Part shown: positions 1 to 64,000 of the stretch, piece by piece
Position numbering within the stretch: the stretch's first letter is position 1
Layout: each line of letters opens with the position of its first letter
Position numbers and translations under genes: made by a program
Assembly (NCBI RefSeq): GCF_001194135.2
Contig: NC_068986.1
Location: forward strand, 51,378,297-51,442,296
Reading direction: 5' to 3'
Length of the DNA stretch: 64,000 nucleotides
Source of the DNA: Octopus bimaculoides
Taxonomy: Eukaryota
Notes under the pieces: generated by a model
Told to the model about the DNA's origin: nothing
Databases searched by the model: none
The model's input: only the letters and a program-made list of their open reading frames with translations

Positions 1-270
1 TTTTTTTTTTTTTTTTTTTTTTTTCTATTTTCAAAGACTAGCGTCCTTCCTTGTTCTTTTAAAAGAGACCAACCATGTTGTATATTCGAGTCTGAAAGAT
101 TGCTTGCATACACGCGGCACGCTATACAAGCTTATCTGACAATCGTGTTTTCATTGTGTGAAACTAATAGTAATGTATATGTGTGTGTGTGTGTGTAAGT
201 ATGTGTGCGTGTGCGTATATATATATATATGTGTGTGTGTGCATGTGTGTGAATATCTGTATATGTATAT

Positions 271-493
271 ATTCTTTTATTCTTTTACTCATTTCAGTCA
301 TTCGACTGCGGCTCTGCTGGAGCACCGCCTTTTAGTCGAAGAAATCGACTTCAGAACTATTCTTTATAAACCTGATACTTATTCTATCGGTCTCCTTTGC
401 CGAACAGCTGGATTACGGTGGCGTAAACGCACCGACATCAGTTGTCAAGCGATGGTGGGTGGGGACAAACACAAAAACTAAGACGCACGCGCG

Positions 494-532
<39 letters not shown>

Positions 533-673
533 TCGCACACATATACGACGGGCTTCTTTTCTGTTTCCGTCTATCAAATCCATTCACAAGACTTTGGTCG
601 GCCCGAGGCTATAGTAGAAGACATTTTGCCTAAGAATGGGAAGCAAGCTTCTTACTACACAGCCACACCTGGC
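271..673 (-). mobile_element. composite tRNA-derived SINE (octopus OK-like head + internal (TG)n + body)
   Basis: The head resembles ggctgtgtggtaag...ttgggcaagtgtcttctactatagcc, which recurs at 18954, 20905, 43690, 46015 and 62344. The body recurs at 17487, 20257 and 63140. Confidence 0.8.
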
Positions 674-1928
674 CATATATATATTAATAATGTTTTGAAT
701 GGCACAACAACGCACTATAATAACTGGTGTAATTTAATCATCCATAGTCTGATATAATATTTCCGAATATATAAATTCTTTCTTCAGATATCCCTAGTGA
801 TTGATCGAGTCACTGCTATAGTCGGTTTAGCAGTGACTTGATTAACTTAGTTAAACCATGTGTAGCGACTTTCAAAAGAAAAGGGAGATAATTTCAAGAA
901 ATAGAGTATTGATTTCTCAATTTAGATTTAAAAGAACTTAATCTGACTTTTGTTTGCGAGCAATGGATAACTTCGCCTGCAGTGTTTAGTTTCACTTTCG
1001 CCACGCTTATAGCTAGAAGACGAATGAACAAAGAGATCGCCGGAATGCCTTCTGTCCAAGGAAGCACAGTGTTATATGTCTATAGAAAAGAAGTTTAATC
1101 TTAACAGAATTTGGTTATCTTTGAATAGGTATAGCGACGGAGTAGGGTCAACACGTGGGATTTTCATTAGTTTTCAGCATTACATTGCAAATTTGTCCCG
1201 AAGCCATAACTTGAAGACGAGTGAACTCACCTAAGTTTATGAACCTCAATATACATGAGCCTCTCTCTGTGTTATGTTCATTTTTTTTTTCCTCTGTCAC
1301 CTCTCTCGCTCTCTCCAGTTTTGAGACTGGTCACTCTACTCACTCTCCTCACTTGTGTTTATTTTTCTCTGGCCTGAGATGAGATGGGATACCTCTTACT
1401 TCTTGTGTTTTCTTTGGTTTTGTTTAAAACGAGTGAGACATCTCACTGCCATCTCTCTCTTTCTCTCTCCCTCCCCCTCATGCTCTCGCTCTCCGTCTTC
1501 CTCTCCCACCCGCTATCCCTCCCCCTTCTGCTCTCTCGCGCTCCCTCCCTCTCTCTTTCCTTCCCCCCTCTCTGCTTGGTTCTGGTTGAGACGGGTGCCA
1601 TCTCTGACTTACAATGTGTTTTTTCGTATCGTTTGTAATATAACGCCAACAACACCTTAGAATCTATTCTTTTATTTCTTTCCTCCTCTTCACACTATTT
1701 TTTTCATTCTTTTTTTTCTTCAGAAGTCAATGATACAGTCGAGGCATTCATGCTGCATTACGAAACATCACTTAAACTAATAGCAGTTAGTTATGCGGTG
1801 CTCTGTTCAATAATACCGCGCGTGCCTTATTTTGGCGAAGTTACAACTTTATAGTATATTATCATTAAAATAGAATATGTGTATGTACGCCTGAGAAAGC
1901 GAGACAGTGAAAGAAAGAAACAAACAAA

Positions 1929-1979
<51 letters not shown>

Positions 1980-3378
1980 NNNNNNNNNNNNNNNNNNNNN
2001 NNNNNNNNNNNNNNNNNNNNNNNNNNNNNNNNNNNNNNNNNNNNNNNNNNNNNNNNNNNNNNNNNNNNNNNNNNNNNNNNNNNNNNNNNNNNNNNNNNNN
2101 NNNNNNNNNNNNNNNNNNNNNNNNNNNNNNNNNNNNNNNNNNNNNNNNNNNNNNNNNNNNNNNNNNNNNNNNNNNNNNNNNNNNNNNNNNNNNNNNNNNN
2201 NNNNNNNNNNNNNNNNNNNNNNNNNNNNNNNNNNNNNNNNNNNNNNNNNNNNNNNNNNNNNNNNNNNNNNNNNNNNNNNNNNNNNNNNNNNNNNNNNNNN
2301 NNNNNNNNNNNNNNNNNNNNNNNNNNNNNNNNNNNNNNNNNNNNNNNNNNNNNNCCCCATAACCTCTCGGTGTTTAAAAACTAGTTTTACAGAAACTCCT
2401 TTCAAAATTCCTACTTTGTTTTTCATATATTAACTTGTGTAGGTTGACCATGTAAAATGTTAGAAAAAGAAACCTGGCTGTATCTTGCAATACATACCAA
2501 AACATACATCTAAAGCAAAAATTTTCAGGGGCTCTTAAAATGCTTTCGTGAATCCCTAATTTACTATTTTAATCTTATATGGACCTGGTTGAGAACCACT
2601 GATGTAGACGGATGCAGACGATGACCATGATATCTTACTTGCCTCATCCGGCTCACTGCACTCCAAAATGTGTTGCTGCAGCTGCTTTCACTTCCATTGA
2701 ACCACGAAGGTTTCTCCCGCAGAGTTCACTGGATGCAATCTTCACATGCATAGGCAGACAAGCCCTAATACGCTAATTAACCCATAGCTGGGACCCTGAC
2801 AAATGCTATTACTTCGGGTCAGAGTAAATCTCGAAAGAACAGTGGCTGAGATATGATTCTACATTTATCAAATGTACGAATATGAGTGAGTGGTAGTTCA
2901 ATACTTGTTTGTATTCAGTCCTCCTTGGTTGCACTGTGTCCTAACAAATGCATTGTTTTAATTTGTGTCGTCTGCAAGTATTTCGTGCGTCTGTAAGCGC
3001 TTCTGCTTGCTTGTTTTTGAGATTGAAATGAATGTACTTTTTATCAGAAATATAAATCTGTATGCAAAAGCCATAAACATTCACACAAATACAAAGATAA
3101 GCTCAAAAACAAAACACAATAATAAGCCAACATGCACAACTCACATGAAATAATTAATTTTATCCAGACATATTTATGCNNNNNNNNNNNNNNNNNNNNN
3201 NNNNNNNNNNNNNNNNNNNNNNNNNNNNNNNNNNNNNNNNNNNNNNNNNNNNNNNNNNNNNNNNNNNNNNNNNNNNNNNNNNNNNNNNNNNNNNNNNNNN
3301 NNNNNNNNNNNNNNNNNNNNNNNNNNNNNNNNNNNNNNNNNNNNNNNNNNNNNNNNNNNNNNNNNNNNNNNNNNNNNN

Positions 3379-3414
<36 letters not shown>

Positions 3415-4106
3415 CATACATGCACACACATATATATACATATATTCCTTCATACTGTTACAAATGCACGTATTTGCATACATGCGTACTTGCGTAAAAT
3501 TGTCTATGCACAAATTTGTAAGTTTATCTGCACTTTGAGAGCTTGCTGCATGCTTTAAGTACATACACTTAAAGCACGCGACATGTATGTATGTATGTAT
3601 GTATGTATGTATGTATGTATGTATATGCATACATACATACAATTGCGTTTGTGTTCATGCATGTAATCAGAACGATACAAACAAGAGGTGCTTGTAACAT
3701 TTATATGAATGAAATTTCCAAATGTCGTCACACAACACAACCCTAGTGTAGCAGTAATCGTTAAAAGAAAACATAACAAAAAATATCCGAACTGAATAAA
3801 AGCGACATAATATGGCCGGATGTGCTTTCATTTCGAAAGCCGCTCCAATCTTAAACTTGTAAAGACATTTAGTAAATGTGATATGCATCTTTATTATTCA
3901 AATAGTAAAAGATTGTAATAGACGTATATTTCTTTTATGAATATATTTTGTTTGAATTAACAGAACTTTTGCATCTACGATCTTTAATCTTCATAAATTG
4001 AAGGTTACTGCTCTTTCATCTCTTTTTCCCTCCATAATTCTCTGCTTTTGTTTTTCCACCATTTTGTCTGCCTGCCTGTCTGTCTGTCTATCTGTCTTTC
4101 TGTCTG

Positions 4107-4151
<45 letters not shown>

Positions 4152-4747
4152 AATGCCTATTACTCACTTGCCAATGCTCCACAACAAATAAAGATGTTAA
4201 GCTGCGGATATATATATATATATACATATATATACGTTTGTATGTATATACATACATAGGGGTATATACACATACACACACACATTCTGTCGACTAGATA
4301 TCAGTCAGATTTTAAGCAATTGATCAATTCTTTACGTTGGATATAAAGTCTACGGCTGATGTTTGCCAATCCTAGAAAACAATGAACGTCTGCTTCGGCA
4401 AAAATTACTTCAGTAAAGTTTACTCAATCGAATGAATTTGTGTGCTGGGTGAAGAGAATCATACTGTTCCCAGCATTCTACGAAGCATCGCTCTGCCTGA
4501 ATCGATAGAGTTTCTTCTTATAACACATAATTGTGAAATTTCTCGTTTAATTACCTAATTTTGTTAGTCCTGGTAGTTTTGATTGATAATATTTCTCCTC
4601 TTGTCCGGAACATTTAATACATTTAATACATTTAACATCGTATTAGAGTTCTTATTTGTTCACTTATTCTCTACCCATTCTTTCAGAATATTGAACAGAA
4701 CATGGGGTGATTTTAATCTCTAGTTTATTCATAAGGATTCTCTGAAT

Positions 4748-5111
4748 AGGGTTCCAGTTGATCCGATCAACGGAACAGCCTGCTCGTGAAATTAACGTGC
4801 AAGTGGCTGAGCACTCCACAGACACGTGTACCCTTAACGTAGTTCTCGTGGATATTCAGCGTGACACAGTGTGACACAGCGTGACAAGGCTGACCCTTTG
4901 AATTACAGGCACAACAGAAATAGGAAGTAAGAGTGAGAGAAAGTTGTGGTGAAAGAGTACAGTAGGGTTCGCCACCATCCCCTGCCGGAGCCTCGTGGAG
5001 CTTTAGGTGTTTTCGCTCAATGAACACTCACAACGCCCGGTCTGGGAATCGAAACCACGATCCTATGACCGCGAGTCCGCTGCCCTAACCACTGGGCCAT
5101 TGTGCCTCCAC
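4748..5111 (-). mobile_element. tRNA-derived SINE, family A (full length, young)
   Basis: A/B-box-like head ggaggcacaatggcccagtggttaggg...gtttcgattccc. Perfect 16-bp TSD taaggattctctgaat at 4732-4747 and 5112-5127. Near-identical to 13576-13945 and 21661-22103. Confidence 0.92.
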
Positions 5112-5183
5112 TAAGGATTCTCTGAATCTCTGTTTGATTTTATCTTTATTGGGGTTTTTTTATATGTATATTTTCATTGCACT

Positions 5184-5400
5184 CAAGGCGGAGAGCTAGC
5201 AAAATCGTTAGCACGCCAGAAAAAATGCTTAGCGACATTTCGTCCGTGGTTACGTGCTGAGTTCAAATTCCACCAAGATCGACTTTGCCTTTTATCCTTT
5301 TAGGGGTCGATAAAATAAGTAACCAGTTGAACACTGGGGTTATGTAATCGACTTAACCCTTCCCCCGAAATTTCTGGCCTTGTGCTAAAATTTGAAACCA
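5184..5400 (+). mobile_element. SINE family B (Meta-domain-like core)
   Basis: Core gactttgccttttatccttttaggggtcgataaaataagta. Perfect 16-bp TSD atattttcattgcact at 5168-5183 and 5401-5416. Confidence 0.9.
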
Positions 5401-6570
5401 ATATTTTCATTGCACTTTATTGTACCTTTACACAAAATTAAGGGTTTTCTTTTCTGTTCCTTTATTTATTTATTTTTATTTACGTTCCAGTAATTATCTA
5501 CTATGCATACTTCATTAGAGTTTTCTAGTTTGTCTCGAATCATTTCGGAATGTGCCGGTCGGGTATATTCTCACTATTGCCGCAATGTATCAAGTAATTT
5601 TCTGATTTTGCTCTTCAGGCTCCTTACTTCACGTTAAATATCAGAAAATAAGAGGAGTGCGAATGAACCAAGATAATTCAGTGGACTTGCAGATCGGCGC
5701 CTGGAGAGAAAAGTACATGTTGGTCAATATCGAGCCGAAATGAATGTCCTGTAAAGATATTAAGAGTGTAACACTGGCCATACTTCTTGGTGAATAGGAA
5801 CAGAGTTGTTTCTCGTAAATGAGCTAAGAAGAAACTATCTCTGAAGTGGCGAACGCAAAGATGACCTCCGTCTTTATAACTGTCTGACCGTCGTGTCTTG
5901 AACCAGTTTTCATTTTCACTAACTGAAGCATCAGCTCTTTTGTTTCTTGTAGGGAAAGGGTACATTCCACTTGTTAGGTTCATCTCTTGCCAACATCTCT
6001 GCGCTGAGGACTCGATATGTTATAGCTGATGATGCCCAGGCATGCGCTGAGTCTGCAAATATTTCCGGATGTAGTAACGGTTTCTGAGGCACGTTTTCTT
6101 GTATTTCGTATGACTGACAGGAGCGCCTGGCAGCTGGAATATTATTAGGGACATTTTATAGTAGACAACATTAAATGGATTGAAGACTGACACTCCTCTT
6201 TGGTCAAGTCCTCATTAATTTTTTTCAAGTTTCCCTTGAAGACTAAAGTGAAAGTAGACAGGCTGGTGCTGTCATCTGGTGGAATTTATGAAAAGTGAGC
6301 AAGATTATGAAAAATGCGCTTGTAGGCCAGTGTTGATAACTGAAATAGAGTTCTCGTCCTTTGTAGTTAGGGTAATTCTGGATTCCACTTACTGTTACGT
6401 TTAATTTCATATCTTTTGCATACTTTTCTTTTCCGAGTGTGTATTTTTTTAATAATTTCTGATTACACCCATACTGTTCTTTTCAATTTGTCCCTGTAAT
6501 ATTTCCTTCATCTCATATCTTGATGATTTCTACTAAATGATAGAAATCATCATCATTATTATTATCATTT

Positions 6571-7000
6571 AGGCGACGAGCTGGCAGAAACGTTAGCACG
6601 CCGGGCAAAATGCTTAGCGGTATTTCGTCTGCCGCTACGTTTTGAGTTCAAATTCCGCCGAGGTCAACTTTGCCTTTCATCCTTTCGGGGTCGATTAAAT
6701 AAGTACTGGGGTCGATATAATCGACTTAATCCGTTTGTCTGTCCTTGTTTGTCCTCTCTGTGTGTAGCCCCTTGTGGGCAGTAAAGAAATAACAATCATT
6801 AACGCGCTGGACGAAATGCTTAGCGGTATTTTGTCCGTCGCTACGTTCTGAGTTCAAATTCCACCGAGGGCAACTTCATCCTTTCGGGGGTCAATAAAAT
6901 AAGTACCATTTGAACACGGAGGTCGATGTAATCGACTCATCCTCTCCCTCAAAATTGCTACCCTTGTGGCAAAATTTGAAACTATTATTATCATCATCAC

Positions 7001-7067
<67 letters not shown>

Positions 7068-7295
7068 GTTGTTGTTGTTATTATCATTATCGGGCTGGCA
7101 GAATCGCTAGCACGCTGGGCAAATGCTTAGCGGTATTTCGTCTATTTTCACGTTTTGAGTTCAAATTCCGCCGAGGTTGACTTTGCCTTTCAACCTTTCA
7201 GGGACGACAAAATGAGTACTAGTTGAGTACTGGGATCTCTGCGATCGACTTAACCCCTTCCTCCAAATTACTGGCCTTGAGCTAAAATTTGAAAT
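6571..7295 (+). mobile_element. array of 3 family-B SINEs separated by (ATT)n
   Basis: Copies at about 6571-6790, 6800-6985 and 7091-7295, all in the same orientation. Confidence 0.85.
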
Positions 7296-7307
7296 CATCA
7301 TCATCAC

Positions 7308-7352
<45 letters not shown>

Positions 7353-7420
7353 CATTCTTCTTCTTCTTCTTCTTCTTCTTATTGTCATCATCGTCATCGT
7401 CGTCGTCTTCGTCATCATCG

Positions 7421-7460
<40 letters not shown>
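7296..7460. repeat. compound trinucleotide microsatellite (ATT)n(CTT)n(CAT/CGT)n
   Basis: Direct inspection. Confidence 0.95.
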
Positions 7461-7467
7461 TTCTTTC

Positions 7468-7765
7468 GCGCATGGATTAGTGGTTAGGATGTTGCATACA
7501 CGGTTGCGAGATCGTGGTTTCGATTCTCATATCGGGCGTTGCTTTGCGTTCTTGAGCGAAACACTTCATTTCACGTCGCTCTGTAATCATTTCGTCATCT
7601 GATATATGGCACGTCGTGTACCCGTAGAGGTAATGTTGATTCGATGGAGGGAGTTGAGCTTATGTGAATACAAACATGTGATCGCTATAATCAAATCATC
7701 TGTGTGGTTGTTCAGTAAGAAATTTCAGAACCCACATACATTGTCTAACGATGGGAGAGTCCATG
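7468..7765 (+). mobile_element. tRNA-derived SINE, family C
   Basis: Head gcgcatggattagtggttagg and end gggagagtccat. Homologous to the inverted pair at 50472-50746 and 50846-51122. Confidence 0.75.
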
Positions 7766-7889
7766 ATTATTATTTAATGCGTGAAAGAATTGTAGAACAT
7801 GTTAAGTCTTTATATCCTATAATAATGACTAACGAAACCAACACGGTTTATTTTCAGTTTGAGAAATCTCCAGATTGATGTTTAGTGAT

Positions 7890-8345
7890 AACAATTGGGC
7901 AGGGAATCGTCAGATCTGGCTGAGGAAAAGCTTTGTGAAAAATATTTATTAACTGATCAATAGAAAGTGACACTGTGGAGAAGACTTGAAAAGTTCTGGA
8001 GTGTTTATTATACAGTTTACTTAATCACAGAGTTGTCAAACAAAGAGAACGCCACTACGAGTTGTTATAATATTGATGAGTGAATGCTTTACCTTTCAAT
8101 AGAACTTTTTTAAGGATATGATTTAATATGTTTGTAGTGTGGTAGCGGATCCGTATCTGATGTGAGTGCAGTACTCAAATTTCTAATGCGAAACGAGCTC
8201 ATACCTTGTAGAGAGTCAGTGATTGTTTAAAGTTGAATAGGAAATCTAAGTTTTGGAAATATAACATCGGCTACGTTGAAGATGTGTTGTTGCCATGAAA
8301 TATCATCCGAGGTTGTGATATTAAGCATTTGTAGAAAAGTTAAAA
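7890..8345 (-). mobile_element. decayed CR1/Jockey-type LINE fragment
   Basis: Frameshifted pieces DISWQQHIFNVA, LYK and EYCTHI resemble the post-RT motifs LSWxxHI...LYK...LEYCSHIW. Confidence 0.5.
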
Positions 8346-9093
8346 AGGTCGTTATTGATTGGTCTTTATGAGTAGAAGAGATTTGATGTTTCTATAGATG
8401 CTTGTTCTTCATATTTCCTAGTGTTTAATGATGAAAAAGGGGCTGGGTGGCGAAGGGTTTAGAGACTGGATAATATATAGAGAACTCATACAAAGAGGAT
8501 CGTAGATTTAATGTGGGCCCTTGATCTGCCAGAAATAGCAATCAACTCTCCTTCAAATCACAATCAGACCCGTCACTTTAAATAAGCAAATGATACTTTG
8601 GATAAAGGCCAAGACAAATTTAAAAAGATGAGGTGGTTACAAGTGGAATGCATTTGACTAAAGATGTGTATATAGACATCTATCCATATGTCTTCCTGTC
8701 TACCTGGCTGGCTAGATTTGCCTGTCTGTCTGTCCCTCTGTATGTATGCATGTATGTAATTATAACTCTAGTGACCACTTAGTTTTTTTTACTTCTGTTT
8801 CCATTATTACGATTTTAAATACTTCGTAATACATAAACTAAAAATGTTTCTACGACTACGTTATTCCTGCTTGCGAATGTAACAATATACTATCTGCTGG
8901 AGTGTTTCTAATTGTTGTTAATATTCTTGTTGCCGTTAATATTGATATGATTATCGTTATTACTGTTGTTATTATTAAGCATATGCGTGTGTATATGCGC
9001 ACACAGATATGCATATAGTAACCTCTAAACACATCAGGAGAGTATTGGATCCTCATTGTCGTCGTCGTCATCATCATCACCTTCAGCATCACC

Positions 9094-9131
<38 letters not shown>

Positions 9132-9240
9132 TCGCTTCGTTATCATCATCATTAATAAGTTTTGTCTATCCTTACATATTTTCACACACTTTTATATGCT
9201 ATTATATTGCATGAATGAATAGGCCCTGGTCGCAATAATA

Positions 9241-9476
9241 AAGAATCATTAACGAGCCGGACAGAATGTTGAGCGGCATTTTTATTTTCAGTTTTACGCT
9301 CTGGAGTGAAATTCCGCAGAGGCCAACTTTGCCTTTCATCCTTCGGGGTCGATAAAATGAGTACCAGTTGAACACTAGGGTCGATGTAATCGACTTGTCC
9401 CCTCCTCCGAAATTTCAGGCATTGTGTCTATTATAGAAAGGGTTATTATTATCATTATCATCATCATCATTATTGC

Positions 9477-9513
<37 letters not shown>

Positions 9514-9645
9514 GGGGAACTGGTTTTGCGCTCCGAGCTGAAATTCCACAGAGGTTGACTTTTATAAGTATCAGTCAAATACTAGAGTTGATGTAATCAA
9601 CTAGCCTCCTCCACCAAAATTTCAGGCCTTGTGCCTATAGTAGAA

Positions 9646-9687
<42 letters not shown>

Positions 9688-10178
9688 TATTTTTTTTTTT
9701 TTTAAAGCGATGAGCTGGCAGAATCATTAGCACACCGGGCAAAATGCTTAGCAATATTTCGTCGGATTTAGCATTCTAAATTCAAATGCCGCCGAAGTCG
9801 ACTTTACCTTTCATCCTTTCTGGGTCAATGAAATGAGTACCAGTTGAACACTGGGGTCGATGTAATCAACTTAGCCACCTCCCCCAGAAACTGCTGGCCT
9901 TGTGTCTAAATTTGAATTCATTATTATTATTATTATTACCTATTATCATCATTATTATTATGAAGGTTGTCACCTGGCAGAATCGTTAGCAAGCCGGGCA
10001 AAATGCATAGCGGCATTTCGTCCGTCTTTACGTTCTGAGTTCAAATTCCGCCGAGGTCGACTTTGCCTTTCATCCTTTCGGAGTCGATAAAATAAGTACC
10101 AATTGAACACTAGGGTCGATGTAATCGACTCATCCCCACCTCCAAATTTGCTGCCCTTGTGGCAAAATTTGAAATTAT
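9241..10178 (+). mobile_element. array of 4 family-B SINEs separated by (ATT)n
   Basis: Copies at about 9241-9440, 9512-9650, 9706-9920 and 9964-10178. Confidence 0.85.
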
Positions 10179-10309
10179 CATTATTATTATTATTATTATT
10201 GTCATCATAATCATAATTTTCGTTATCATGATCATATTGCCATTGTTTGCAAGTATTGTTTTCTTTGTTATATTTTCTTGGCTTATTTTCTAATATTACA
10301 AATTCCATG

Positions 10310-11210
10310 ATTGTTCACCAATGTTAACCAATGTTTACCAATGCTGATGCTATTGTTTACAAAGTCAATACCGTCATTTAAACGTGTTCATCAACGACGT
10401 ATCATTGAATACTCCAGTTATTTCATTTTACTAACGTTCTTATCAATATTCACCGACGTTTAACAATCTTCGTACCATTGGGGATTAATATTCACCAATG
10501 TTAACACCATGTTTACAATTTTTTTTATTCTATTAATGATACCATTGATTACCTGTGTTTACGAATGTTGTCTGCCACTGTTTATCATTGTTGATAGCAT
10601 CCTTTACCATTGCTTACCTGTATTGAGCCCTATGTTGATATTCAGTACTCATCAACATGAATACCTTTCTTTAGATATTTTACCAATGTTTGTTGATAAC
10701 AATATTTAACCTCGTTTAACAATGTTACTACAATGTTGAATCCAATCTTTTTCTATGTTAATGTCATTTTTGTTTACTAATATTTTACCATTGCTGACCA
10801 GTGTTTACCAGTATTCTATCATTGTTCACCAATGTTTGATAATTTTCTTCTATTGTTCACCAATTTTTAACAATGTTGGAACCATTATTTACCATCGTTT
10901 AACAATTTCGATATCATTTTTGTTTACCAGTATTTATCAATGTTTCACCACTGTTGACCAGTGTTTATCAGTATTCTACCAATGTTTCATAACATTCTGC
11001 CATTGTTCACTAACTTTTAGCAATGTTCGTAGCATTCCCTAAAACTGTTTACCGATTTTGATATGTTTATCAATGCCTGCCATTATTTAGCAAAGTCGTT
11101 GACGAATGTTCATCGACGTTGTACCATTGTTTACCAATGCTTGTCAACATTGATATCGTCGTTTACCAATACTTAACAATAGTGATGCCATTATTTATTG
11201 CTATGAAAAT
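10310..11210. repeat. cryptic degenerate tandem repeat built on TTTACCAATG / TTCACCAATGTT
   Basis: Dozens of variant motifs (ttcaccaatgtt, tttaccaatgc, ttaccattg, tttaacaatg) over about 900 bp. Confidence 0.7.
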
Positions 11211-11545
11211 AATCATTAACAAAATATGTTGCCATTCCCATTCCATGCCCAGTTTTTTCTTCTTCTTCTTCTACTACTACTACTACTACTACACACAATT
11301 TTTAATTTCAGAGTTGGTAAAGCGTTGGGGGAAAGTCCTTGCAATAAAATGCATTGGATCTGTTACATTTTGGTTTCAAGTACCACCAGAGACAATTTGG
11401 CATTTCATTTTTTTTTTTTTTTTTCGAAGGGACAGGTCTGATAAAATTCGCATTTGTCAAATACTGGTGGTTCCTTTAGAAATACGTGTGATTCTCGGCC
11501 AAAGTTAGAAATCCCCCCACCTCATCATTGCTATTATTATTGTCA

Positions 11546-11758
11546 AAGGCGGCTTGCTGGCAGAATCGTTAGCATATTGGACGAAATGCGTAGTGGTATT
11601 TCACCCATCGCTACGTTCTGAGTTCAAATTCCAGCGAGGTCAACTTTGCCTTTCATTCTTACACTGTTGATAAATTAAGTACCAGTTATGCACTGGGGTC
11701 AATGTAATCGACTAACTACCTTCCCCAAAATTTCAGGCCCTGCACTTATAGTAGAAGG

Positions 11759-11793
<35 letters not shown>

Positions 11794-12269
11794 GGTGATG
11801 AGCTGGCAGAATCGTTAGCACACTGGATGAAATGCTTAGCAGTATTTCACCCATTGATACGTTCTGAGTTCAAATCCCGCCGAGGTCAACTTTGCCTTTC
11901 ATTCTTACAGGGTTGATAAATTAAGTACCAGTGAAGTACTGGAGTTGATATAATCGACTAGCTCCACTCCCGCAAAAATTTCAGGCCTTGTGACTATAGC
12001 AGAAGGGATTATTATTATTATTATCATTATCATTAATGCTGCAAGCTACCAGGATCATTAGCACACTGGACAAAATGCTTTGCGGTATTAAGTCTGTCTT
12101 AACATTCTGAAGTCAAATTCTGCAGAGGTTGACTTTGCCTTTCATCCTTTTGGTGGTGGTGGTGGTGGGGAATCAATGAAATAAATATCAGTTATGTACT
12201 GCAGTCAATATAATCGACTAGCTCCTTCCCTAAAATTTCAGGCCTTGTGCCTTTAGTAGAAATGAAAGA

Positions 12270-12304
<35 letters not shown>

Positions 12305-12530
12305 CATTATCATTAAAGCTGCAAGCTGCTAGAATCATTAGCATGCTGGACAAAATGCTTAGCAACATTTTGTCCGTCTTTATGTAATGAAATCAAATTC
12401 CGCTGAGGTTGACTTTGCCTTTCATCCTTTCAGGGTCGATAAAGTAAGTACCAGTAAAGTACTGGGGGTAGACCAAATTGACTTGCCCCTTGCTCTTAAA
12501 ATTTCTGGCCTTGTGCCAAAATTAAAAAGA
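11546..12530 (+). mobile_element. array of 4 family-B SINEs separated by (ATT)n, CpG-decayed
   Basis: Copies at about 11546-11760, 11792-12008, 12037-12265 and 12316-12530. Confidence 0.85.
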
Positions 12531-13281
12531 ATTATTATTATTATTATTATTGTTATTATTATTTCTAATATCCCCTTTCTGTATACCATGGTATAAAAGT
12601 GAAAAAAAAAAAAATGGTTATTTTTTGTTATTGTTGTTAATATTCATTTTTTTTTAATATATTTTTTTTTGTTGTTGTTAATACATCTTGCTGATTGTTT
12701 ACAAATTGTCATGATCAGATCAATGATAAAAATGAAAAAAAAAAAATTAAAAAAGAACTAAAAATAGATACAAAAGACATTTACATGAAGATACATAAAA
12801 ATATGGGCACACACACACACAGACATATATCACACACATATGTAAATATAAATACACACATACATATATAAGTACATATATATATATTTGCATATATGTA
12901 CATTTATATGCAGTATGTATGTATATGTGTGTCTATATATATGTGTGTGTGTGTATGTATGTATATATATATATATGTGTGTGTGTGTGTATGTATATAT
13001 ATAAAAATATATATAATGTTGACAAAAGAAAACTATAAACTACTACCAGTTGTTTACATCTATCTTACAAGTCTATGAAAGCAAATCATAAATGATGTTA
13101 CACGTTAGAAAGCCTATTAATAAAAATTGATTTGAAAAATAATTTATAATGTTTTATCTCTGGTGTTTGTTGATCTTTTATTTGTTTTCCTGTATTTTGC
13201 ATTTTGTTGAATGTATAGTAATATCTCACTTTATAAGGACCTGCTTTACAAGACCCTGGATTTATGAGTTTTAATTTTCAA

Positions 13282-13440
13282 GCACAAGATCCAAATTTTG
13301 AATGAAGCACAAAAGTTTCTCCTGCCATAACAAATGCTTCTGCATGTTACAAAGAAATTTATAGAGAGTGAAAAAATGCTTCTTCTAAGCAAACAACTCT
13401 AGACTTGTTTTTCAAAAAGAAATCTTTAAATCCGTCTAAA
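13282..13440 (+). mobile_element. Tigger/pogo transposase C-terminal remnant
   Basis: DPNFE*STKVSPAITNASACYKEIYRE*KNASSKQTTLDLFFKK resembles the Tigger C-terminus DPNxERxxKV...CYRxIYxEKK...QTSLDxFF. Confidence 0.6.
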
Positions 13441-13575
13441 ATGATCACATCTACAAGTAATGGTGTGTACAGGTCTAGTGCAAGTGAAAATGATTCAGAA
13501 AATTATCTTTTATTATAAATGATCTTGACATTCCTCTTACATTACATAAAACTTTCTTTACATTCTACTATTGTT

Positions 13576-13945
13576 GGAGGTGCAATGGCCCAGTGGTTAG
13601 GGCAGCGGACTCGCGGTCATAGAATCGTGGTTTCGATTCCCAGACCTGGCGTTGTGAGTGTTTATTGAGCGAAAACACCTAAAGCTCCATAAGGCTCCGG
13701 CAGGGGATGGTGGCGAACCCTGCTGTACTCTTCCACCACAACTTTCTCTCACTTTTACTTCCTGTTTCTGTTGTGCCTGTAATTCAAAGGGTCAGCCTTG
13801 TCACACTCTGTGTCACGCTGAATATCACCGAGAACTACATTAAGGGTACACGTGTCTGTGGAGTGCTCAGCCACTTGCACGTTAATTTCACGAGCAGGCT
13901 GTTCTGTTGATCGGATCAACTGGAACCCTCGTCGTCATACCAACA
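13576..13945 (+). mobile_element. tRNA-derived SINE, family A (full length)
   Basis: Near-identical to 4748-5111. 9-bp TSD actattgtt at 13567-13575 and 13946-13954. Confidence 0.9.
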
Positions 13946-14189
13946 ACTATTGTTTTATTGCCATTTATTTATGAGTATTATAAATTCTATTGGTAAAATA
14001 TTTTTCTGCGGACGAATTACAATTTATAACATTGCTACTATGGGCAGTTATTGTTCTGCTTTATGGGTATATCGAGGCATTACTGCATATCTATTATTGC
14101 TTGCCATTGATTGGATTGTTTCTTTGTTGGCTCAGCTCTAAAGGAATGTGGCAATGACTGTGTCCTTCATAAAGACTCTATCGATGAGA

Positions 14190-14490
14190 GAAACTGATAT
14201 CGTTAATGTTCCTCTTGAACCTTTACAAGTTAATAACTGCAAGAATGGCCAAAGGTGCATGGAAGCAGGAAAGAAGGAAGAAAGGAAGAAATGGGCATAT
14301 TGATGAGTGTATGGGGTCTTGGGTTTGATGGATGAGTGAACATGCCAAAGGTGCTTGATGAGAGGAGGAGGAACGATTTGTTGTGAAGCCCTGAGTAGAC
14401 GTGACATAAACTTAGTCAGCTTCCAAGAGTAGTGGCCCATTAGAGTACTGATATAAAAAGGAGAGAGAGGAGGCATCATCTCTGTGGGTC
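14190..14490 (-). mobile_element. decayed CR1/Jockey-type LINE 3' coding remnant
   Basis: LSPFY..GHYS..VPPPL..SSFFP..HLW resembles the LSLFYRYYHGHCS...SSFFPRTxxLWN C-terminal motif. Confidence 0.45.
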
Positions 14491-15429
14491 AGGGTTCAGA
14501 GGTCAAAGTGTGTTCTGTGAGTAACTTTATGCAAATAAGCCAAGTGACTCTCTATATTTTTTATTCTTTATTTCATTCTATTATCAGTTTTAGCCAGAGG
14601 CTGTGGGCATACTTGGGTACTGCATGGCACTTCTCAAACATTGCTTTTGCTTCATTAATCTTCATAAGTTCTTCATAATCTGACAAAGTTTAATCTTCTG
14701 GTGATTTTAGTGGAATAAACTTTGTTACAAGCCTTTAGGTTAGGTTCCTAGTATGAACATGACTTCTTCCATCAGTCATTCAGACCCTGTAGTGGGACAT
14801 TGGCACAACCCGGAGTTCTCTTCAAAAATAGATAAATAAATGGAAAACATCTAGGCATCATTCTTAATGAATAGACATTAAGAAAAACAAATTTAGTGTT
14901 GTATTCACTGGATTACTTTCGTCTGCCTCCGATATATATTTATTTTTAAACCCAACACGTTCATAAAAGATATTATCTCTGAATGAATACTACATTAAAT
15001 TGCATTTCAGGATGTATTTACATTAAGTATGAGTCATATATGGCTCTTTTAATCTGATATTGCTTCTGTTGATTATAACGAATATTCTATCAACTAGGTA
15101 GCAATTTGCAATACTTGTGATATCAATGGCAGCAAATTTCATGTAAGCACACCTTTGGTTGTGAGTACATGCTTTTGACAGCATATGATGAGGCAGAAAT
15201 GCATTAGTCATTCTCACCAGCCACTGCTGAAGGATTTTTGACTGTTTTTAAATACCTCACATCTCAGAATGAAAACTGTAGTAAATTCGCCTTTCATGTA
15301 TTTATATGAAGTATATATACCGATGGCTACTTTAATCAAATACTGCTTTTAGATGAAAAACATATAGATGGTTCAAGCAACTGAGAGAAATTTTATATGG
15401 TTGCTCAAAATTTTCCTTAAAATACACTT

Positions 15430-17206
15430 CCAGACAATAATACAGGAATTCAAGACAGGATGCCCCTGGGAGCTCCTCTATGCTGATGACCTTGCTCTAA
15501 TTGCTGAGTCACTATCAGAACTAGAGAAGTTTCAGGTGTGGAAGCAAGGATTAAAATTGAAGGGCCTTAGAGTCAACCTAGCTAAAACGAAAGTTCTAAT
15601 AAGTAGGAAGGTAGACAAACCACAAACCCCTTCAGGTAGATGGCCCTGCTCGATCTGTAGAAAAGGCGTAGGTAGAAACTCTATAAGATGTACCCAGTGT
15701 AAGCTATGGACACATAAGAGGTGCAGCAATATCAAAGTAAGGCTAACTAGGAAGATAGTTTTTGTATGTGGCAGATGCTCAGGCGCAATAAACACTGAAA
15801 ATGTGCAGAAAACAACTTCTGCCACATTCCAGGGAAAAAAACTAGAAGTAGTTGATAGCTTCCGTTNNNNNNNNNNNNNNNNNNNNNNNNNNNNNNNNNN
15901 NNNNNNNNNNNNNNNNNNNNNNNNNNNNNNNNNNNNNNNNNNNNNNNNNNNNNNNNNNNNNNNNNNNNNNNNNNNNNNNNNNNNNNNNNNNNNNNNNNNN
16001 NNNNNNNNNNNNNNNNNNNNNNNNNNNNNNNNNNNNNNNNNNNNNNNNNNNNNNNNNNNNNNNNNNNNNNNNTGACAAAGGGCCTCTCACTTAGAGTAAA
16101 AAGCAGACTGTATGATGTATGTGTACAAATAGCCATGCTACATGGCAGTGAAACATGGGCCATGACTGCTAAGGACATGTGTAAGCTCACAAGAAATGAA
16201 GCCAGTATTCTCCGATGGATGTGTAATGTCAGTGTGCATACTCGACAGAGTGTAAGTACCTTGAAAGAAAAGGTGGCCCCAAGAAGCATCAGTTGTGGTG
16301 TGGAAGAGAGACGATTGCACTGATATGGTCATGTGGCGAGAATGGATGAGGATAGCTGTGTGAAAAAGTACCACACCCTTGTGGTTGAGGGAACCTGTGG
16401 AAGAGGTAGACCCAGGAAGATCTGGGATGAGGTGGTGAAACATAACGTTCGAACTTTAGGCCTCACCGAGGCAATGACTAGTGACTGATACCTTTGGAAA
16501 TATGCTGTGCGTGAGAAGACCCAGAAAGCCAAGTGAGACCATAATCTGTGGCCTTTACCAGGGGTGTAACCAGCCCACTTATGCGTACCTTTCCTTCATT
16601 GGACACTAAACTCTGCTTGCAAAGACCTCTTGAGGCAAGTGAAATTGAAATCGAACCAAATTCGACGACTGGCACCCATGCCACCCTTTCCTTCATTGGA
16701 CACTAAACTCTGCTTGCGAAGACCTGTTGGGGCAAGTGAAATTGAAATCATAATTGAACCAAATTCGATGACTGGCACCTGTACCAGTGGAGCGCTAACA
16801 GCGCCATCCGAGCGTGATCATTGCCAGAGCAGCTGTCTGGCTTCTGTGCCGGTGGCACGTAAATAGCATTATTCAAGCATCATTGTTACCAGTATCGCCT
16901 TTCTGGCATGTGAAAAAACATTCGAGCAAGATCGTTGGCAGTGCAGGTGGCACGTAAAATACACCATTTTGAGTGTGGCCGTTGACAGTACCGCCTGACT
17001 GGCCCTTGTGCCGGTGGCACGTAAAAGCACCCACTACACTCTCGGAGTGGTTGGTGTTAGGAAGGGCATCCAGCTGTAGAAACTCTGCCAGATCAGATTG
17101 GAGCCTGGTGCAGTCATCTGGTTCACCAGTCCTCAGTCAAATCGTCCAACCCAGGCTAGCATGGAAAGCGGATGTTAAACAATGATGATGATGATGATGA
17201 TGATGA
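15430..17206 (+). mobile_element. 5'-truncated RTE-clade LINE (RT with PHD insert, C-terminus, long 3' UTR, (GAT)n tail); pseudogenised
   Basis: WELLYADDL (YADD at 15479-15490), LRVNLAKTKV and EVVDSF. After the gap: MLHGSETW, RLH*YGHVARM and GRGRPRKIWDEVV, with a stop at 16534-16536. Internal stop codons are present. The 3' end reads ggaaagcggatgttaaacaa(tga)n. Confidence 0.93.
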
Positions 17207-17486
17207 CACTGTATTCTCTTTATAAAGAGGTCAAAATGCAAGCACCTGGTAAAACATAAAGAGAAAATGGTCAAGACAATAGTACTTTTGAGTATAGGTC
17301 TGCACTATCTGGGTTGATTTGATGTTCATAAGCAGCAATGCAGCATTATTGATCTAGCAAATGAGTCATGATATGGTCTCCTCAGTCGCTAGAAATGGTG
17401 GCTTTATGTATCTCAAATCACAGCCTACATTCTTAAAAAAAGTAAAGACATTGAAAAATAGTCTATGTTAAAAAAATATATGACCT

Positions 17487-17905
17487 TTTACATGAACTGC
17501 AGCCATACTGGAGCATTGCCTTGAAGGACTTATTCTATCGGACTCTTTTGGCTGAATTGCAATGTTACAGAAACAAGCAAACCAACACCAGTTGTTTAGT
17601 TGTGAAGGTACTTATCCAGTTTCCGTCAAACCAAGTAATAGAAGAAACTTGCCCAGGGTACTTACAACCAACAGCATGCTCACATGAAATTTGCCGCCAT
17701 TGATATCACAAGTGTTGCAAATTGTTATCTAGTTGAAAGAATATTTTTTATGATCAACAAAAGCTATATTAGATTAAAAGAGCCATATATGACTTATACT
17801 CAATGTAAATACACCCTGAAATGCAAATTTATTTTAGCATTCATTCAGCATGTTATGCAGTGGAACTGAACAAGAAACTATGTGGTTGCAAAGCAAGGTT
17901 CTTAA
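17487..17905 (-). mobile_element. decayed OK-like SINE interrupted by a 190-bp insert
   Basis: The consensus cttgcccaagg|tgccacgcagtggg is split at about 17657/17851. Confidence 0.6.
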
Positions 17906-17947
17906 CTACACATAATAACATAATGTTTTAATATTTATAAACTTAGT

Positions 17948-18155
17948 AAGGCAGTGAGTTGACAGTATCGTTAACATGCAGGGCAAAATGCTTAGTGGCA
18001 TTCATCTTTACATTCTGAGTTCAAATTCTGCTGAGGTTATTTTTGCCTTTGATCCTTTCGGGGTCGATAAAATAAGTACCAGTTGAACACTGGGGTCTCT
18101 GTAATCGACTTACCTCCACCCCAAAATTGCTGGCCTTAAGTCAAAATTTTAAATC
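17948..18155 (+). mobile_element. family-B SINE
   Basis: Core cctttcggggtcgataaaataagtaccagttgaacactgggg. Confidence 0.8.
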
Positions 18156-18953
18156 ATTATTATTATGTAATAAAAATTATTTCTTAACATTTTCTGAATC
18201 TGCATTGTTTAAAACAGATATCAGAGAATGATTAAAAAAAAAAAGTTAGAGGCAAACAAAATATATAAAAAAAAATTAAGAATGTCTGAAAAATTGCCTT
18301 TTGCAGGAAGTGTCATTGGGGCTGTCTTCACTTCTTGCAGTATAAGGAGAATTTTTGTTTTCAAAGCTGGATAGTAAAAGTGCTTTCCACAGTTAATGGT
18401 AAGAAAAATTTTGTTCTACCCAGAAACACTGCAAGAAATTTCTAGTCGAATTGAACAAGTGACCTAAGAATGAGCTATCCAATAATGTGAACCATTCTGC
18501 AACACAGAGTCACAAAGTAGAGCTGTAGAGGGCATTGTGTGACAGTTAGGCATGTCACAAGTATTTCGTATTTCTTCAACATATCTGTTCATAAATCATT
18601 AAAGGCTTTGCTAATTATGAATGATTAAAAAGAAACAAAACAAAGAAAAACCAGAGATGGTCCATGTCAGCAAATACCCAACAGAATACAAACTTATACA
18701 GACATAAACTTAATTACAAGAATAAGAGTTGGACCCATACAGTCAATAATAGTATCTTCAGTTTCTTGGAACTCCAGGAACTCATTTATAAATGTAATGA
18801 AGATTACACACATGCAATGTATTCAAAAAGACAAGGTACCTATAATTATGTATCATTGCATTTGCTTAACATACTTACTCCTTCATTGAAAATTGAGGCT
18901 TCAGTCCAGTATGATTCTGAATTTCCAGTGCATATAAAACACACAGTGCAAAC

Positions 18954-19115
18954 ATGGCTGTATAGAAATGTGTTAAGAAAAGTGCTTTCCAACCATGTGG
19001 TTTCAGGTTCAATTCCGCAGTACAGAATCTTGGGTAAGTGCCTTTTGCTATAGCACCAGGATGACCAAAGCAAGTGTAAATTTGTTAGATGGAAACTGAA
19101 AGAAGCCCATTGATG
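18954..19115 (+). mobile_element. OK-like SINE head
   Basis: ccaaccatgtggtttcaggttcaattcc...gatggaaactgaaagaagcccat. Confidence 0.7.
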
Positions 19116-19363
19116 CTGATGATATATGTCTCCCATCCTTCTCCACAGATAGCTACTGTTGATTTCTTTCAGAGAGAAAGAAACAGACAAAAATAAAGAG
19201 TTGGAAAAAGAAAAGAATTAACTCAGGTCCATGACTTGTACTTTATGAACACCAAAATGATAAAATTCAAAGATGACCTTGAAGGGATTTAGATGTAGAG
19301 GGCAGAGAGGTGGAAAGCTTACTGCAAACTGCAAAAACCATCTGATACTTCAATGATATATAG

Positions 19364-19645
19364 GAAGGGCATCCAGCTGTAGAAACCCTGCCAAATCAGA
19401 CTGGAGCCTGGTGTTGCCATCCGGTTTCACCAGTCCTCAGTCAAATCGTCCAACCCATGCTAGCATGGAAAGCGGACGTTAAACGATGATGATGATATAT
19501 ATAATGATATTAATGAAGAGCAGGAAAACGGAGATTTGCCCATCCAAGTTTTATTATACAATTAATTACATTGTTCTTTGTCAAGACCTACATACAGGCT
19601 TTTCTACTGCATGCTGCAGCACACTGTTAAGCAATGTACCCTATG

Positions 19646-19687
<42 letters not shown>

Positions 19688-20076
19688 CAGCCCATGCCAC
19701 CTCCGTCCAACTCATGCCAGCATGGAAAACGGACGTTAAATGATGATGATGATGATGATATATATATCCATGGGCATCTGTGTACACTTGGCACATTGCT
19801 GTACTCAAAGAAACCCATCCACCACAATAGAATTGATGTCCTAAAACCACACTGCTAGGTAAAAAGCACTGATGATGGTGCAACATAAAAAGTACTGGTG
19901 TTGGTGCCATGAAAAAAAAGCACCCAGTAAACTCTGGTTGGCATTAGGAAGGGCACCTAGCTGTAGAAACCAAGTCAAAACAGACTATGGAACCTGGTGA
20001 GGCCCTTGGCCTTGCCAGCTCCTATCAAACCATTCAACCCAAGCCAACATGGAAAATGGGCATTAAATGATGATGA
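19364..20076 (+). mobile_element. three short RTE-type 3'-end fragments
   Basis: aggaagggcatccagctgtagaaac...catggaaagcggacgttaaacgatgat at about 19364-19500, 19688-19760 and 19915-20076. Matches the end of the LINE at 17050-17206. Confidence 0.8.
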
Positions 20077-20414
20077 CTATATATATNNNNNNNNNNNNNN
20101 NNNNNNNNNNNNNNNNNNNNNNNNNNNNNNNNNNNNNNNNNNNNNNNNNNNNNNNNNNNNNNNNNNNNNNNNNNNNNNNNNNNNNNNNNNNNNNNNNNNN
20201 NNNNNNNNNNNNNNNNNNNNNNNNNNNNNNNNNNNNNNNNNNNNNNNNNNNNNNNNCCTTGAAGGGTTTTAGTCGAATAAATTGATCCCAGGGCTTATTT
20301 CTTAAGCCTTGTACTTATTATATCAGTTTCTTTTGCTGAACTGCTAGGTTACAGGACATAGACATACCAACACCAGTTGTCAAGTGGTGATTGGGGGACA
20401 AACCCAGACACAAA

Positions 20415-20445
<31 letters not shown>

Positions 20446-20884
20446 ATGCAAGAGAGTTAGGGGTTGAGGCTTCAACCAACTAAGGGAGAGTATCTATCCA
20501 ATATACTGCTGGGAGGGTACCCAATTACTGTTACACTAGTGTTATACCAAGTGCAATAAGTGGGTGCGGGTAAAAGGGGGCTATTTTACCCTAAATTTAT
20601 ATATACATCATTTTCATCTGCTAATTACTCTGGTGCACAGGAGCTATAGAGATAGAATGTGGCATGCCAACGCTAGGCCGAAACAGCTGTAAGTTTCTGT
20701 ATATTCTCCAATTGCTAAATGTACTTTATATTTGTAACCTTAATTGTTGATATGACATGGTATGTCATAAGCATCTGTATATTGTGGTTTTTGTCATTTT
20801 AGTTATAAATAAACAAATTAATCAGCATAATACACTGTCTGCAAGTCGATGGATACCGCATATTCTCCTCCATTTTCTTATTGC

Positions 20885-20904
<20 letters not shown>

Positions 20905-20915
<11 letters not shown>

Positions 20916-21066
20916 AGTTTCTTTCAGTTTCTGTCTACTAAATCCACTCACAAGGCTTTGATCAGCCTGGTGCTATAGTAGAAGACACTTGTCCAAGGTG
21001 CCATGCAGTAGGACTGAACCAGAAACCATGTGGTTGGGAAGCAAGCTTCTTACCACACAGCCATGT
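20905..21066 (-). mobile_element. OK-like SINE head (body remnant at 20257-20410)
   Basis: tttcagtttctgtctactaaatccactcacaagg...gcaagcttcttaccacacagcc. Confidence 0.8.
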
Positions 21067-21102
21067 CTATACCTAAACAAAACTAGAAGACCAGCGATTG
21101 GA

Positions 21103-21168
21103 TGCTGAAACTCGGGATTGAACAGGGACCTTTAGATCTTCAGTCTAACACTCTCCCAGCTGAGCTAT
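21103..21168 (-). pseudogene. tRNA-Phe(GAA) pseudogene, 5' acceptor strand lost
   Basis: Minus strand ATAGCTCAGCTGGGAGAGTGTTAGACTGAAGATCTAAAGGTCCCTGTTCAATCCCGAGTTTCAGCA matches metazoan tRNA-Phe except for the first 6 nt, a 1-nt deletion and five transitions, three of them at CpG sites. Confidence 0.88.
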
Positions 21169-21366
21169 ATGTATATGTATTTTATATATTTCACTTAGGC
21201 ATAGAGTACTAATAATCTGTCATTAGAACTCAATATACAGATGCATCAGAAGAAAGCATTAGCAGATAAAGAGCATAATAAGAGATTAAATAAACAACAA
21301 GGAAATAAGAAATTATATGTATGTATGTATGTGTGAGTGTGAGTATGTGTGTGCATGTATGTATGT

Positions 21367-21660
21367 CTCTATTTTTTAATTATTATAAATCTTTCACTGA
21401 GGAGGGAGCTGGTTTCCAACAAAGATACAAAGCTCCATCTTTGGGATGTTGTTAACACAGACAAATTCACATTTGGTACTTGAGAAAAGTCTTGCATATT
21501 TTTACTGTTCCACTTATAGATTGCACTCATGATGTACAAATTTGTTGGTCAATTTCTCTTCCTGAAAATCTGTTTATCCAGATTCTCCTTTAAGCATTTA
21601 CTAACAAAACCTAGTGCTCCAATTATTATTGGTATGAATATGAATGCACAGTCTGGATAT
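21367..21660 (-). mobile_element. Dong/R4-type LINE 3' fragment
   Basis: Homologous to 52640-52940 (PIIIGALG...LQVQSISGTVKICKT plus 3' UTR). Confidence 0.75.
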
Positions 21661-22103
21661 GTGGAAGCGCAATGGCCCAGTGGTTAGGGCAGTGGACTCG
21701 CGGTCATAGGATCGCGGTTTCCATTCCTAGACCGGGCGTTGTGAGTATTTATTGAGCGAAAACACCTAAAGCTCCACGAGGCTCCGGCAGGGGATGGTGG
21801 CGAATCCTGCTGTACTCTTTCACCACAACTTTCTCNNNNNNNNNNGGCTCCGGCAGGGGATGGTGGCGAATCCTGCTGTACTCTTTCACCACAACTTTCT
21901 CTCACTCTTACTTCCTGTTTCTGTTGTACCTGTATTTCAAAGGGTCAGCCTCGTCACACTGTCTCACGCTGAATATCCCCGAGAACTACGTTAAGGATAC
22001 ACATGTCTGTGGAGTGCTCAAGCACTTGCACGTTAATTTCATGAGCAGGCTGTTCCGTTGATCGGATCAAATGGAACCCTTGACGTTGTGACGGAGTACC
22101 AAC
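21661..22103 (+). mobile_element. tRNA-derived SINE, family A (contains a 10-N gap with duplicated flanks)
   Basis: Near-identical to 13576-13945. 21778-21835 is repeated after the gap. Confidence 0.88.
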
Positions 22104-22906
22104 ATGTATGTATGTATGTATGTATGTGTGCATGCGTGTGTATGTGTGAGTGTATGTGTATGTGTGTGTTTGCTTACATATCTGCTCCCCATCACCAAAT
22201 CACTCAGCTATGGGTAGTGATATTAATGTGATTTTTCCTTGTTAATAAATCATCCATATTCAAAGATGTGTGGAATAAGGCAGATCTTGAAAAACAGGCA
22301 AGGATTTGCAACAAAAGACACATCCAGCAGTAACACAATGAATACTTCAACAATATATTTGTTCAGCCAATGCTAACTTAGAGAAAACTACCTCAGCTTC
22401 AAAGTGTCAAATAAATCTATAAACTCTTATGTGTATAGAATGCTTTTTAAACAATGGCAAAAAAAAAAATTTAAAAAAAATAAATAAACATATTTTCTTG
22501 TTAGATATTTAATTAATAACAATCCCAATTAATGTTTAAAATCAAGTTAAAATAAATAATAAAAAAAAAACGAGAATGCATCAAGCCAAAATCCCAATAA
22601 TAGAAGTTGAGTTATTGGCTATTTATATTTTTTTGACAGCAACGAAAACAATTGTTTATCCAAATTAATTGAGAAATACAAAAAATAAATGTGGAAAATA
22701 AATGAAAAAATGAATGGAGAGAGGAAGAGGAATAGAGAGAGAAAGAGAGAGCGAGAGAGAAAAAAAAAACAACAAAAGATCTTTTCAATTAAATATCAAT
22801 AAGTTTAATATCAAATTTGTTTGCAGAAATATGTAAGAGAAAATCCTAAATTAAAAAAAAAATCAATATATATATAGTCTATTAAAATAAGTCATATAAC
22901 ATAATT

Positions 22907-22961
<55 letters not shown>

Positions 22962-23681
22962 AAATATATCTATAAATTATAACATACAATACGTAAATAT
23001 AATAAATACACGTATATATGTATATTTATGTATGTATATATATGAATATTTATGTATGTATATATATATATTTATATATGTATGTATATATGTATATATA
23101 TATATATATGTATGTACGTATATATATATATATATATATNNNNNNNNNNNNNNNNNNNNNNNNNNNNNNNNNNNNNNNNNNNNNNNNNNNNNNNNNNNNN
23201 NNNNNNNNNNNNNNNNNNNNNNNNNNNNNNNNNNNNNNNNNNNNNNNNNNNNNNNNNNNNNNNNNNNNNNNNNNNNNNNNNNNNNNNNNNNNNNNNNNNN
23301 NNNNNNNNNNNNNNNNNNNNNNNNNNNNNNNNNNNNNNNNNNNNNNNNNNNNNNNNNNNNNNNNNNNNNNNNNNNNNNNNNNNNNNNNNNNNNNNNNNNN
23401 NNNNNNNNNNNNNNNNNNNNNNNNNAGAAGACAATTTTTGTTCAAACATAACTAAAACAAATATATAAACAAATATAAGTGTTTCACACTGGAAACAAAA
23501 AAAAAAACAAAAAAAATTAAAACAAATGAATTAAAATAATAATAATAATAAATAATAATGATAAATACAGAAAAGTTAGTATGTTTTTTTTATACCAATT
23601 CTCAAACTGACACACCTTGATAATTTAAAGAAAAGGATGTGGGGAGGGGAAAATAAACCATTGTGAAAACATATTTCCAAA

Positions 23682-23728
<47 letters not shown>

Positions 23729-23979
23729 AACGAGAGAATAGAAAGATAAAAAAGATTCAGGGTAAAAGAAGGAAACCCTCATATTATTAATATATTTTTT
23801 TGTTTGTTTAACACTGGAGTAAATACACAAGAAGCAAACAATATAAAAATCGTTTGACAATAGATGGGTTGTTTGATGGAGATGACATTGAGGTACATTT
23901 TTTTGTTTTTTGTTTTGATTTCTTTTTTCTCTTCCCCATATTTCCAAAGATTAAATTAAGTTCTTCCTTGTAGACCACT

Positions 23980-24028
23980 CACTACAGGTTTCTAATATAT
24001 ATTCCGGACAAAAATATCCTGGTGAGCT

Positions 24029-24123
<95 letters not shown>

Positions 24124-24225
24124 GTATGCGTATATTTACAAATATAGGTATATTTATGCATATATATATATAAAGAATGTATGTGTATATATACATATAT
24201 ATATATGTACATATATATATGTATA

Positions 24226-24260
<35 letters not shown>

Positions 24261-24535
24261 GTATATATATATATACACATACATATATATACATGTATAT
24301 ATATATACACATATATAAAAACACACATATATATACATATATATATGTATATATATACATATATATATGTATATATATATACATATATACAAATATATAA
24401 ACATATGTATGTGTATATATAAATATATATACACACATATACATATATATACACATATATATACATATACATATGCACATATATTTACGCACACACACAT
24501 ATATGTATATATACACATATAATTACATATATATA

Positions 24536-24606
<71 letters not shown>

Positions 24607-25019
24607 GTATATATATATATACACATACATATATATACATGTATATATATATACACATACATATATATACATGTATATATATATACACATATATAAAAAC
24701 ACACATATATATACATATATATATGTATATATATACATATATATATGTATATATATATACATATATACAAATATATAAACATATGTATGTGTATATATAA
24801 ATATATATACACACATATACATATATATACACATATATATACATATACATATGCACATATATTTACGCACACACACATATATGTATATATACACATATAA
24901 TTACATATATATAGACATATATATATACACATATATATATACGCACACACATATATGTATATATACACATATAATTACATATATATAGACATATATATAT
25001 ATACACATATATATATACG

Positions 25020-25062
<43 letters not shown>
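23980..25062. repeat. compound (TA)n/(CA)n microsatellite with a 378-bp higher-order duplication
   Basis: Markers such as atttacgcacac recur 378 bp apart (about 24483 and 24861). Confidence 0.85.
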
Positions 25063-25065
<3 letters not shown>

Positions 25066-25689
25066 AAGTTGAGACTTTACTGCTGCTACTCCAAGTTTCC
25101 CCATTTCTTTTCTTCACATATCTTTGTAATTTCTATGAAAGTTAGTTTTAAAATAATTTTTTTTCCCTTTTACATGTGTTTCTATATTCTTGAATAAAAC
25201 CCTTTAAAAAAAAAAAAGGATTAACGAATGAAAGATTTTTGTTAATAAATAAAACATAAAGGGGGTGTTAATAGATTAGTAAGTTACAAAAATTGTTTTT
25301 TTTTAAATTAAAAACCCGTGAGAAAGTATAAAGCTTACAAAAGAATACACACACACACGCGCACACGGAAAACAGAATCATGGAAGTGTGAAAAATGAAA
25401 GGTGAATGAAAGCAACAACGAAATTTCAAAGAAAATCTAGAGAATTAGAAAAAACGAAAAAAATAATTGTTTCAAATTTTGGTACATGGCTAGCAATTTT
25501 AGGGGATGTGGGCAGTGCCATCAAAGGCATGAGCTCACTAAGATGTTGCCCAGGTGTCTTGCAGATTTAGGGGCTTAATTCTGATCAATGTGTGTTGTGG
25601 GTTGATACCAATAAATTACTATAGGGTCTATTGCATTGATTTTCCCAGGGGCCAATAATACTGCTAAGACAACCCTGGAGCTGGGGTTT

Positions 25690-26335
25690 AGTCAAAACTC
25701 TAGTACTGGACTGGTACTTTAATTCATTACCCCAAAAGGTTCAAAGTCAAAGTTGACTTTGGCAGTATTTGAGCTCAGACTGGAAAGAGCTTGAAATAAT
25801 GCTGTGAAGTATTCTGTTTAATGCTCTAACAATTCTGCCCGCTTGCTGCCTTAACAGTAATAAGAACAGAAGTAATAACAATAATTCTTTAATATTTTGG
25901 CACAGGGTTAGTAATTTTAGGGAATGGGGCAAATTGATTACATCAACCTTAGTGCTCAACTGGTATTTATTTTATCAACCTCGAAGGGATGAAAGGCAGA
26001 GATGACTTCAGCAGCATTTGAACTTGGAACATAAAGAGCCAGTGAAAATGCCACTAAGCAGACAATGCCACAATAATAATTCTGCCAGCTGACTGCCTTA
26101 ATAATAAAATTCTTTTCTAACATAGGCACAAGGCCTGAAATTTTGTGGAGGGGGCTAGTTGATTACATCTACCCCAGTAATCAACTGGTACTTACTTCAT
26201 CAACCTTGAAGAGACCCTGAAAGGTTGAAAGGCAAAGTTGACCTCGGTGGAATTTGAACTCAGAACGTAAAGCTAGAAGAAATGCTTCTAAACATTTTGT
26301 CTGATGCATTAACAATTCTGCCAGTTTACTGCCTT
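25690..26335 (-). mobile_element. array of 3 decayed family-B SINEs
   Basis: The reverse-complement core gaaaggcaaagttgacctcggtggaatttgaactcagaacgt recurs at about 25690, 25895 and 26115. Confidence 0.75.
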
Positions 26336-27125
26336 AATAGTAATAACAATAATAAAGTGAATGGTCAAAAAAGATATTAACAAAGAATGCAATAAAATAA
26401 AAACAACAACTGAATAAATTCAATAAAATTTGAATACCAAAAGGAAAATTAATTTGAGATCATTTGAGGTTTTTTAATTATACAAATTAAATAGAGTAGA
26501 TAAATAAGGTATAAATGTCTTTAAGAAACACTGAAATGGAAAATTCAAGACTGATATAAACTAAATTTTTGATCATATTCTATGTCATTTAATTTTTTCT
26601 TTGTTCTTTACACTAAGTTAAGAAGTTTCTCAATCTCACCCAACTAATATTTTGGTATGGGATTTCAGGAATGGAAGTATGAGTGAATGAAGTTGTTGGG
26701 AGCTCATTAATTATATCTTTGTTCCTTCTGGATTAACCTGGAGTAGAGCATTCAGCTTTTTCATCAGCAGCAAATGTTGAGAAACCACAATTGGTCATCA
26801 TTAAGTAGGATAGAAGACGGTTATAGAAAAGTGTGTGTACTTTAACAGCTGGCATTTTGACAGAGTAATCTCCACCATGCCAAATCACAGCCTACTGGAA
26901 AATTCCAGGGTATACACTTTCAGTGTTTGGGGCCGATAATATTTATATATATATGTGCATGTATTATTCATAGAGGAAACCATATCAGAAAAACATAGTC
27001 AAGCTATGTTGAACTCAAAAAAAAAAAAATCTGTCTCAATGTTTTATTCATAACCATTTGGCTAAGATTATATATATTTTGCTGAAGTTGTAGATACAGC
27101 TAAAACATATTCATATATATATATA

Positions 27126-27161
<36 letters not shown>

Positions 27162-27409
27162 AGTTACTAACTACTCAAAGGTAGAGCTGTTTATGTGGTC
27201 AGGATTTGGCAGTATGCACAGTGAGCACGGCACAGGCAACAGGGGCCTCAATCAAAGCTGTTCTGTTCACTACTCTGTTCCAGACATTGTAAAAGATTAC
27301 AGATTACATAAGGAATTTTTAAAACTGCACTCATGTACTCCAAAACAAAACGAATTATGTTTGTATAAAATCTCAAATGCAGTTATATATTTACCTGAAG
27401 TAATATAAT

Positions 27410-28407
27410 NNNNNNNNNNNNNNNNNNNNNNNNNNNNNNNNNNNNNNNNNNNNNNNNNNNNNNNNNNNNNNNNNNNNNNNNNNNNNNNNNNNNNNNNNNN
27501 NNNNNNNNNNNNNNNNNNNNNNNNNNNNNNNNNNNNNNNNNNNNNNNNNNNNNNNNNNNNNNNNNNNNNNNNNNNNNNNNNNNNNNNNNNNNNNNNNNNN
27601 NNNNNNNNNNNNNNNNNNNNNNNNNNNNNNNNNNNNNNNNNNNNNNNNNNNNNNNNNNNNNNNNNNNNNNNNNNNNNNNNNNNNNNNNNNNNNNNNNNNN
27701 NNNNNNNNNNNNNNNNNNNNNNNNNNNNNNNNNNNNNNNNNNNNNNNNNNNNNNNNNNNNNNNNNNNNNNNNNNNNNNNNNNNNNNNNNNNNNNNNNNNN
27801 NNNNNNNNNNNNNNNNNNNNNNNNNNNNNNNNNNNNNNNNNNNNNNNNNNNNNNNNNNNNNNNNNNNNNNNNNNNNNNNNNNNNNNNNNNNNNNNNNNNN
27901 NNNNNNNNNNNNNNNNNNNNNNNNNNNNNNNNNNNNNNNNNNNNNNNNNNNNNNNNNNNNNNNNNNNNNNNNNNNNNNNNNNNNNNNNNNNNNNNNNNNN
28001 NNNNNNNNNNNNNNNNNNNNNNNNNNNNNNNNNNNNNNNNNNNNNNNNNNNNNNNNNNNNNNNNNNNNNNNNNNNNNNNNNNNNNNNNNNNNNNNNNNNN
28101 NNNNNNNNNNNNNNNNNNNNNNNNNNNNNNNNNNNNNNNNNNNNNNNNNNNNNNNNNNNNNNNNNNNNNNNNNNNNNNNNNNNNNNNNNNNNNNNNNNNN
28201 NNNNNNNNNNNNNNNNNNNNNNNNNNNNNNNNNNNNNNNNNNNNNNNNNNNNNNNNNNNNNNNNNNNNNNNNNNNNNNNNNNNNNNNNNNNNNNNNNNNN
28301 NNNNNNNNNNNNNNNNNNNNNNNNNNNNNNNNNNNNNNNNNNNNNNNNNNNNNNNNNNNNNNNNNNNNNNNNNNNNNNNNNNNNNNNNNNNNNNNNNNNN
28401 NNNNNNT
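27410..28407. other. largest assembly gap (N run)
   Basis: Other gaps: 1980-2354, 3180-3378, 15867-16072, 20087-20256, 21836-21845, 23140-23425, 30412-30421, 33841-33940, 36173-36618, 44356-44713 and 58155-58164. Most abut microsatellites. Confidence 1.
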
Positions 28408-29933
28408 ATATATATCCATACACATGCTAACAAAGTTAATAACCATGAAGACAAAAACTTAATCCAATAAAGAACAAAGCAATGTTTTGTTTGTTTTTTT
28501 ACTTTTTCCATTTTTAATATTTTAACACAAAGATTATATAAATTTGGGGGTCAAATGGAAGCAGAGAGGAATGAGTAGTACAGGTGTTATTATTATTATT
28601 ATTGTTACAATTATTCAATACAATATCACAAAAACAGAAATATCACTCAAGTAATAATAGTAGTAGTTGTAGTAGTAGTAGTAGTAGTAGTTAGTTGTAG
28701 TAGTAATATCATAGTTGAAACCATGCATTTAGACAAACACATGCATGCACTTATACATCATACAGTGATGGATGAAAAGACATCATCTGCTTCTGGGTTT
28801 TCGTCTCCTGTGTGCGTTCTTAGCTGTTTCAGGCAGTACTGACAGTCCATCAGCTTCCCATAGACACACAAACACATACACATATACATTCTCTCTTATA
28901 CACACACACATCTGCGCTGATGATAACACTCTCTTTGAATGATTATTTTTTTTACAGTTCTTTACTTTTGGCTTGGTTTTATTTATCATTTTTTCTTTGT
29001 GTTGTTTTCTTTCTTTGTTTCTTCACATTTATTAATATTATTATTATTGTTTTTTTTTTAAATACAGATATACATATATAGATTGATGAAAGTCTTTCGT
29101 AGATAGAATCCTCTGTAGTTTATTATGTTTTCATTTTAAAAATGTATTAAAGATCTTTTTGAAAAAAATAAAAAGTGGAAAAAACAATATGAGGATCTTT
29201 TCTTAATTATGTAAGACTAAATAATAATTAGCTGAAATACAATATATATATATATATATCCTAGCTCAATTGTGGAAAAAGATATAGATATTAAAATTAT
29301 GAAAAGGAAAAGTTTTTGAACATGATGTCAAATATTGATTTCTATTTTAAGGCTCATGGCCATTTCTTTATTTCTCATTGTAAAGGAAGGTTTAAAATTA
29401 AACAAACTGAATCAATTCCCAATATATTACTGGGACTTATATAAACAGCCTGCCTAAACATACACACTCCTTGTGGAGATGATAAATAAAAATTGGCACA
29501 AGCAGGATGTGAACTCAGAGCATAAAGGTATGAAACTAAATATTGTAATGAATTTTCTTTTAAGTCAGGCACTCTACTGTCTCAGCTACCTCCACTGCAT
29601 TAATATAAACCCAGCATAACAGTTCACTAAATTTAGAATAGTGGGGAGAGAGAAAGAGAGAGAAATTTTAAATTTTCACCAATTTAAAAACTAATTGTTT
29701 TATGACTTCTAAAATTTGCGTTTGACTAAATTAATTCTATTACTTACTGCAATACATTTTACCAATATTTTCTCCACCCATCCAATCATGATATAAGTAC
29801 TCAATAGTTTCACCTAGACACCACAGAGAAAGAAAATTAAACCCTATAATTACCAGGATGACTATGCCGACATGACAGTTTCAGTTTGGGTTAATTCAAT
29901 AGAATCTAGTCAAAACTAAATTTGTTATATAGC

Positions 29934-29973
<40 letters not shown>

Positions 29974-30320
29974 ACCTATTAAACTCATAAAGCATAATTT
30001 CAGATATTTAATATTAACTACTCTTGACTAGACACCAACAAAATCTCAGGTTTAAAAAAGGACAGGAAATTGGATACTGTTAACATTCATAATTTCTTCA
30101 AAGGTAATAGCAACATAAACCAAGTGAAATGGCTTCAGCTAGAAATCATAGGACATCACAGACCTGTTTCACAGAGAGTTCACCTCCAATTGCAACAATA
30201 CCAAATGCTGACAGCAATAAAAATCAAAACAAAACATGTCCCAGGGAAATCTGAATTAAAAGACCCTTTTATCTTTATGAAGATTCTCAAAAGCAAAGTC
30301 TTTAACTTTGCACAATAACT

Positions 30321-30411
<91 letters not shown>

Positions 30412-30421
30412 NNNNNNNNNN

Positions 30422-30478
<57 letters not shown>

Positions 30479-30957
30479 TAGATAGATAGATAACACTTTT
30501 ACTCACCAACATTTGTGACCGTTTATCTAACAACAACAGTGTTTTTACAATATGCAAAAGGCAGCGGAACCTCCTCTAGAATGCAGCCAAACCTTTAAAA
30601 TGACTAGGTTTAAAAAGGATCAAAATTGAAATCTTCAAACACTACCATATCCATACATGGAAAGAGGTCATTATAACCAACCAATATATGCAAATTTGAG
30701 ATGCAGAACCTCAGAGTTAGTTCTAAATATTTAAACATGAAAGAACAATAATAGCATTCTTCAGTCACATTTAACTAGGGCTACTTAGTAACGATCACAA
30801 CAACAACAACAACAACAACAGTAATAATACAGCTGTCATCAAATCACAAATTATTTCACAGTTAAAATTCAAGACTTATATTTCACTATGTTGAGCCAAG
30901 TGCACATGTGTGAGTAGGTATGTGCATGTGTGTGTGTATATATATATGTGTTTGAAA

Positions 30958-30988
<31 letters not shown>

Positions 30989-31497
30989 TCAGAGAAAAAT
31001 CAATGAAAAATGTATGCATGTGTATTTCAGCATTTGAGATGATATTTTTCTGTAGGTTTGATAGAGTGCTAGATACTTCTGTGAGAGATAGAGCAGGACT
31101 CAGCATTTAATATTAGTATGTAAATCGGTAAATGTAAAATTAATTCACATGCACACTATATATCATATGAGTGTATGTGTGTGTGCATGCAAAGGTTTGA
31201 TATATATGTGTGTGTGTGTGTGGGGGGGGTCATTTATATATAAATCTCATTGCATGTTGGTGCATGTGATTGTCAAAGCCTAATATCTAATTAAAATTAA
31301 TAAGACCATCTCATACAATAATGCCTCAGGGCTTTCCCCATAAGGAAACAATGCTCAAGCTTTGATCCAGATATCCTTTAACATAATCTAGATGTTTGAA
31401 TATCATTTTTCCTTCTAAAATTATATCACATTAATAGATGCTCCAGTGAATTAAGTATATCATGAATTCAATCAACAATCTCTTTACAGAAACTTGA

Positions 31498-31535
<38 letters not shown>

Positions 31536-31961
31536 GTAAACACCCATTAACACAATAAAACAAAATGTTTTGTAGTTAAAGAGTGAATATAAAAAAAGAA
31601 TATCACAGACAACTGTGAGATAAACCCTTATCCATTGAATATTTTTATTCAGATTTTTTTCCCCATGACAAAAAATTTCAAAAGAAAATGTAAACATTTA
31701 AAAATAAAACAAATACCATTGTCAATTTTATAACATGCCGATTGGCAGTAACAAAGATACCAATAATTATATCTACAGACTGAAAGATCCTTTAACAAAT
31801 ATAACCGAGAGAAAACTCAAGGCAGCAGTAACAAATTCTCAAAGTAACAAGAGTAAACTCGGAAAATAACAAAACATCAACTGAGCTGATGCAAAAGAAT
31901 AGCATTAACCACCATCATAATCATTCCGGAAATAAGACATGTCTGTAAAAATACCAAAGTA

Positions 31962-31996
<35 letters not shown>

Positions 31997-34640
31997 TGCA
32001 TGTATAATATAAACATATATATATATATATACACACACACACAGACATACATACATAGATACATGCCTGGTAAAAATAGAACTGAAGTTTTCATCTTTTT
32101 TCAAAACATTCCCATTTTCTACAGGATTCTAGTTTCATGATTACAAAAACCCTTTGAAACTTGAGATTTCAAAAATATCCAGAAATGAATTCGAACTGAG
32201 ATTAATTTACTGATACTGTGACCCCCATGAAATTTAGATTAACACTAGTTCCATAATTCAAAAAGGAATGCCACTTAAATATGCTTAAGATGTACAGTTA
32301 GTTTCCATTGTCCAAACATTAAATCTTTATGTTAATATACTTTCCAAGTTGTTTCTGGCAACTGAAGACAATGGCAACTAAACTTTTTTCTCCTCCTCCT
32401 CCTCCTCCTCACTTAGAGTGAACGATTCTTCTTTAGTCTTCTATCTATTGACTAAAGGTAATATTTGGACTACCTTTTAGTGGTTTACATATAGCAAACT
32501 AAGGGAGTTTATAATTTATATATTTTTGAAATTTTTTTCTTCTTAAATAGGCAAATATATTGTGATATCCAGTGCAGAGTTATTGACTGTAGATCAAAGT
32601 GTTTTGAAATTACAAAATTAAAGATGCATACTACAAACATATAACCATTTTTACATGCATAATTTAATTTTTTTTTAACTACAAAAAAGGTTTCCCATTC
32701 TTTATAACATTGGAAATAACCAAATGGACTATAATATATATATATGTATATACATGTGTGTATGTGTATGTAAGTGTGTGTGTGTGTGTGTGTGCCAAAA
32801 TTATTGTTAAAATGTAACAGAGTAAGTAACAAAGTTAAATACAGTTGAATCAATGCTCCTTTGGTGCATTGTAAAAGCACTCGTGAATGTTGTGTGTCCA
32901 ATACGAACAATTAGAAAAAAATTGCTTTTGAAAATAATTTATTTAATTTTATGGGAGACACATAACTACTGAATGTATGTGAGTTGACAGCTTACATCAC
33001 GTTAACACATTATTTTGTTCCAAAAACAAAATATTTCAATTTTTTTAAAAAAGAAAGGAACAAAAAAAAAAACTTTTTCTTTTACTACTTCAGTTTAATT
33101 TTTTTGGTAAAGCTTAAAAAGCTTAGAATAACTTTGAAATAGTTATCACTTTAAATCCATCAACATTTGTTTAATATTTAACTATGTCCTTGAACTTATA
33201 AAATAATTTTTTCTATTTAGAGTAAAAAGAAATGTCTATTTGATTTTTGACTAATAGAAAGAAAGAAATCATAATTAATTAAAATGTTATAAGACTTATT
33301 GTTAAACAAATCACTTAGATATCCTAATCACATTTCTTAAAAAAGAAATCACAAAATATTTCAATATAAGTGATAAAAGGTACAGAAATAAATCTTTTTG
33401 TAGAGTGAATAAATAAAAATATTTTGAATCTACCTTCACTCACCAGGTTAGCAAATGATGCTCTAATTAACAACAATGTTTAATGACTAATCACAATTAG
33501 TTTTATACACATTTTGTGTACATGTGCACAAATGTAGAAACGTGCATGTGTGAGTATAAATGAAGGCATATGCATCATATACACATAGTGTATGCATGCA
33601 CTGTACATATACACACAGTATGTATGTTATTGTATATGCTTCCTTACATATCTATAAAAGTTCTCAGTATATAATTGTATGGTATCATGAATTTGAAATT
33701 ATACCTAGCTTATAAGCACAATTCATCTGATAAAGAGAGGTCACTTCTGTGGGTCTGAAAGCTATCTATGTACAAATATTCCGTGTGTGCGTGTGTGTGT
33801 GTGTGCGTGTGCGTGTGCGTGTGCGTGTGTGTGTGTGTGTNNNNNNNNNNNNNNNNNNNNNNNNNNNNNNNNNNNNNNNNNNNNNNNNNNNNNNNNNNNN
33901 NNNNNNNNNNNNNNNNNNNNNNNNNNNNNNNNNNNNNNNNTATATATGAATGCACACACATATATACACAAATATGTATATTTGTGTATACATTTGCATG
34001 TATACATACACATACAAATGTATTTCTTTTCTTCTATTCGCACCTCAAATAATTAATCAAATCTTTTCAAAAGAAATATTTGTACATGCTTAAGAAAATT
34101 CTAGCTTACAATTCATACAATAATACACATTTTCTAATGGGTGATCATTTAATGACAAGAGAAAGATATTTACTGTACATACCTACCTGCATACAGATTA
34201 GATACAATGTATTGGATACAAAATATTTTAAGAAGCTGGAATTACACATCCTTGTAACAAAGGAGATGGTAATGGAATAGTTTCACAATCATATTTATTT
34301 ATGTTGCAGTTGACAAATATCTTATCCAGGAACATAGTATGCTTTCATCCTCTTAATGCTACAGTAGCAGAATCAAGTTCAGATGAATGGACTTAATCTA
34401 AGCATGCGCATGTAGACTGAAGAACAACAGTTAAGCAGGGTAATCTTGGATCTGTGGAGTTTTCTCCTCTATCATGAGGCCTACATTGTAGTTGTATTTG
34501 CTTATTTTGTATATTAGGTATTACTTTTATTTCATTTCACCCTTTCCCTTTTCTGCCCCCATTTAATTTATCTAAACCATCACACAAGTTATAAACAGGC
34601 CTTATCCCTCATCTGGTAAATAAAAGAAATTATTATTATT

Positions 34641-35008
34641 GCCTCCACTTTAGCGAAGGCAGAGGTGTTGTTTTCAGTTGTATTTGTTTGTTTGTCCTTG
34701 GACAAGATATCTCGAGAACTGCAGGATGGATTTGGATGAAACTTTCAGGGATGTTTGTCCTAATGACTGGCATGAACTGATTAGATTTTGGGAGGGATTG
34801 ATCCAGTACCAGACAAGGATTCTGGATTATTTTTCCTGCTTTTTTACATAATTTTTGAGAGCGGTTGAGGTTCCGTTTTAATATTCTTGTTTGTGAGAGC
34901 AGTAGAGTTTATTTCAAATATTCTCATTTAAAAAATCATCTCTGGCTAATTGTTGAGAGGATGTTGGTGTTGCCTTGGCAGAGGTTTGTGCTCTCTGAGC
35001 GCTCTTGT
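34641..35008 (+). mobile_element. Helentron-associated (HINE/DINE-like) non-autonomous element
   Basis: 5' gcctccactttagcgaaggcagagg, then a (GTTT)n patch, ggatggatttggatgaaac, and 3' gccttggcagaggtttgtgctctctgagcgctcttg. This is the typical subterminal-IR architecture. Confidence 0.6.
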
Positions 35009-35017
35009 TATTATTAC

Positions 35018-35055
<38 letters not shown>

Positions 35056-35059
35056 GTAT

Positions 35060-35502
35060 TAAGGTGGCAAGCTGGCAGAATTGTTAACACACCAGGCAAA
35101 ATGTCTAGCGGCATTTCTTCTGTCACTACATTCTGAGTTAAAATTCTGTAGAGGTCAACTGAGCCTTTCATCCTTTCAGGATCAGAAATTAAGTACCAGT
35201 TGAACTCTGGGGTTGATGTAATCAACTAGTTCCCTCTCTGCCAAATTTCAGGCCTTGTGCTTAAATTAGAAAAGACTATTATTACTATTATTATTAAGGC
35301 AGCAAACTAGCAGAATTTTCGACATGCTGGACAAAATACTTAACCACTTTTTATCTGTCTTCATGTTCTGAGTTCAAATTCTGCCATGGTCAACTTTGTA
35401 TTTCATTTTTTTCAAGGGTTGATGAAATAAATTCCAGTTGAACACTGGGGTCTATGTAACTCACCCACAAAATTTCAAGCCTTGTGCCTATAGTAGGAAG
35501 GA
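35060..35502 (+). mobile_element. 2 family-B SINEs in (ATT)n
   Basis: Copies at about 35060-35278 and 35297-35502, with heavy CpG decay. Confidence 0.8.
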
Positions 35503-36127
35503 TTATTATTATTATTATTATTTTCATTATTATGCCTCTCCTGCTTCAGTAGCAATAATTGGATGAGATTGTAGAATGTTCCCAGATATTTTAGAGCCTA
35601 CTGTCCAGAGAATTAATCTATGTAGAAATAGAGAGCAATGTGATGCTGTAGTACATGAAACATAGTTTCATGCAACAGTTGTGCTAGAGACATGGATGTA
35701 TACAGTTATTTTGAAAAGTACTTTAACCCATTCAATCAACAAGGTCACCTAAAGTTTTAATATACTTTTGCATAACATTGCTTTCTGGATATTAACATTA
35801 ATGAGTAAATATGATTGGTGTACTAATCCATACACTGATTTTTTTATATATTAACATTGAGCAATTATAACTGATGAACCAATCCACACTTTATGAGTTT
35901 GAGTAAATAATTAGAATCAAGAAAGATTGTTGTTGTTGTTTTTATCTTTAGTAGAAACACTAACACCAAGTATAAATAATGAGCTGAAATTGTTGAATTA
36001 GATCAATTTAAAGTAAAATTACTGACTATTTGATTGATAGTGTTGATATTTATTGGTCAAAGAAGATGGTTTAATAGTCCTTAAGTTTCATATTAAATGT
36101 TAATATATGTGTGTGTATGTGTATGTG

Positions 36128-36172
<45 letters not shown>

Positions 36173-36779
36173 NNNNNNNNNNNNNNNNNNNNNNNNNNNN
36201 NNNNNNNNNNNNNNNNNNNNNNNNNNNNNNNNNNNNNNNNNNNNNNNNNNNNNNNNNNNNNNNNNNNNNNNNNNNNNNNNNNNNNNNNNNNNNNNNNNNN
36301 NNNNNNNNNNNNNNNNNNNNNNNNNNNNNNNNNNNNNNNNNNNNNNNNNNNNNNNNNNNNNNNNNNNNNNNNNNNNNNNNNNNNNNNNNNNNNNNNNNNN
36401 NNNNNNNNNNNNNNNNNNNNNNNNNNNNNNNNNNNNNNNNNNNNNNNNNNNNNNNNNNNNNNNNNNNNNNNNNNNNNNNNNNNNNNNNNNNNNNNNNNNN
36501 NNNNNNNNNNNNNNNNNNNNNNNNNNNNNNNNNNNNNNNNNNNNNNNNNNNNNNNNNNNNNNNNNNNNNNNNNNNNNNNNNNNNNNNNNNNNNNNNNNNN
36601 NNNNNNNNNNNNNNNNNNGATAGATATTATTAAAAAAGAAAGATCTACATGCTAACTAAAGGAATAGTTTGATTTCATTTCTTTTGCATAAAATGTTTTA
36701 AACTGGCTGACTTGATAAAACTAGAGAGATAAATAAACTTACAGGTCACAAAAATAGTCTCTGAATGTCAAAGATTTAT

Positions 36780-36910
36780 TTCATGTATGGTCATACAACA
36801 ACTTGCAGAAGATGTTGGATGCCAAGTTGAAGACCTAAAAACACTAATGGAAGATTGGGAAGGATGGAGAGAGGTAGTCAGGCTGGCCTGGGTAATCAGC
36901 CTAACTGAAT
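36780..36910 (+). mobile_element. RTE-type LINE C-terminal remnant
   Basis: IQQLAEDVGCQVEDLKTLMEDWEGWREVV resembles RTE C-termini (YIDQLxxDTGCxxEEL...MxDRxxWR). Confidence 0.55.
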
Positions 36911-39511
36911 GATGTCTTGATAAGAAAAAAAAAAAATAAATAAATAAACAACCATCAGGTTGAGAGAAAAGTAATGCAACTATTTTGCACTTAAATAATA
37001 AATGCAGGTCTTTAAATTTAGACATTCATATGAATTTTCAGAGAATTGCAACTGATCAAAATATTAAAACATCACCAGGCAGAGCAGTCTTAGCAGTGTT
37101 AAAGACACTTCAGGGATATCAATGTGCCTGGCACATACTGACAGTAAGCCACAAAATTCATAGATTAAAATTGGGCCCCTAGACCTGTGAAGCCTCTGGG
37201 CAACTGCCCTGTGAGCTCATGCCTTAAGACGGTAATGCTACCAGACCAACAGCTGAAGTTTCAACAGTTTTGCTCATATCATCAACACTGTACCATGTTC
37301 TTGGTAAAGAAACTTAAATCTGGGTGGTCCAAGTCTAGTTATAACTGATGAGAAAAATGAAAAATGGCTTCTACTCCTTTGATTGATAATACGTAATAAT
37401 ATGGTGGCATGTTGCTAAGGAAATAACCATTACTTTACCACTTAATGCACTGAAATGAGATAAACATTGGTCTGTTATAATCCCTTTTTTTTAATTAATA
37501 GCAACACCCGAGAAGAAACGATGGGGATAAATGTTTTCTTAGTTACATAGTTACTCTCTCTTTCAATTTAATTTCCTTTATGTATGTGCAGAAAAAAAGA
37601 GCAATATGTGTGAGAGAAAGATTTAAAAGAAAAAGAGACAAATAAAAAGAGAGGAGAAGACTACATGAAAGAGAGAGAGAGAGAAAGGAAGACAAAGAAA
37701 ATAAGACGGATAAAGAGAGAGAGGAAGATTGAAAGAAAAAGAGACATATAAAGAGAGAGAGGAAAGTAAGCTAGAGACAAAGAGAAAATATATATTTCCA
37801 TATAAAGAAAAGCAAAGCACCATTACCACTATGCCAACATAGGAGCCTTAAACAGCCGTTCTATTTGATAGAAATAGTAGCCAAATACTGTTTGTTCATG
37901 CATTAGCCCTTTTATATAAAAGATACATTAGAAAATGCAATCTTAGATAACTCTAAAAAGACAGGATGGTCAAGGCTGCAGTACCTTTGACCATAGTTCT
38001 ATTCAATAAATGTTGACCTGAATAATAACAATATTAAAAACCTTTTCATAATTTATTAACACCAGTGATTCTATAGATATATTTTCATTCCTTGGCTGAA
38101 GAAAAGAATTTTTCTTTGAACATGTGTTGAGTGAGAAAATAATAAAACAATTAATTAAGTATAGAGATTGATCTGAAATATAAATCGTAGCACTCCTATA
38201 TTGTAACAAATTAAATCTGATTTAAAATAAGCACTGAACCAAAAATATAAATCTTTAATAGCAGAGTTAAATAAACCATCTCCAGCTTTGACAACATAAA
38301 TATTGTAGTTGTTGTATTTGTATTAATGTTCACATTGATGAAATCATAAATAAATAAATATAAGTGTTGCCTATTCAACACACCTATATGCTGGAATTAT
38401 TTAAAGTTGGGTGTTATTTTGGGGTTAAAGAACAAAATAATCAAGTAATTATTGATGATCCCTTAATTTTAGTAGAGAATCTTGAAGTACTAGTCTAATT
38501 CACACAAATATACACTCATATACATCCTATGTATATATTCATTCACACCAATGAACATTTCCACTTGCTGTAAAAATACTGAAAACTTCACAATAACCTT
38601 TCACGTTTCTTCGTTATGTTATTATTTTCAAAAATATATTATTTTTGGTGCAAATTATTTCTCAAAAGAAAAGATGTATAATTAAAAGGGATCCAGCTAA
38701 ATAGATATTAAGTGATTTATTTTTTAATTTTAATTTGAAAAATGTGATAAAAATAAAGTTAAATTAATATATTTTTAGCATAAGTATTTGTTCATTATAG
38801 ATTATTTCACATTGGAATTTTTTTAAAATTTAAAGTGATATATTAGTAATTGTGTCTACTTTAAACTACGAGTAGTTATTAGGAAACCTTTTTCCTTTTT
38901 GTCTTCAGCATTTGATTTTTCAGCTGCAAAGAAGGAAGCAAATTTGAATTATTATTGGCAGTTTCGGTGGTTAGCATGTACTTTATTCATCTGAAATTGA
39001 AGAAAACTAAGTTGGAAGTATAGTAATGATTTATATTTGCTTTTAAAAAGGAAGAAAATGTAAACAGTCCCTCTCGTTAACGTCTTCGTATTTTACGGTA
39101 AAGAAAAAAATTACTTAAGGGAAATAACTCCATTGCGCAAGGGAGGGAAGCAGGCATTACATATTTAACACGTTTTCAAATCTCTGGATGACAATTTTTT
39201 TTTTTATTTAGAAATTATCAGCCAATTTTATACTTCAAAATAAGTTAGTGTTGACGGCTATATTCGCCACTCAATTTTTGTTTATTTATTAACTTATCAA
39301 AATTAATCTATTAATAGAGTCTTATTGTGTTTACATAAACGCATCAAGTATTAGAAAAATAACAATCTTAAGCTAAGGTTATTTTAATGAATGGTAAAAC
39401 TATGTGAAAAGGCTTCACTTAGAGTGGGATAAACCAAGAAATATAACATAGAATTGTATTGATTTACAATTCCTTGTTTCATATTCACATAATCGTTGTG
39501 CCAACGAAACC

Positions 39512-39542
39512 AACTGAGCTGAGTCAACAAGGAAACTTTATA
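39512..39542 (-). promoter_or_regulatory. candidate core promoter: TATA box plus TCAGTT initiator
   Basis: TATAAA at 39542-39537 and TCAGTT with its A at 39515 (TATA at -27), inside a local CpG-retaining region (about 38600-40830). Confidence 0.35.
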
Positions 39543-42500
39543 GGGTTGCTCAAAGCGCATACAGCAGAAGGTGAAACTACTAAAAATCACATCCTCGTCT
39601 TTTGAGAAATGAAAAGAAAGAACATATGGGATAATGTACATCTGTTTACATTATATCTTCAAAAAATAAGGAATGATCATAACTAGAACGTCTCTGATTC
39701 TGAGTGTCCGTTTGATTAACTCAGGCTTTATGTTTATTTTACCTTTTCCACTTTAAATTAGCTATAATTTATTTCAAAATTTGATAGCTTTTCGCCTCTA
39801 AGTATTTAAATAATATTAATCATTTATAGTAAGCTGTAATAAGCACTATCTATGAAGATGTTTTGAAATTATTAGCAAAAAAAAAAAAAAAAAATTCAAT
39901 CAGATTTGAAGCAAATGATGTCAAATTTCACTTGAAATAAATCAGTAAATGATTGCTAGTCTCTCATCATACATTATAATAATGATAGTTTCAGAAGAAA
40001 TACCTCCACTTATGCTATGCTACATAAGCCTTTGGAAAAACGATGTATAATCACATGTTCTTATTGTCTTAAACCAAAAATATTTGACTTACGTGCCTCA
40101 TAAAAAAACAAAGAGTGGTATTATCACTACCATAGAAAAAGACCAATTTCATAGTCAGATACGATAAATTAAGCAATGGTTTATATATGCTTTTGTAATC
40201 TCAAGATGACATTTTAAGTATTAAAATAACGAAAATAATCTCTTTCATTATTGTGGAGCTAAAAATTATCAGACGAAAACTATACAGACAAGACCTAAGT
40301 TGAATATCAGTAAGAAAATAAAATTCTATATTTGAACAATAGTTTATAATGAAGTTGCGAATATTTCTTGGGTAAAAATCATGTTGGAAATTTAGAAACC
40401 AAGAAAAAAAAACAAAACAAATTTCAATGACATTGTATAATATTTAAGGATCAGGTTGATAGTTATATTTCATACTAGCTAATGACTAAAAACTTTTAAA
40501 TTGGCATTAGTAAATAAATAACTTACTTTTATGTCAAAAGAATTAAAAAATATAAGACATTTTTTGTGAAAGGATTTTAATTTGTAGAACAAAAGAAAAA
40601 TATTAGTTCATATTTTTCCAATGAAAAAAACAAAAAAAACCCTGATATTTCATTAGCTGCAAATATATTTTAATAATCCACTAATATAATTATAATTAAT
40701 AATTTTATTAGGTATTATATGAGTAGTAAACTCAAACGCAGAAGAAAAAATATATAATAAATTATATCTCAAACTCCAGCAAACTGAAACTATAAAAATA
40801 ACCACCTAGTCTCTAATTAAAATCGATAGTTTTTATTCAGAAACTTTTTAGTAAAAAAAAAAAAAAAATCAAAACTTCATTAGGTTACTTAGTCAATCCT
40901 TTAGAATCCAGAAATAGTCTTCATGTTAAATATTATCCATGTTAATAGGATAGGCATTAAAATGTGTTAGTAAAAACAAGCATTCCCAGAACAGATTTTA
41001 CCACATTGAAGAGTTACTTTGAGCAATTTAGTTTGATACCTCTATCAGTTATGAAATGATAGGAAAAAAAGTTAGGTAGACTCCTTGTTTTAAGTCCTAT
41101 AGTCAGGATGTTATCACAATGTGATATTTGTGAAGAGAGCAAAGAAAACAGAGAAAGTGAGGAATTATGAATTAAGTGCTGAAGAAGAGTTATGAAAGAT
41201 AACAGGAAGTATGATGGGTTTTTGTTGTTTTTGATTAAAAAGAAAAATTAAAAAAAGCAGTAGCAGAAAATATTTGAAAGAGACAAAATAAAATGTTTCC
41301 TATACTCCAGAGAAATATATTCCTAGGTTGTGAAATTTAAGATTGGAAGGTTGGCAGATAAGAATGTATACTTTTAGCCCTAGTTAGTACTTTACTATTA
41401 TCCCTTTGGGATATAATATCAATGTAAATATCTTCATACTTTCTTCCAGGAATCTCAGTAACATTATGAAATCTTAATTTTCATACCCTACGCAACGTGA
41501 AACTAATTTTGTAAACATTAGAGAAATAAGAAAAACATTAATTTATGATAATTTTGAGTTGTTCAGTGTTGGAAAAAAACTAAGTCATATGAATTAAGCA
41601 AAATATCTCTGACCGAGGAATGTTTATGCTACAACTTAGTAAAAACATGAAGGCTTCAGATTCATATTTGAATATTGATAGGGAAAAAAAGTTGGCATCA
41701 CTATGGCATCTATTTCAGTTTTGTGTTCAGGATTTGATGAATGAAGAAGTTTAATTTTACCACTTTCACCTGTCTCTGCTGCTATAATGTAAGTTCACCA
41801 GGTCTGTGTGGATTGTACATAGCAGGATGTCCAAATCTTTAACAAAGACACTAACATCAAATTTACATATTTCTCTTGTTTCGAGAGAGAACATTGAAGA
41901 GCCGAGATCTCTTGAAATCCAGAATGTTGCAGAACCTTGTCATTATAGAAGGGAAAAATCAGAACTTTTGGAATTATGAAATGGTGCCTTGATCCAGGAT
42001 TCATATAAGACTTTATAGATATACATGACTGCAAATTTTCCTTTTTTTATGTTCCAACTTCAAAGTTTACAAGGCCTCTCAACTGTTCACTTGGTGCACA
42101 AAATCATTCTTATTTGAATAAGTCCTCTGGACTGTCAGTAGTGAGCTTTGTAATAGGAGTAACCACTGCTGAGGGAAATGACAGAGAACAAATGTCTTCC
42201 AGGGAATAAGCATGTGCTCTTATTCTGGATATTTTGCCATTCATCTGCATGTGGAATAGTGCATCATTGGTCATTACATTTTCCAGACACTACAGAATTT
42301 CTGACTGATACTATAATTTCTTCTGAGACTCAGTACCCAGGATGTATTGTGTTAGAGGATTGATAGCAAACTAATCTCCATTGAATTTTATGTTTATTCA
42401 GCCACTGAACTTTATGTTTCCTTCAGTACATCTTAGGCTTTTGATATCTTTGGAAGAATTTTACTGCTCATGATGGTTTAATTTTCATTGGCAAAGATTA

Positions 42501-42654
42501 TGAGAATTGCTGCACTGACAACCATGATTAAATCATATCACATGATTGCAAACAATAAAATATCCAAGATGGCCCTCTATGGTACTGCTGCTCAGTATAT
42601 GTAAACCATCAAAGAAAGTAATGTTATCTGCAACAACATACTTCTATTTTTTAG

Positions 42655-43012
42655 GGAGTCATACAGCACATGGCTCAGTAGTTAGAGCGCTGGGTTCACA
42701 ATCATGAGGTAATGAGTTCAATTCCTGGACTGGCTGTGCATTGTGTTCTTGAGCAAAGCACTTTATTTCACATTGCTCCAGTTCACTCATCCGTAGAAAT
42801 GAGTTGTGACGTCACTGGTCCCAAGCTGTATTGGCCTTTGCCTTTCCCTTGGATAACATCAGTGGCATGGAGAAGGGAGGCTGGTATGCATGGGCAACTG
42901 CTGGTCTTCCATAAACAACCTTGCCCAGTCTTGTGACTTGGAAGGGAACTTTCTAGGTGCAATCCCATGATCATCCATGACAGAAGATCTTTACCCTTTA
43001 CCCATACAGCCA
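42655..43012 (+). mobile_element. tRNA-derived SINE with a V-domain-like segment
   Basis: Head ggctcagtagttagagcg...gttcaattcctgg, then gagcaaagcactttatttcacattgctccagttcactca. Confidence 0.65.
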
Positions 43013-43525
43013 CTCTCTCATTTTCTCTAAAGTTTGTAACAATGTCCTATGCCCAAATTTGTCAAAAATCTTTGCAATGTCTCCTTATGAATGATTGAGT
43101 AACTGCTTTAGCAGCCAGTGGCTATATGAAGCAGCATAAACATGGACAACCCCCCCACCCCCCAAAAAAAACAATGAGACTAGGTATCACTTAGCAAGCT
43201 TTAGATAGACAAAGATTTTCTCCTCGATAAACATTTTCCAAGGCATTGATGATATATAATGTAGATAGTGTTCCTCTAATTCTTTGCAAACACATTTTTG
43301 CTTCTAATATGTAAACGGAATATTTTGGCCTTTCAGTAGATTTTCTTGATGGCTGCCACTTTTAATACAGCTTTCAATAGTTAACCTAAGCATCTTGGTA
43401 AGAATTTGTTTTACATATGAGAATATATAACATAAAACACATACACACAAATATATAAACAAATACTCATACACATATATATATATATAAATGCATGTAT
43501 ACATATGCAAACATGGGTACATACA

Positions 43526-43565
<40 letters not shown>

Positions 43566-43689
43566 TGCACACCTACATATAAATATATATAATGCATGCA
43601 GAGATACATATCTATGAGTGTGCATAATATGAATATACACTACATATATAAACATACACTCAAATTCACATATGTGTGAGTGTGAAGTT

Positions 43690-44165
43690 CACTTGCCAAC
43701 CACATGGTTTCAGGTTCAATCTCACTGCATGCCAATTCAGTAAAATATTTTCTACTGTAGCCTTGCGAATAGATTTGGTACACAGAAATTAAAAGAAGCT
43801 ACCTGTGTGTGTGTCTCTGTGCACACACACACACACACACATGCATATGCATCAGTGTGAGTTCATATTTTCCCTCATTTTCACATGCGTCCAACCCATG
43901 CAAGCTGGTTGCACACAATGACCTTACTGCTCATGTACACGGTGCTATTTGCTTGCAGTTCACCACAAAAACATGTCTGGGCTCCTTGATACATCTTGAC
44001 ATGTTGCACAATCTTTGCAAACAAAATATTCCTTCATGCACTGTCTCCATCTGTTTCCACTTCTCTGTATAACTATGTTCAAATTGTTTGTTGTTCAATG
44101 GACTGAGTGACTATTGTCTTGCTTCAAAAGCAGGTGGGTATTGGCGACTGGAAGTGCAGCCACAT
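43690..44165 (+). mobile_element. decayed OK-like composite SINE
   Basis: Head, then (TG/CA)n, then a body ending ggtattggcgactggaag. Confidence 0.55.
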
Positions 44166-44314
44166 TTAGAAAAATCTCTTAACTTCAATGCATTGCTATG
44201 TGGCCAATGCAAGTATGAGGAAGCAGGTATTTAGACAATGATTAGGGCAATGATGTGTAAATATCCATTGAACAATATAAAATTGATATACATACATATA
44301 TGTATGTATATATA

Positions 44315-44355
<41 letters not shown>

Positions 44356-46014
44356 NNNNNNNNNNNNNNNNNNNNNNNNNNNNNNNNNNNNNNNNNNNNN
44401 NNNNNNNNNNNNNNNNNNNNNNNNNNNNNNNNNNNNNNNNNNNNNNNNNNNNNNNNNNNNNNNNNNNNNNNNNNNNNNNNNNNNNNNNNNNNNNNNNNNN
44501 NNNNNNNNNNNNNNNNNNNNNNNNNNNNNNNNNNNNNNNNNNNNNNNNNNNNNNNNNNNNNNNNNNNNNNNNNNNNNNNNNNNNNNNNNNNNNNNNNNNN
44601 NNNNNNNNNNNNNNNNNNNNNNNNNNNNNNNNNNNNNNNNNNNNNNNNNNNNNNNNNNNNNNNNNNNNNNNNNNNNNNNNNNNNNNNNNNNNNNNNNNNN
44701 NNNNNNNNNNNNNTGAATGCAATCAGACATCACTGCAACAAAAAGTCTACATCTGCGAGCTAGCTAGCAAACTATATAAGCATCTAAAAAGTCTAAAGCT
44801 ATTACAGCAAGCAAGACTAATAGAATATCATTAATTTACTTTAATAAAATCAAAACTCAATATGCTAAAATGGGAGAAAAGGAACAAAATTTGAACAGAA
44901 ATTTTGAATTTATATTTCATTTTCTGTTAATTGAACTATTCTTCCAATCAACAAGATGCTATTATACTACTGGATTCTGTTTGGAGAGCTAATTAAGTGT
45001 AAAAGTAGTTCCAAGGAATTCTGGTGTTGTGTGACAAACTTTCTTGAAAGACACCAGACTGAAAATATCAATTTTATTACCATGTTAAAATATTGCACTT
45101 TAAGCTTGGCAAGATTTCTGTTGCTGTCATATCTATTCTTGAATTTGAAATTATTGTTATCTCACTTCATCAAAATCAAATTATGTTAAAGGCTGTATAA
45201 GTCAAAGACCCTGTTTGTTAGGCATGACACAGATATATTGAAGTACATTTACATACAGTAACACACACTCAATTGCATTTTGTTTATGTTGTACTCCTAG
45301 CTTAATTTTATTGGATAAGATATCATCAGTATGTGCATACTAAATGATGTGTCATAAGCTAAGATACATCAGATTTAATTCTATTATTCTTCTGACATCA
45401 CATATAATACTATTGAGTTTATGTGTATTAAAATGTGAGTGCTTTAACCTGGTGGTGTGAAGAAACACTCAATGCACTCTGAAAAGTGGTTGGTGCTTGA
45501 AAGAGCATCTAGTCATAGAAATGATGCCAAAGTTGACACAGAATCTTGACACAGCTCTAAGGCTTGCCAGATACTGCCGAAATGTCCAACACATGCCAGC
45601 ATAGAAAATGGATGTTAAATATTGATGATGATGTATTTGTATGCAATACCTTCAGTGTCTATGAATAAAAGTCTCATTATCATCAATCATGGTATGTTAC
45701 AATCTGATTTCAGTATTTATTTGCAGTATACAAAGATGTATTTTTAGGCTATTAGTTTCTCTGCCTGATGTGTCCATTTGTGAATCTTAGTCTTGTTAGA
45801 TGTTTATGTCTCAAAGAGAGATCCATAAGAACCAGTTCATTACAGCCCAGATAGGATAAAAAACAAAAAACCCCAAAAAGGAAGTTTTTTTTTCATGGAC
45901 TGAACTGTCTCAAAGTTCTAGATTCACCTGCTTGTGAGAAATTAACTTTACTGTTCAATGATGATTACTCATGATCCCAGTGGTTGGAAACAGCAAACTG
46001 CTAACTAGAATATA

Positions 46015-46410
46015 TGGGTGCAAGTGTAGCCGTGTGGTTAATAAGCTTACTTCCTGACCAGTTGGCTCTAGGTTTAGTCCCACTGTGTTGCACCTTGTGC
46101 AGATGTCTTCTATAATCCCTGGCCTACCAAAGCATTGTAAGATGGAAACTAACCAAAAGGAGCCCATTATAGATATATACATATATGTGTGTGTGTATGA
46201 TCGTTGCAAACAAGTGTTACTCACATACAAACTGTGTCCTTTGCTTCCAAGCATCTGTGAAAACATGTTCAGCCATGGGGAAATATTAGCTAACTTGGAA
46301 ATAGATGGGGGTTGGTGATAGGAAAGGCATCCAGCCATTGAAAAATCTGCCTTCACAAATGTTGTCCAACCCATGCAGGCATAGAAAAGTGGCCATTCAA
46401 ATAATAAAGA
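46015..46410 (+). mobile_element. OK-like composite SINE ending in an RTE-type tail
   Basis: tRNA head, microsatellite, then ttggtgataggaaaggcatccagcc...tccaacccatgcaggcatagaaaagtgg. Confidence 0.7.
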
Positions 46411-48212
46411 ATATAGTTCTTGGCACTAAGTATGAACTGACAGAAAGATATCAGATCATATCGAATATTTTCTCTCATTCTGCAGTATCAGCATGCATCT
46501 GAAGTTTGGTGTGTTATGTGTATTATGTAAAGTACACAAGTTTTTATTTATTTATTTACTGTCTTATATCCATTTTCCAAAGTAGTATGTGGTGATGGCT
46601 TGTTTTTAGTTATTAATATTATTGTTGGTGAAGCAAATGTTTTTACACCTGGATGTTCTTATTCCTATACATGCAATTCCTCCTACACACTTAAGTAGGA
46701 GTGGAACAAGCACTTTTGTCTGCCAAGCAAACTGGAGCAAACAGAGTTATGTGCATCATTCAGGGATACAACATAACTGGATGCAGTAATATACCATTTT
46801 AATCTTACAGTGTTATACACACAACCAATATATATTGTTACATATGGGTTTGTTTTTTTAATCTATTCAGGAGAGGTGGGAATATAATCAGTTTAAATAT
46901 AATACCACTTTCATAACTCCTAGAGAGATAGAGAAGATAAAAGCAACTCTACTCCTTTGGCAGTCATTCAGAAATTGAGGATGACTTGGAAGCATATACA
47001 GAGTGTTCAAAAATCATCTTTACTACTTCCACAATTTATAGTATCTATCAAAGTTGAGATCCAGCAATTGACTTCTTTGCAAACAATGAAGCCCATGTGG
47101 AAGTGTTCTGCTGTTTATAACAAAGCTATTTCTTTGTCCATGTTCTCCAATAAATTCTGCTAATTTAGCCTTATTTTTTGCATTTTTCTAAATTTTTCAA
47201 ATTGTAAAAGGTAATTTATAGACTATTCTTGTTAATTATTTTTTTTTAGATTCCTACATAGTTGAGAGTAGACACTGAAACCCTCTTGGTTCCTCCACTC
47301 TCGACTCAACAGAGCATACAGGATATCTCAGATGGATGGAAAGAGGGCTGCATGAGCATCAAGCACTTGGCTAGTGTTCATTTTTGGCTGAGTTGATTGA
47401 AGCAACATGAAATGAATTATCTTGCTCAATTATCTTGCCTAACCTAGGAATTGAACCCATAACCTTATGATCATGAACTAAGTCTTTGAACTACTAGACA
47501 AATCAAGTGGAAACTAAATATACTATACAAACTGATCCTTCTCTTTTCCTTCTTTGCCAGTTTTAGCATTAAGCACCAATATAAAACAGGGTATGGGATA
47601 TTTCTAGTACATGAATCAGCTGTCCCTTTATACATATATATTTTTACTTAATATATTCTCATGGCTGGCTGCCGACAAATTTTTCTGCTCTTAAGAAAAA
47701 AGGATTTTATCCTTTATATCTATACTGTTCAGTATTTATGCGTTGAATAAAATTTATCTTTCTACTTGTTTTATATATAATAATTAGTGAAGCAAAAGTT
47801 CAAGTGCTATTGTTTTGTTTTTTTTTGATATTTTATGCAAAAGGGCTTTCAAGAGAAAAAAAAAATGAGGAGGAAATAAAACAGAAGACTAAAGTTTAAA
47901 GATTTGGAAAAGAGAAAAATAGTAAAGAGAAAGGAGGTAGAATAATGCTATTTAGCAGACAAGCAGTAAAGAGTAAGTTTGACTAGCAAGCAGATGAGAA
48001 AGATTGAGTAAAGAGTGAGTGAGCTAGTGAGTACTAAAAAGGAGCCTTTCAAATTAGATTAAAAAAAGAAGTGTTTGAAAGAAAGGAACGAAAGGATAAA
48101 AAAAAAAAGAAAGTGATGTAAGAAGGTAAGTGAAGAAATAACCATTGCTAATAGAAAATGAGAAAAGATATTTGGTGGTAGCATTTTTTTTTTTCTTTGT
48201 TTGTTTTCTTAC

Positions 48213-48215
48213 CTT
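48213..48215 (-). CDS. SLC8A: candidate 3-nt microexon (AAG) of the NCX gene
   Basis: Minus strand reads ttttctgtttttgtttttcag|AAG|gtaaga. It preserves frame after the phase-1 end of the 100-nt exon (G|AA = Glu). No transcript support available. Confidence 0.5.
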
Positions 48216-48404
48216 CTGAAAAACAAAAACAGAAAACTCAAGTTTTTTTCTGCTTTCAGTTTAAAATGTCTTCCAAAGACTCCAGCAAGAAGCAATGCAT
48301 ACAATAAAAAAAAAAATGGGAAAGAGAGAGAGAGAAAGAAAGAGAGAAAGAGGTTTGCATTATTAACATATACAAAAAGTAACATCATCAATATTAAACC
48401 ATAG

Positions 48405-48489
<85 letters not shown>

Positions 48490-49202
48490 TATGTGCATAT
48501 ACACAAACACATACATGCATACTGCATTCCTGCAATACATACACAGTTATGGTCACATGAACCCACTGACAAAAGCCTGGACAATAAGGGATCTTAATGC
48601 AAATAGAGGGAAATAATTTCAAGGGGCACCAAAAATAGAAAACACGTGTATGTGTATGGGGGGGGGAGATTTAGCAATGAAAATAAGAAATATTAGTGAA
48701 AGAGGGAAAGGGTGAGGGAACTGATAGGAACAAAAGAGAAAAGATGACAAGGAGGAGAGGGGGAGATAGACAGACAAGAAAACTTTTGATTTGCAAAACA
48801 ACCAATGAAAAACTAAAAAAGAAAGAAAGAATAAAGAATTGGCCAAGTACATGGTATCTTGGAAAAGTATCTTGCACCATAGCCTTGAGTCGTCCCAAGG
48901 TAGAGAGGAACTGTTTGGAAGCATATCAAAGGAAACTGTCCTTGTAATTCTCAGGCCCAGCCTTGTCACATAGTCATGCTAATTCTCCTTGAGTGTTATG
49001 TTAAGGGTACTTAGCCACTGGTACCTTAATTCAGAGAAGGATGTTCCATTGATCAAACCATTGGAACACACATTGTCGAAATCAGACGGAGAGAGAGAGA
49101 GAGATAGGTGGGGGTGGATGGAAATAAAAGAGGAGAAAGAGTAAACGAGAGGTCACAACAGGTAGGACTTGAGCTTCATGCCCACTAAAGATCACTAATA
49201 TC

Positions 49203-49657
49203 CCACCTGTACCAGTAGATCACTAAGAACACCGTCCGAGCTTGATCGTTGCCAGAGCACCAGCTGTCTGGTTTCCGTGCCGGTGGCACATAAATAGCAC
49301 CATTTGAGCGTGATCGTTACCAACGTCGCCTTCCTGGCATGTGAAAAGACATTCGAGCAAGTTCGTTGCCAGCACCGCTGGACTGGCTCCTGTGCAGGTG
49401 GCACGTAAAATGCACCATTTTGAGCGTGGCCATTGCAAATACCTCCTGACTGGCCTTCGTGCCGGTGGCACATAAAAGCACCCACTACACTCTTGGAGTG
49501 GTTGGCGTTAGGAAGGGCATCCAGCTGTAGAAACTCTGCCAAATCAGATTGGAGCCTGGTGTAGCCATCTGGTTCACCAGTCCTCAGTCAAATCGTCCAA
49601 CCCATGCTAGCATGGAAAGCGGACGTTAAACGATGATGATGATGATGATAATGATGA
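49203..49657 (+). mobile_element. RTE LINE 3' UTR copy (5'-truncated)
   Basis: Colinear with 16775-17206, including the repeated gtgccggtggcac units and the (GAT)n tail. Confidence 0.88.
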
Positions 49658-50471
49658 CAGAGCTACCTGTGTACAACTATAGTAAGGATTTAAACATAGT
49701 TACAAAAGCACATAATGAACTCTGCATGCTTTATAACAAACATATATCATGGCACTTTAAATTTTATGCATGTAAGCCATAACGCACATAAGCAACATTA
49801 TATACATAGATACATATGCATATATAAAGTACACATATCTACACTACTCTCGTGATTTCTGTTTTAGTAGTTAATTTGATAGGTTTTTGTTTTGTGCCTT
49901 GCATAAACTGACAGGAAACGAAATTTGACTGTAAATAAGGCTGACTGCTACAGTTGTAAGAAGCAGAAACTGCACAACTAAGCAAAGAGCAAAAAAAAAC
50001 ACCAACAGCCAAAACAATGAGATACTGGATGAAATACAATGAAGCTTCACTGTAAACAAGCATAACAAAACAAAAAACAGAAGGGGGAAATATCTAGCAA
50101 CAGGCATGGCAGGGAACAATAATATGGAGTTTGGTGGGAGAAATACACTTTTGAGAATCAAAGAAGGGAGACAAATCAAAATCTTAGGCTGAATTTTGTT
50201 GTCACAGCAAAAAGGTTTTTCATTATGAAAAATAATCTTTTCTTCATTGCTTCCATCTGGCTAGCTGGCTTTAATGGATGGATTTATAAGTTTTATTTGC
50301 CTATTATTAATTAATTAATTAATTTATTTATTTATATGCATTTCACAAGAGAAATGAGGCAACTGTGAAAGAGAGAGAAATACCATCGTTCACAAGTAGT
50401 CACCAGAGTTCTCCACGGAATGAGTTACACTATATCTGTATTCTCTTCTTAATAATAATAATGATGATGAT

Positions 50472-51122
50472 GGACTCTCCAATGTATGAGTGTTCAGCTT
50501 TTGCTGAATGACCTGCACAAATGATTTGTTTACTGTGATCAAATGCATGTGCTGTACATAGCTCACTCCCTCCATCAAATTGACATTGCCCAGACAGGTG
50601 CACGGTGTACCAAGCGTCAGGTGTTGAAGTGATCTCCAGAGCAATGAGAGATGAAGTGTTTTGCTCAAGAATACAATACACCACCTGGTCTAAGAATTGA
50701 AACCACAATGTTGCAATCATAAGTGCAACACCCTAACCACTAGGCCAATAATAATAATAATAATGACAACGACAAAAATGATAACATTAACGGTAATATT
50801 ATTGATATTAAAATTATCATTATTATTATCATCATCATTATTATTGGCCTAGTGGTTAAAATGTTGCACTCACAATAGCAAGATTGTGGTTTCAATTCCT
50901 AGACTGGGTGGTGCATTGTATTCTTGAGCGAAACACTTCATTTCATGTTGCTCTATGATTACTTTGACACCTGACAAGTAGTACACCATGCACCTATTCA
51001 GGCAACATCGATTTGATGGTGGAGAGAGTAGAGCACACACATTTGATCACTATAAACAGATCATCTGTGCAGGTCATTTGGCAAAAAGAAGCACTTATAT
51101 GTCATTTTTGATGGGAGAGTCC
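50472..51122. mobile_element. head-to-head inverted pair of family-C SINEs
   Basis: Arms at 50472-50746 (-) and 50846-51122 (+). Both begin ggcctagtggtt and end ggagagtcc, with a spacer of about 100 bp. Confidence 0.85.
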
Positions 51123-52639
51123 ATCGTTATTATGTGCTAATGAATGCCAGCAGCACTATTGAATAGGGGAATCAAACAGGTAGATGGGTAGGGTAGGTAA
51201 GCAGCCACAACCATACAATGTGAAGCAAGAGGTCAAAACTGAAAGGTCACAATATTGGTTGGGTACAGGAACAAAATCAATAATAAAAATAAAAAGAGAA
51301 AAAATTACTTTAGAAATTCTATTGGAAAAGCCGAAATTATATAATGTTTATAATTATTTCAATTTTGGAAACTAAATTTTGTTGAAAGAATTTTTTTTAA
51401 ATAGAAAAAGAAATTTTTTTTTTATTTTATGTATATGAAACAAAAATTAAAATGAAAAAAAGGAAAAGTATAAAAAATAAAAAGAAACAAAAAATACAAA
51501 ACAAAAAGTAAAACAAAATAAGAAACAAAAGAAAAGAAATAAAATTCTTTTAAAATGATGTAAAAACAAAAGAAAAATACAGTAATGGGAAGGGTGAGAA
51601 ATAATAGCAATAATAATAATAATATTATTATTGTTATTATTATTTTCTTATTTAGACACAATGCTGGTCATAGGGTGAAGGAGAACAGTGAAATATATTG
51701 ACCCACAGTAATTGACTGGTACTCATTTTTTTAAAAATCAATCTTGGAAGGATGAAAGGTGAAGTTGCCCTCTTATACTTCCAGGCTTGATTTGATAATA
51801 GTAAGAAGAGGAAGAATGTAACAATGAAGAAAAATTTTACAAATGGTACATTAAAAACAGTGTGACAGCATAGCAAATAATATCAAAATCATTCATAAAC
51901 ATGTTCAAACAGGGTTTACAACCAATACGGAGAAGAGTTTTGCGAGAGTCTCTGGATGAAATGATAACACCTTTTTGTGATGCAAAAATGCAGCGAGAGT
52001 TTTCATCAGAAAACTGGTCAAACTTTAATAGTCATCAGATAGGCTTCTAAAAACAACTGACACTCAAACTGTCAATATTGATAAGAATGGCAGCATGTTT
52101 CATATGTTTAACAGACTTTATAACGAAATAGTTTGAATCTCAGCTGCCAGTTTTGTAAGAGGAGGAGCTATAATTGCTTGAATCAACATCTAGAATGTTG
52201 CTATACTTATCTTAGCAACAAGCACGAATTTCAGTTCAAATTTGTGTGGCATTTTGGTGTATATCTCAACTTGTATTTCTGTCATTGAAATAATAATTAT
52301 TTTTTCACATATGTAGTAGTTGCTGAGATATTTTTCAAGAGTAGAACACAAATTTGTGACATTCATCATACTTTAACCAAAAGGCAAAAGTGATGAAAAG
52401 GAATAAAATAAAATGTTTCCAGCCCAGCTGAGAATGGAAACTAAGTCATTGAGAATTTACTCCATTGTAGTGGAGCTCATTCATTAATAACAATAACAGT
52501 GAGAATAACAATAAAATAGTTATCATTTTGGTCTATATTCATACATTGAATGCATATCATATCATCTATATACATATATATAAAACGTGCAGATAGATTT
52601 TATAATCACTCAGTATGTATGTGTGTGTGTGTGTGTATG

Positions 52640-53445
52640 TATCTTCTATTTTTTAATTATTATAAATCTTCCACTGAGGAGGCAGCAGGTTTCCAACAAA
52701 GATACAAGGCTCCATCTTTGGGATGTAGTTAGCGCAGACAAATTCACATTTGGAGCCAGAGAAAAGTCTTGCATATTTTTACTGTTCCACTCACAGATTG
52801 CACTTGTAATGTATGAATTAGCCGGTCGATTTCTCTTTCTGAAAATTCCAGTTTATCTAGATTCTCCTTTAAGTATTTACAAACAAAATCTAGTTCTCCA
52901 ATTATTATTGGTATGAATATGAATTCATAGTCTAGATATAGAGGCTGGAGGTTTTGAAGCAGCTGTCCATAAATATTTTGTTTTTGATTTTCAAAGAGAT
53001 ATTTATATCTGCAGAGCAGCTGACCTCTATGATGGTACATACCTTTGCCCCTCTGTCCCAAACAACAACATCCGGCCTGTTATGTTTACATTTGACAGAA
53101 GTTTTGATGGGAATATTCCATCAGTATTCCTTGAGTTGGTGTTTATGAATGTATTCCATAACAGAGGGATTTTTTCTAAGTTTATTTCAGGACAATCTTT
53201 TTTGCAGATGGCATTGTAAATTGTTTTAGCAACAATATTGTGCCGCATAAGGAGGTAGTACCATGATGACATTTTAAGACAGCTGCTAATCACATGCATG
53301 ATGTCTTCTACAGAAACGTGACATAGCTAACACATGAGGTTGCACCTTGGGATTACAAGAGCGTCACTGTATGCATAATGATTGCATTGTTCAATTAAAT
53401 GGAACTACTTGAAACAGTTGTACTGCATTACTACTTGATATCCTG
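52640..53445 (-). mobile_element. Dong/R4-type non-LTR retrotransposon 3' end (CCHC knuckle + restriction-like endonuclease), pseudogenised
   Basis: C*LCHVSVEDIMHVISSC, RHNIVA, HNRPDVVVWD...IIEVSC and FIPIIIG..GTVKICKTF, with stops and frameshifts. Confidence 0.9.
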
Positions 53446-53457
53446 TTGCTTATTTTG

Positions 53458-53488
<31 letters not shown>

Positions 53489-53853
53489 CATACGTACAGA
53501 GTTGCTATAAAATCAATGTGCAAATTAAAATACTTGTAGCATGATAGAATTAAATTGCACATGGACTTTACAGACACCCTGTATATATAGGCACATGGAG
53601 CAGGAAGCTCAATGCAACTTAAAGTTACATAGGCTTGTTCATTGAACTGAACTCATCAGGCCAAGAGATTTGGTGAATGAGTCTAAGAAGATCTAAGCTG
53701 CATGGAGCTGAATAAAAAAATAATATATAAATATATATCTAATAAATGTTAGATTGCATCACACACACACATATATGTTACATAGATGATACATATATAT
53801 TTTTTTTTTTTTATTGTGTATGCATGAATATAGTAAAATTAGTAAATATCAAC

Positions 53854-53900
<47 letters not shown>

Positions 53901-54981
53901 AAGTCACAACATAAGTGACCATTTAAACTACATTATGTGAACTGCAGAAGAAACTACCTTAAAAATTGATTGGAAAATTAAGTCATTCATTTTAACCAAA
54001 CAAAATTAATCAGAGAGAATAGAAAACAGAGAACAATTCTAACAGATGCTGCTTACCACAGAAATACTAAATTGCAGACTGGTAACAGTAATAGCAGCCT
54101 AAAAACAATGGCTTAAGAAAGAATAAGTAGAAGTTGCTGTTTACTTGGATCTTATAAGCCTAATTCCTATGCAAGTTACTAACATCAAAGAGACATGAAT
54201 GGAAAAGGAAAGTAAAATCAATAAGTTTTCTTCTTCTTTTTTAGCTAAATAGTTTAATTTAGTTCAGAAGAGAACATCTGCTACTGAGTACCATAATACA
54301 GAGGTGTACTAAATCTCAGGTCAGCAAGATATACAGAAGAGGAATCAATTTGCTAACATTTTGTTTCATATTATGGCACCCTTTATTTTACATTCGAAGC
54401 CTGTTACTTAAAAAACCAAATTTTTAAAAAATCACTTACATGCATGAATACATGAATCACTAAATGCACTGATATTTTCTCCACTTTTTCTATTATTTAT
54501 AATACATATTACAAAATTCAAAGTTTTATGCTTTTATTAACCAGACTTAAGCCTCCCTTAGAATTGCATAATGGTACTATTAATAATGCATTTTTCTCTT
54601 TCAGCAACAGTAAATTCAATAACAGCTGTCACTGGTCTTACCAAACATAGTAAAAGTTTCATGGCAAGTTCACAAAATCTACGATACTTATAGCATCATT
54701 TATGATTAATATAAATTTATTGCATTTATCCAGTCTAAAGCAAGATATTTGGCATAGTACTAGATCAAGATATAAGCTAAATCGCAACACAATAACACAT
54801 AATTGCAGCACACTCAAATCTCCAATGTGTAATACACAGAAAAGATAAACAATTTTTCAATATCAGATGATTATAAAGTTTCTTTTTAATAACTAAGAAA
54901 GTCGATCATTTACATACAACTTGCATACACTCACCACTATATATACATATATTTATACACATAGTGCAGTAGTTTACTGAC

Positions 54982-55081
54982 CTGCGTTGACTGTTATGGC
55001 CTCAATGAACTGTTCTCTCCAGGAAGAAGTGCTAACTACAAGAGATAAGTTAGCTTTCTTTAATAACTTGTCAACCACACT
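54982..55081 (-). CDS. SLC8A: Na+/Ca2+ exchanger internal exon, 100 nt, phase 0 to 1
   Basis: Acceptor ttatattttcag|AGT and donor GCAG|gtcagt. Translates SVVDKLLKKANLSLVVSTSSWREQFIEAITVNA(G), versus NCX1 STVDKLIKKTNLALVVGTNSWREQFIEAITVSAG (recalled), with the same exon boundaries. Confidence 0.96.
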
Positions 55082-55399
55082 CTGAAAATATAAAAGGAAA
55101 CGTGATTTGATTCCAAATGGCAGCAGGTAAATATTTCATCCTCACAATTAATCTTGGTTAGGTGAGGGACATTAGAGGGAATAGCTGGGTGTGTTTGTTA
55201 GGTTCTCAGATAAACAGACAAAATACTGGCAGTTTTCAACCTAACACTGCACTATGTGTCTTTTTTAATGGTCAAGTTCACTAAGTTGAAAATAAACACT
55301 ATGTTCAGAACAACTCACCATTATAAGCAATAACATTGCAGAGTAATATAGTGTAATGTCAGTGTGTATGGATGACAAAGAACAGATTCGCCAAGAGAA

Positions 55400-55670
55400 A
55401 AACTGGGTTTAAGAAGAAAAAGTGTGCTAGAGGCACAACTGCAGTGATAAGGGCAAGTGATGCATACAGCTGATGACAGTTTCATGAAGGAGTGCCAGAA
55501 GATCTACATGGAATTACAAAAATGGAAACAGAAGATATGGGTAGGAGTGGTGAAATCTGATCTCAAGATGCTGAACTTCACAAAGGAACACAACAGATAA
55601 GTGGTTGGACACTGTTTTAGAGTGAATTGTCCCAACATGCACAAGCATGAAAACTAGGTATAAAACCAAT
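55400..55670 (+). mobile_element. decayed RTE 3' remnant
   Basis: GQVMHTADDSFMKEC...KIWVGVVKSDLKML is similar to 16324-16536. Confidence 0.5.
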
Positions 55671-55722
55671 AAAGTCAGCAATTATGATAGCATAGTAAAA
55701 CTGACAAGTGGCTAGTTAGCAT

Positions 55723-56050
55723 GCAGTGGCACTTTGTCAGTTGTAATGATGACGGTTCCAACTGATCTGGTCAACAGAACGGCCTGCTAGTGAAATTAAC
55801 ATGTCAGTGGCTGAGCACTTCAGAGACACATGTACCCTTAACATAATTCTCAGGGAGATTCAGTGTGACAAAGGATGTAACAAGGCTGGCCCTTTGAAAT
55901 ACAAGTATAACTCACTTATGCCAGCTGAGTGAACTGGTGCAATGTGAAATAAAGTGTCTTGCTCAAGGACACAATGTGCTGCCGGAAATCAAACTCATGG
56001 CAAAATGATTGTCAGCCAAATACCCTACCCACTAAGCCATATACCTTCAC
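55723..56050 (-). mobile_element. family-A-related SINE with V-like segment
   Basis: Shares the family-A 3' body. 9-bp TSD agttagcat at 55714-55722 and 56051-56059. Confidence 0.8.
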
Positions 56051-56541
56051 AGTTAGCATTAAGTACTGAGTTTAACACCTAGGGAAATAACTTTGGGAAG
56101 AACAAAACTGATCAATTTGTATTAACCTACATACCCAGTATTAGGAGAAAGTCTTTGATAGAATCTCATGAACCAAAGACCCAACAAGTTATGAGACTAA
56201 TGTGAAACAGTCAAAACATTGGTATTAAATTTTAAAGAACTGTTCCCAATCTCATTATGGAAAACTAAAAAAAAAAAATACTTATAAATTTCTAGAAATT
56301 CTGCGAATTAGTATTTTATCTAAGAAAGTAAGTCATTGAAACATAAAACTGTTCCTTCCACTTTATATATGATAATTGATAATTGATGATAAATATTATA
56401 TTGTTGAGAGTCATAAAAAACAAGTCAATAATTTTGCTAAGTTGAAATCATCTTATAGAGGTAAAGATAAAACTCTGTTCCAGCTTTAAATTGCTTTTAA
56501 TTCAGTGTTCCTTTGCACTTCAATGACTACAACTGAAAATA

Positions 56542-57397
56542 CAGTGTTTGGGCTAAATTTGACAGTTTGCGTTAAAGGAAAAGAAAACTTAATATCCCAT
56601 CAAAAAATAAAAGTATTTAAAAAAACAAAAAAAAGCACCAACTAGATTATGGCTGGGAGATATCAATTTACTAAAAGTAGCCATTCTCAGCTTCCATCAT
56701 GGAATCAAAATGGATCTGGAACCTGGTGCATGTGTTCCCCACTGTGTCCTTTTTGAACAGTTCCTTGATATTGATCAACCAGCTTGGCCTTGGTGTTGCA
56801 GGCAGAGCAGTTGGTGTCTTTCTCAACTGCATCCCATAGTAATCCATGGGATTATAATTGGGAGAGAGGTCAGAAATTAGGGCAGGTGAATTCATAGACA
56901 TTTTGACAACCACTTCTGTCATTTTTCTGGAGGTATGGCAAGGAGCCAAAACTTGCTGCCGCACATATGGCCTTCCCATAGGAACCCTTACTAGCCAAGA
57001 ATTTACCACAGTCACCAACAGTTTCACATAGCTGTCTGAATTGAGCTTAAGGCCTTGCTCAAAGATGTGAAGATGAACTCAAGTGTGGTATGCAGATGCG
57101 GTCAGAATGACTGTTGTGTCCTGCTGGCCAGGACTTTATAGTCTCCTTTGCAGTTATCCATGTCATGTCTTACAGCCTTTACAGTGATTACAGAGCACTG
57201 AGCAGCAGCCATGATGTTGACATTTTGATATGAGGTGTGAATCCTCATGTTGCATGTTACTCTTTTCCAGTATTCAGATAGCTTCCGGCCTCCATGTTAG
57301 CTAACATTTTCTCTCAGTAACAACTTTAATCTTTTTGCTCTCCAATGACTGTTTACCAGGAGACATAAAACATCATCAAATTTAGCCTTTTACAGTG
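56542..57397 (-). mobile_element. Tc1/mariner (maT/DD37D-like) element, internally deleted, inside an NCX intron
   Basis: Imperfect TIRs TA|cagtgtttgggctaaatttgac and tcaaatttagccttttacagtg|TA. Remnant HIFEQGLKLNSDSYVKLL...GRPYVRQQVLAPCHTS...SPNYNPMDYY...EAENGYF. Confidence 0.85.
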
Positions 57398-57640
57398 TAA
57401 GTGCAAGTTGAACCTGACATTGTGTAGTGTAAGTGAAAATAATACTTAGGACCATGTCATTTCAAAAATTATTTAACCAAATAGAAATGAACCAATAAGG
57501 GAGATTATGCTGTTGTTCAGCTTGCTGAACATAGCAGCTAAATCTCCCTTAAATTATATCCTGTTGTTTTAAAAACAAAAAAAGAAAAAAGCAAAGGAAT
57601 CAATGTTCTGTGGATGTTTCCATCAATCAAAGACACTGAC

Positions 57641-57762
57641 CTTGAATTCTGTGCTCTCAGTTATGTGAACTGTAATCTTGATATTTTCACCACGTCTCGG
57701 TTTACCAAGTTCCACCAACACAGGATCATCTTCCTCCTGCTGTACATTTTCAGAACTACTAC
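57641..57762 (-). CDS. SLC8A: Na+/Ca2+ exchanger internal exon (end of CBD2), 122 nt, phase 1 to 0
   Basis: Acceptor tctcctttag|GT and donor AAG|gtcagt. Translates (G)SSSENVQQEEDDPVLVELGKPRRGENIKITVHITESTEFK, matching NCX1 EEEERRIAEMGRPILGEHTKLEVIIEESYEFK (recalled). Joins in frame to 54982-55081. Confidence 0.93.
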
Positions 57763-58114
57763 CTAAAGGAGACAGAAAAAAGAACAAAACAAGTTGAAAA
57801 AAAAGAAGCCTTCTGAGGATGACAGGAATGATGAGAGAGAGAGGGAGGAAAACAGAAATCAAATTCAGAGAATTATATTTACAAAATTAGTCCATAGGAA
57901 AAATCAAGCAAATGATTTCTGGTTAAATTAGAAATGTTACATTTATTTCATAAAACGTTAATAAAGAAATTCAATATATTTTGTGCCAAGGTAAACTGTT
58001 AAATGACTAAGCCATTTATTAAACATCTCTATCAACAATTTAGTGACACTTTAAAAAGACAAATCAACTGAAAGAAACAGGAATACAAACTTATATATAT
58101 ATATACATAGAGAA

Positions 58115-58154
<40 letters not shown>

Positions 58155-58164
58155 NNNNNNNNNN

Positions 58165-58211
<47 letters not shown>

Positions 58212-58249
58212 GTAGAGTGAGAACAGTTTGAAGAATGAATAAAACATAC

Positions 58250-58258
58250 TTCGTAAAG
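58250..58258 (-). CDS. SLC8A: candidate 9-nt microexon (CTTTACGAA) in the NCX CBD2 variable region
   Basis: Minus strand reads ttgattgctatgcgaatatttaaacag|CTTTACGAA|gtatgt. About 80 nt upstream are free of AG, there are three TGC motifs, and it preserves frame at a phase-1 junction. Confidence 0.35.
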
Positions 58259-60496
58259 CTGTTTAAATATTCGCATAGCAATCAACAATATTTTAGCAAT
58301 CAAAGCCAAGAAGTAAATCAGCGTATGATATATAATAACAAAACTATGTAATGCACTGTCATATATGTGTTCACAGGTGTGCTAAAACCTCAAGTGATGC
58401 AAAAGTAAACCATATTTGACATTCACTCACCATTCTTCTATTGTATTAGTCCATTCCTTTATAGCTTTAAGGTGTTTATTCAGATAATTAGAAAGTTAAG
58501 ATTTGAATCTGAAAATCTTGTAATTTATTATTATATTTTTTTAAAAAAGGGGAAAAAAAACTTTAAAAAAAAACCCCATTTACCCAACAATCTCAATTAT
58601 ATTAGGGATGTATAAAAACTTCATTAATACATATGGTAACTCTAGCATGCTGATGCCATTTTGCTGCATATTTGAAAGAATCTATTGCTTAAAAACACAT
58701 ATAATATCAAATAACATCTTGTCATATAGTAAACCCAAGTTCCTTAATAATCTTAATAATCCTAATGGGAAAACTTATTACAGTCATGAGCAAACTGTGG
58801 TCTGAAGGACTTGCTGAATGACATGCTTCACTTCATGAGAAAAATGATATACATATGCATAATTGTGCAACTTTCCTGATTATGGGTTATGTGTCATGCA
58901 GCCTGTCTCAAGAAAGGTTGCCTACTCTTGATTTATTGCATACTTTTAAACTTATCTTTCTTCAAATTTCATTGCAAAGAAAATTAGAATTTGTGTACTC
59001 GTTGAAATGGTACACGTAATTTGTTTCTCAACTTAATATTCCACTATCTGATCCTTCGATACCTTTTGTAGTGTTCCCTCAGTTGCAAGCAGTTTTGGAG
59101 ATTCTGTAAAATGGACATGGGTGCTACCAATCCTCTCTGATGCTCATATAACAAATATAATAGAATAAACAAATAAATAAAAGCCACATTCTTAAAAAAA
59201 GACAGCTATGTTATTTATATTCTTTTGGTGAATATTTTAAAGAATATAACAGTTTTAAAACTTGGGGGCTTTTTTATATTTTCTGCTCTTATTTTAGATG
59301 TTTTAAATCAGAACTTTCTTTCCATCCTCATAAGGAAAATCTTTAAATTTATAAAAGAAAGGAAGGACAACATTTAATAACTTAGTATTTCCAAAATTAT
59401 TTTATCAAAATTCTTTAAAAAAAATTAAAAGTTTGAAAGAAATATGTGCTTTAGACACCAAACATAATGGTAGAAGCTCTTAATCATAGATATTAACCCA
59501 GAGATTGTTGTAAACATAAAAACACACATATACGATGAGGTTTTGATTTTTTTTTTTTTTTCAAAAGGATGTTGCTTCAAATAATTCTAATAACTTTGTA
59601 GGAATATAAAGCTGCAAAAAAAAAAAAAAAAAAAAAATGAAACATAACCTTATACATTAGTCCTCACTTTCATGATGAAAGTTCAATACTGAAGAACTAA
59701 AAGAAACAATCATGAAATTTCTTAAAACTGTTATTCTTTCCAGAGAAAGTGAATGCAGTGATTTTATAATTTCACATGAAATAACTGGTTGAAAATGAAA
59801 GACCAATTGAATATGTGTGAAGAACTGTTTCCTCTCAAAACAAACTCAAACCTTCACATGTAAAAACCTTAGATGTAAAAAAAAAAAATCTACCCAACAA
59901 ACACATCTACAATACATAAGAACAGTACTAGAATGTTCTAAAAACATTATCTCTCCCATTTGGTACACAGAAACATAAAATACACTGGTACACAAAAATG
60001 GCTGCATCCTTAATATGTTCAATAACCCCAGACAATGTGTTACAATACACATCACCAAAATAAGTGTAGGCAAACAACAACAGTTATGTACAGGTATATC
60101 TTGAACAGAACAAAAGATCTGTGGGTCACACTTTGGCATTTAGCCAATTACCTGTGTTAAAGATCTGCTCTTTGCTCATGGATCACCTAGGGCAACAAAA
60201 ACGCAACAACAACCTTGCTTTAAAAGACATGGTAAAAGGCACTTAAACTAGGACCATCCTGTTTTATTCATTTCTTTCTTTTTTTCCAATCAGTGTGTGC
60301 CCTGAGCTATCTTATCTAATGTATCATTCCTTTTTAAAACGATAGTTTCAATCAACAAAAAAAAAAAAAAAAAAAAAAAATCAGCCATTATTTCCAGCAA
60401 GTCAAGAAACTGCAAAGAAAGGCTACCTTGTTTGTTCAACAATTTACAATATTAAGCAGAGACAGCACTACAAAACTGATTAATGTTGATATATTG

Positions 60497-61225
60497 GTTT
60501 CAAATTTTGGTACAAGGCCAGCAGTTTTGGGGAAGGAGTGGGGGTAAGTCGATTACATCGACCCCAGTACTCAACTAGTACTTATTTTATCAACTCCCAA
60601 AGTATGGAAGACGAAGTCGACCTGGGCAGCATTTGAACTCAGAACATAAAGACAGCCTAAATGCTGCCAAGCATTTTGTCAAGGATGCTACCAATTCTGC
60701 CACTTTGCTGCTGTGATTAATGTTGATATATTACTACTAAAATCACATCATCTATGAAGTTGCTATGACTGAATGGATTACAGAATCTGTTAACTATATC
60801 AACAGGACGCTAGGATTGATTATTGACTAATATTGAATAAGCTATAGCACTTAAGAAATTTTCATTGTGCTGTGTAAAGGCCGATATTACAGGCTACATT
60901 TAACATAACTGAAAGAAATAAAACAAAAATAAAGCACCACTCCTACTAGACAATTAAATGGTAAATAGCAGAGAGGAAATAGTTTTATGATCCTATAAGT
61001 TTACACAAATCACTGCTGAGCCATCTACAATCCATGCTAGCAGGATTTTCATTGTACCTTAGTTTTGTTGCATAAAAATGCTCTGCAAAGGGTGCTTGAA
61101 AGTAAGCATTAGTAAGATTAGTTAAGAACAGTCTCATGAGAAGAGAAGAGCAGGCTAGAATTATAACAGATTTAACTGTAATAATGAAATATTCTTTAAC
61201 GGAATACATTCAGATATTTTTATAA

Positions 61226-61257
<32 letters not shown>

Positions 61258-61480
61258 TAATAATAATCGTTTCTACTATAGGTACAAGGCCTGAAATTTG
61301 GCGGGAGGGACTAGTTGATTATATCGAGCCAGTGTTTCACTGGTACTTAATTTGTCAACCCCGAAAAGATGAAAGGCAAAGTCGACCACAGCGGAATTTG
61401 AACTCAAAACGTAGTGATGGGCGAAATACCACTAAGCATTTTGCCTAGCATGCTAACAATTCTGCCAGCTCACTGCCTTC
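60497..61480 (-). mobile_element. 2 family-B SINEs (60497-60716, 61268-61480)
   Basis: Reverse-complement family-B core. The second copy is flanked by (AAT)n. Confidence 0.8.
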
Positions 61481-61482
61481 AC

Positions 61483-61519
<37 letters not shown>

Positions 61520-61819
61520 CACAACAATAATATTAATAAGAAGCAGAAGACGAAGAACAACAAGAAATAAACTGAAAGGAAAATCCACTAAGTTGTTTGC
61601 CTACTAATACCAGCAGAGCAACATATATACTCACTAATTTTTACTGTCTTTTAAGACATACAGACAAATGCTAGACGAAAAATATGTCTCTTCTTTGTGC
61701 TTACTTTCTTCTTTTTCATTTTTTGTTCTTTGTTTTGTCTACATGTATAACCTTGAAGTTGCATTAGTGCTGCAGAAATTAAAAACACATTTATCGATCA
61801 TCTTAGACTGAATCAGGCC

Positions 61820-61916
61820 ACAATAATAATAATGATAATAATAATAATGATAATAATAATAATAAAAATAATAATAATGATAATGATGATAATAATAATA
61901 ATAATGATAATAATAA

Positions 61917-61978
<62 letters not shown>

Positions 61979-61980
61979 GT
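61820..61980. repeat. (AAT)n microsatellite, imperfect
   Basis: Direct inspection. Many other SSR tracts occur, e.g. 1931-1979, 3584-3640, 4065-4150, 22915-23139, 23676-23730, 30320-30490, 48405-48500 and 58090-58205. Confidence 0.95.
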
Positions 61981-62669
61981 GAAAAATCTACTCTACATAA
62001 AAAACAATCAGTGAGTAAAGAGGTACAGGAAGCTGGGACACTGTTGATCAGTGCAAAGCACTGGTAAGGCCACTTGATGAAAAAAAATTTAAATTACACA
62101 TAAATAAATAGAAAAAGGCAAAATGTTTTCAAAAAAATTAGCCAAAAAGAAAGGCAACCTGGAGTATATTATCAAGGAGAAACAGAAGCGAACTGTTGGT
62201 GCAAGAAAGAAAAAGAAAAAAAAAATGGAAAACTATTTAATAGAACATGTACATTTGTACTGGTAATGAGTAGACAATGAAGCCATATGTAAAGATCACA
62301 CAGAATCTATGATTGAATAAATGAATAAGTTTAGGGATATGTAGACACAGACATAGCTGTGTGATTATTGAGAAGCTTGCTTTGCAAACACATGATTCAG
62401 GTTCAATCCCACTGCGTGTGGTAGTCTATCATATGCACATGTACATGTATGTGTGTGTGTGTGTGTGCGTGTGTGTGCATGTGTATATAGTTATCTGTAA
62501 CTTAATGCAATAAAATGTTCTTTGATGATCCATTGTAATTGAGCATCTAAATCAGAACACTTACCTGAGGGCCCCAAACAACCATACTGGTGAAATATGC
62601 ATAGGAACTATAATATAAACTCATGCTTATCCTTACTTCTTGTGTGTGTGTGTGTGTGTGTTTGTGATT

Positions 62670-63045
62670 ATTCATTTTTATTTCAAGATTTCTTGCCAAA
62701 AGAGAAAGAGCTGGTTTCTAGCCTAGATCCAAGGCTCCTTCATTGGAATTTCAACATCAACAACAGGGTATTTTTTGTGTGAGTATGTATGTATACGAGC
62801 AGATTTGTTTGTTTTGCTTTGTGTATGTATGCTCATGCATGTAGTTGCATGTCTAGAAATGCTCATATATACTTAAATGTTAAACTTCTCAAAAGGTTTA
62901 CAGAATTTTACAGTTCCAGTGATGACTTGGAACTGTAGTCTTTGAATAAGCTGTCTCCTTTCTGGCTTTGAGAAGCCTAATTTTTCAAGATTGGTATTTA
63001 GGCAGTGTGTTACATATCCCAGTACCCCAATAATTATTGTTATAA
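62670..63045 (-). mobile_element. Dong/R4-type LINE 3' fragment (different subfamily)
   Basis: IIIGVLGYVTHCLNTNLEKLGF...LQFQVITGTVKFCKPFEKFNI*. Confidence 0.8.
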
Positions 63046-64000
63046 ACTTGTATGTATGTATGTACGTATGCATGTATGTATGTACGTATGCATGTATGTA
63101 TGTATGCATGCAAGTGTATGCTTGTTTGTGTCTGTCTCTGCATGGTTTGACAACTGATATTGGTTTGTTTGATAATTTAGTGGTTCAGTAAAGTGAGTAC
63201 CAGACTTTCAAAACATAGGTACTAAAGGTCAATTTGTTTGACTAAACTGTTTAAAGCAGTGCTCTACTTGGATGACTGAAGCAAATCAAAGATTAAAGAC
63301 AGATAAAAGCCATACACTCATTCATTGTGTTTTAAATTGTAGCTCTACCTTCATGGGCTTCAGATAAAGCAACAAACTGAAGCCACTGTAACACAATTTA
63401 ATGAAAGTATATCACTGTTTCATGAGCCAATATGAGAGTCACTAAGCAGTCACTTGACCTATTATTTCTAGCAGGTTCATTAACGAATATGAAATTTTCT
63501 TCCAATCAAATTCTAGTGTTTCAATAAGAAAGGACACATTAGATAATGCAGTATGATATACCAAATGACAAGATGGTCATGGCAAAAGTGCTTTTTGCAA
63601 TAGAGCAGCTCCATCAAGGCTCACCTTGGATTAAACAACAAACTGCTGTTCATGTCATGTTTGTAGCAGAGTTAGAGAAATTATAAACAGATAGTTAAAA
63701 AAAAAAGAAGTTTAAATTCATTAAGCCATATTTTTCCTCCTTAGGACATAAATGAATTTATTATGAGCCAATGAGTAAGCTTCTTCCAACATTGAAAATA
63801 CCAGTCAACACTCTTTTAATTTGCAGCAAATCAGGGTAGCTTCAGAGGCAGTGTGCTTGTAAATAAGAGATGGTAACAATTGAAACACTTTTCATAATAA
63901 GTCTACTCTTTCATCATTTTCCCCGATGAGAATTGCTATGGCAAATAACACAAAGGTTGTATTGTACATGGATTTGTGTGCAGAAATGCTCAAATGTTTA

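What the first reader, a model, noticed from the sequence alone, without database searches (positions are those of the whole stretch)
48213..48215. Candidate 3-nt microexon adding one glutamate to NCX
Seen: a strong polypyrimidine acceptor and a strong donor only 3 nt apart (gtttttcag|AAG|gtaaga), on the NCX strand, 6.8 kb past the exon ending ...AAC GCA G. Inclusion turns TVNA-G into TVNA-E-G, at the start of the acidic stretch before TM6. My recollection of cloned squid NCX reading TVNAEGDDD fits but is unverified. Established: 3-27-nt microexons are typically neural and Srrm3/4 (eMIC)-dependent in bilaterians. Inference: a single-residue, tissue-regulated switch that gene predictors would miss.
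Basis: partly seen in the sequence, partly recalled or inferred. Interest (0 to 1): 0.7.

Follow-up and report, generated by a model that had tools for sequence, protein, structure and literature searches.

The report
Conserved 3-base exon in octopus NCX
The three bases AAG at 48213-48215 are a genuine three-nucleotide exon of the octopus sodium/calcium exchanger gene; it is conserved between octopus and cuttlefish and is optionally spliced in, adding one glutamate at a regulatory spot of the protein.

Summary
It lies 6.77 kb downstream of the NCX exon that ends ...ACA GTC AAC GCA G.

In one genome the motif alone is only suggestive. Three lines of evidence make it convincing.

1. Transcripts carry the AAG. 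Cuttlefish and squid RNA-seq contigs, the cloned squid NCX-SQ1, and Octopus sinensis RefSeq isoforms read TVNA-E-GDDD. Other transcripts that match the cuttlefish inclusion contig at the junction read TVNA-GDDD. The exon is therefore alternative.

2. Neither flanking exon can supply the AAG. The next exon begins ttttag|GAGATGATG in O. bimaculoides and ttctcag|GGGACGATG in Sepia pharaonis.

3. The site is conserved. The orthologous 15-kb Sepia intron has exactly one AG|AAG|GT, inside the same 16-mer TTTTTCAGAAGGTAAG. That site is the only non-repeat similarity between the Sepia intron and the whole window. It includes a 27-nt identical block 54-80 nt upstream.

About 100 non-cephalopod NCX proteins lack the extra Glu.

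Tissue regulation and eMIC dependence are untested, and the cis features fit the eMIC code poorly.

This is a new member of a known kind. Moderate interest.

The parts
48213..48215 (-). 3-nt microexon AAG. With the phase-1 G of the upstream exon it makes GAA (Glu). Its last G starts the Gly codon completed by the next exon (GCA G|AA G|GA GAT = A-E-G-D).
   Evidence: Sequence. The same AAG lies between the same exons in transcripts L034 and L039. The orthologous site is L036 48329-48331.
48216..48238 (-). 3' splice site: AG-free polypyrimidine tract ttttctgtttttgtttttcag. The nearest upstream AG is at -23/-22, and a likely branch-point region (cttgAg) sits next to it.
   Evidence: Acceptor score 12.4. 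Sepia has ctaAG at the same distance followed by atttcttttttgttttttcag. The branch point is inferred, not shown.
48207..48212 (-). 5' splice site gtaaga; with the exon it reads AAG|gtaaga, near consensus.
   Evidence: Donor score 10.1. Sepia has AAG|gtaagg, score 11.6.
48269..48295 (-). 27-nt intronic block TTGCTTCTTGCTGGAGTCTTTGGAAGA, identical in octopus and Sepia and at the same distance from the microexon (-80..-54 versus -79..-53). It contains two UGC motifs and a CUUCUU stretch. Candidate splicing enhancer or silencer.
   Evidence: Alignment A1 and positions. It occurs once in the window and once in L036. The function is inferred.
48200..48390 (-). Conserved intronic island around the microexon. 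It is the only non-microsatellite similarity between the 15-kb Sepia intron and the 64-kb window.
   Evidence: blastn: L036 48180-48345 versus window 48390-48200, E = 2.5e-24, 72% identity over 192 nt.
54982..55081 (-). Upstream NCX exon (100 nt, ends in phase 1) encoding SVVDKLLKKANLSLVVSTSSWREQFIEAITVNA-(G). Homologous to NCX1 residues containing the XIP-binding segment 709-728.
   Evidence: 100% identical in protein to O. sinensis and O. vulgaris NCX. XIP site from PMC7296346.
57641..57762 (-). Preceding NCX exon encoding (G)SSSENVQQEEDDPVLVELGKPRRGENIKITVHITESTEFK.
1..48206 (-). Remainder of the intron downstream of the microexon. It contains no further NCX exon in the window. The next exon (GDDDDDSEEEKLPSCMDY...) lies on a separate O. 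bimaculoides contig (L035 2555-2666).
   Evidence: tblastn with a mammalian probe and four invertebrate NCX proteins finds nothing. L035.

Best explanation
AAG at 48215..48213 (minus strand) is a real, alternatively included 3-nt cassette exon of the cephalopod Na+/Ca2+ exchanger gene (NCX, SLC8A-type). It sits in a very long intron, at least 55 kb in this octopus and 15 kb in Sepia, between the exon ending ...EAITVNA-G and the exon beginning (G)DDD...KLPSC.

Inclusion gives ...GCA G|AA G|GA GAT... = TVNA-E-GDDD. Skipping gives ...GCA G|GA GAT... = TVNA-GDDD.

A 3-nt exon is too short for the 3' and 5' splice-site complexes to sit on it together. The two flanking introns are therefore presumably removed one after the other (inferred). 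This would be helped by the very strong acceptor and donor and by a conserved intronic element 54-80 nt upstream.

The extra Glu is added at the junction between the conserved SWREQFIEAITV segment and the acidic run. In mammalian NCX1 this stretch is the core binding site for the autoinhibitory XIP segment. It lies about 12 residues before the palmitoylated Cys of KLPSC and before TM6. The likely consequence (inferred, untested) is fine tuning of Na+-dependent inactivation, XIP binding, or the register of the linker.
For: Shown:
1. Genomic anatomy. A strong acceptor and donor lie 3 nt apart on the gene strand, and this is the only AGAAGGT on that strand downstream of the exon.
2. Transcripts with the AAG. 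Cuttlefish Logan contig L034 reads GTAAATGCAG-AAG-GGGACGATGAT. Contig L039, from a second decapodiform, reads GTAAATGCAG-AAG-GTGACGATGAG. The squid stellate-ganglion cDNA NCX-SQ1 (P0282) and O. sinensis isoforms X3-X6 (P0274-P0277) read TVNAEGDDD.
3. Transcripts without it. L037 and L038, identical to L034 over the 34 nt before the junction, read GCAG-GGGACGATGAT. In the second species P0403 and P0404 lack it while P0279 and P0405 have it. In the cuttlefish cluster, the +E forms were seen on 42+41+1+1 contigs and the -E form on 2.
4. Flanking exons cannot supply AAG. The O. bimaculoides next exon begins gttgttactgttttag|GAGATGATGAC (L035). The Sepia next exon begins tgttttctcag|GGGACGATGAT. 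The upstream donors are GCAG|gtcagt in both.
5. Conservation. The Sepia pharaonis intron has one AG|AAG|GT, at L036 48329, with acceptor 13.7 and donor 11.6. The 16-mer TTTTTCAGAAGGTAAG is the single match to the generic pattern in each locus. The surrounding island aligns at E = 2.5e-24 and contains a 27-nt identical block.
6. The extra Glu is cephalopod-specific among about 110 NCX proteins inspected.

Context:
7. NCX1 709-SWREQFIEAITVSAGEDDDD-728 is the core XIP-binding site (PMC7296346). The nearby Cys is palmitoylated and is conserved in squid (PMC4608915).
Against: - No transcript from the window's own assembly could be examined. Use in Octopus rests on O. sinensis RefSeq proteins, which are models built on RNA evidence and whose exon tables I could not see.
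- O. vulgaris X3 and Argonauta X3 lack the Glu. They could be true skipped isoforms or annotation misses.
- The window's species is not established. Its two exons are 100% identical in protein to O. sinensis and O. vulgaris, while the next-exon evidence is from O. bimaculoides.
- The splice-site scores use an approximate PWM from memory.
- The functional effect of one extra Glu in an already acidic, probably flexible stretch may be nil.
Confidence: 0.9

Rival explanations
1. The microexon is real, but skipping is low-level splicing noise or an assembly or annotation artefact. On this reading the exon is effectively constitutive in cephalopods and is not a regulated single-residue switch.
For: In the cuttlefish cluster the +E proteins were seen on 85 contigs and the -E protein on 2. 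The splice sites are very strong, whereas regulated microexons usually have weak ones (PMC8797185). The -E entries for Sepia, O. vulgaris and Argonauta are gene models.
Against: The -E form was assembled as the full-length contig in two independent runs (L037 from SRR9970001, L038 from ERR12945499). It also appears in two of four contigs of a second species. An assembler normally reports the dominant isoform, so -E seems to predominate in some samples. The 27-nt conserved intronic block suggests regulation.
Confidence: 0.25
2. The extra AAG in cephalopod NCX mRNAs comes from a tandem (NAGNAG) acceptor of the next exon, or from an alternative donor of the upstream exon. The window motif would then be a coincidence.
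For: A priori, NAGNAG acceptors are far commoner than 3-nt exons as a source of single-codon differences (own knowledge). The O. bimaculoides acceptor is itself a TAG|GAG tandem.
Against: Using the distal AG of TAG|GAG would delete GAG and remove the Gly; it would not add AAG. The Sepia acceptor is ctcag|GGGAC with no AAG. The upstream donors are GCAG|gtcagt in both species, so no AAG is available there. The intronic AAG site is conserved with its flanks.
Confidence: 0.02
3. The site is a chance juxtaposition of splice-site-like sequences in AT-rich, low-complexity intron and is never used in this octopus.
For: 12 of 100 shuffles of the window give at least one match to YYYYYYAGNNNGTRAG. The motif sits between a T-rich and an A-rich run next to microsatellites. 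There is no significant RNA structure.
Against: An identical 16-mer, a 27-nt identical block and a 190-nt alignable island occur in the orthologous intron of a cuttlefish. Octopods and decapods are a very old split, a few hundred million years from memory. Transcripts need an AAG that no other genomic site supplies.
Confidence: 0.03
4. The primary role of the site is mechanical. It would be a stepping stone for stepwise (recursive-like) removal of a very long intron, with the Glu a tolerated by-product rather than the selected feature.
For: The layout, a polypyrimidine tract then CAG followed almost at once by GTAAG, resembles recursive splice sites (own knowledge). The intron is at least 55 kb in octopus and 15 kb in Sepia. 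The splice sites are unusually strong for a microexon.
Against: Classical recursive sites leave no nucleotides in the mRNA, and here 3 nt remain. Skipped transcripts exist, so the long intron can be removed without the site. No regenerated 5' splice site forms at the first junction (GCAG|AAGGTA).
Confidence: 0.1

Closest known systems
3-nt microexon of cytohesin-1/-2 (diglycine versus triglycine PH-domain variants)
   Same: An evolutionarily conserved 3-nt cassette exon adds exactly one residue. Both isoforms are expressed, and the single residue changes a binding property (PMC6314551).
   Different: Different gene family. It adds Gly inside a folded PH domain, whereas here Glu is added to an acidic linker of a membrane transporter. 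A functional difference is shown for cytohesin-1 and is untested here.
Bilaterian neural microexon programme controlled by the eMIC domain of Srrm2/3/4
   Same: Very short in-frame exon in an ion-transport gene that is important for excitability. Flanking intronic conservation. Inclusion in a neuronal (stellate ganglion) cDNA. UGC motifs are present upstream.
   Different: The 3' splice site is strong. The AG-free zone is short (21 nt). The conserved UGC motifs lie 72-79 nt upstream rather than close to the splice site. There are no alternating UCUC runs next to the AG (versus PMC8797185). Neural specificity was not tested.
Known alternative splicing of NCX1 (mutually exclusive exons A/B and cassette exons C-F in CBD2)
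   Same: Same gene family, and small exons modulate ionic regulation of the exchanger (PMC2217150).
   Different: That region lies upstream, in CBD2. The microexon lies one exon further downstream, after CBD2 and at the XIP-binding/acidic segment. He et al. 1998 looked for squid isoforms by RT-PCR (nine clones) and found none.
NAGNAG tandem acceptors
   Same: They produce a single-codon insertion or deletion at an exon junction, so the protein isoforms are indistinguishable from those seen here.
   Different: The mechanism is different. Here the 3 nt lie kilobases away from both neighbouring exons.
Recursive (ratchet) splice sites in long introns
   Same: Juxtaposed strong 3' and 5' splice sites deep inside a very long intron.
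   Different: 3 nt are retained in the mRNA, and no 5' splice site is regenerated at the first junction.

Membership tests
Microexon (cassette exon of 3-27 nt) | Canonical AG acceptor with polypyrimidine tract and GT donor flanking an exon of 27 nt or less, on the gene strand inside an intron | tested here: met
   cag|AAG|gtaaga, acceptor 12.4 and donor 10.1 bits. Sepia: cag|AAG|gtaagg, 13.7 and 11.6.
Microexon (cassette exon of 3-27 nt) | The exon sequence is present in mature mRNA exactly between the two flanking exons | tested here: met
   L034 and L039 carry GCAG-AAG-G(G/T)GACGATGA. NCX-SQ1 cDNA protein and O. sinensis X3-X6 read TVNAEGDDD. Not tested with reads from the window's own species.
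Microexon (cassette exon of 3-27 nt) | The extra nucleotides cannot be explained by alternative 5' or 3' splice sites of the neighbouring exons | tested here: met
   Next exon: ttttag|GAGATG (L035) and ctcag|GGGACG (L036). Upstream donor: GCAG|gtcagt.
Microexon (cassette exon of 3-27 nt) | Alternative use: both inclusion and skipping isoforms exist | tested here: met
   L034 versus L037/L038, and P0279/P0405 versus P0403/P0404.
Microexon (cassette exon of 3-27 nt) | Conservation of the exon and flanking intron in orthologous introns | tested here: met
   Same 16-mer, a 27-nt identical block, and blastn E = 2.5e-24 as the only non-repeat hit. Only two genomes could be compared.
eMIC (Srrm3/4)-dependent neural microexons | Neural-enriched inclusion | not testable with these tools
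   No tissue metadata for the SRA runs. The only tissue-assigned sequence is the stellate-ganglion cDNA, which includes the exon.
eMIC (Srrm3/4)-dependent neural microexons | Cis code: weak 3' splice site, long AG exclusion zone, UGC close to the 3' splice site, UCUC-rich tract (PMC8797185) | tested here: not met
   Strong acceptor. Nearest upstream AG at -23. Conserved UGC only at -72/-79 (octopus) and -71/-78 (Sepia, plus a non-conserved one at -43). U/G-rich rather than UCUC tract.
eMIC (Srrm3/4)-dependent neural microexons | Loss of inclusion on Srrm3/4 (eMIC) depletion | not testable with these tools
   Needs an experiment.
NAGNAG tandem acceptor event | Two AGs 3 nt apart at the acceptor of the downstream exon, with the 3 nt matching the insertion | tested here: not met
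   The O. bimaculoides TAG|GAG would remove GAG rather than add AAG. Sepia has a single AG.
Recursive splice site | Zero-length junction (YnCAG|GTAAGT) that leaves no trace in mRNA and regenerates a 5' splice site | tested here: not met
   3 nt are retained in mRNA. The junction GCAG|AAGGTA has no GT at the required position.
NCX / SLC8A Na+/Ca2+ exchanger (host gene) | Homology to NCX across Calx-beta and Na_Ca_ex domains | tested here: met
   The window exons are 100% identical to O. sinensis NCX over 73 residues. The orthologues carry PF01699, PF03160 and PF16494. The closest solved structures are human NCX1 8jp0 and 8sgi. Only two exons of the gene lie in the window.

The most novel reading that the evidence does not exclude
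The one-Glu microexon would be an ancient (pre octopod-decapod split), regulated switch. It would change how the autoinhibitory XIP segment docks on the SWREQFIEAITV-acidic site, or the register to the palmitoylated Cys and TM6. That would give cephalopod neurons and other tissues exchangers with different Na+-dependent inactivation. It would also be one instance of a wider molluscan hotspot, because abalone, mussel, oyster, clam and Biomphalaria NCX proteins carry other 3-6-residue insertions at exactly this junction.
Probability: 0.2. Interest if true: 0.7.

Novelty: new member of a known kind. Interest (0 to 1): 0.55.

Why it matters
- Three-nucleotide exons are among the shortest known. 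Standard aligners lose sensitivity for microexons under about 8-10 nt (PMC7821500), and at least one annotation here mishandles this one. The Sepia pharaonis models either drop the Glu or are garbled at this junction.
- The squid exchanger is the classical preparation for Na+/Ca2+ exchange physiology. The cloned NCX-SQ1 is the +Glu isoform, and a -Glu isoform has not been described in the papers I could search.
- The residue falls inside the segment mapped in NCX1 as the XIP-binding site that governs inactivation. That gives a natural single-residue variant that can be tested directly in giant patches.
- It also gives a compact, deeply conserved cis element (27 nt) for studying how a 3-nt exon is recognised in a very long intron.

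Tried and rejected
- Protein search with the 73-residue window peptide returned only read-through ORF fragments from other animals. This was useful only to show that the intron position after TVSAG is conserved.
- Exact look-ups failed for the window ORF and for P0015, P0153 and P0277, because only the longest product of a gene is indexed.
- The Argonauta gene spans 293 kb, so no DNA was returned.
- Full-text searches for the peptide strings and for the SRA run numbers found nothing useful. The NCX-SQ1 sequence is only in figures of PMC2217150. The supplements of PMC2408596 hold no alignment.
- RNA folding around the site gave z = -0.18, -0.38 and -0.33. I found no evidence for a structure that presents the exon.
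- Self-comparison of the region found only (AT)n microsatellite matches, so the site is not part of a repeat family within the window.
- I first suspected that the Sepia model P0153 (...ATISE|GDDD) showed a CAGAAG tandem acceptor. The genome shows that this 'exon' is a separate 63-nt segment ending CTGAAG|gtgctt at L036 56644-56706. It is absent from all transcripts, so it is probably an annotation artefact.
- A cagAAGgtagg in the homologous intron of an unidentified non-cephalopod animal (L018:12917) has no conserved flank. I could not confirm or dismiss it.

Full report
**What is in the window**

The window is AT-rich (about 32% G+C), holds 3,167 N in gaps, and is full of microsatellites and transposon remnants. 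Only two pieces of it encode NCX, both on the minus strand:
- 57762..57641 encodes (G)SSSENVQQEEDDPVLVELGKPRRGENIKITVHITESTEFK.
- 55081..54982 encodes SVVDKLLKKANLSLVVSTSSWREQFIEAITVNA plus one base, so it ends in phase 1 with donor CAG|gtcagt.

These were located with tblastn, first with a mammalian NCX1 probe written from memory and then with four full-length invertebrate NCX proteins recovered from metatranscriptome contigs. Nothing downstream of 54982 encodes the acidic stretch or TM6. The intron therefore runs for at least 55 kb to the edge of the window. The two exons are 100% identical in protein to Octopus sinensis and O. vulgaris NCX, so the window is from an octopus. I could not establish which species.

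**The observation**

On the minus strand the sequence reads ...cttgagttttctgtttttgtttttcag|AAG|gtaagaaaacaaac, with AAG at 48215..48213. That is 6,767 nt after the exon end.

Using an approximate position-weight matrix (from memory, so only a ranking device):
- The acceptor scores 12.4 bits, top 8 of 3,166 AGs on that strand.
- The donor scores 10.1 bits, top 16 of 3,269 GTs.
- Both match or exceed the sites of the two real exons.
- No other acceptor-donor pair of this strength exists at any spacing from 3 to 27 nt on either strand.

The looser pattern Y6-AG-N3-GTRAG has one match in the window, this site, against 0.13 expected; 12 of 100 shuffles gave at least one match. The bare AGAAGGT would be expected about three times in this much sequence and occurs once on the gene strand. 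Taken alone, the motif is unusual but not proof. The region is not part of a repeat family in the window and has no notable RNA structure.

**Transcripts**

A profile-free scan of 1.84 billion representative proteins with the exon peptide found a Sepia (Acanthosepion) pharaonis SLC8A model reading TVNAGDDDQ (P0015). A word-indexed search seeded with it found P0155, a Logan RNA-seq ORF reading TVNAEGDDDQ.

Its contig L034 (run SRR8281690) reads ...ATTACTGTAAATGCAG-AAG-GGGACGATGATCAAG.

A third search with a long chimeric probe retrieved full-length cephalopod NCX proteins:
- With the Glu: O. sinensis isoforms X3-X6, and the cloned squid exchanger NCX-SQ1 (Doryteuthis opalescens O02196, 892 aa), which reads EAITVNAEGDDDDEEG.
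- Without the Glu: O. vulgaris X3 and Argonauta hians X3.

Cluster members give transcript-level isoforms:
- In the cuttlefish cluster, +E proteins were seen on 42, 41, 1 and 1 contigs.
- A -E protein was seen on 2 contigs, L037 and L038. They come from two different runs, are identical to L034 over the 34 nt before the junction, and read GCAG-GGGACGATGAT.
- In a second decapodiform species, two contigs have the Glu and two lack it. This is independent of a neighbouring 21-nt exon.

About 100 non-cephalopod NCX proteins, and four invertebrate NCX mRNAs from metatranscriptomes, read SAG[D/E] with no extra Glu.

**Where the AAG comes from**

The obvious rival is a tandem acceptor on the next exon. 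Two genomes exclude it.
- The next O. bimaculoides exon lies on a separate 11.6-kb contig (L035). It begins ...gttgttactgttttag|GAGATGATGACGACGATAGTGAAGAAGAAAAACTCCCTTCTTGTATGGATTAC. No AAG precedes it. Its own TAG|GAG tandem could only delete the Gly.
- The S. pharaonis locus (L036, 74.7 kb) has the TVNA exon at 44591-44690 with donor GCAG|gtcagt, and the next exon at 59754 with acceptor tgttttctcag|GGGACGATGAT.

In the 15-kb Sepia intron between these exons there is exactly one AG|AAG|GT. It is at 48329: tttcttttttgttttttcag|AAG|gtaaggaaa, with acceptor 13.7 and donor 11.6.

The generic pattern has a single match in each locus, and in both it is the same 16-mer, TTTTTCAGAAGGTAAG, on the NCX strand.

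When the whole Sepia intron is compared with the whole window, the best hit that is not a microsatellite is this island: L036 48180-48345 against window 48390-48200, E = 2.5e-24. The alignment (A1) shows a 27-nt block, TTGCTTCTTGCTGGAGTCTTTGGAAGA. It is identical in both species and at the same distance from the exon, -80..-54 and -79..-53.

**Interpretation**

The site is a genuine, conserved, alternatively used 3-nt exon. The steps that are shown are the genomic anatomy, the mRNA content, the exclusion of flanking-exon sources, and the conservation.

The following steps are inferred:
- The order and mechanism of splicing. Stepwise removal of the two introns is likely, because a 3-nt exon cannot be bound on both sides at once.
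- The role of the 27-nt block as a regulatory element.
- The branch point near the AG at -23.
- Any effect on the protein.

The Glu is inserted between the conserved SWREQFIEAITV segment and the acidic run. In NCX1, 709-SWREQFIEAITVSAGEDDDD-728 is the core binding site for the XIP autoinhibitory segment (PMC7296346). The Cys of KLPSC a dozen residues later is palmitoylated and conserved in squid (PMC4608915). An effect on Na+-dependent inactivation is therefore a reasonable, testable hypothesis and no more than that.

**Comparison with what is known**

As a kind of object this is an ordinary, if extreme, microexon. The closest well-studied parallel is the conserved 3-nt exon of cytohesin-1/-2, which adds one Gly and changes lipid binding (PMC6314551).

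It does not look like a typical eMIC-dependent exon as described for flies and mammals (PMC8797185). The acceptor is strong, the AG-free zone is 21 nt, and the conserved UGCs are 72-79 nt upstream. Neural specificity could not be tested; the only tissue-assigned sequence, the stellate-ganglion cDNA, includes the exon. It is neither a NAGNAG event nor a zero-length recursive splice site.

He et al. 1998 reported no squid isoforms after sequencing nine RT-PCR clones, so the -Glu form appears undescribed in the literature I could search. The Glu itself has been in the databases since 1998, and O. sinensis RefSeq models include it. The novelty is therefore recognising it as a separate, conserved, optional 3-nt exon.

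**Verdict**

- Observation: confirmed.
- Interpretation: supported in its core. The claims of tissue regulation and eMIC dependence remain open.
- Novelty: new member of a known kind.
- Interest: 0.55.

Noticed in passing
L036 about 23095-23115 (Sepia pharaonis); not in the window (would lie beyond 64000): A second cephalopod NCX microexon of 21 nt (ttttctag|ATACTGATTCTACTCACTCAG|gtaact) encodes DTDS(T/A)HS between ...LVKKP(T) and GSSS.... It is alternative in Logan transcripts and in O. sinensis X3/X4 versus X5/X6, and it combines freely with the 3-nt exon.
   Followed up: partly
Proteins P0274-P0277 (O. sinensis); the junction lies upstream of window exon 57762: Isoform pairs X3/X4 and X5/X6 differ by a single Ala right after KKP. 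This is another 3-nt difference, probably an alternative donor of the upstream exon, which is outside the window.
   Followed up: no
Proteins P0297/P0301 (Haliotis), P0315 (Mytilus), P0319 (Ostrea edulis), P0306 (Mya), P0345 (Biomphalaria): Other molluscs carry short insertions at exactly the same TVSA|G junction: VGQL, DSGASK, DKES, KKL and EQP. This suggests that the intron hosts small optional exons in several molluscan lineages.
   Followed up: no
L006 3055-5385, L008 545-2017, L031 1000-3321 (metagenome contigs JAAUXT/JAAUYG/JAAUXW): Three to six tandem copies of the exon homologous to window 55081-54982 (SWREQFIEAITV segment) lie within a few kb. This looks like an array of mutually exclusive exons. 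The best protein matches for L006 are arthropods.
   Followed up: partly
L018 12917-12919: cagAAGgtagg lies 2.8 kb downstream of the homologous exon in an unidentified non-cephalopod animal. It was the only such pair in 64 kb of downstream flanks from 28 loci. There is no conserved flank, so it may be chance or an independent 3-nt exon.
   Followed up: partly
L036 56644-56706: The Sepia pharaonis gene models P0153 and P0271 include a 63-nt 'exon' (AKDEGGGSEEKASKGFATISE, donor CTGAAG|gtgctt) plus read-through of the TVNA donor. Neither is present in any assembled transcript, so this is probably an annotation artefact caused by the unplaceable AAG.
   Followed up: partly
window 56671-57027 (-) and 15368-16075 (+): By eye, the first ORF resembles a mariner/Tc1 transposase and sits inside the intron between the two NCX exons. 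The second resembles a reverse transcriptase with a zinc-finger-like tail and is interrupted by an N gap. Several copies of a short repeat with ORFs like FHPF(R/E)VDK also occur.
   Followed up: no
L035 2552-2557 (O. bimaculoides next exon acceptor): The acceptor is itself a TAG|GAG tandem. Use of the distal AG would delete the Gly (A-D-D-D). No such cephalopod isoform was seen, although one frog NCX1 isoform reads TVSAEDDDD without the Gly.
   Followed up: no

What the first reader, a model, noticed from the sequence alone, without database searches (positions are those of the whole stretch)
55031..55033. Genomic Ser where NCX has a conserved Gly: candidate A-to-I recoding site
Seen: codon 17 of the exon is AGC (LVV-S-TSSWREQF), and the A at 55033 (minus strand) is in a U-A-G context. 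Established: vertebrate NCX1-3 have Gly here (LVVGTNSW), and from memory so do Calx and squid cDNA. Coleoids recode transcripts heavily by ADAR, whose preferred context is 5'-U and 3'-G. One A-to-I edit gives GGC = Gly. Inference: a restorative edit that tunes the CBD2-TM6 linker by tissue or temperature.
Basis: partly seen in the sequence, partly recalled or inferred. Interest (0 to 1): 0.75.

Follow-up and report, generated by a model that had tools for sequence, protein, structure and literature searches.

The report
Octopus NCX Ser-for-Gly candidate editing site
A sodium/calcium-exchanger exon in what is most likely an octopus genome encodes serine where nearly all animals, including a cuttlefish, encode glycine. 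The responsible A sits in a setting that RNA-editing enzymes like, but no RNA data could be reached, and published base rates make a plain hard-coded serine the more likely answer.

Summary
Codon 17 of a real NCX (SLC8A) exon (minus strand, 55081-54982) is AGC (Ser), and its A at 55033 has a 5' U and a 3' G.

Human NCX1, fly CALX, gastropods, an oyster, annelids, arthropods and about 200 other homologues have Gly here. The cuttlefish Acanthosepion pharaonis orthologue matches the exon at 33 of 34 residues and differs only by Gly at this codon. The window shares repeat families with an Octopus bimaculoides scaffold. The A is therefore a derived G-to-A change in a coleoid, a "potential restorative site" as Jiang & Zhang (2019) define it.

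The A pairs with a U in a local exonic hairpin (z about -3). A stronger version of that hairpin exists in a distantly related coleoid transcript and is absent in non-cephalopods.

No RNA evidence was reachable. Only 2.3-3.4% of such sites are edited at all in octopuses, mostly at low level. Ser (TCC), Asn, Ala and Lys occur at this position elsewhere, so Gly is not obligatory.

My estimates: hard-coded Ser with little or no editing about 0.6; detectable editing about 0.25; functionally restorative editing about 0.07.

The parts
54982..55081 (-). NCX (SLC8A) exon encoding SVVDKLLKKANLSLVVSTSSWREQFIEAITVNA(G). By alignment to human NCX1 it covers the CH2 helix after CBD2, a short hinge, and the start of the membrane-embedded helix TMH1, which includes the mapped XIP-binding segment.
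   Evidence: Canonical AG and GT splice sites and an open reading frame. It aligns to human NCX1 residues 688-721 with E=3e-11. It matches the Acanthosepion pharaonis SLC8A models at 33 of 34 residues. Structural context comes from PMC10550945 and PMC7296346.
55031..55033 (-). Codon 17, AGC (Ser), at the position of the near-universal Gly (G706 in mature human NCX1 numbering). The first base, A at 55033, is the candidate editing target in a U-A-G context.
   Evidence: Orthologous codons are GGC in the coleoid transcript L004, GGC in L002, GGA in L001 and GGA in Elysia L005.
55024..55060 (-). Predicted exonic hairpin. The outer stem is 55060-55056 paired with 55028-55024 (AAGAA/UUCUU). The inner stem is 55054-55048 paired with 55037-55031 (GCUAACU/AGUUAGC). 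The loop is 55047-55038. The target A at 55033 pairs with U at 55052, the third base of Ala codon GCU.
   Evidence: P(pair) is 1.00 with 0 to 800 nt of flank. The 44-nt segment folds at -9.9 kcal/mol with z=-3.08 and 0 of 200 shuffles as stable. The homologous hairpin in coleoid transcript L004 folds at -15.3 kcal/mol with z=-3.21. It is absent in the three non-cephalopod homologues tested.
57641..57762 (-). Upstream NCX exon covering the end of CBD2: (G)SSSENVQQEEDDPVLVELGKPRRGENIKITVHITESTEFK. Acceptor AG is at 57764-57763 and donor GT at 57640-57639.
   Evidence: It aligns to the cuttlefish sequence GSSSGSVVEEDDPVLAELGKPRRGENIKITVHIIESTEFK.

Best explanation
This is a genuine exon of a cephalopod, most likely octopus, Na+/Ca2+ exchanger gene. 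A single G-to-A transition (GGC to AGC) has replaced the ancestral hinge glycine with serine. The hinge lies between the CH2 helix of CBD2 and the membrane-embedded helix TMH1.

Most likely the exchanger in this species simply carries Ser at this position, as a tolerated lineage-specific substitution. Any A-to-I editing back to Gly would be absent or low-level.

The A does lie in an ADAR-friendly setting: 5' U, 3' G, and an A-U pair inside a coleoid-conserved exonic hairpin. It is therefore a legitimate but unproven candidate for 'restorative' (harm-permitting) recoding.

What is shown directly is the exon, the codon, the ancestral Gly, the sequence context and the predicted, conserved hairpin. 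What is inferred is the species (octopus), the polarity of the change, and everything about editing.
For: Exon and codon.

Gly in human NCX1 and CALX. Gly in gastropods (Aplysia, two Elysia species, Batillaria), an oyster, annelids, arthropods and vertebrates, 115 of 117 proteins. The cuttlefish genome-derived models P0128, P0133 and P0241 match the exon except for Gly, and P0133 reads through into the intron, so it reflects genomic sequence. Coleoid transcript L004 has GGC.

Octopus origin: O. bimaculoides XP_014790009.2 begins exactly at the next exon and lies on a separate 11.6-kb scaffold. The window shares about 270-bp and 290-bp interspersed repeat families with that scaffold at 72-85% identity.

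Tolerance of non-Gly residues: Ser encoded by TCC, plus Asn and Ala, occur in alternative exon copies of L003. Ser occurs in shark P0025 and Lys in sturgeon.

Base rates: the fraction of potential restorative sites that are edited is 0.0226 in O. bimaculoides and 0.0344 in O. vulgaris. The median level is below 2.5%, and about 90% of such sites are edited at less than 20%. A squid NCX-like ORF has only 7 recoding sites.
Against: The position is otherwise very strongly conserved, and the rest of the exon matches cuttlefish exactly. A neutral Gly-to-Ser change at a functionally important hinge is therefore somewhat surprising.

The A combines features that are rare in this window. U-A-G context together with a perfect local stem of at least 7 bp with at least 3 G/C per arm applies to only 5 of 19,624 As.

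The hairpin is conserved across deeply diverged coleoids. Third codon positions differ at 1 of 8 sites in the stem against 28 of 57 outside it (one-sided p=0.054). That pattern resembles what has been reported around coleoid editing sites (PMC7703385).
Confidence: 0.6

Rival explanations
1. Functionally restorative A-to-I recoding. ADAR deaminates A55033 in a substantial share of neural NCX transcripts. This regenerates the ancestral Gly (IGC read as GGC) at the CH2-TMH1 hinge, perhaps in a tissue- or temperature-dependent way. The exonic hairpin acts as the substrate, and pre-existing editing allowed the G-to-A mutation to fix (harm-permitting model).
For: The A is a derived A at an ancestral G in a coleoid. 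The context is U-A-G. A +1 G or T is associated with higher editing level in coleoids (PMC7703385). The A is paired with probability 1.0 in a hairpin with z about -3 that is conserved, and stronger, in another coleoid but absent outside cephalopods. Restorative sites are enriched and more strongly edited than other classes. Squid NCX is known to be recoded at 7 sites. The hinge sits next to elements that control Na+-dependent inactivation and XIP binding.
Against: There is no RNA evidence. The base rate is 2-3.5% for any editing, and only about a tenth of those sites exceed 20%. The stem is only 12 bp with bulges and -9.9 kcal/mol, which from general knowledge of ADAR substrates is short. No long-range partner stands out within -9 to +12 kb. 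The exon as a whole is not unusually structured (z=-1.05 for the exon and -0.58 for 300 nt). An A-U pair is a less favoured target than an A-C mismatch (general knowledge). The hairpin exists equally in species with genomic G, so it need not exist for this site. Ser is tolerated here in other lineages.
Confidence: 0.07
2. Incidental low-level editing. The A is deaminated in a few percent of transcripts because it happens to sit in a hairpin with a good motif. The protein pool stays essentially Ser and there is no functional consequence.
For: This is the typical fate of coleoid sites. Median levels are below 2.5% and about 90% of restorative sites are edited at less than 20%. The favourable motif and pairing are shown.
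Against: Even any detectable editing is the minority outcome for potential restorative sites at 2-3.5%. My upward adjustment for context and structure is an estimate, not a measurement.
Confidence: 0.18
3. Assembly or sequencing error, or a heterozygous or private polymorphism of the sequenced individual. On this reading the species' usual allele is GGC (Gly).
For: The window is a gap-rich draft with 12 N runs totalling 3,167 N. The exon matches cuttlefish at every other residue. A G/A transition is the commonest kind of SNP or error (general knowledge).
Against: There is no positive evidence. The surrounding sequence is clean, is not low-complexity and is far from any gap.
Confidence: 0.05
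4. The Ser exon is one member of a cluster of mutually exclusive alternative exons, as in locus L003. A Gly-encoding sister exon would lie outside the window or in a gap, so both Ser and Gly forms would arise by splicing rather than editing.
For: L003 has five tandem copies of this exon with Asn, Ala, Ser, Gly and Gly at the position. Its Ser copy shares the TVNAG ending with the window exon. Many invertebrate gene models contain duplicated TM6/7 exons.
Against: A profile search of all six frames of the window finds only one copy. The three cuttlefish gene models and the coleoid transcript show a single exon of this type. Elysia has one copy. The L003 Ser codon is TCC, which indicates an independent origin.
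Confidence: 0.03

Closest known systems
Restorative ('harm-permitting') A-to-I recoding sites of coleoid cephalopods (Jiang & Zhang 2019, PMC6881472; Shoshan et al. 2021, PMC8382921)
   Same: The site is a genomic A in a coleoid coding sequence. A-to-G is nonsynonymous and would recreate the amino acid found in ancestors and outgroups. That meets the published definition of a potential restorative site. The motif and predicted pairing fit what is reported for edited sites.
   Different: Editing itself has not been observed here. The category 'potential site' is large, and only 2-3.5% of its members are edited.
Functionally characterised editing of cephalopod ion transporters and channels, such as squid Na+/K+-ATPase, the Kv1 temperature-related sites and Kv2 (from my own knowledge; Garrett & Rosenthal 2012 is cited in PMC8382921)
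   Same: The proposed effect is the same kind of thing: a single recoding event in a membrane transport protein at a gating or regulatory element, possibly tuned by temperature.
   Different: Those sites have RNA evidence and electrophysiology. This one has neither. No paper in the searchable library reports a specific NCX recoding site. The only relevant item is a count of 7 sites in a squid NCX3-like ORF.
Mammalian GRIA2 Q/R site
   Same: It is the textbook case in which the edited codon encodes the functionally preferred residue and a genomic G would serve equally well. Shoshan et al. discuss it as harm-permitting.
   Different: GRIA2 is edited almost completely, and from general knowledge this depends on an intronic complementary sequence forming a long duplex. 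Here only a 12-bp exonic hairpin is predicted and no intronic partner was found.
Alternative-exon diversification of NCX regulatory regions: mammalian NCX1 exons A-F, and the tandem exon copies seen in locus L003
   Same: These also diversify the regulatory loop between CBD2 and TM6. In L003 the very residue in question varies among exon copies as Asn, Ala, Ser, Gly and Gly.
   Different: The mechanism is splicing rather than editing. No second copy of the exon is present in the window or in the cuttlefish models.

Membership tests
NCX / SLC8A Na+/Ca2+ exchanger gene | Sequence homology of the exon to the segment between CBD2 and TM6 of known NCX proteins | tested here: met
   The exon aligns to human NCX1 688-721 with E=3e-11 and to CALX with E=3e-6. 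It matches cuttlefish SLC8A at 33 of 34 residues. Pfam itself has no model for this linker.
NCX / SLC8A Na+/Ca2+ exchanger gene | Presence of Calx-beta and Na_Ca_ex membrane domains in the same gene | tested here: inconclusive
   The window holds only two exons, the end of CBD2 and the linker. The membrane exons are not in the window. The O. bimaculoides C-terminal part, which carries the Na_Ca_ex domain, lies on a separate scaffold.
A-to-I (ADAR) recoding site | Genomic A read as G in RNA (a DNA/RNA mismatch) | not testable with these tools
   No reads or same-species transcripts were reachable. Exact-ORF look-ups failed, a metagenome scan found nothing, and the editome papers or tables are not held.
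A-to-I (ADAR) recoding site | ADAR-compatible neighbours (5' base not G, preferably U or A; 3' G favoured) | tested here: met
   The triplet is U-A-G at 55034-55032. Only 3.6% of As in the window's minus strand are in UAG. The association of +1 G or T with higher editing level is from PMC7703385.
A-to-I (ADAR) recoding site | Target adenosine lies within double-stranded RNA | tested here: inconclusive
   A local 12-bp interrupted hairpin is predicted, with P(pair)=1.0 and z=-3.08, and it is conserved in another coleoid. It is short and weak at -9.9 kcal/mol. The exon as a whole is not significantly structured and no long duplex partner was found. This is prediction only.
A-to-I (ADAR) recoding site | Host is an organism with pervasive neural recoding (a coleoid) | tested here: met
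   The exon is near-identical to cuttlefish NCX, including the lineage-specific TVNAG ending. Repeat families are shared with an O. bimaculoides scaffold, and the gene split matches the O. bimaculoides annotation. The exact species is inferred, not proven, and Nautilus is not formally excluded.
Restorative (harm-permitting) editing site sensu Jiang & Zhang 2019 | The post-editing amino acid equals an ancestral amino-acid state | tested here: met
   Gly is found in cuttlefish, gastropods, a bivalve, annelids, arthropods and vertebrates.
Restorative (harm-permitting) editing site sensu Jiang & Zhang 2019 | The site is actually edited in the focal species | not testable with these tools
   The reasons are the same as for the DNA/RNA mismatch row above.

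The most novel reading that the evidence does not exclude
Octopus NCX carries a genomically fixed Ser at the hinge between the CH2 helix of CBD2 and the membrane helix TMH1. In neurons this is converted back to the ancestral Gly at high and regulated levels, for example in response to temperature. A coleoid-conserved exonic hairpin that predates the G-to-A mutation guides the edit. The animal would then switch between two exchanger forms that differ in Na+-dependent inactivation or Ca2+ activation.
Probability: 0.06. Interest if true: 0.55.

Novelty: new member of a known kind. Interest (0 to 1): 0.3.

Why it matters
If the A is edited at meaningful levels, this would be a clean case of restorative recoding at a mechanistically understood spot. 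The hinge joins the Ca2+-sensing domain's CH2 helix, which is needed for Na+-dependent inactivation and Ca2+ activation (PMC10550945), to the membrane-embedded TMH1 and XIP-binding segment (PMC7296346).

Ser and Gly variants could be compared directly by patch recording. The site would also bear on the debate over harm-permitting versus adaptive editing.

If the A is not edited, the finding is an ordinary lineage-specific substitution at a conserved hinge. Coleoids have tens of thousands of recoding sites, so one more candidate is not surprising in itself.

Tried and rejected
1. Exact look-ups of window ORFs in public assemblies, to identify the species or find other copies, found nothing.

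2. A scan of JGI metagenome contigs for the 30-mer around the site, with R at the target base, found nothing.

3. The site-level editome papers (Liscovitch-Brauer 2017, Birk 2023, Albertin 2015) are not held.

4. Supplements of Shoshan 2021, Jiang & Zhang 2019 and Moldovan 2020 contain no NCX entries in the text that is held. The Alon 2015 supplement gives only a per-ORF count.

5. A search for a long-range editing-complementary sequence gave no clear hit. Duplex energies of the 41-nt target against 1,013 windows from -9 to +12 kb had several ties at about -26 kcal/mol and no clear outlier. An earlier attempt timed out. Inverted-repeat search found nothing that pairs with the target region.

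6. I looked for extra copies of the exon in the window to test the mutually-exclusive-exon idea. Only one copy was found. A marginal hit at 56319-56447 (E=0.36) has the wrong spacing and was rejected.

7. Genomic DNA of the cuttlefish locus could not be retrieved. Intron conservation and the cuttlefish codon at DNA level therefore remain unchecked.

8. The organism of assembly GCA_029980185.1 (L003) could not be identified from the literature.

9. The Aplysia locus that was returned did not contain the exon.

10. I guessed that the 118-aa ORF at 56671-57027 was a mariner transposase remnant. Pfam gave no hit and I dropped the idea.

It served only as a probe, and every conclusion rests on database sequences.

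Full report
**1. What is at the coordinates**

Read on the minus strand, the region contains a well-formed exon. It has a polypyrimidine tract and an acceptor AG at 55083-55082. The exon is 100 nt (55081-54982) and is followed by a donor GT at 54981-54980. Its phase-0 translation is SVVDKLLKKANLSLVVSTSSWREQFIEAITVNA(G).

Codon 17 is AGC at 55033-55031. The base before the A is U (55034) and the base after it is G (55032).

A second NCX exon lies 2.5 kb upstream at 57762-57641 and encodes (G)SSSENVQQEEDDPVLVELGKPRRGENIKITVHITESTEFK, the end of CBD2. No further NCX exon is found in the 55 kb downstream. The window is a gap-rich draft with 12 N runs totalling 3,167 N.

**2. Is Gly really the rule at this position?**

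Yes. Human NCX1 (PDB 8jp0, 8sgi) reads LVVGTNSW and Drosophila CALX (3rb5) reads VLGTSSW.

Three database searches returned 240 homologous fragments and proteins. In one search, 82 of the 83 exon fragments that fitted the search motif had Gly, and all but one of those that did not fit it show Gly on inspection. In one search, 115 of 117 motif-bearing NCX proteins had Gly. The Gly-bearing set includes these groups:
- gastropods: Aplysia, Elysia chlorotica, E. crispata and Batillaria
- the oyster Magallana gigas
- annelids: Dimorphilus and Lamellibrachia
- arthropods and vertebrates

The exceptions are informative:
- A bamboo-shark partial protein has Ser (P0025, LVVSSSSW).
- Two sturgeon proteins have Lys.
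- P0042, from the unannotated assembly GCA_029980185.1, has Ser.

At that last locus (L003) the Ser codon is TCC. It contains no A, cannot be edited to Gly, and is two mutations away from any Gly codon.

L003 also carries five tandem copies of this exon, with Asn (AAC), Ala (GCC), Ser (TCC), Gly (GGA) and Gly (GGG) at the position. It has two copies of the TM6/7 exon as well. This looks like clusters of mutually exclusive exons. Gly is therefore strongly preferred but not obligatory.

**3. Which organism?**

The best-matching named proteins are three SLC8A gene models of the cuttlefish Acanthosepion (Sepia) pharaonis: P0128, P0133 and P0241. Across the second exon they match the window at 33 of 34 residues, including the unusual TVNAG ending. 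The only difference is Gly in place of Ser. P0133 and P0241 read through the donor into intron sequence (TVNAG|QCTNTS...), so they reflect genomic sequence rather than cDNA.

A spliced transcript contig from run SRR8281690 (P0125, locus L004) encodes the same peptide as the cuttlefish models over these two exons and has GGC at this codon. It is 82% identical to the window at nucleotide level over 197 nt, with nearly all differences synonymous. That indicates a deep split within the coleoids.

The 90% cluster containing P0133 also holds O. bimaculoides XP_014790009.2. That protein begins exactly at the next exon (GDDDDDSEEEKLPSC...) and lies on a separate 11.6-kb scaffold. This fits a gene that is split across scaffolds at a very large intron.

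The scaffold (L007) shares interspersed repeat families of about 270 and 290 bp with the window at 72-85% identity, in many copies. It also has the same 10-N gap style.

I conclude that the window is cephalopod and most probably octopus. This is inference. Nautilus is not formally excluded, although the huge intron, the draft style and the shared repeats argue for octopus.

**4. Polarity**

Cuttlefish, the second coleoid, other molluscs, annelids, arthropods and vertebrates all have Gly. The window's A is therefore a derived G-to-A transition. [quoted passage not shown]

**5. RNA structure**

In every folding context from the bare exon to ±800 nt, A55033 pairs with U55052 with probability 1.00. 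U55052 is the third base of the Ala codon GCU.

The hairpin has an inner stem GCUAACU/AGUUAGC (7 bp), a 10-nt loop and an outer stem AAGAA/UUCUU (5 bp). It folds at -9.9 kcal/mol with z=-3.08, and 0 of 200 shuffles fold as well. Changing the A to G keeps the hairpin through a G·U pair (-9.6 kcal/mol, z=-2.46).

The homologous segment of the other coleoid (L004) forms a longer version, GAAGAAGGCUAAC...GUUGGC.ACUUCUUC, at -15.3 kcal/mol with z=-3.21. The homologous segments from L003, Elysia and L001 do not form it (z=-1.0, +0.24 and +2.1), even though they encode nearly the same amino acids.

Between the two coleoids, third codon positions differ at 1 of 8 sites inside the stem and at 28 of 57 outside it (one-sided Fisher p=0.054). 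That is suggestive, but it rests on two sequences only.

Within the window's minus strand, 3.6% of As are in UAG. Only 0.6% lie in a perfect local stem of at least 7 bp with at least 3 G/C per arm. Just 5 of 19,624 As have both properties.

Several results point the other way:
- The exon as a whole (z=-1.05) and a 300-nt context (z=-0.58) are not unusually structured.
- No long-range complementary partner stands out.
- A 12-bp interrupted stem is short for an ADAR substrate (general knowledge).
- The hairpin exists in a species whose transcript carries G at the site, so it predates the A and was not built for it. If it serves editing at all, it may serve other adenosines, for example in the Lys codons of the 5' arm.

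**6. Base rates from the literature**

In the Jiang & Zhang source data, the fraction of potential restorative sites that are edited at all is as follows:

| Species | Fraction edited |
|---|---|
| O. bimaculoides | 0.0226 |
| O. vulgaris | 0.0344 |
| squid | 0.026 |
| cuttlefish | 0.0355 |

Median levels are below 2.5%. In squid, 13% of restorative sites exceed 20% editing, and in octopus about 10% do.

A squid ORF homologous to human NCX3 has 7 recoding sites, and an NCX2-like ORF has none.

Editing level rises with +1 G or T and with local structure, and edited As are often G in sister species (PMC7703385). These points raise the odds for this site, but I can only estimate by how much. My estimates are about 25% for any detectable editing and about 6-7% for editing high enough to matter.

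**7. Functional context**

By alignment to human NCX1, the residue corresponds to G706 in mature numbering. It lies three residues before S709, where the mapped core XIP-binding segment 709-SWREQFIEAITVSAGEDDDD-728 begins (PMC7296346).

In the cryo-EM structure, the CH2 helix follows βG of CBD2 and is the main contact of the inactivation assembly. Removing it abolishes most of the Ca2+ activation and Na+-dependent inactivation. Residues 708-757 form the membrane-embedded helices TMH1 and TMH2 (PMC10550945).

The Gly therefore sits in the short hinge between CH2 and TMH1. That a Gly/Ser exchange here would alter regulation is plausible but untested. The natural occurrence of Ser, Asn, Ala and Lys at this spot elsewhere suggests that any effect is modulatory rather than disabling.

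**8. Verdict**

I add one supporting feature, the coleoid-conserved hairpin with the A paired inside it. I also add two cautions: the low base rate, and a non-editable Ser at the same position elsewhere.

The editing event itself could not be tested with the resources available. It is best described as a reasonable but unproven candidate for a well-known class of site. The most probable reality is a hard-coded Ser with little or no editing.

Noticed in passing
L003 (GCA_029980185.1, JARPMW010000519.1) 3074-5452 and 8114-9030: The NCX gene of an unidentified invertebrate has five tandem copies of the linker exon, with Asn, Ala, Ser (TCC), Gly and Gly at the focal position. It also has two copies of the TM6/7 exon. 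These look like clusters of mutually exclusive exons. The C-terminal region is 75-77% identical to Elysia and Aplysia NCX.
   Followed up: partly
Proteins P0121, P0123, P0124, P0129, P0130, P0135, P0144: Gene models of NCX from a tick, a mayfly, an annelid, mites, an amphipod and a springtail contain two or three consecutive copies of the GTSxP TM6/7 segment. In most of them successive copies lie 53 residues apart (115 in the tick). Tandem alternative exons have probably been concatenated by the gene predictors.
   Followed up: no
window 54957-54970 and 55246-55259: A perfect 14-nt inverted repeat (ACACATAGTGCAGT) brackets the exon, with one arm in each flanking intron. The 14-mer occurs nowhere else in the window. 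However, 58 of 400 Markov-simulated regions also contain some perfect 14-nt inverted repeat, so it may be chance. If real, it could loop out the exon.
   Followed up: partly
window 42672-42999, and about 290-bp copies at 5199-5411, 7056-7347, 9670-9961, 12282-12571, 35028-35296, 60492-60708, 61222-61513 and elsewhere: Two interspersed repeat families, SINE-sized, are shared with O. bimaculoides scaffold LGKD02010700.1 at 72-85% identity. I used them only as a taxonomic clue.
   Followed up: partly
window 15368-15865 (+), running into the gap at 15867: A retrotransposon remnant. The ORF carries the C-terminal part of a reverse transcriptase (RVT_1, E=1e-4, below Pfam's cut-off) followed by a PHD finger (E=6e-6).
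   Followed up: partly
window 21108-21170 (-): A marginal tRNA-like match (Rfam RF00005, 30 bits against a gathering score of 29). It may be a degenerate tRNA or the head of a SINE.
   Followed up: no
window 23000-25000, 36100-36620, 44230-44720 and elsewhere: Long TA/TG/CA-rich microsatellite tracts, which translate as 'YIYIYI...' ORFs, flank most of the assembly gaps. Overall G+C is 33.4%.
   Followed up: no
L004 1-321 (Logan SRR8281690 contig): This coleoid NCX transcript contig starts with about 300 nt of intron-like sequence that runs directly into the exon encoding GSSSGSVVEEDD. It suggests a retained intron or an incompletely spliced RNA.
   Followed up: no
Proteins P0133 and P0241 (Acanthosepion pharaonis): Two cuttlefish gene models read through the donor of the focal exon into intron sequence (TVNAGQCTNTSFLSL...) before rejoining at EGDDDQEEGEEEKLPSC. 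This is a likely annotation artefact.
   Followed up: no
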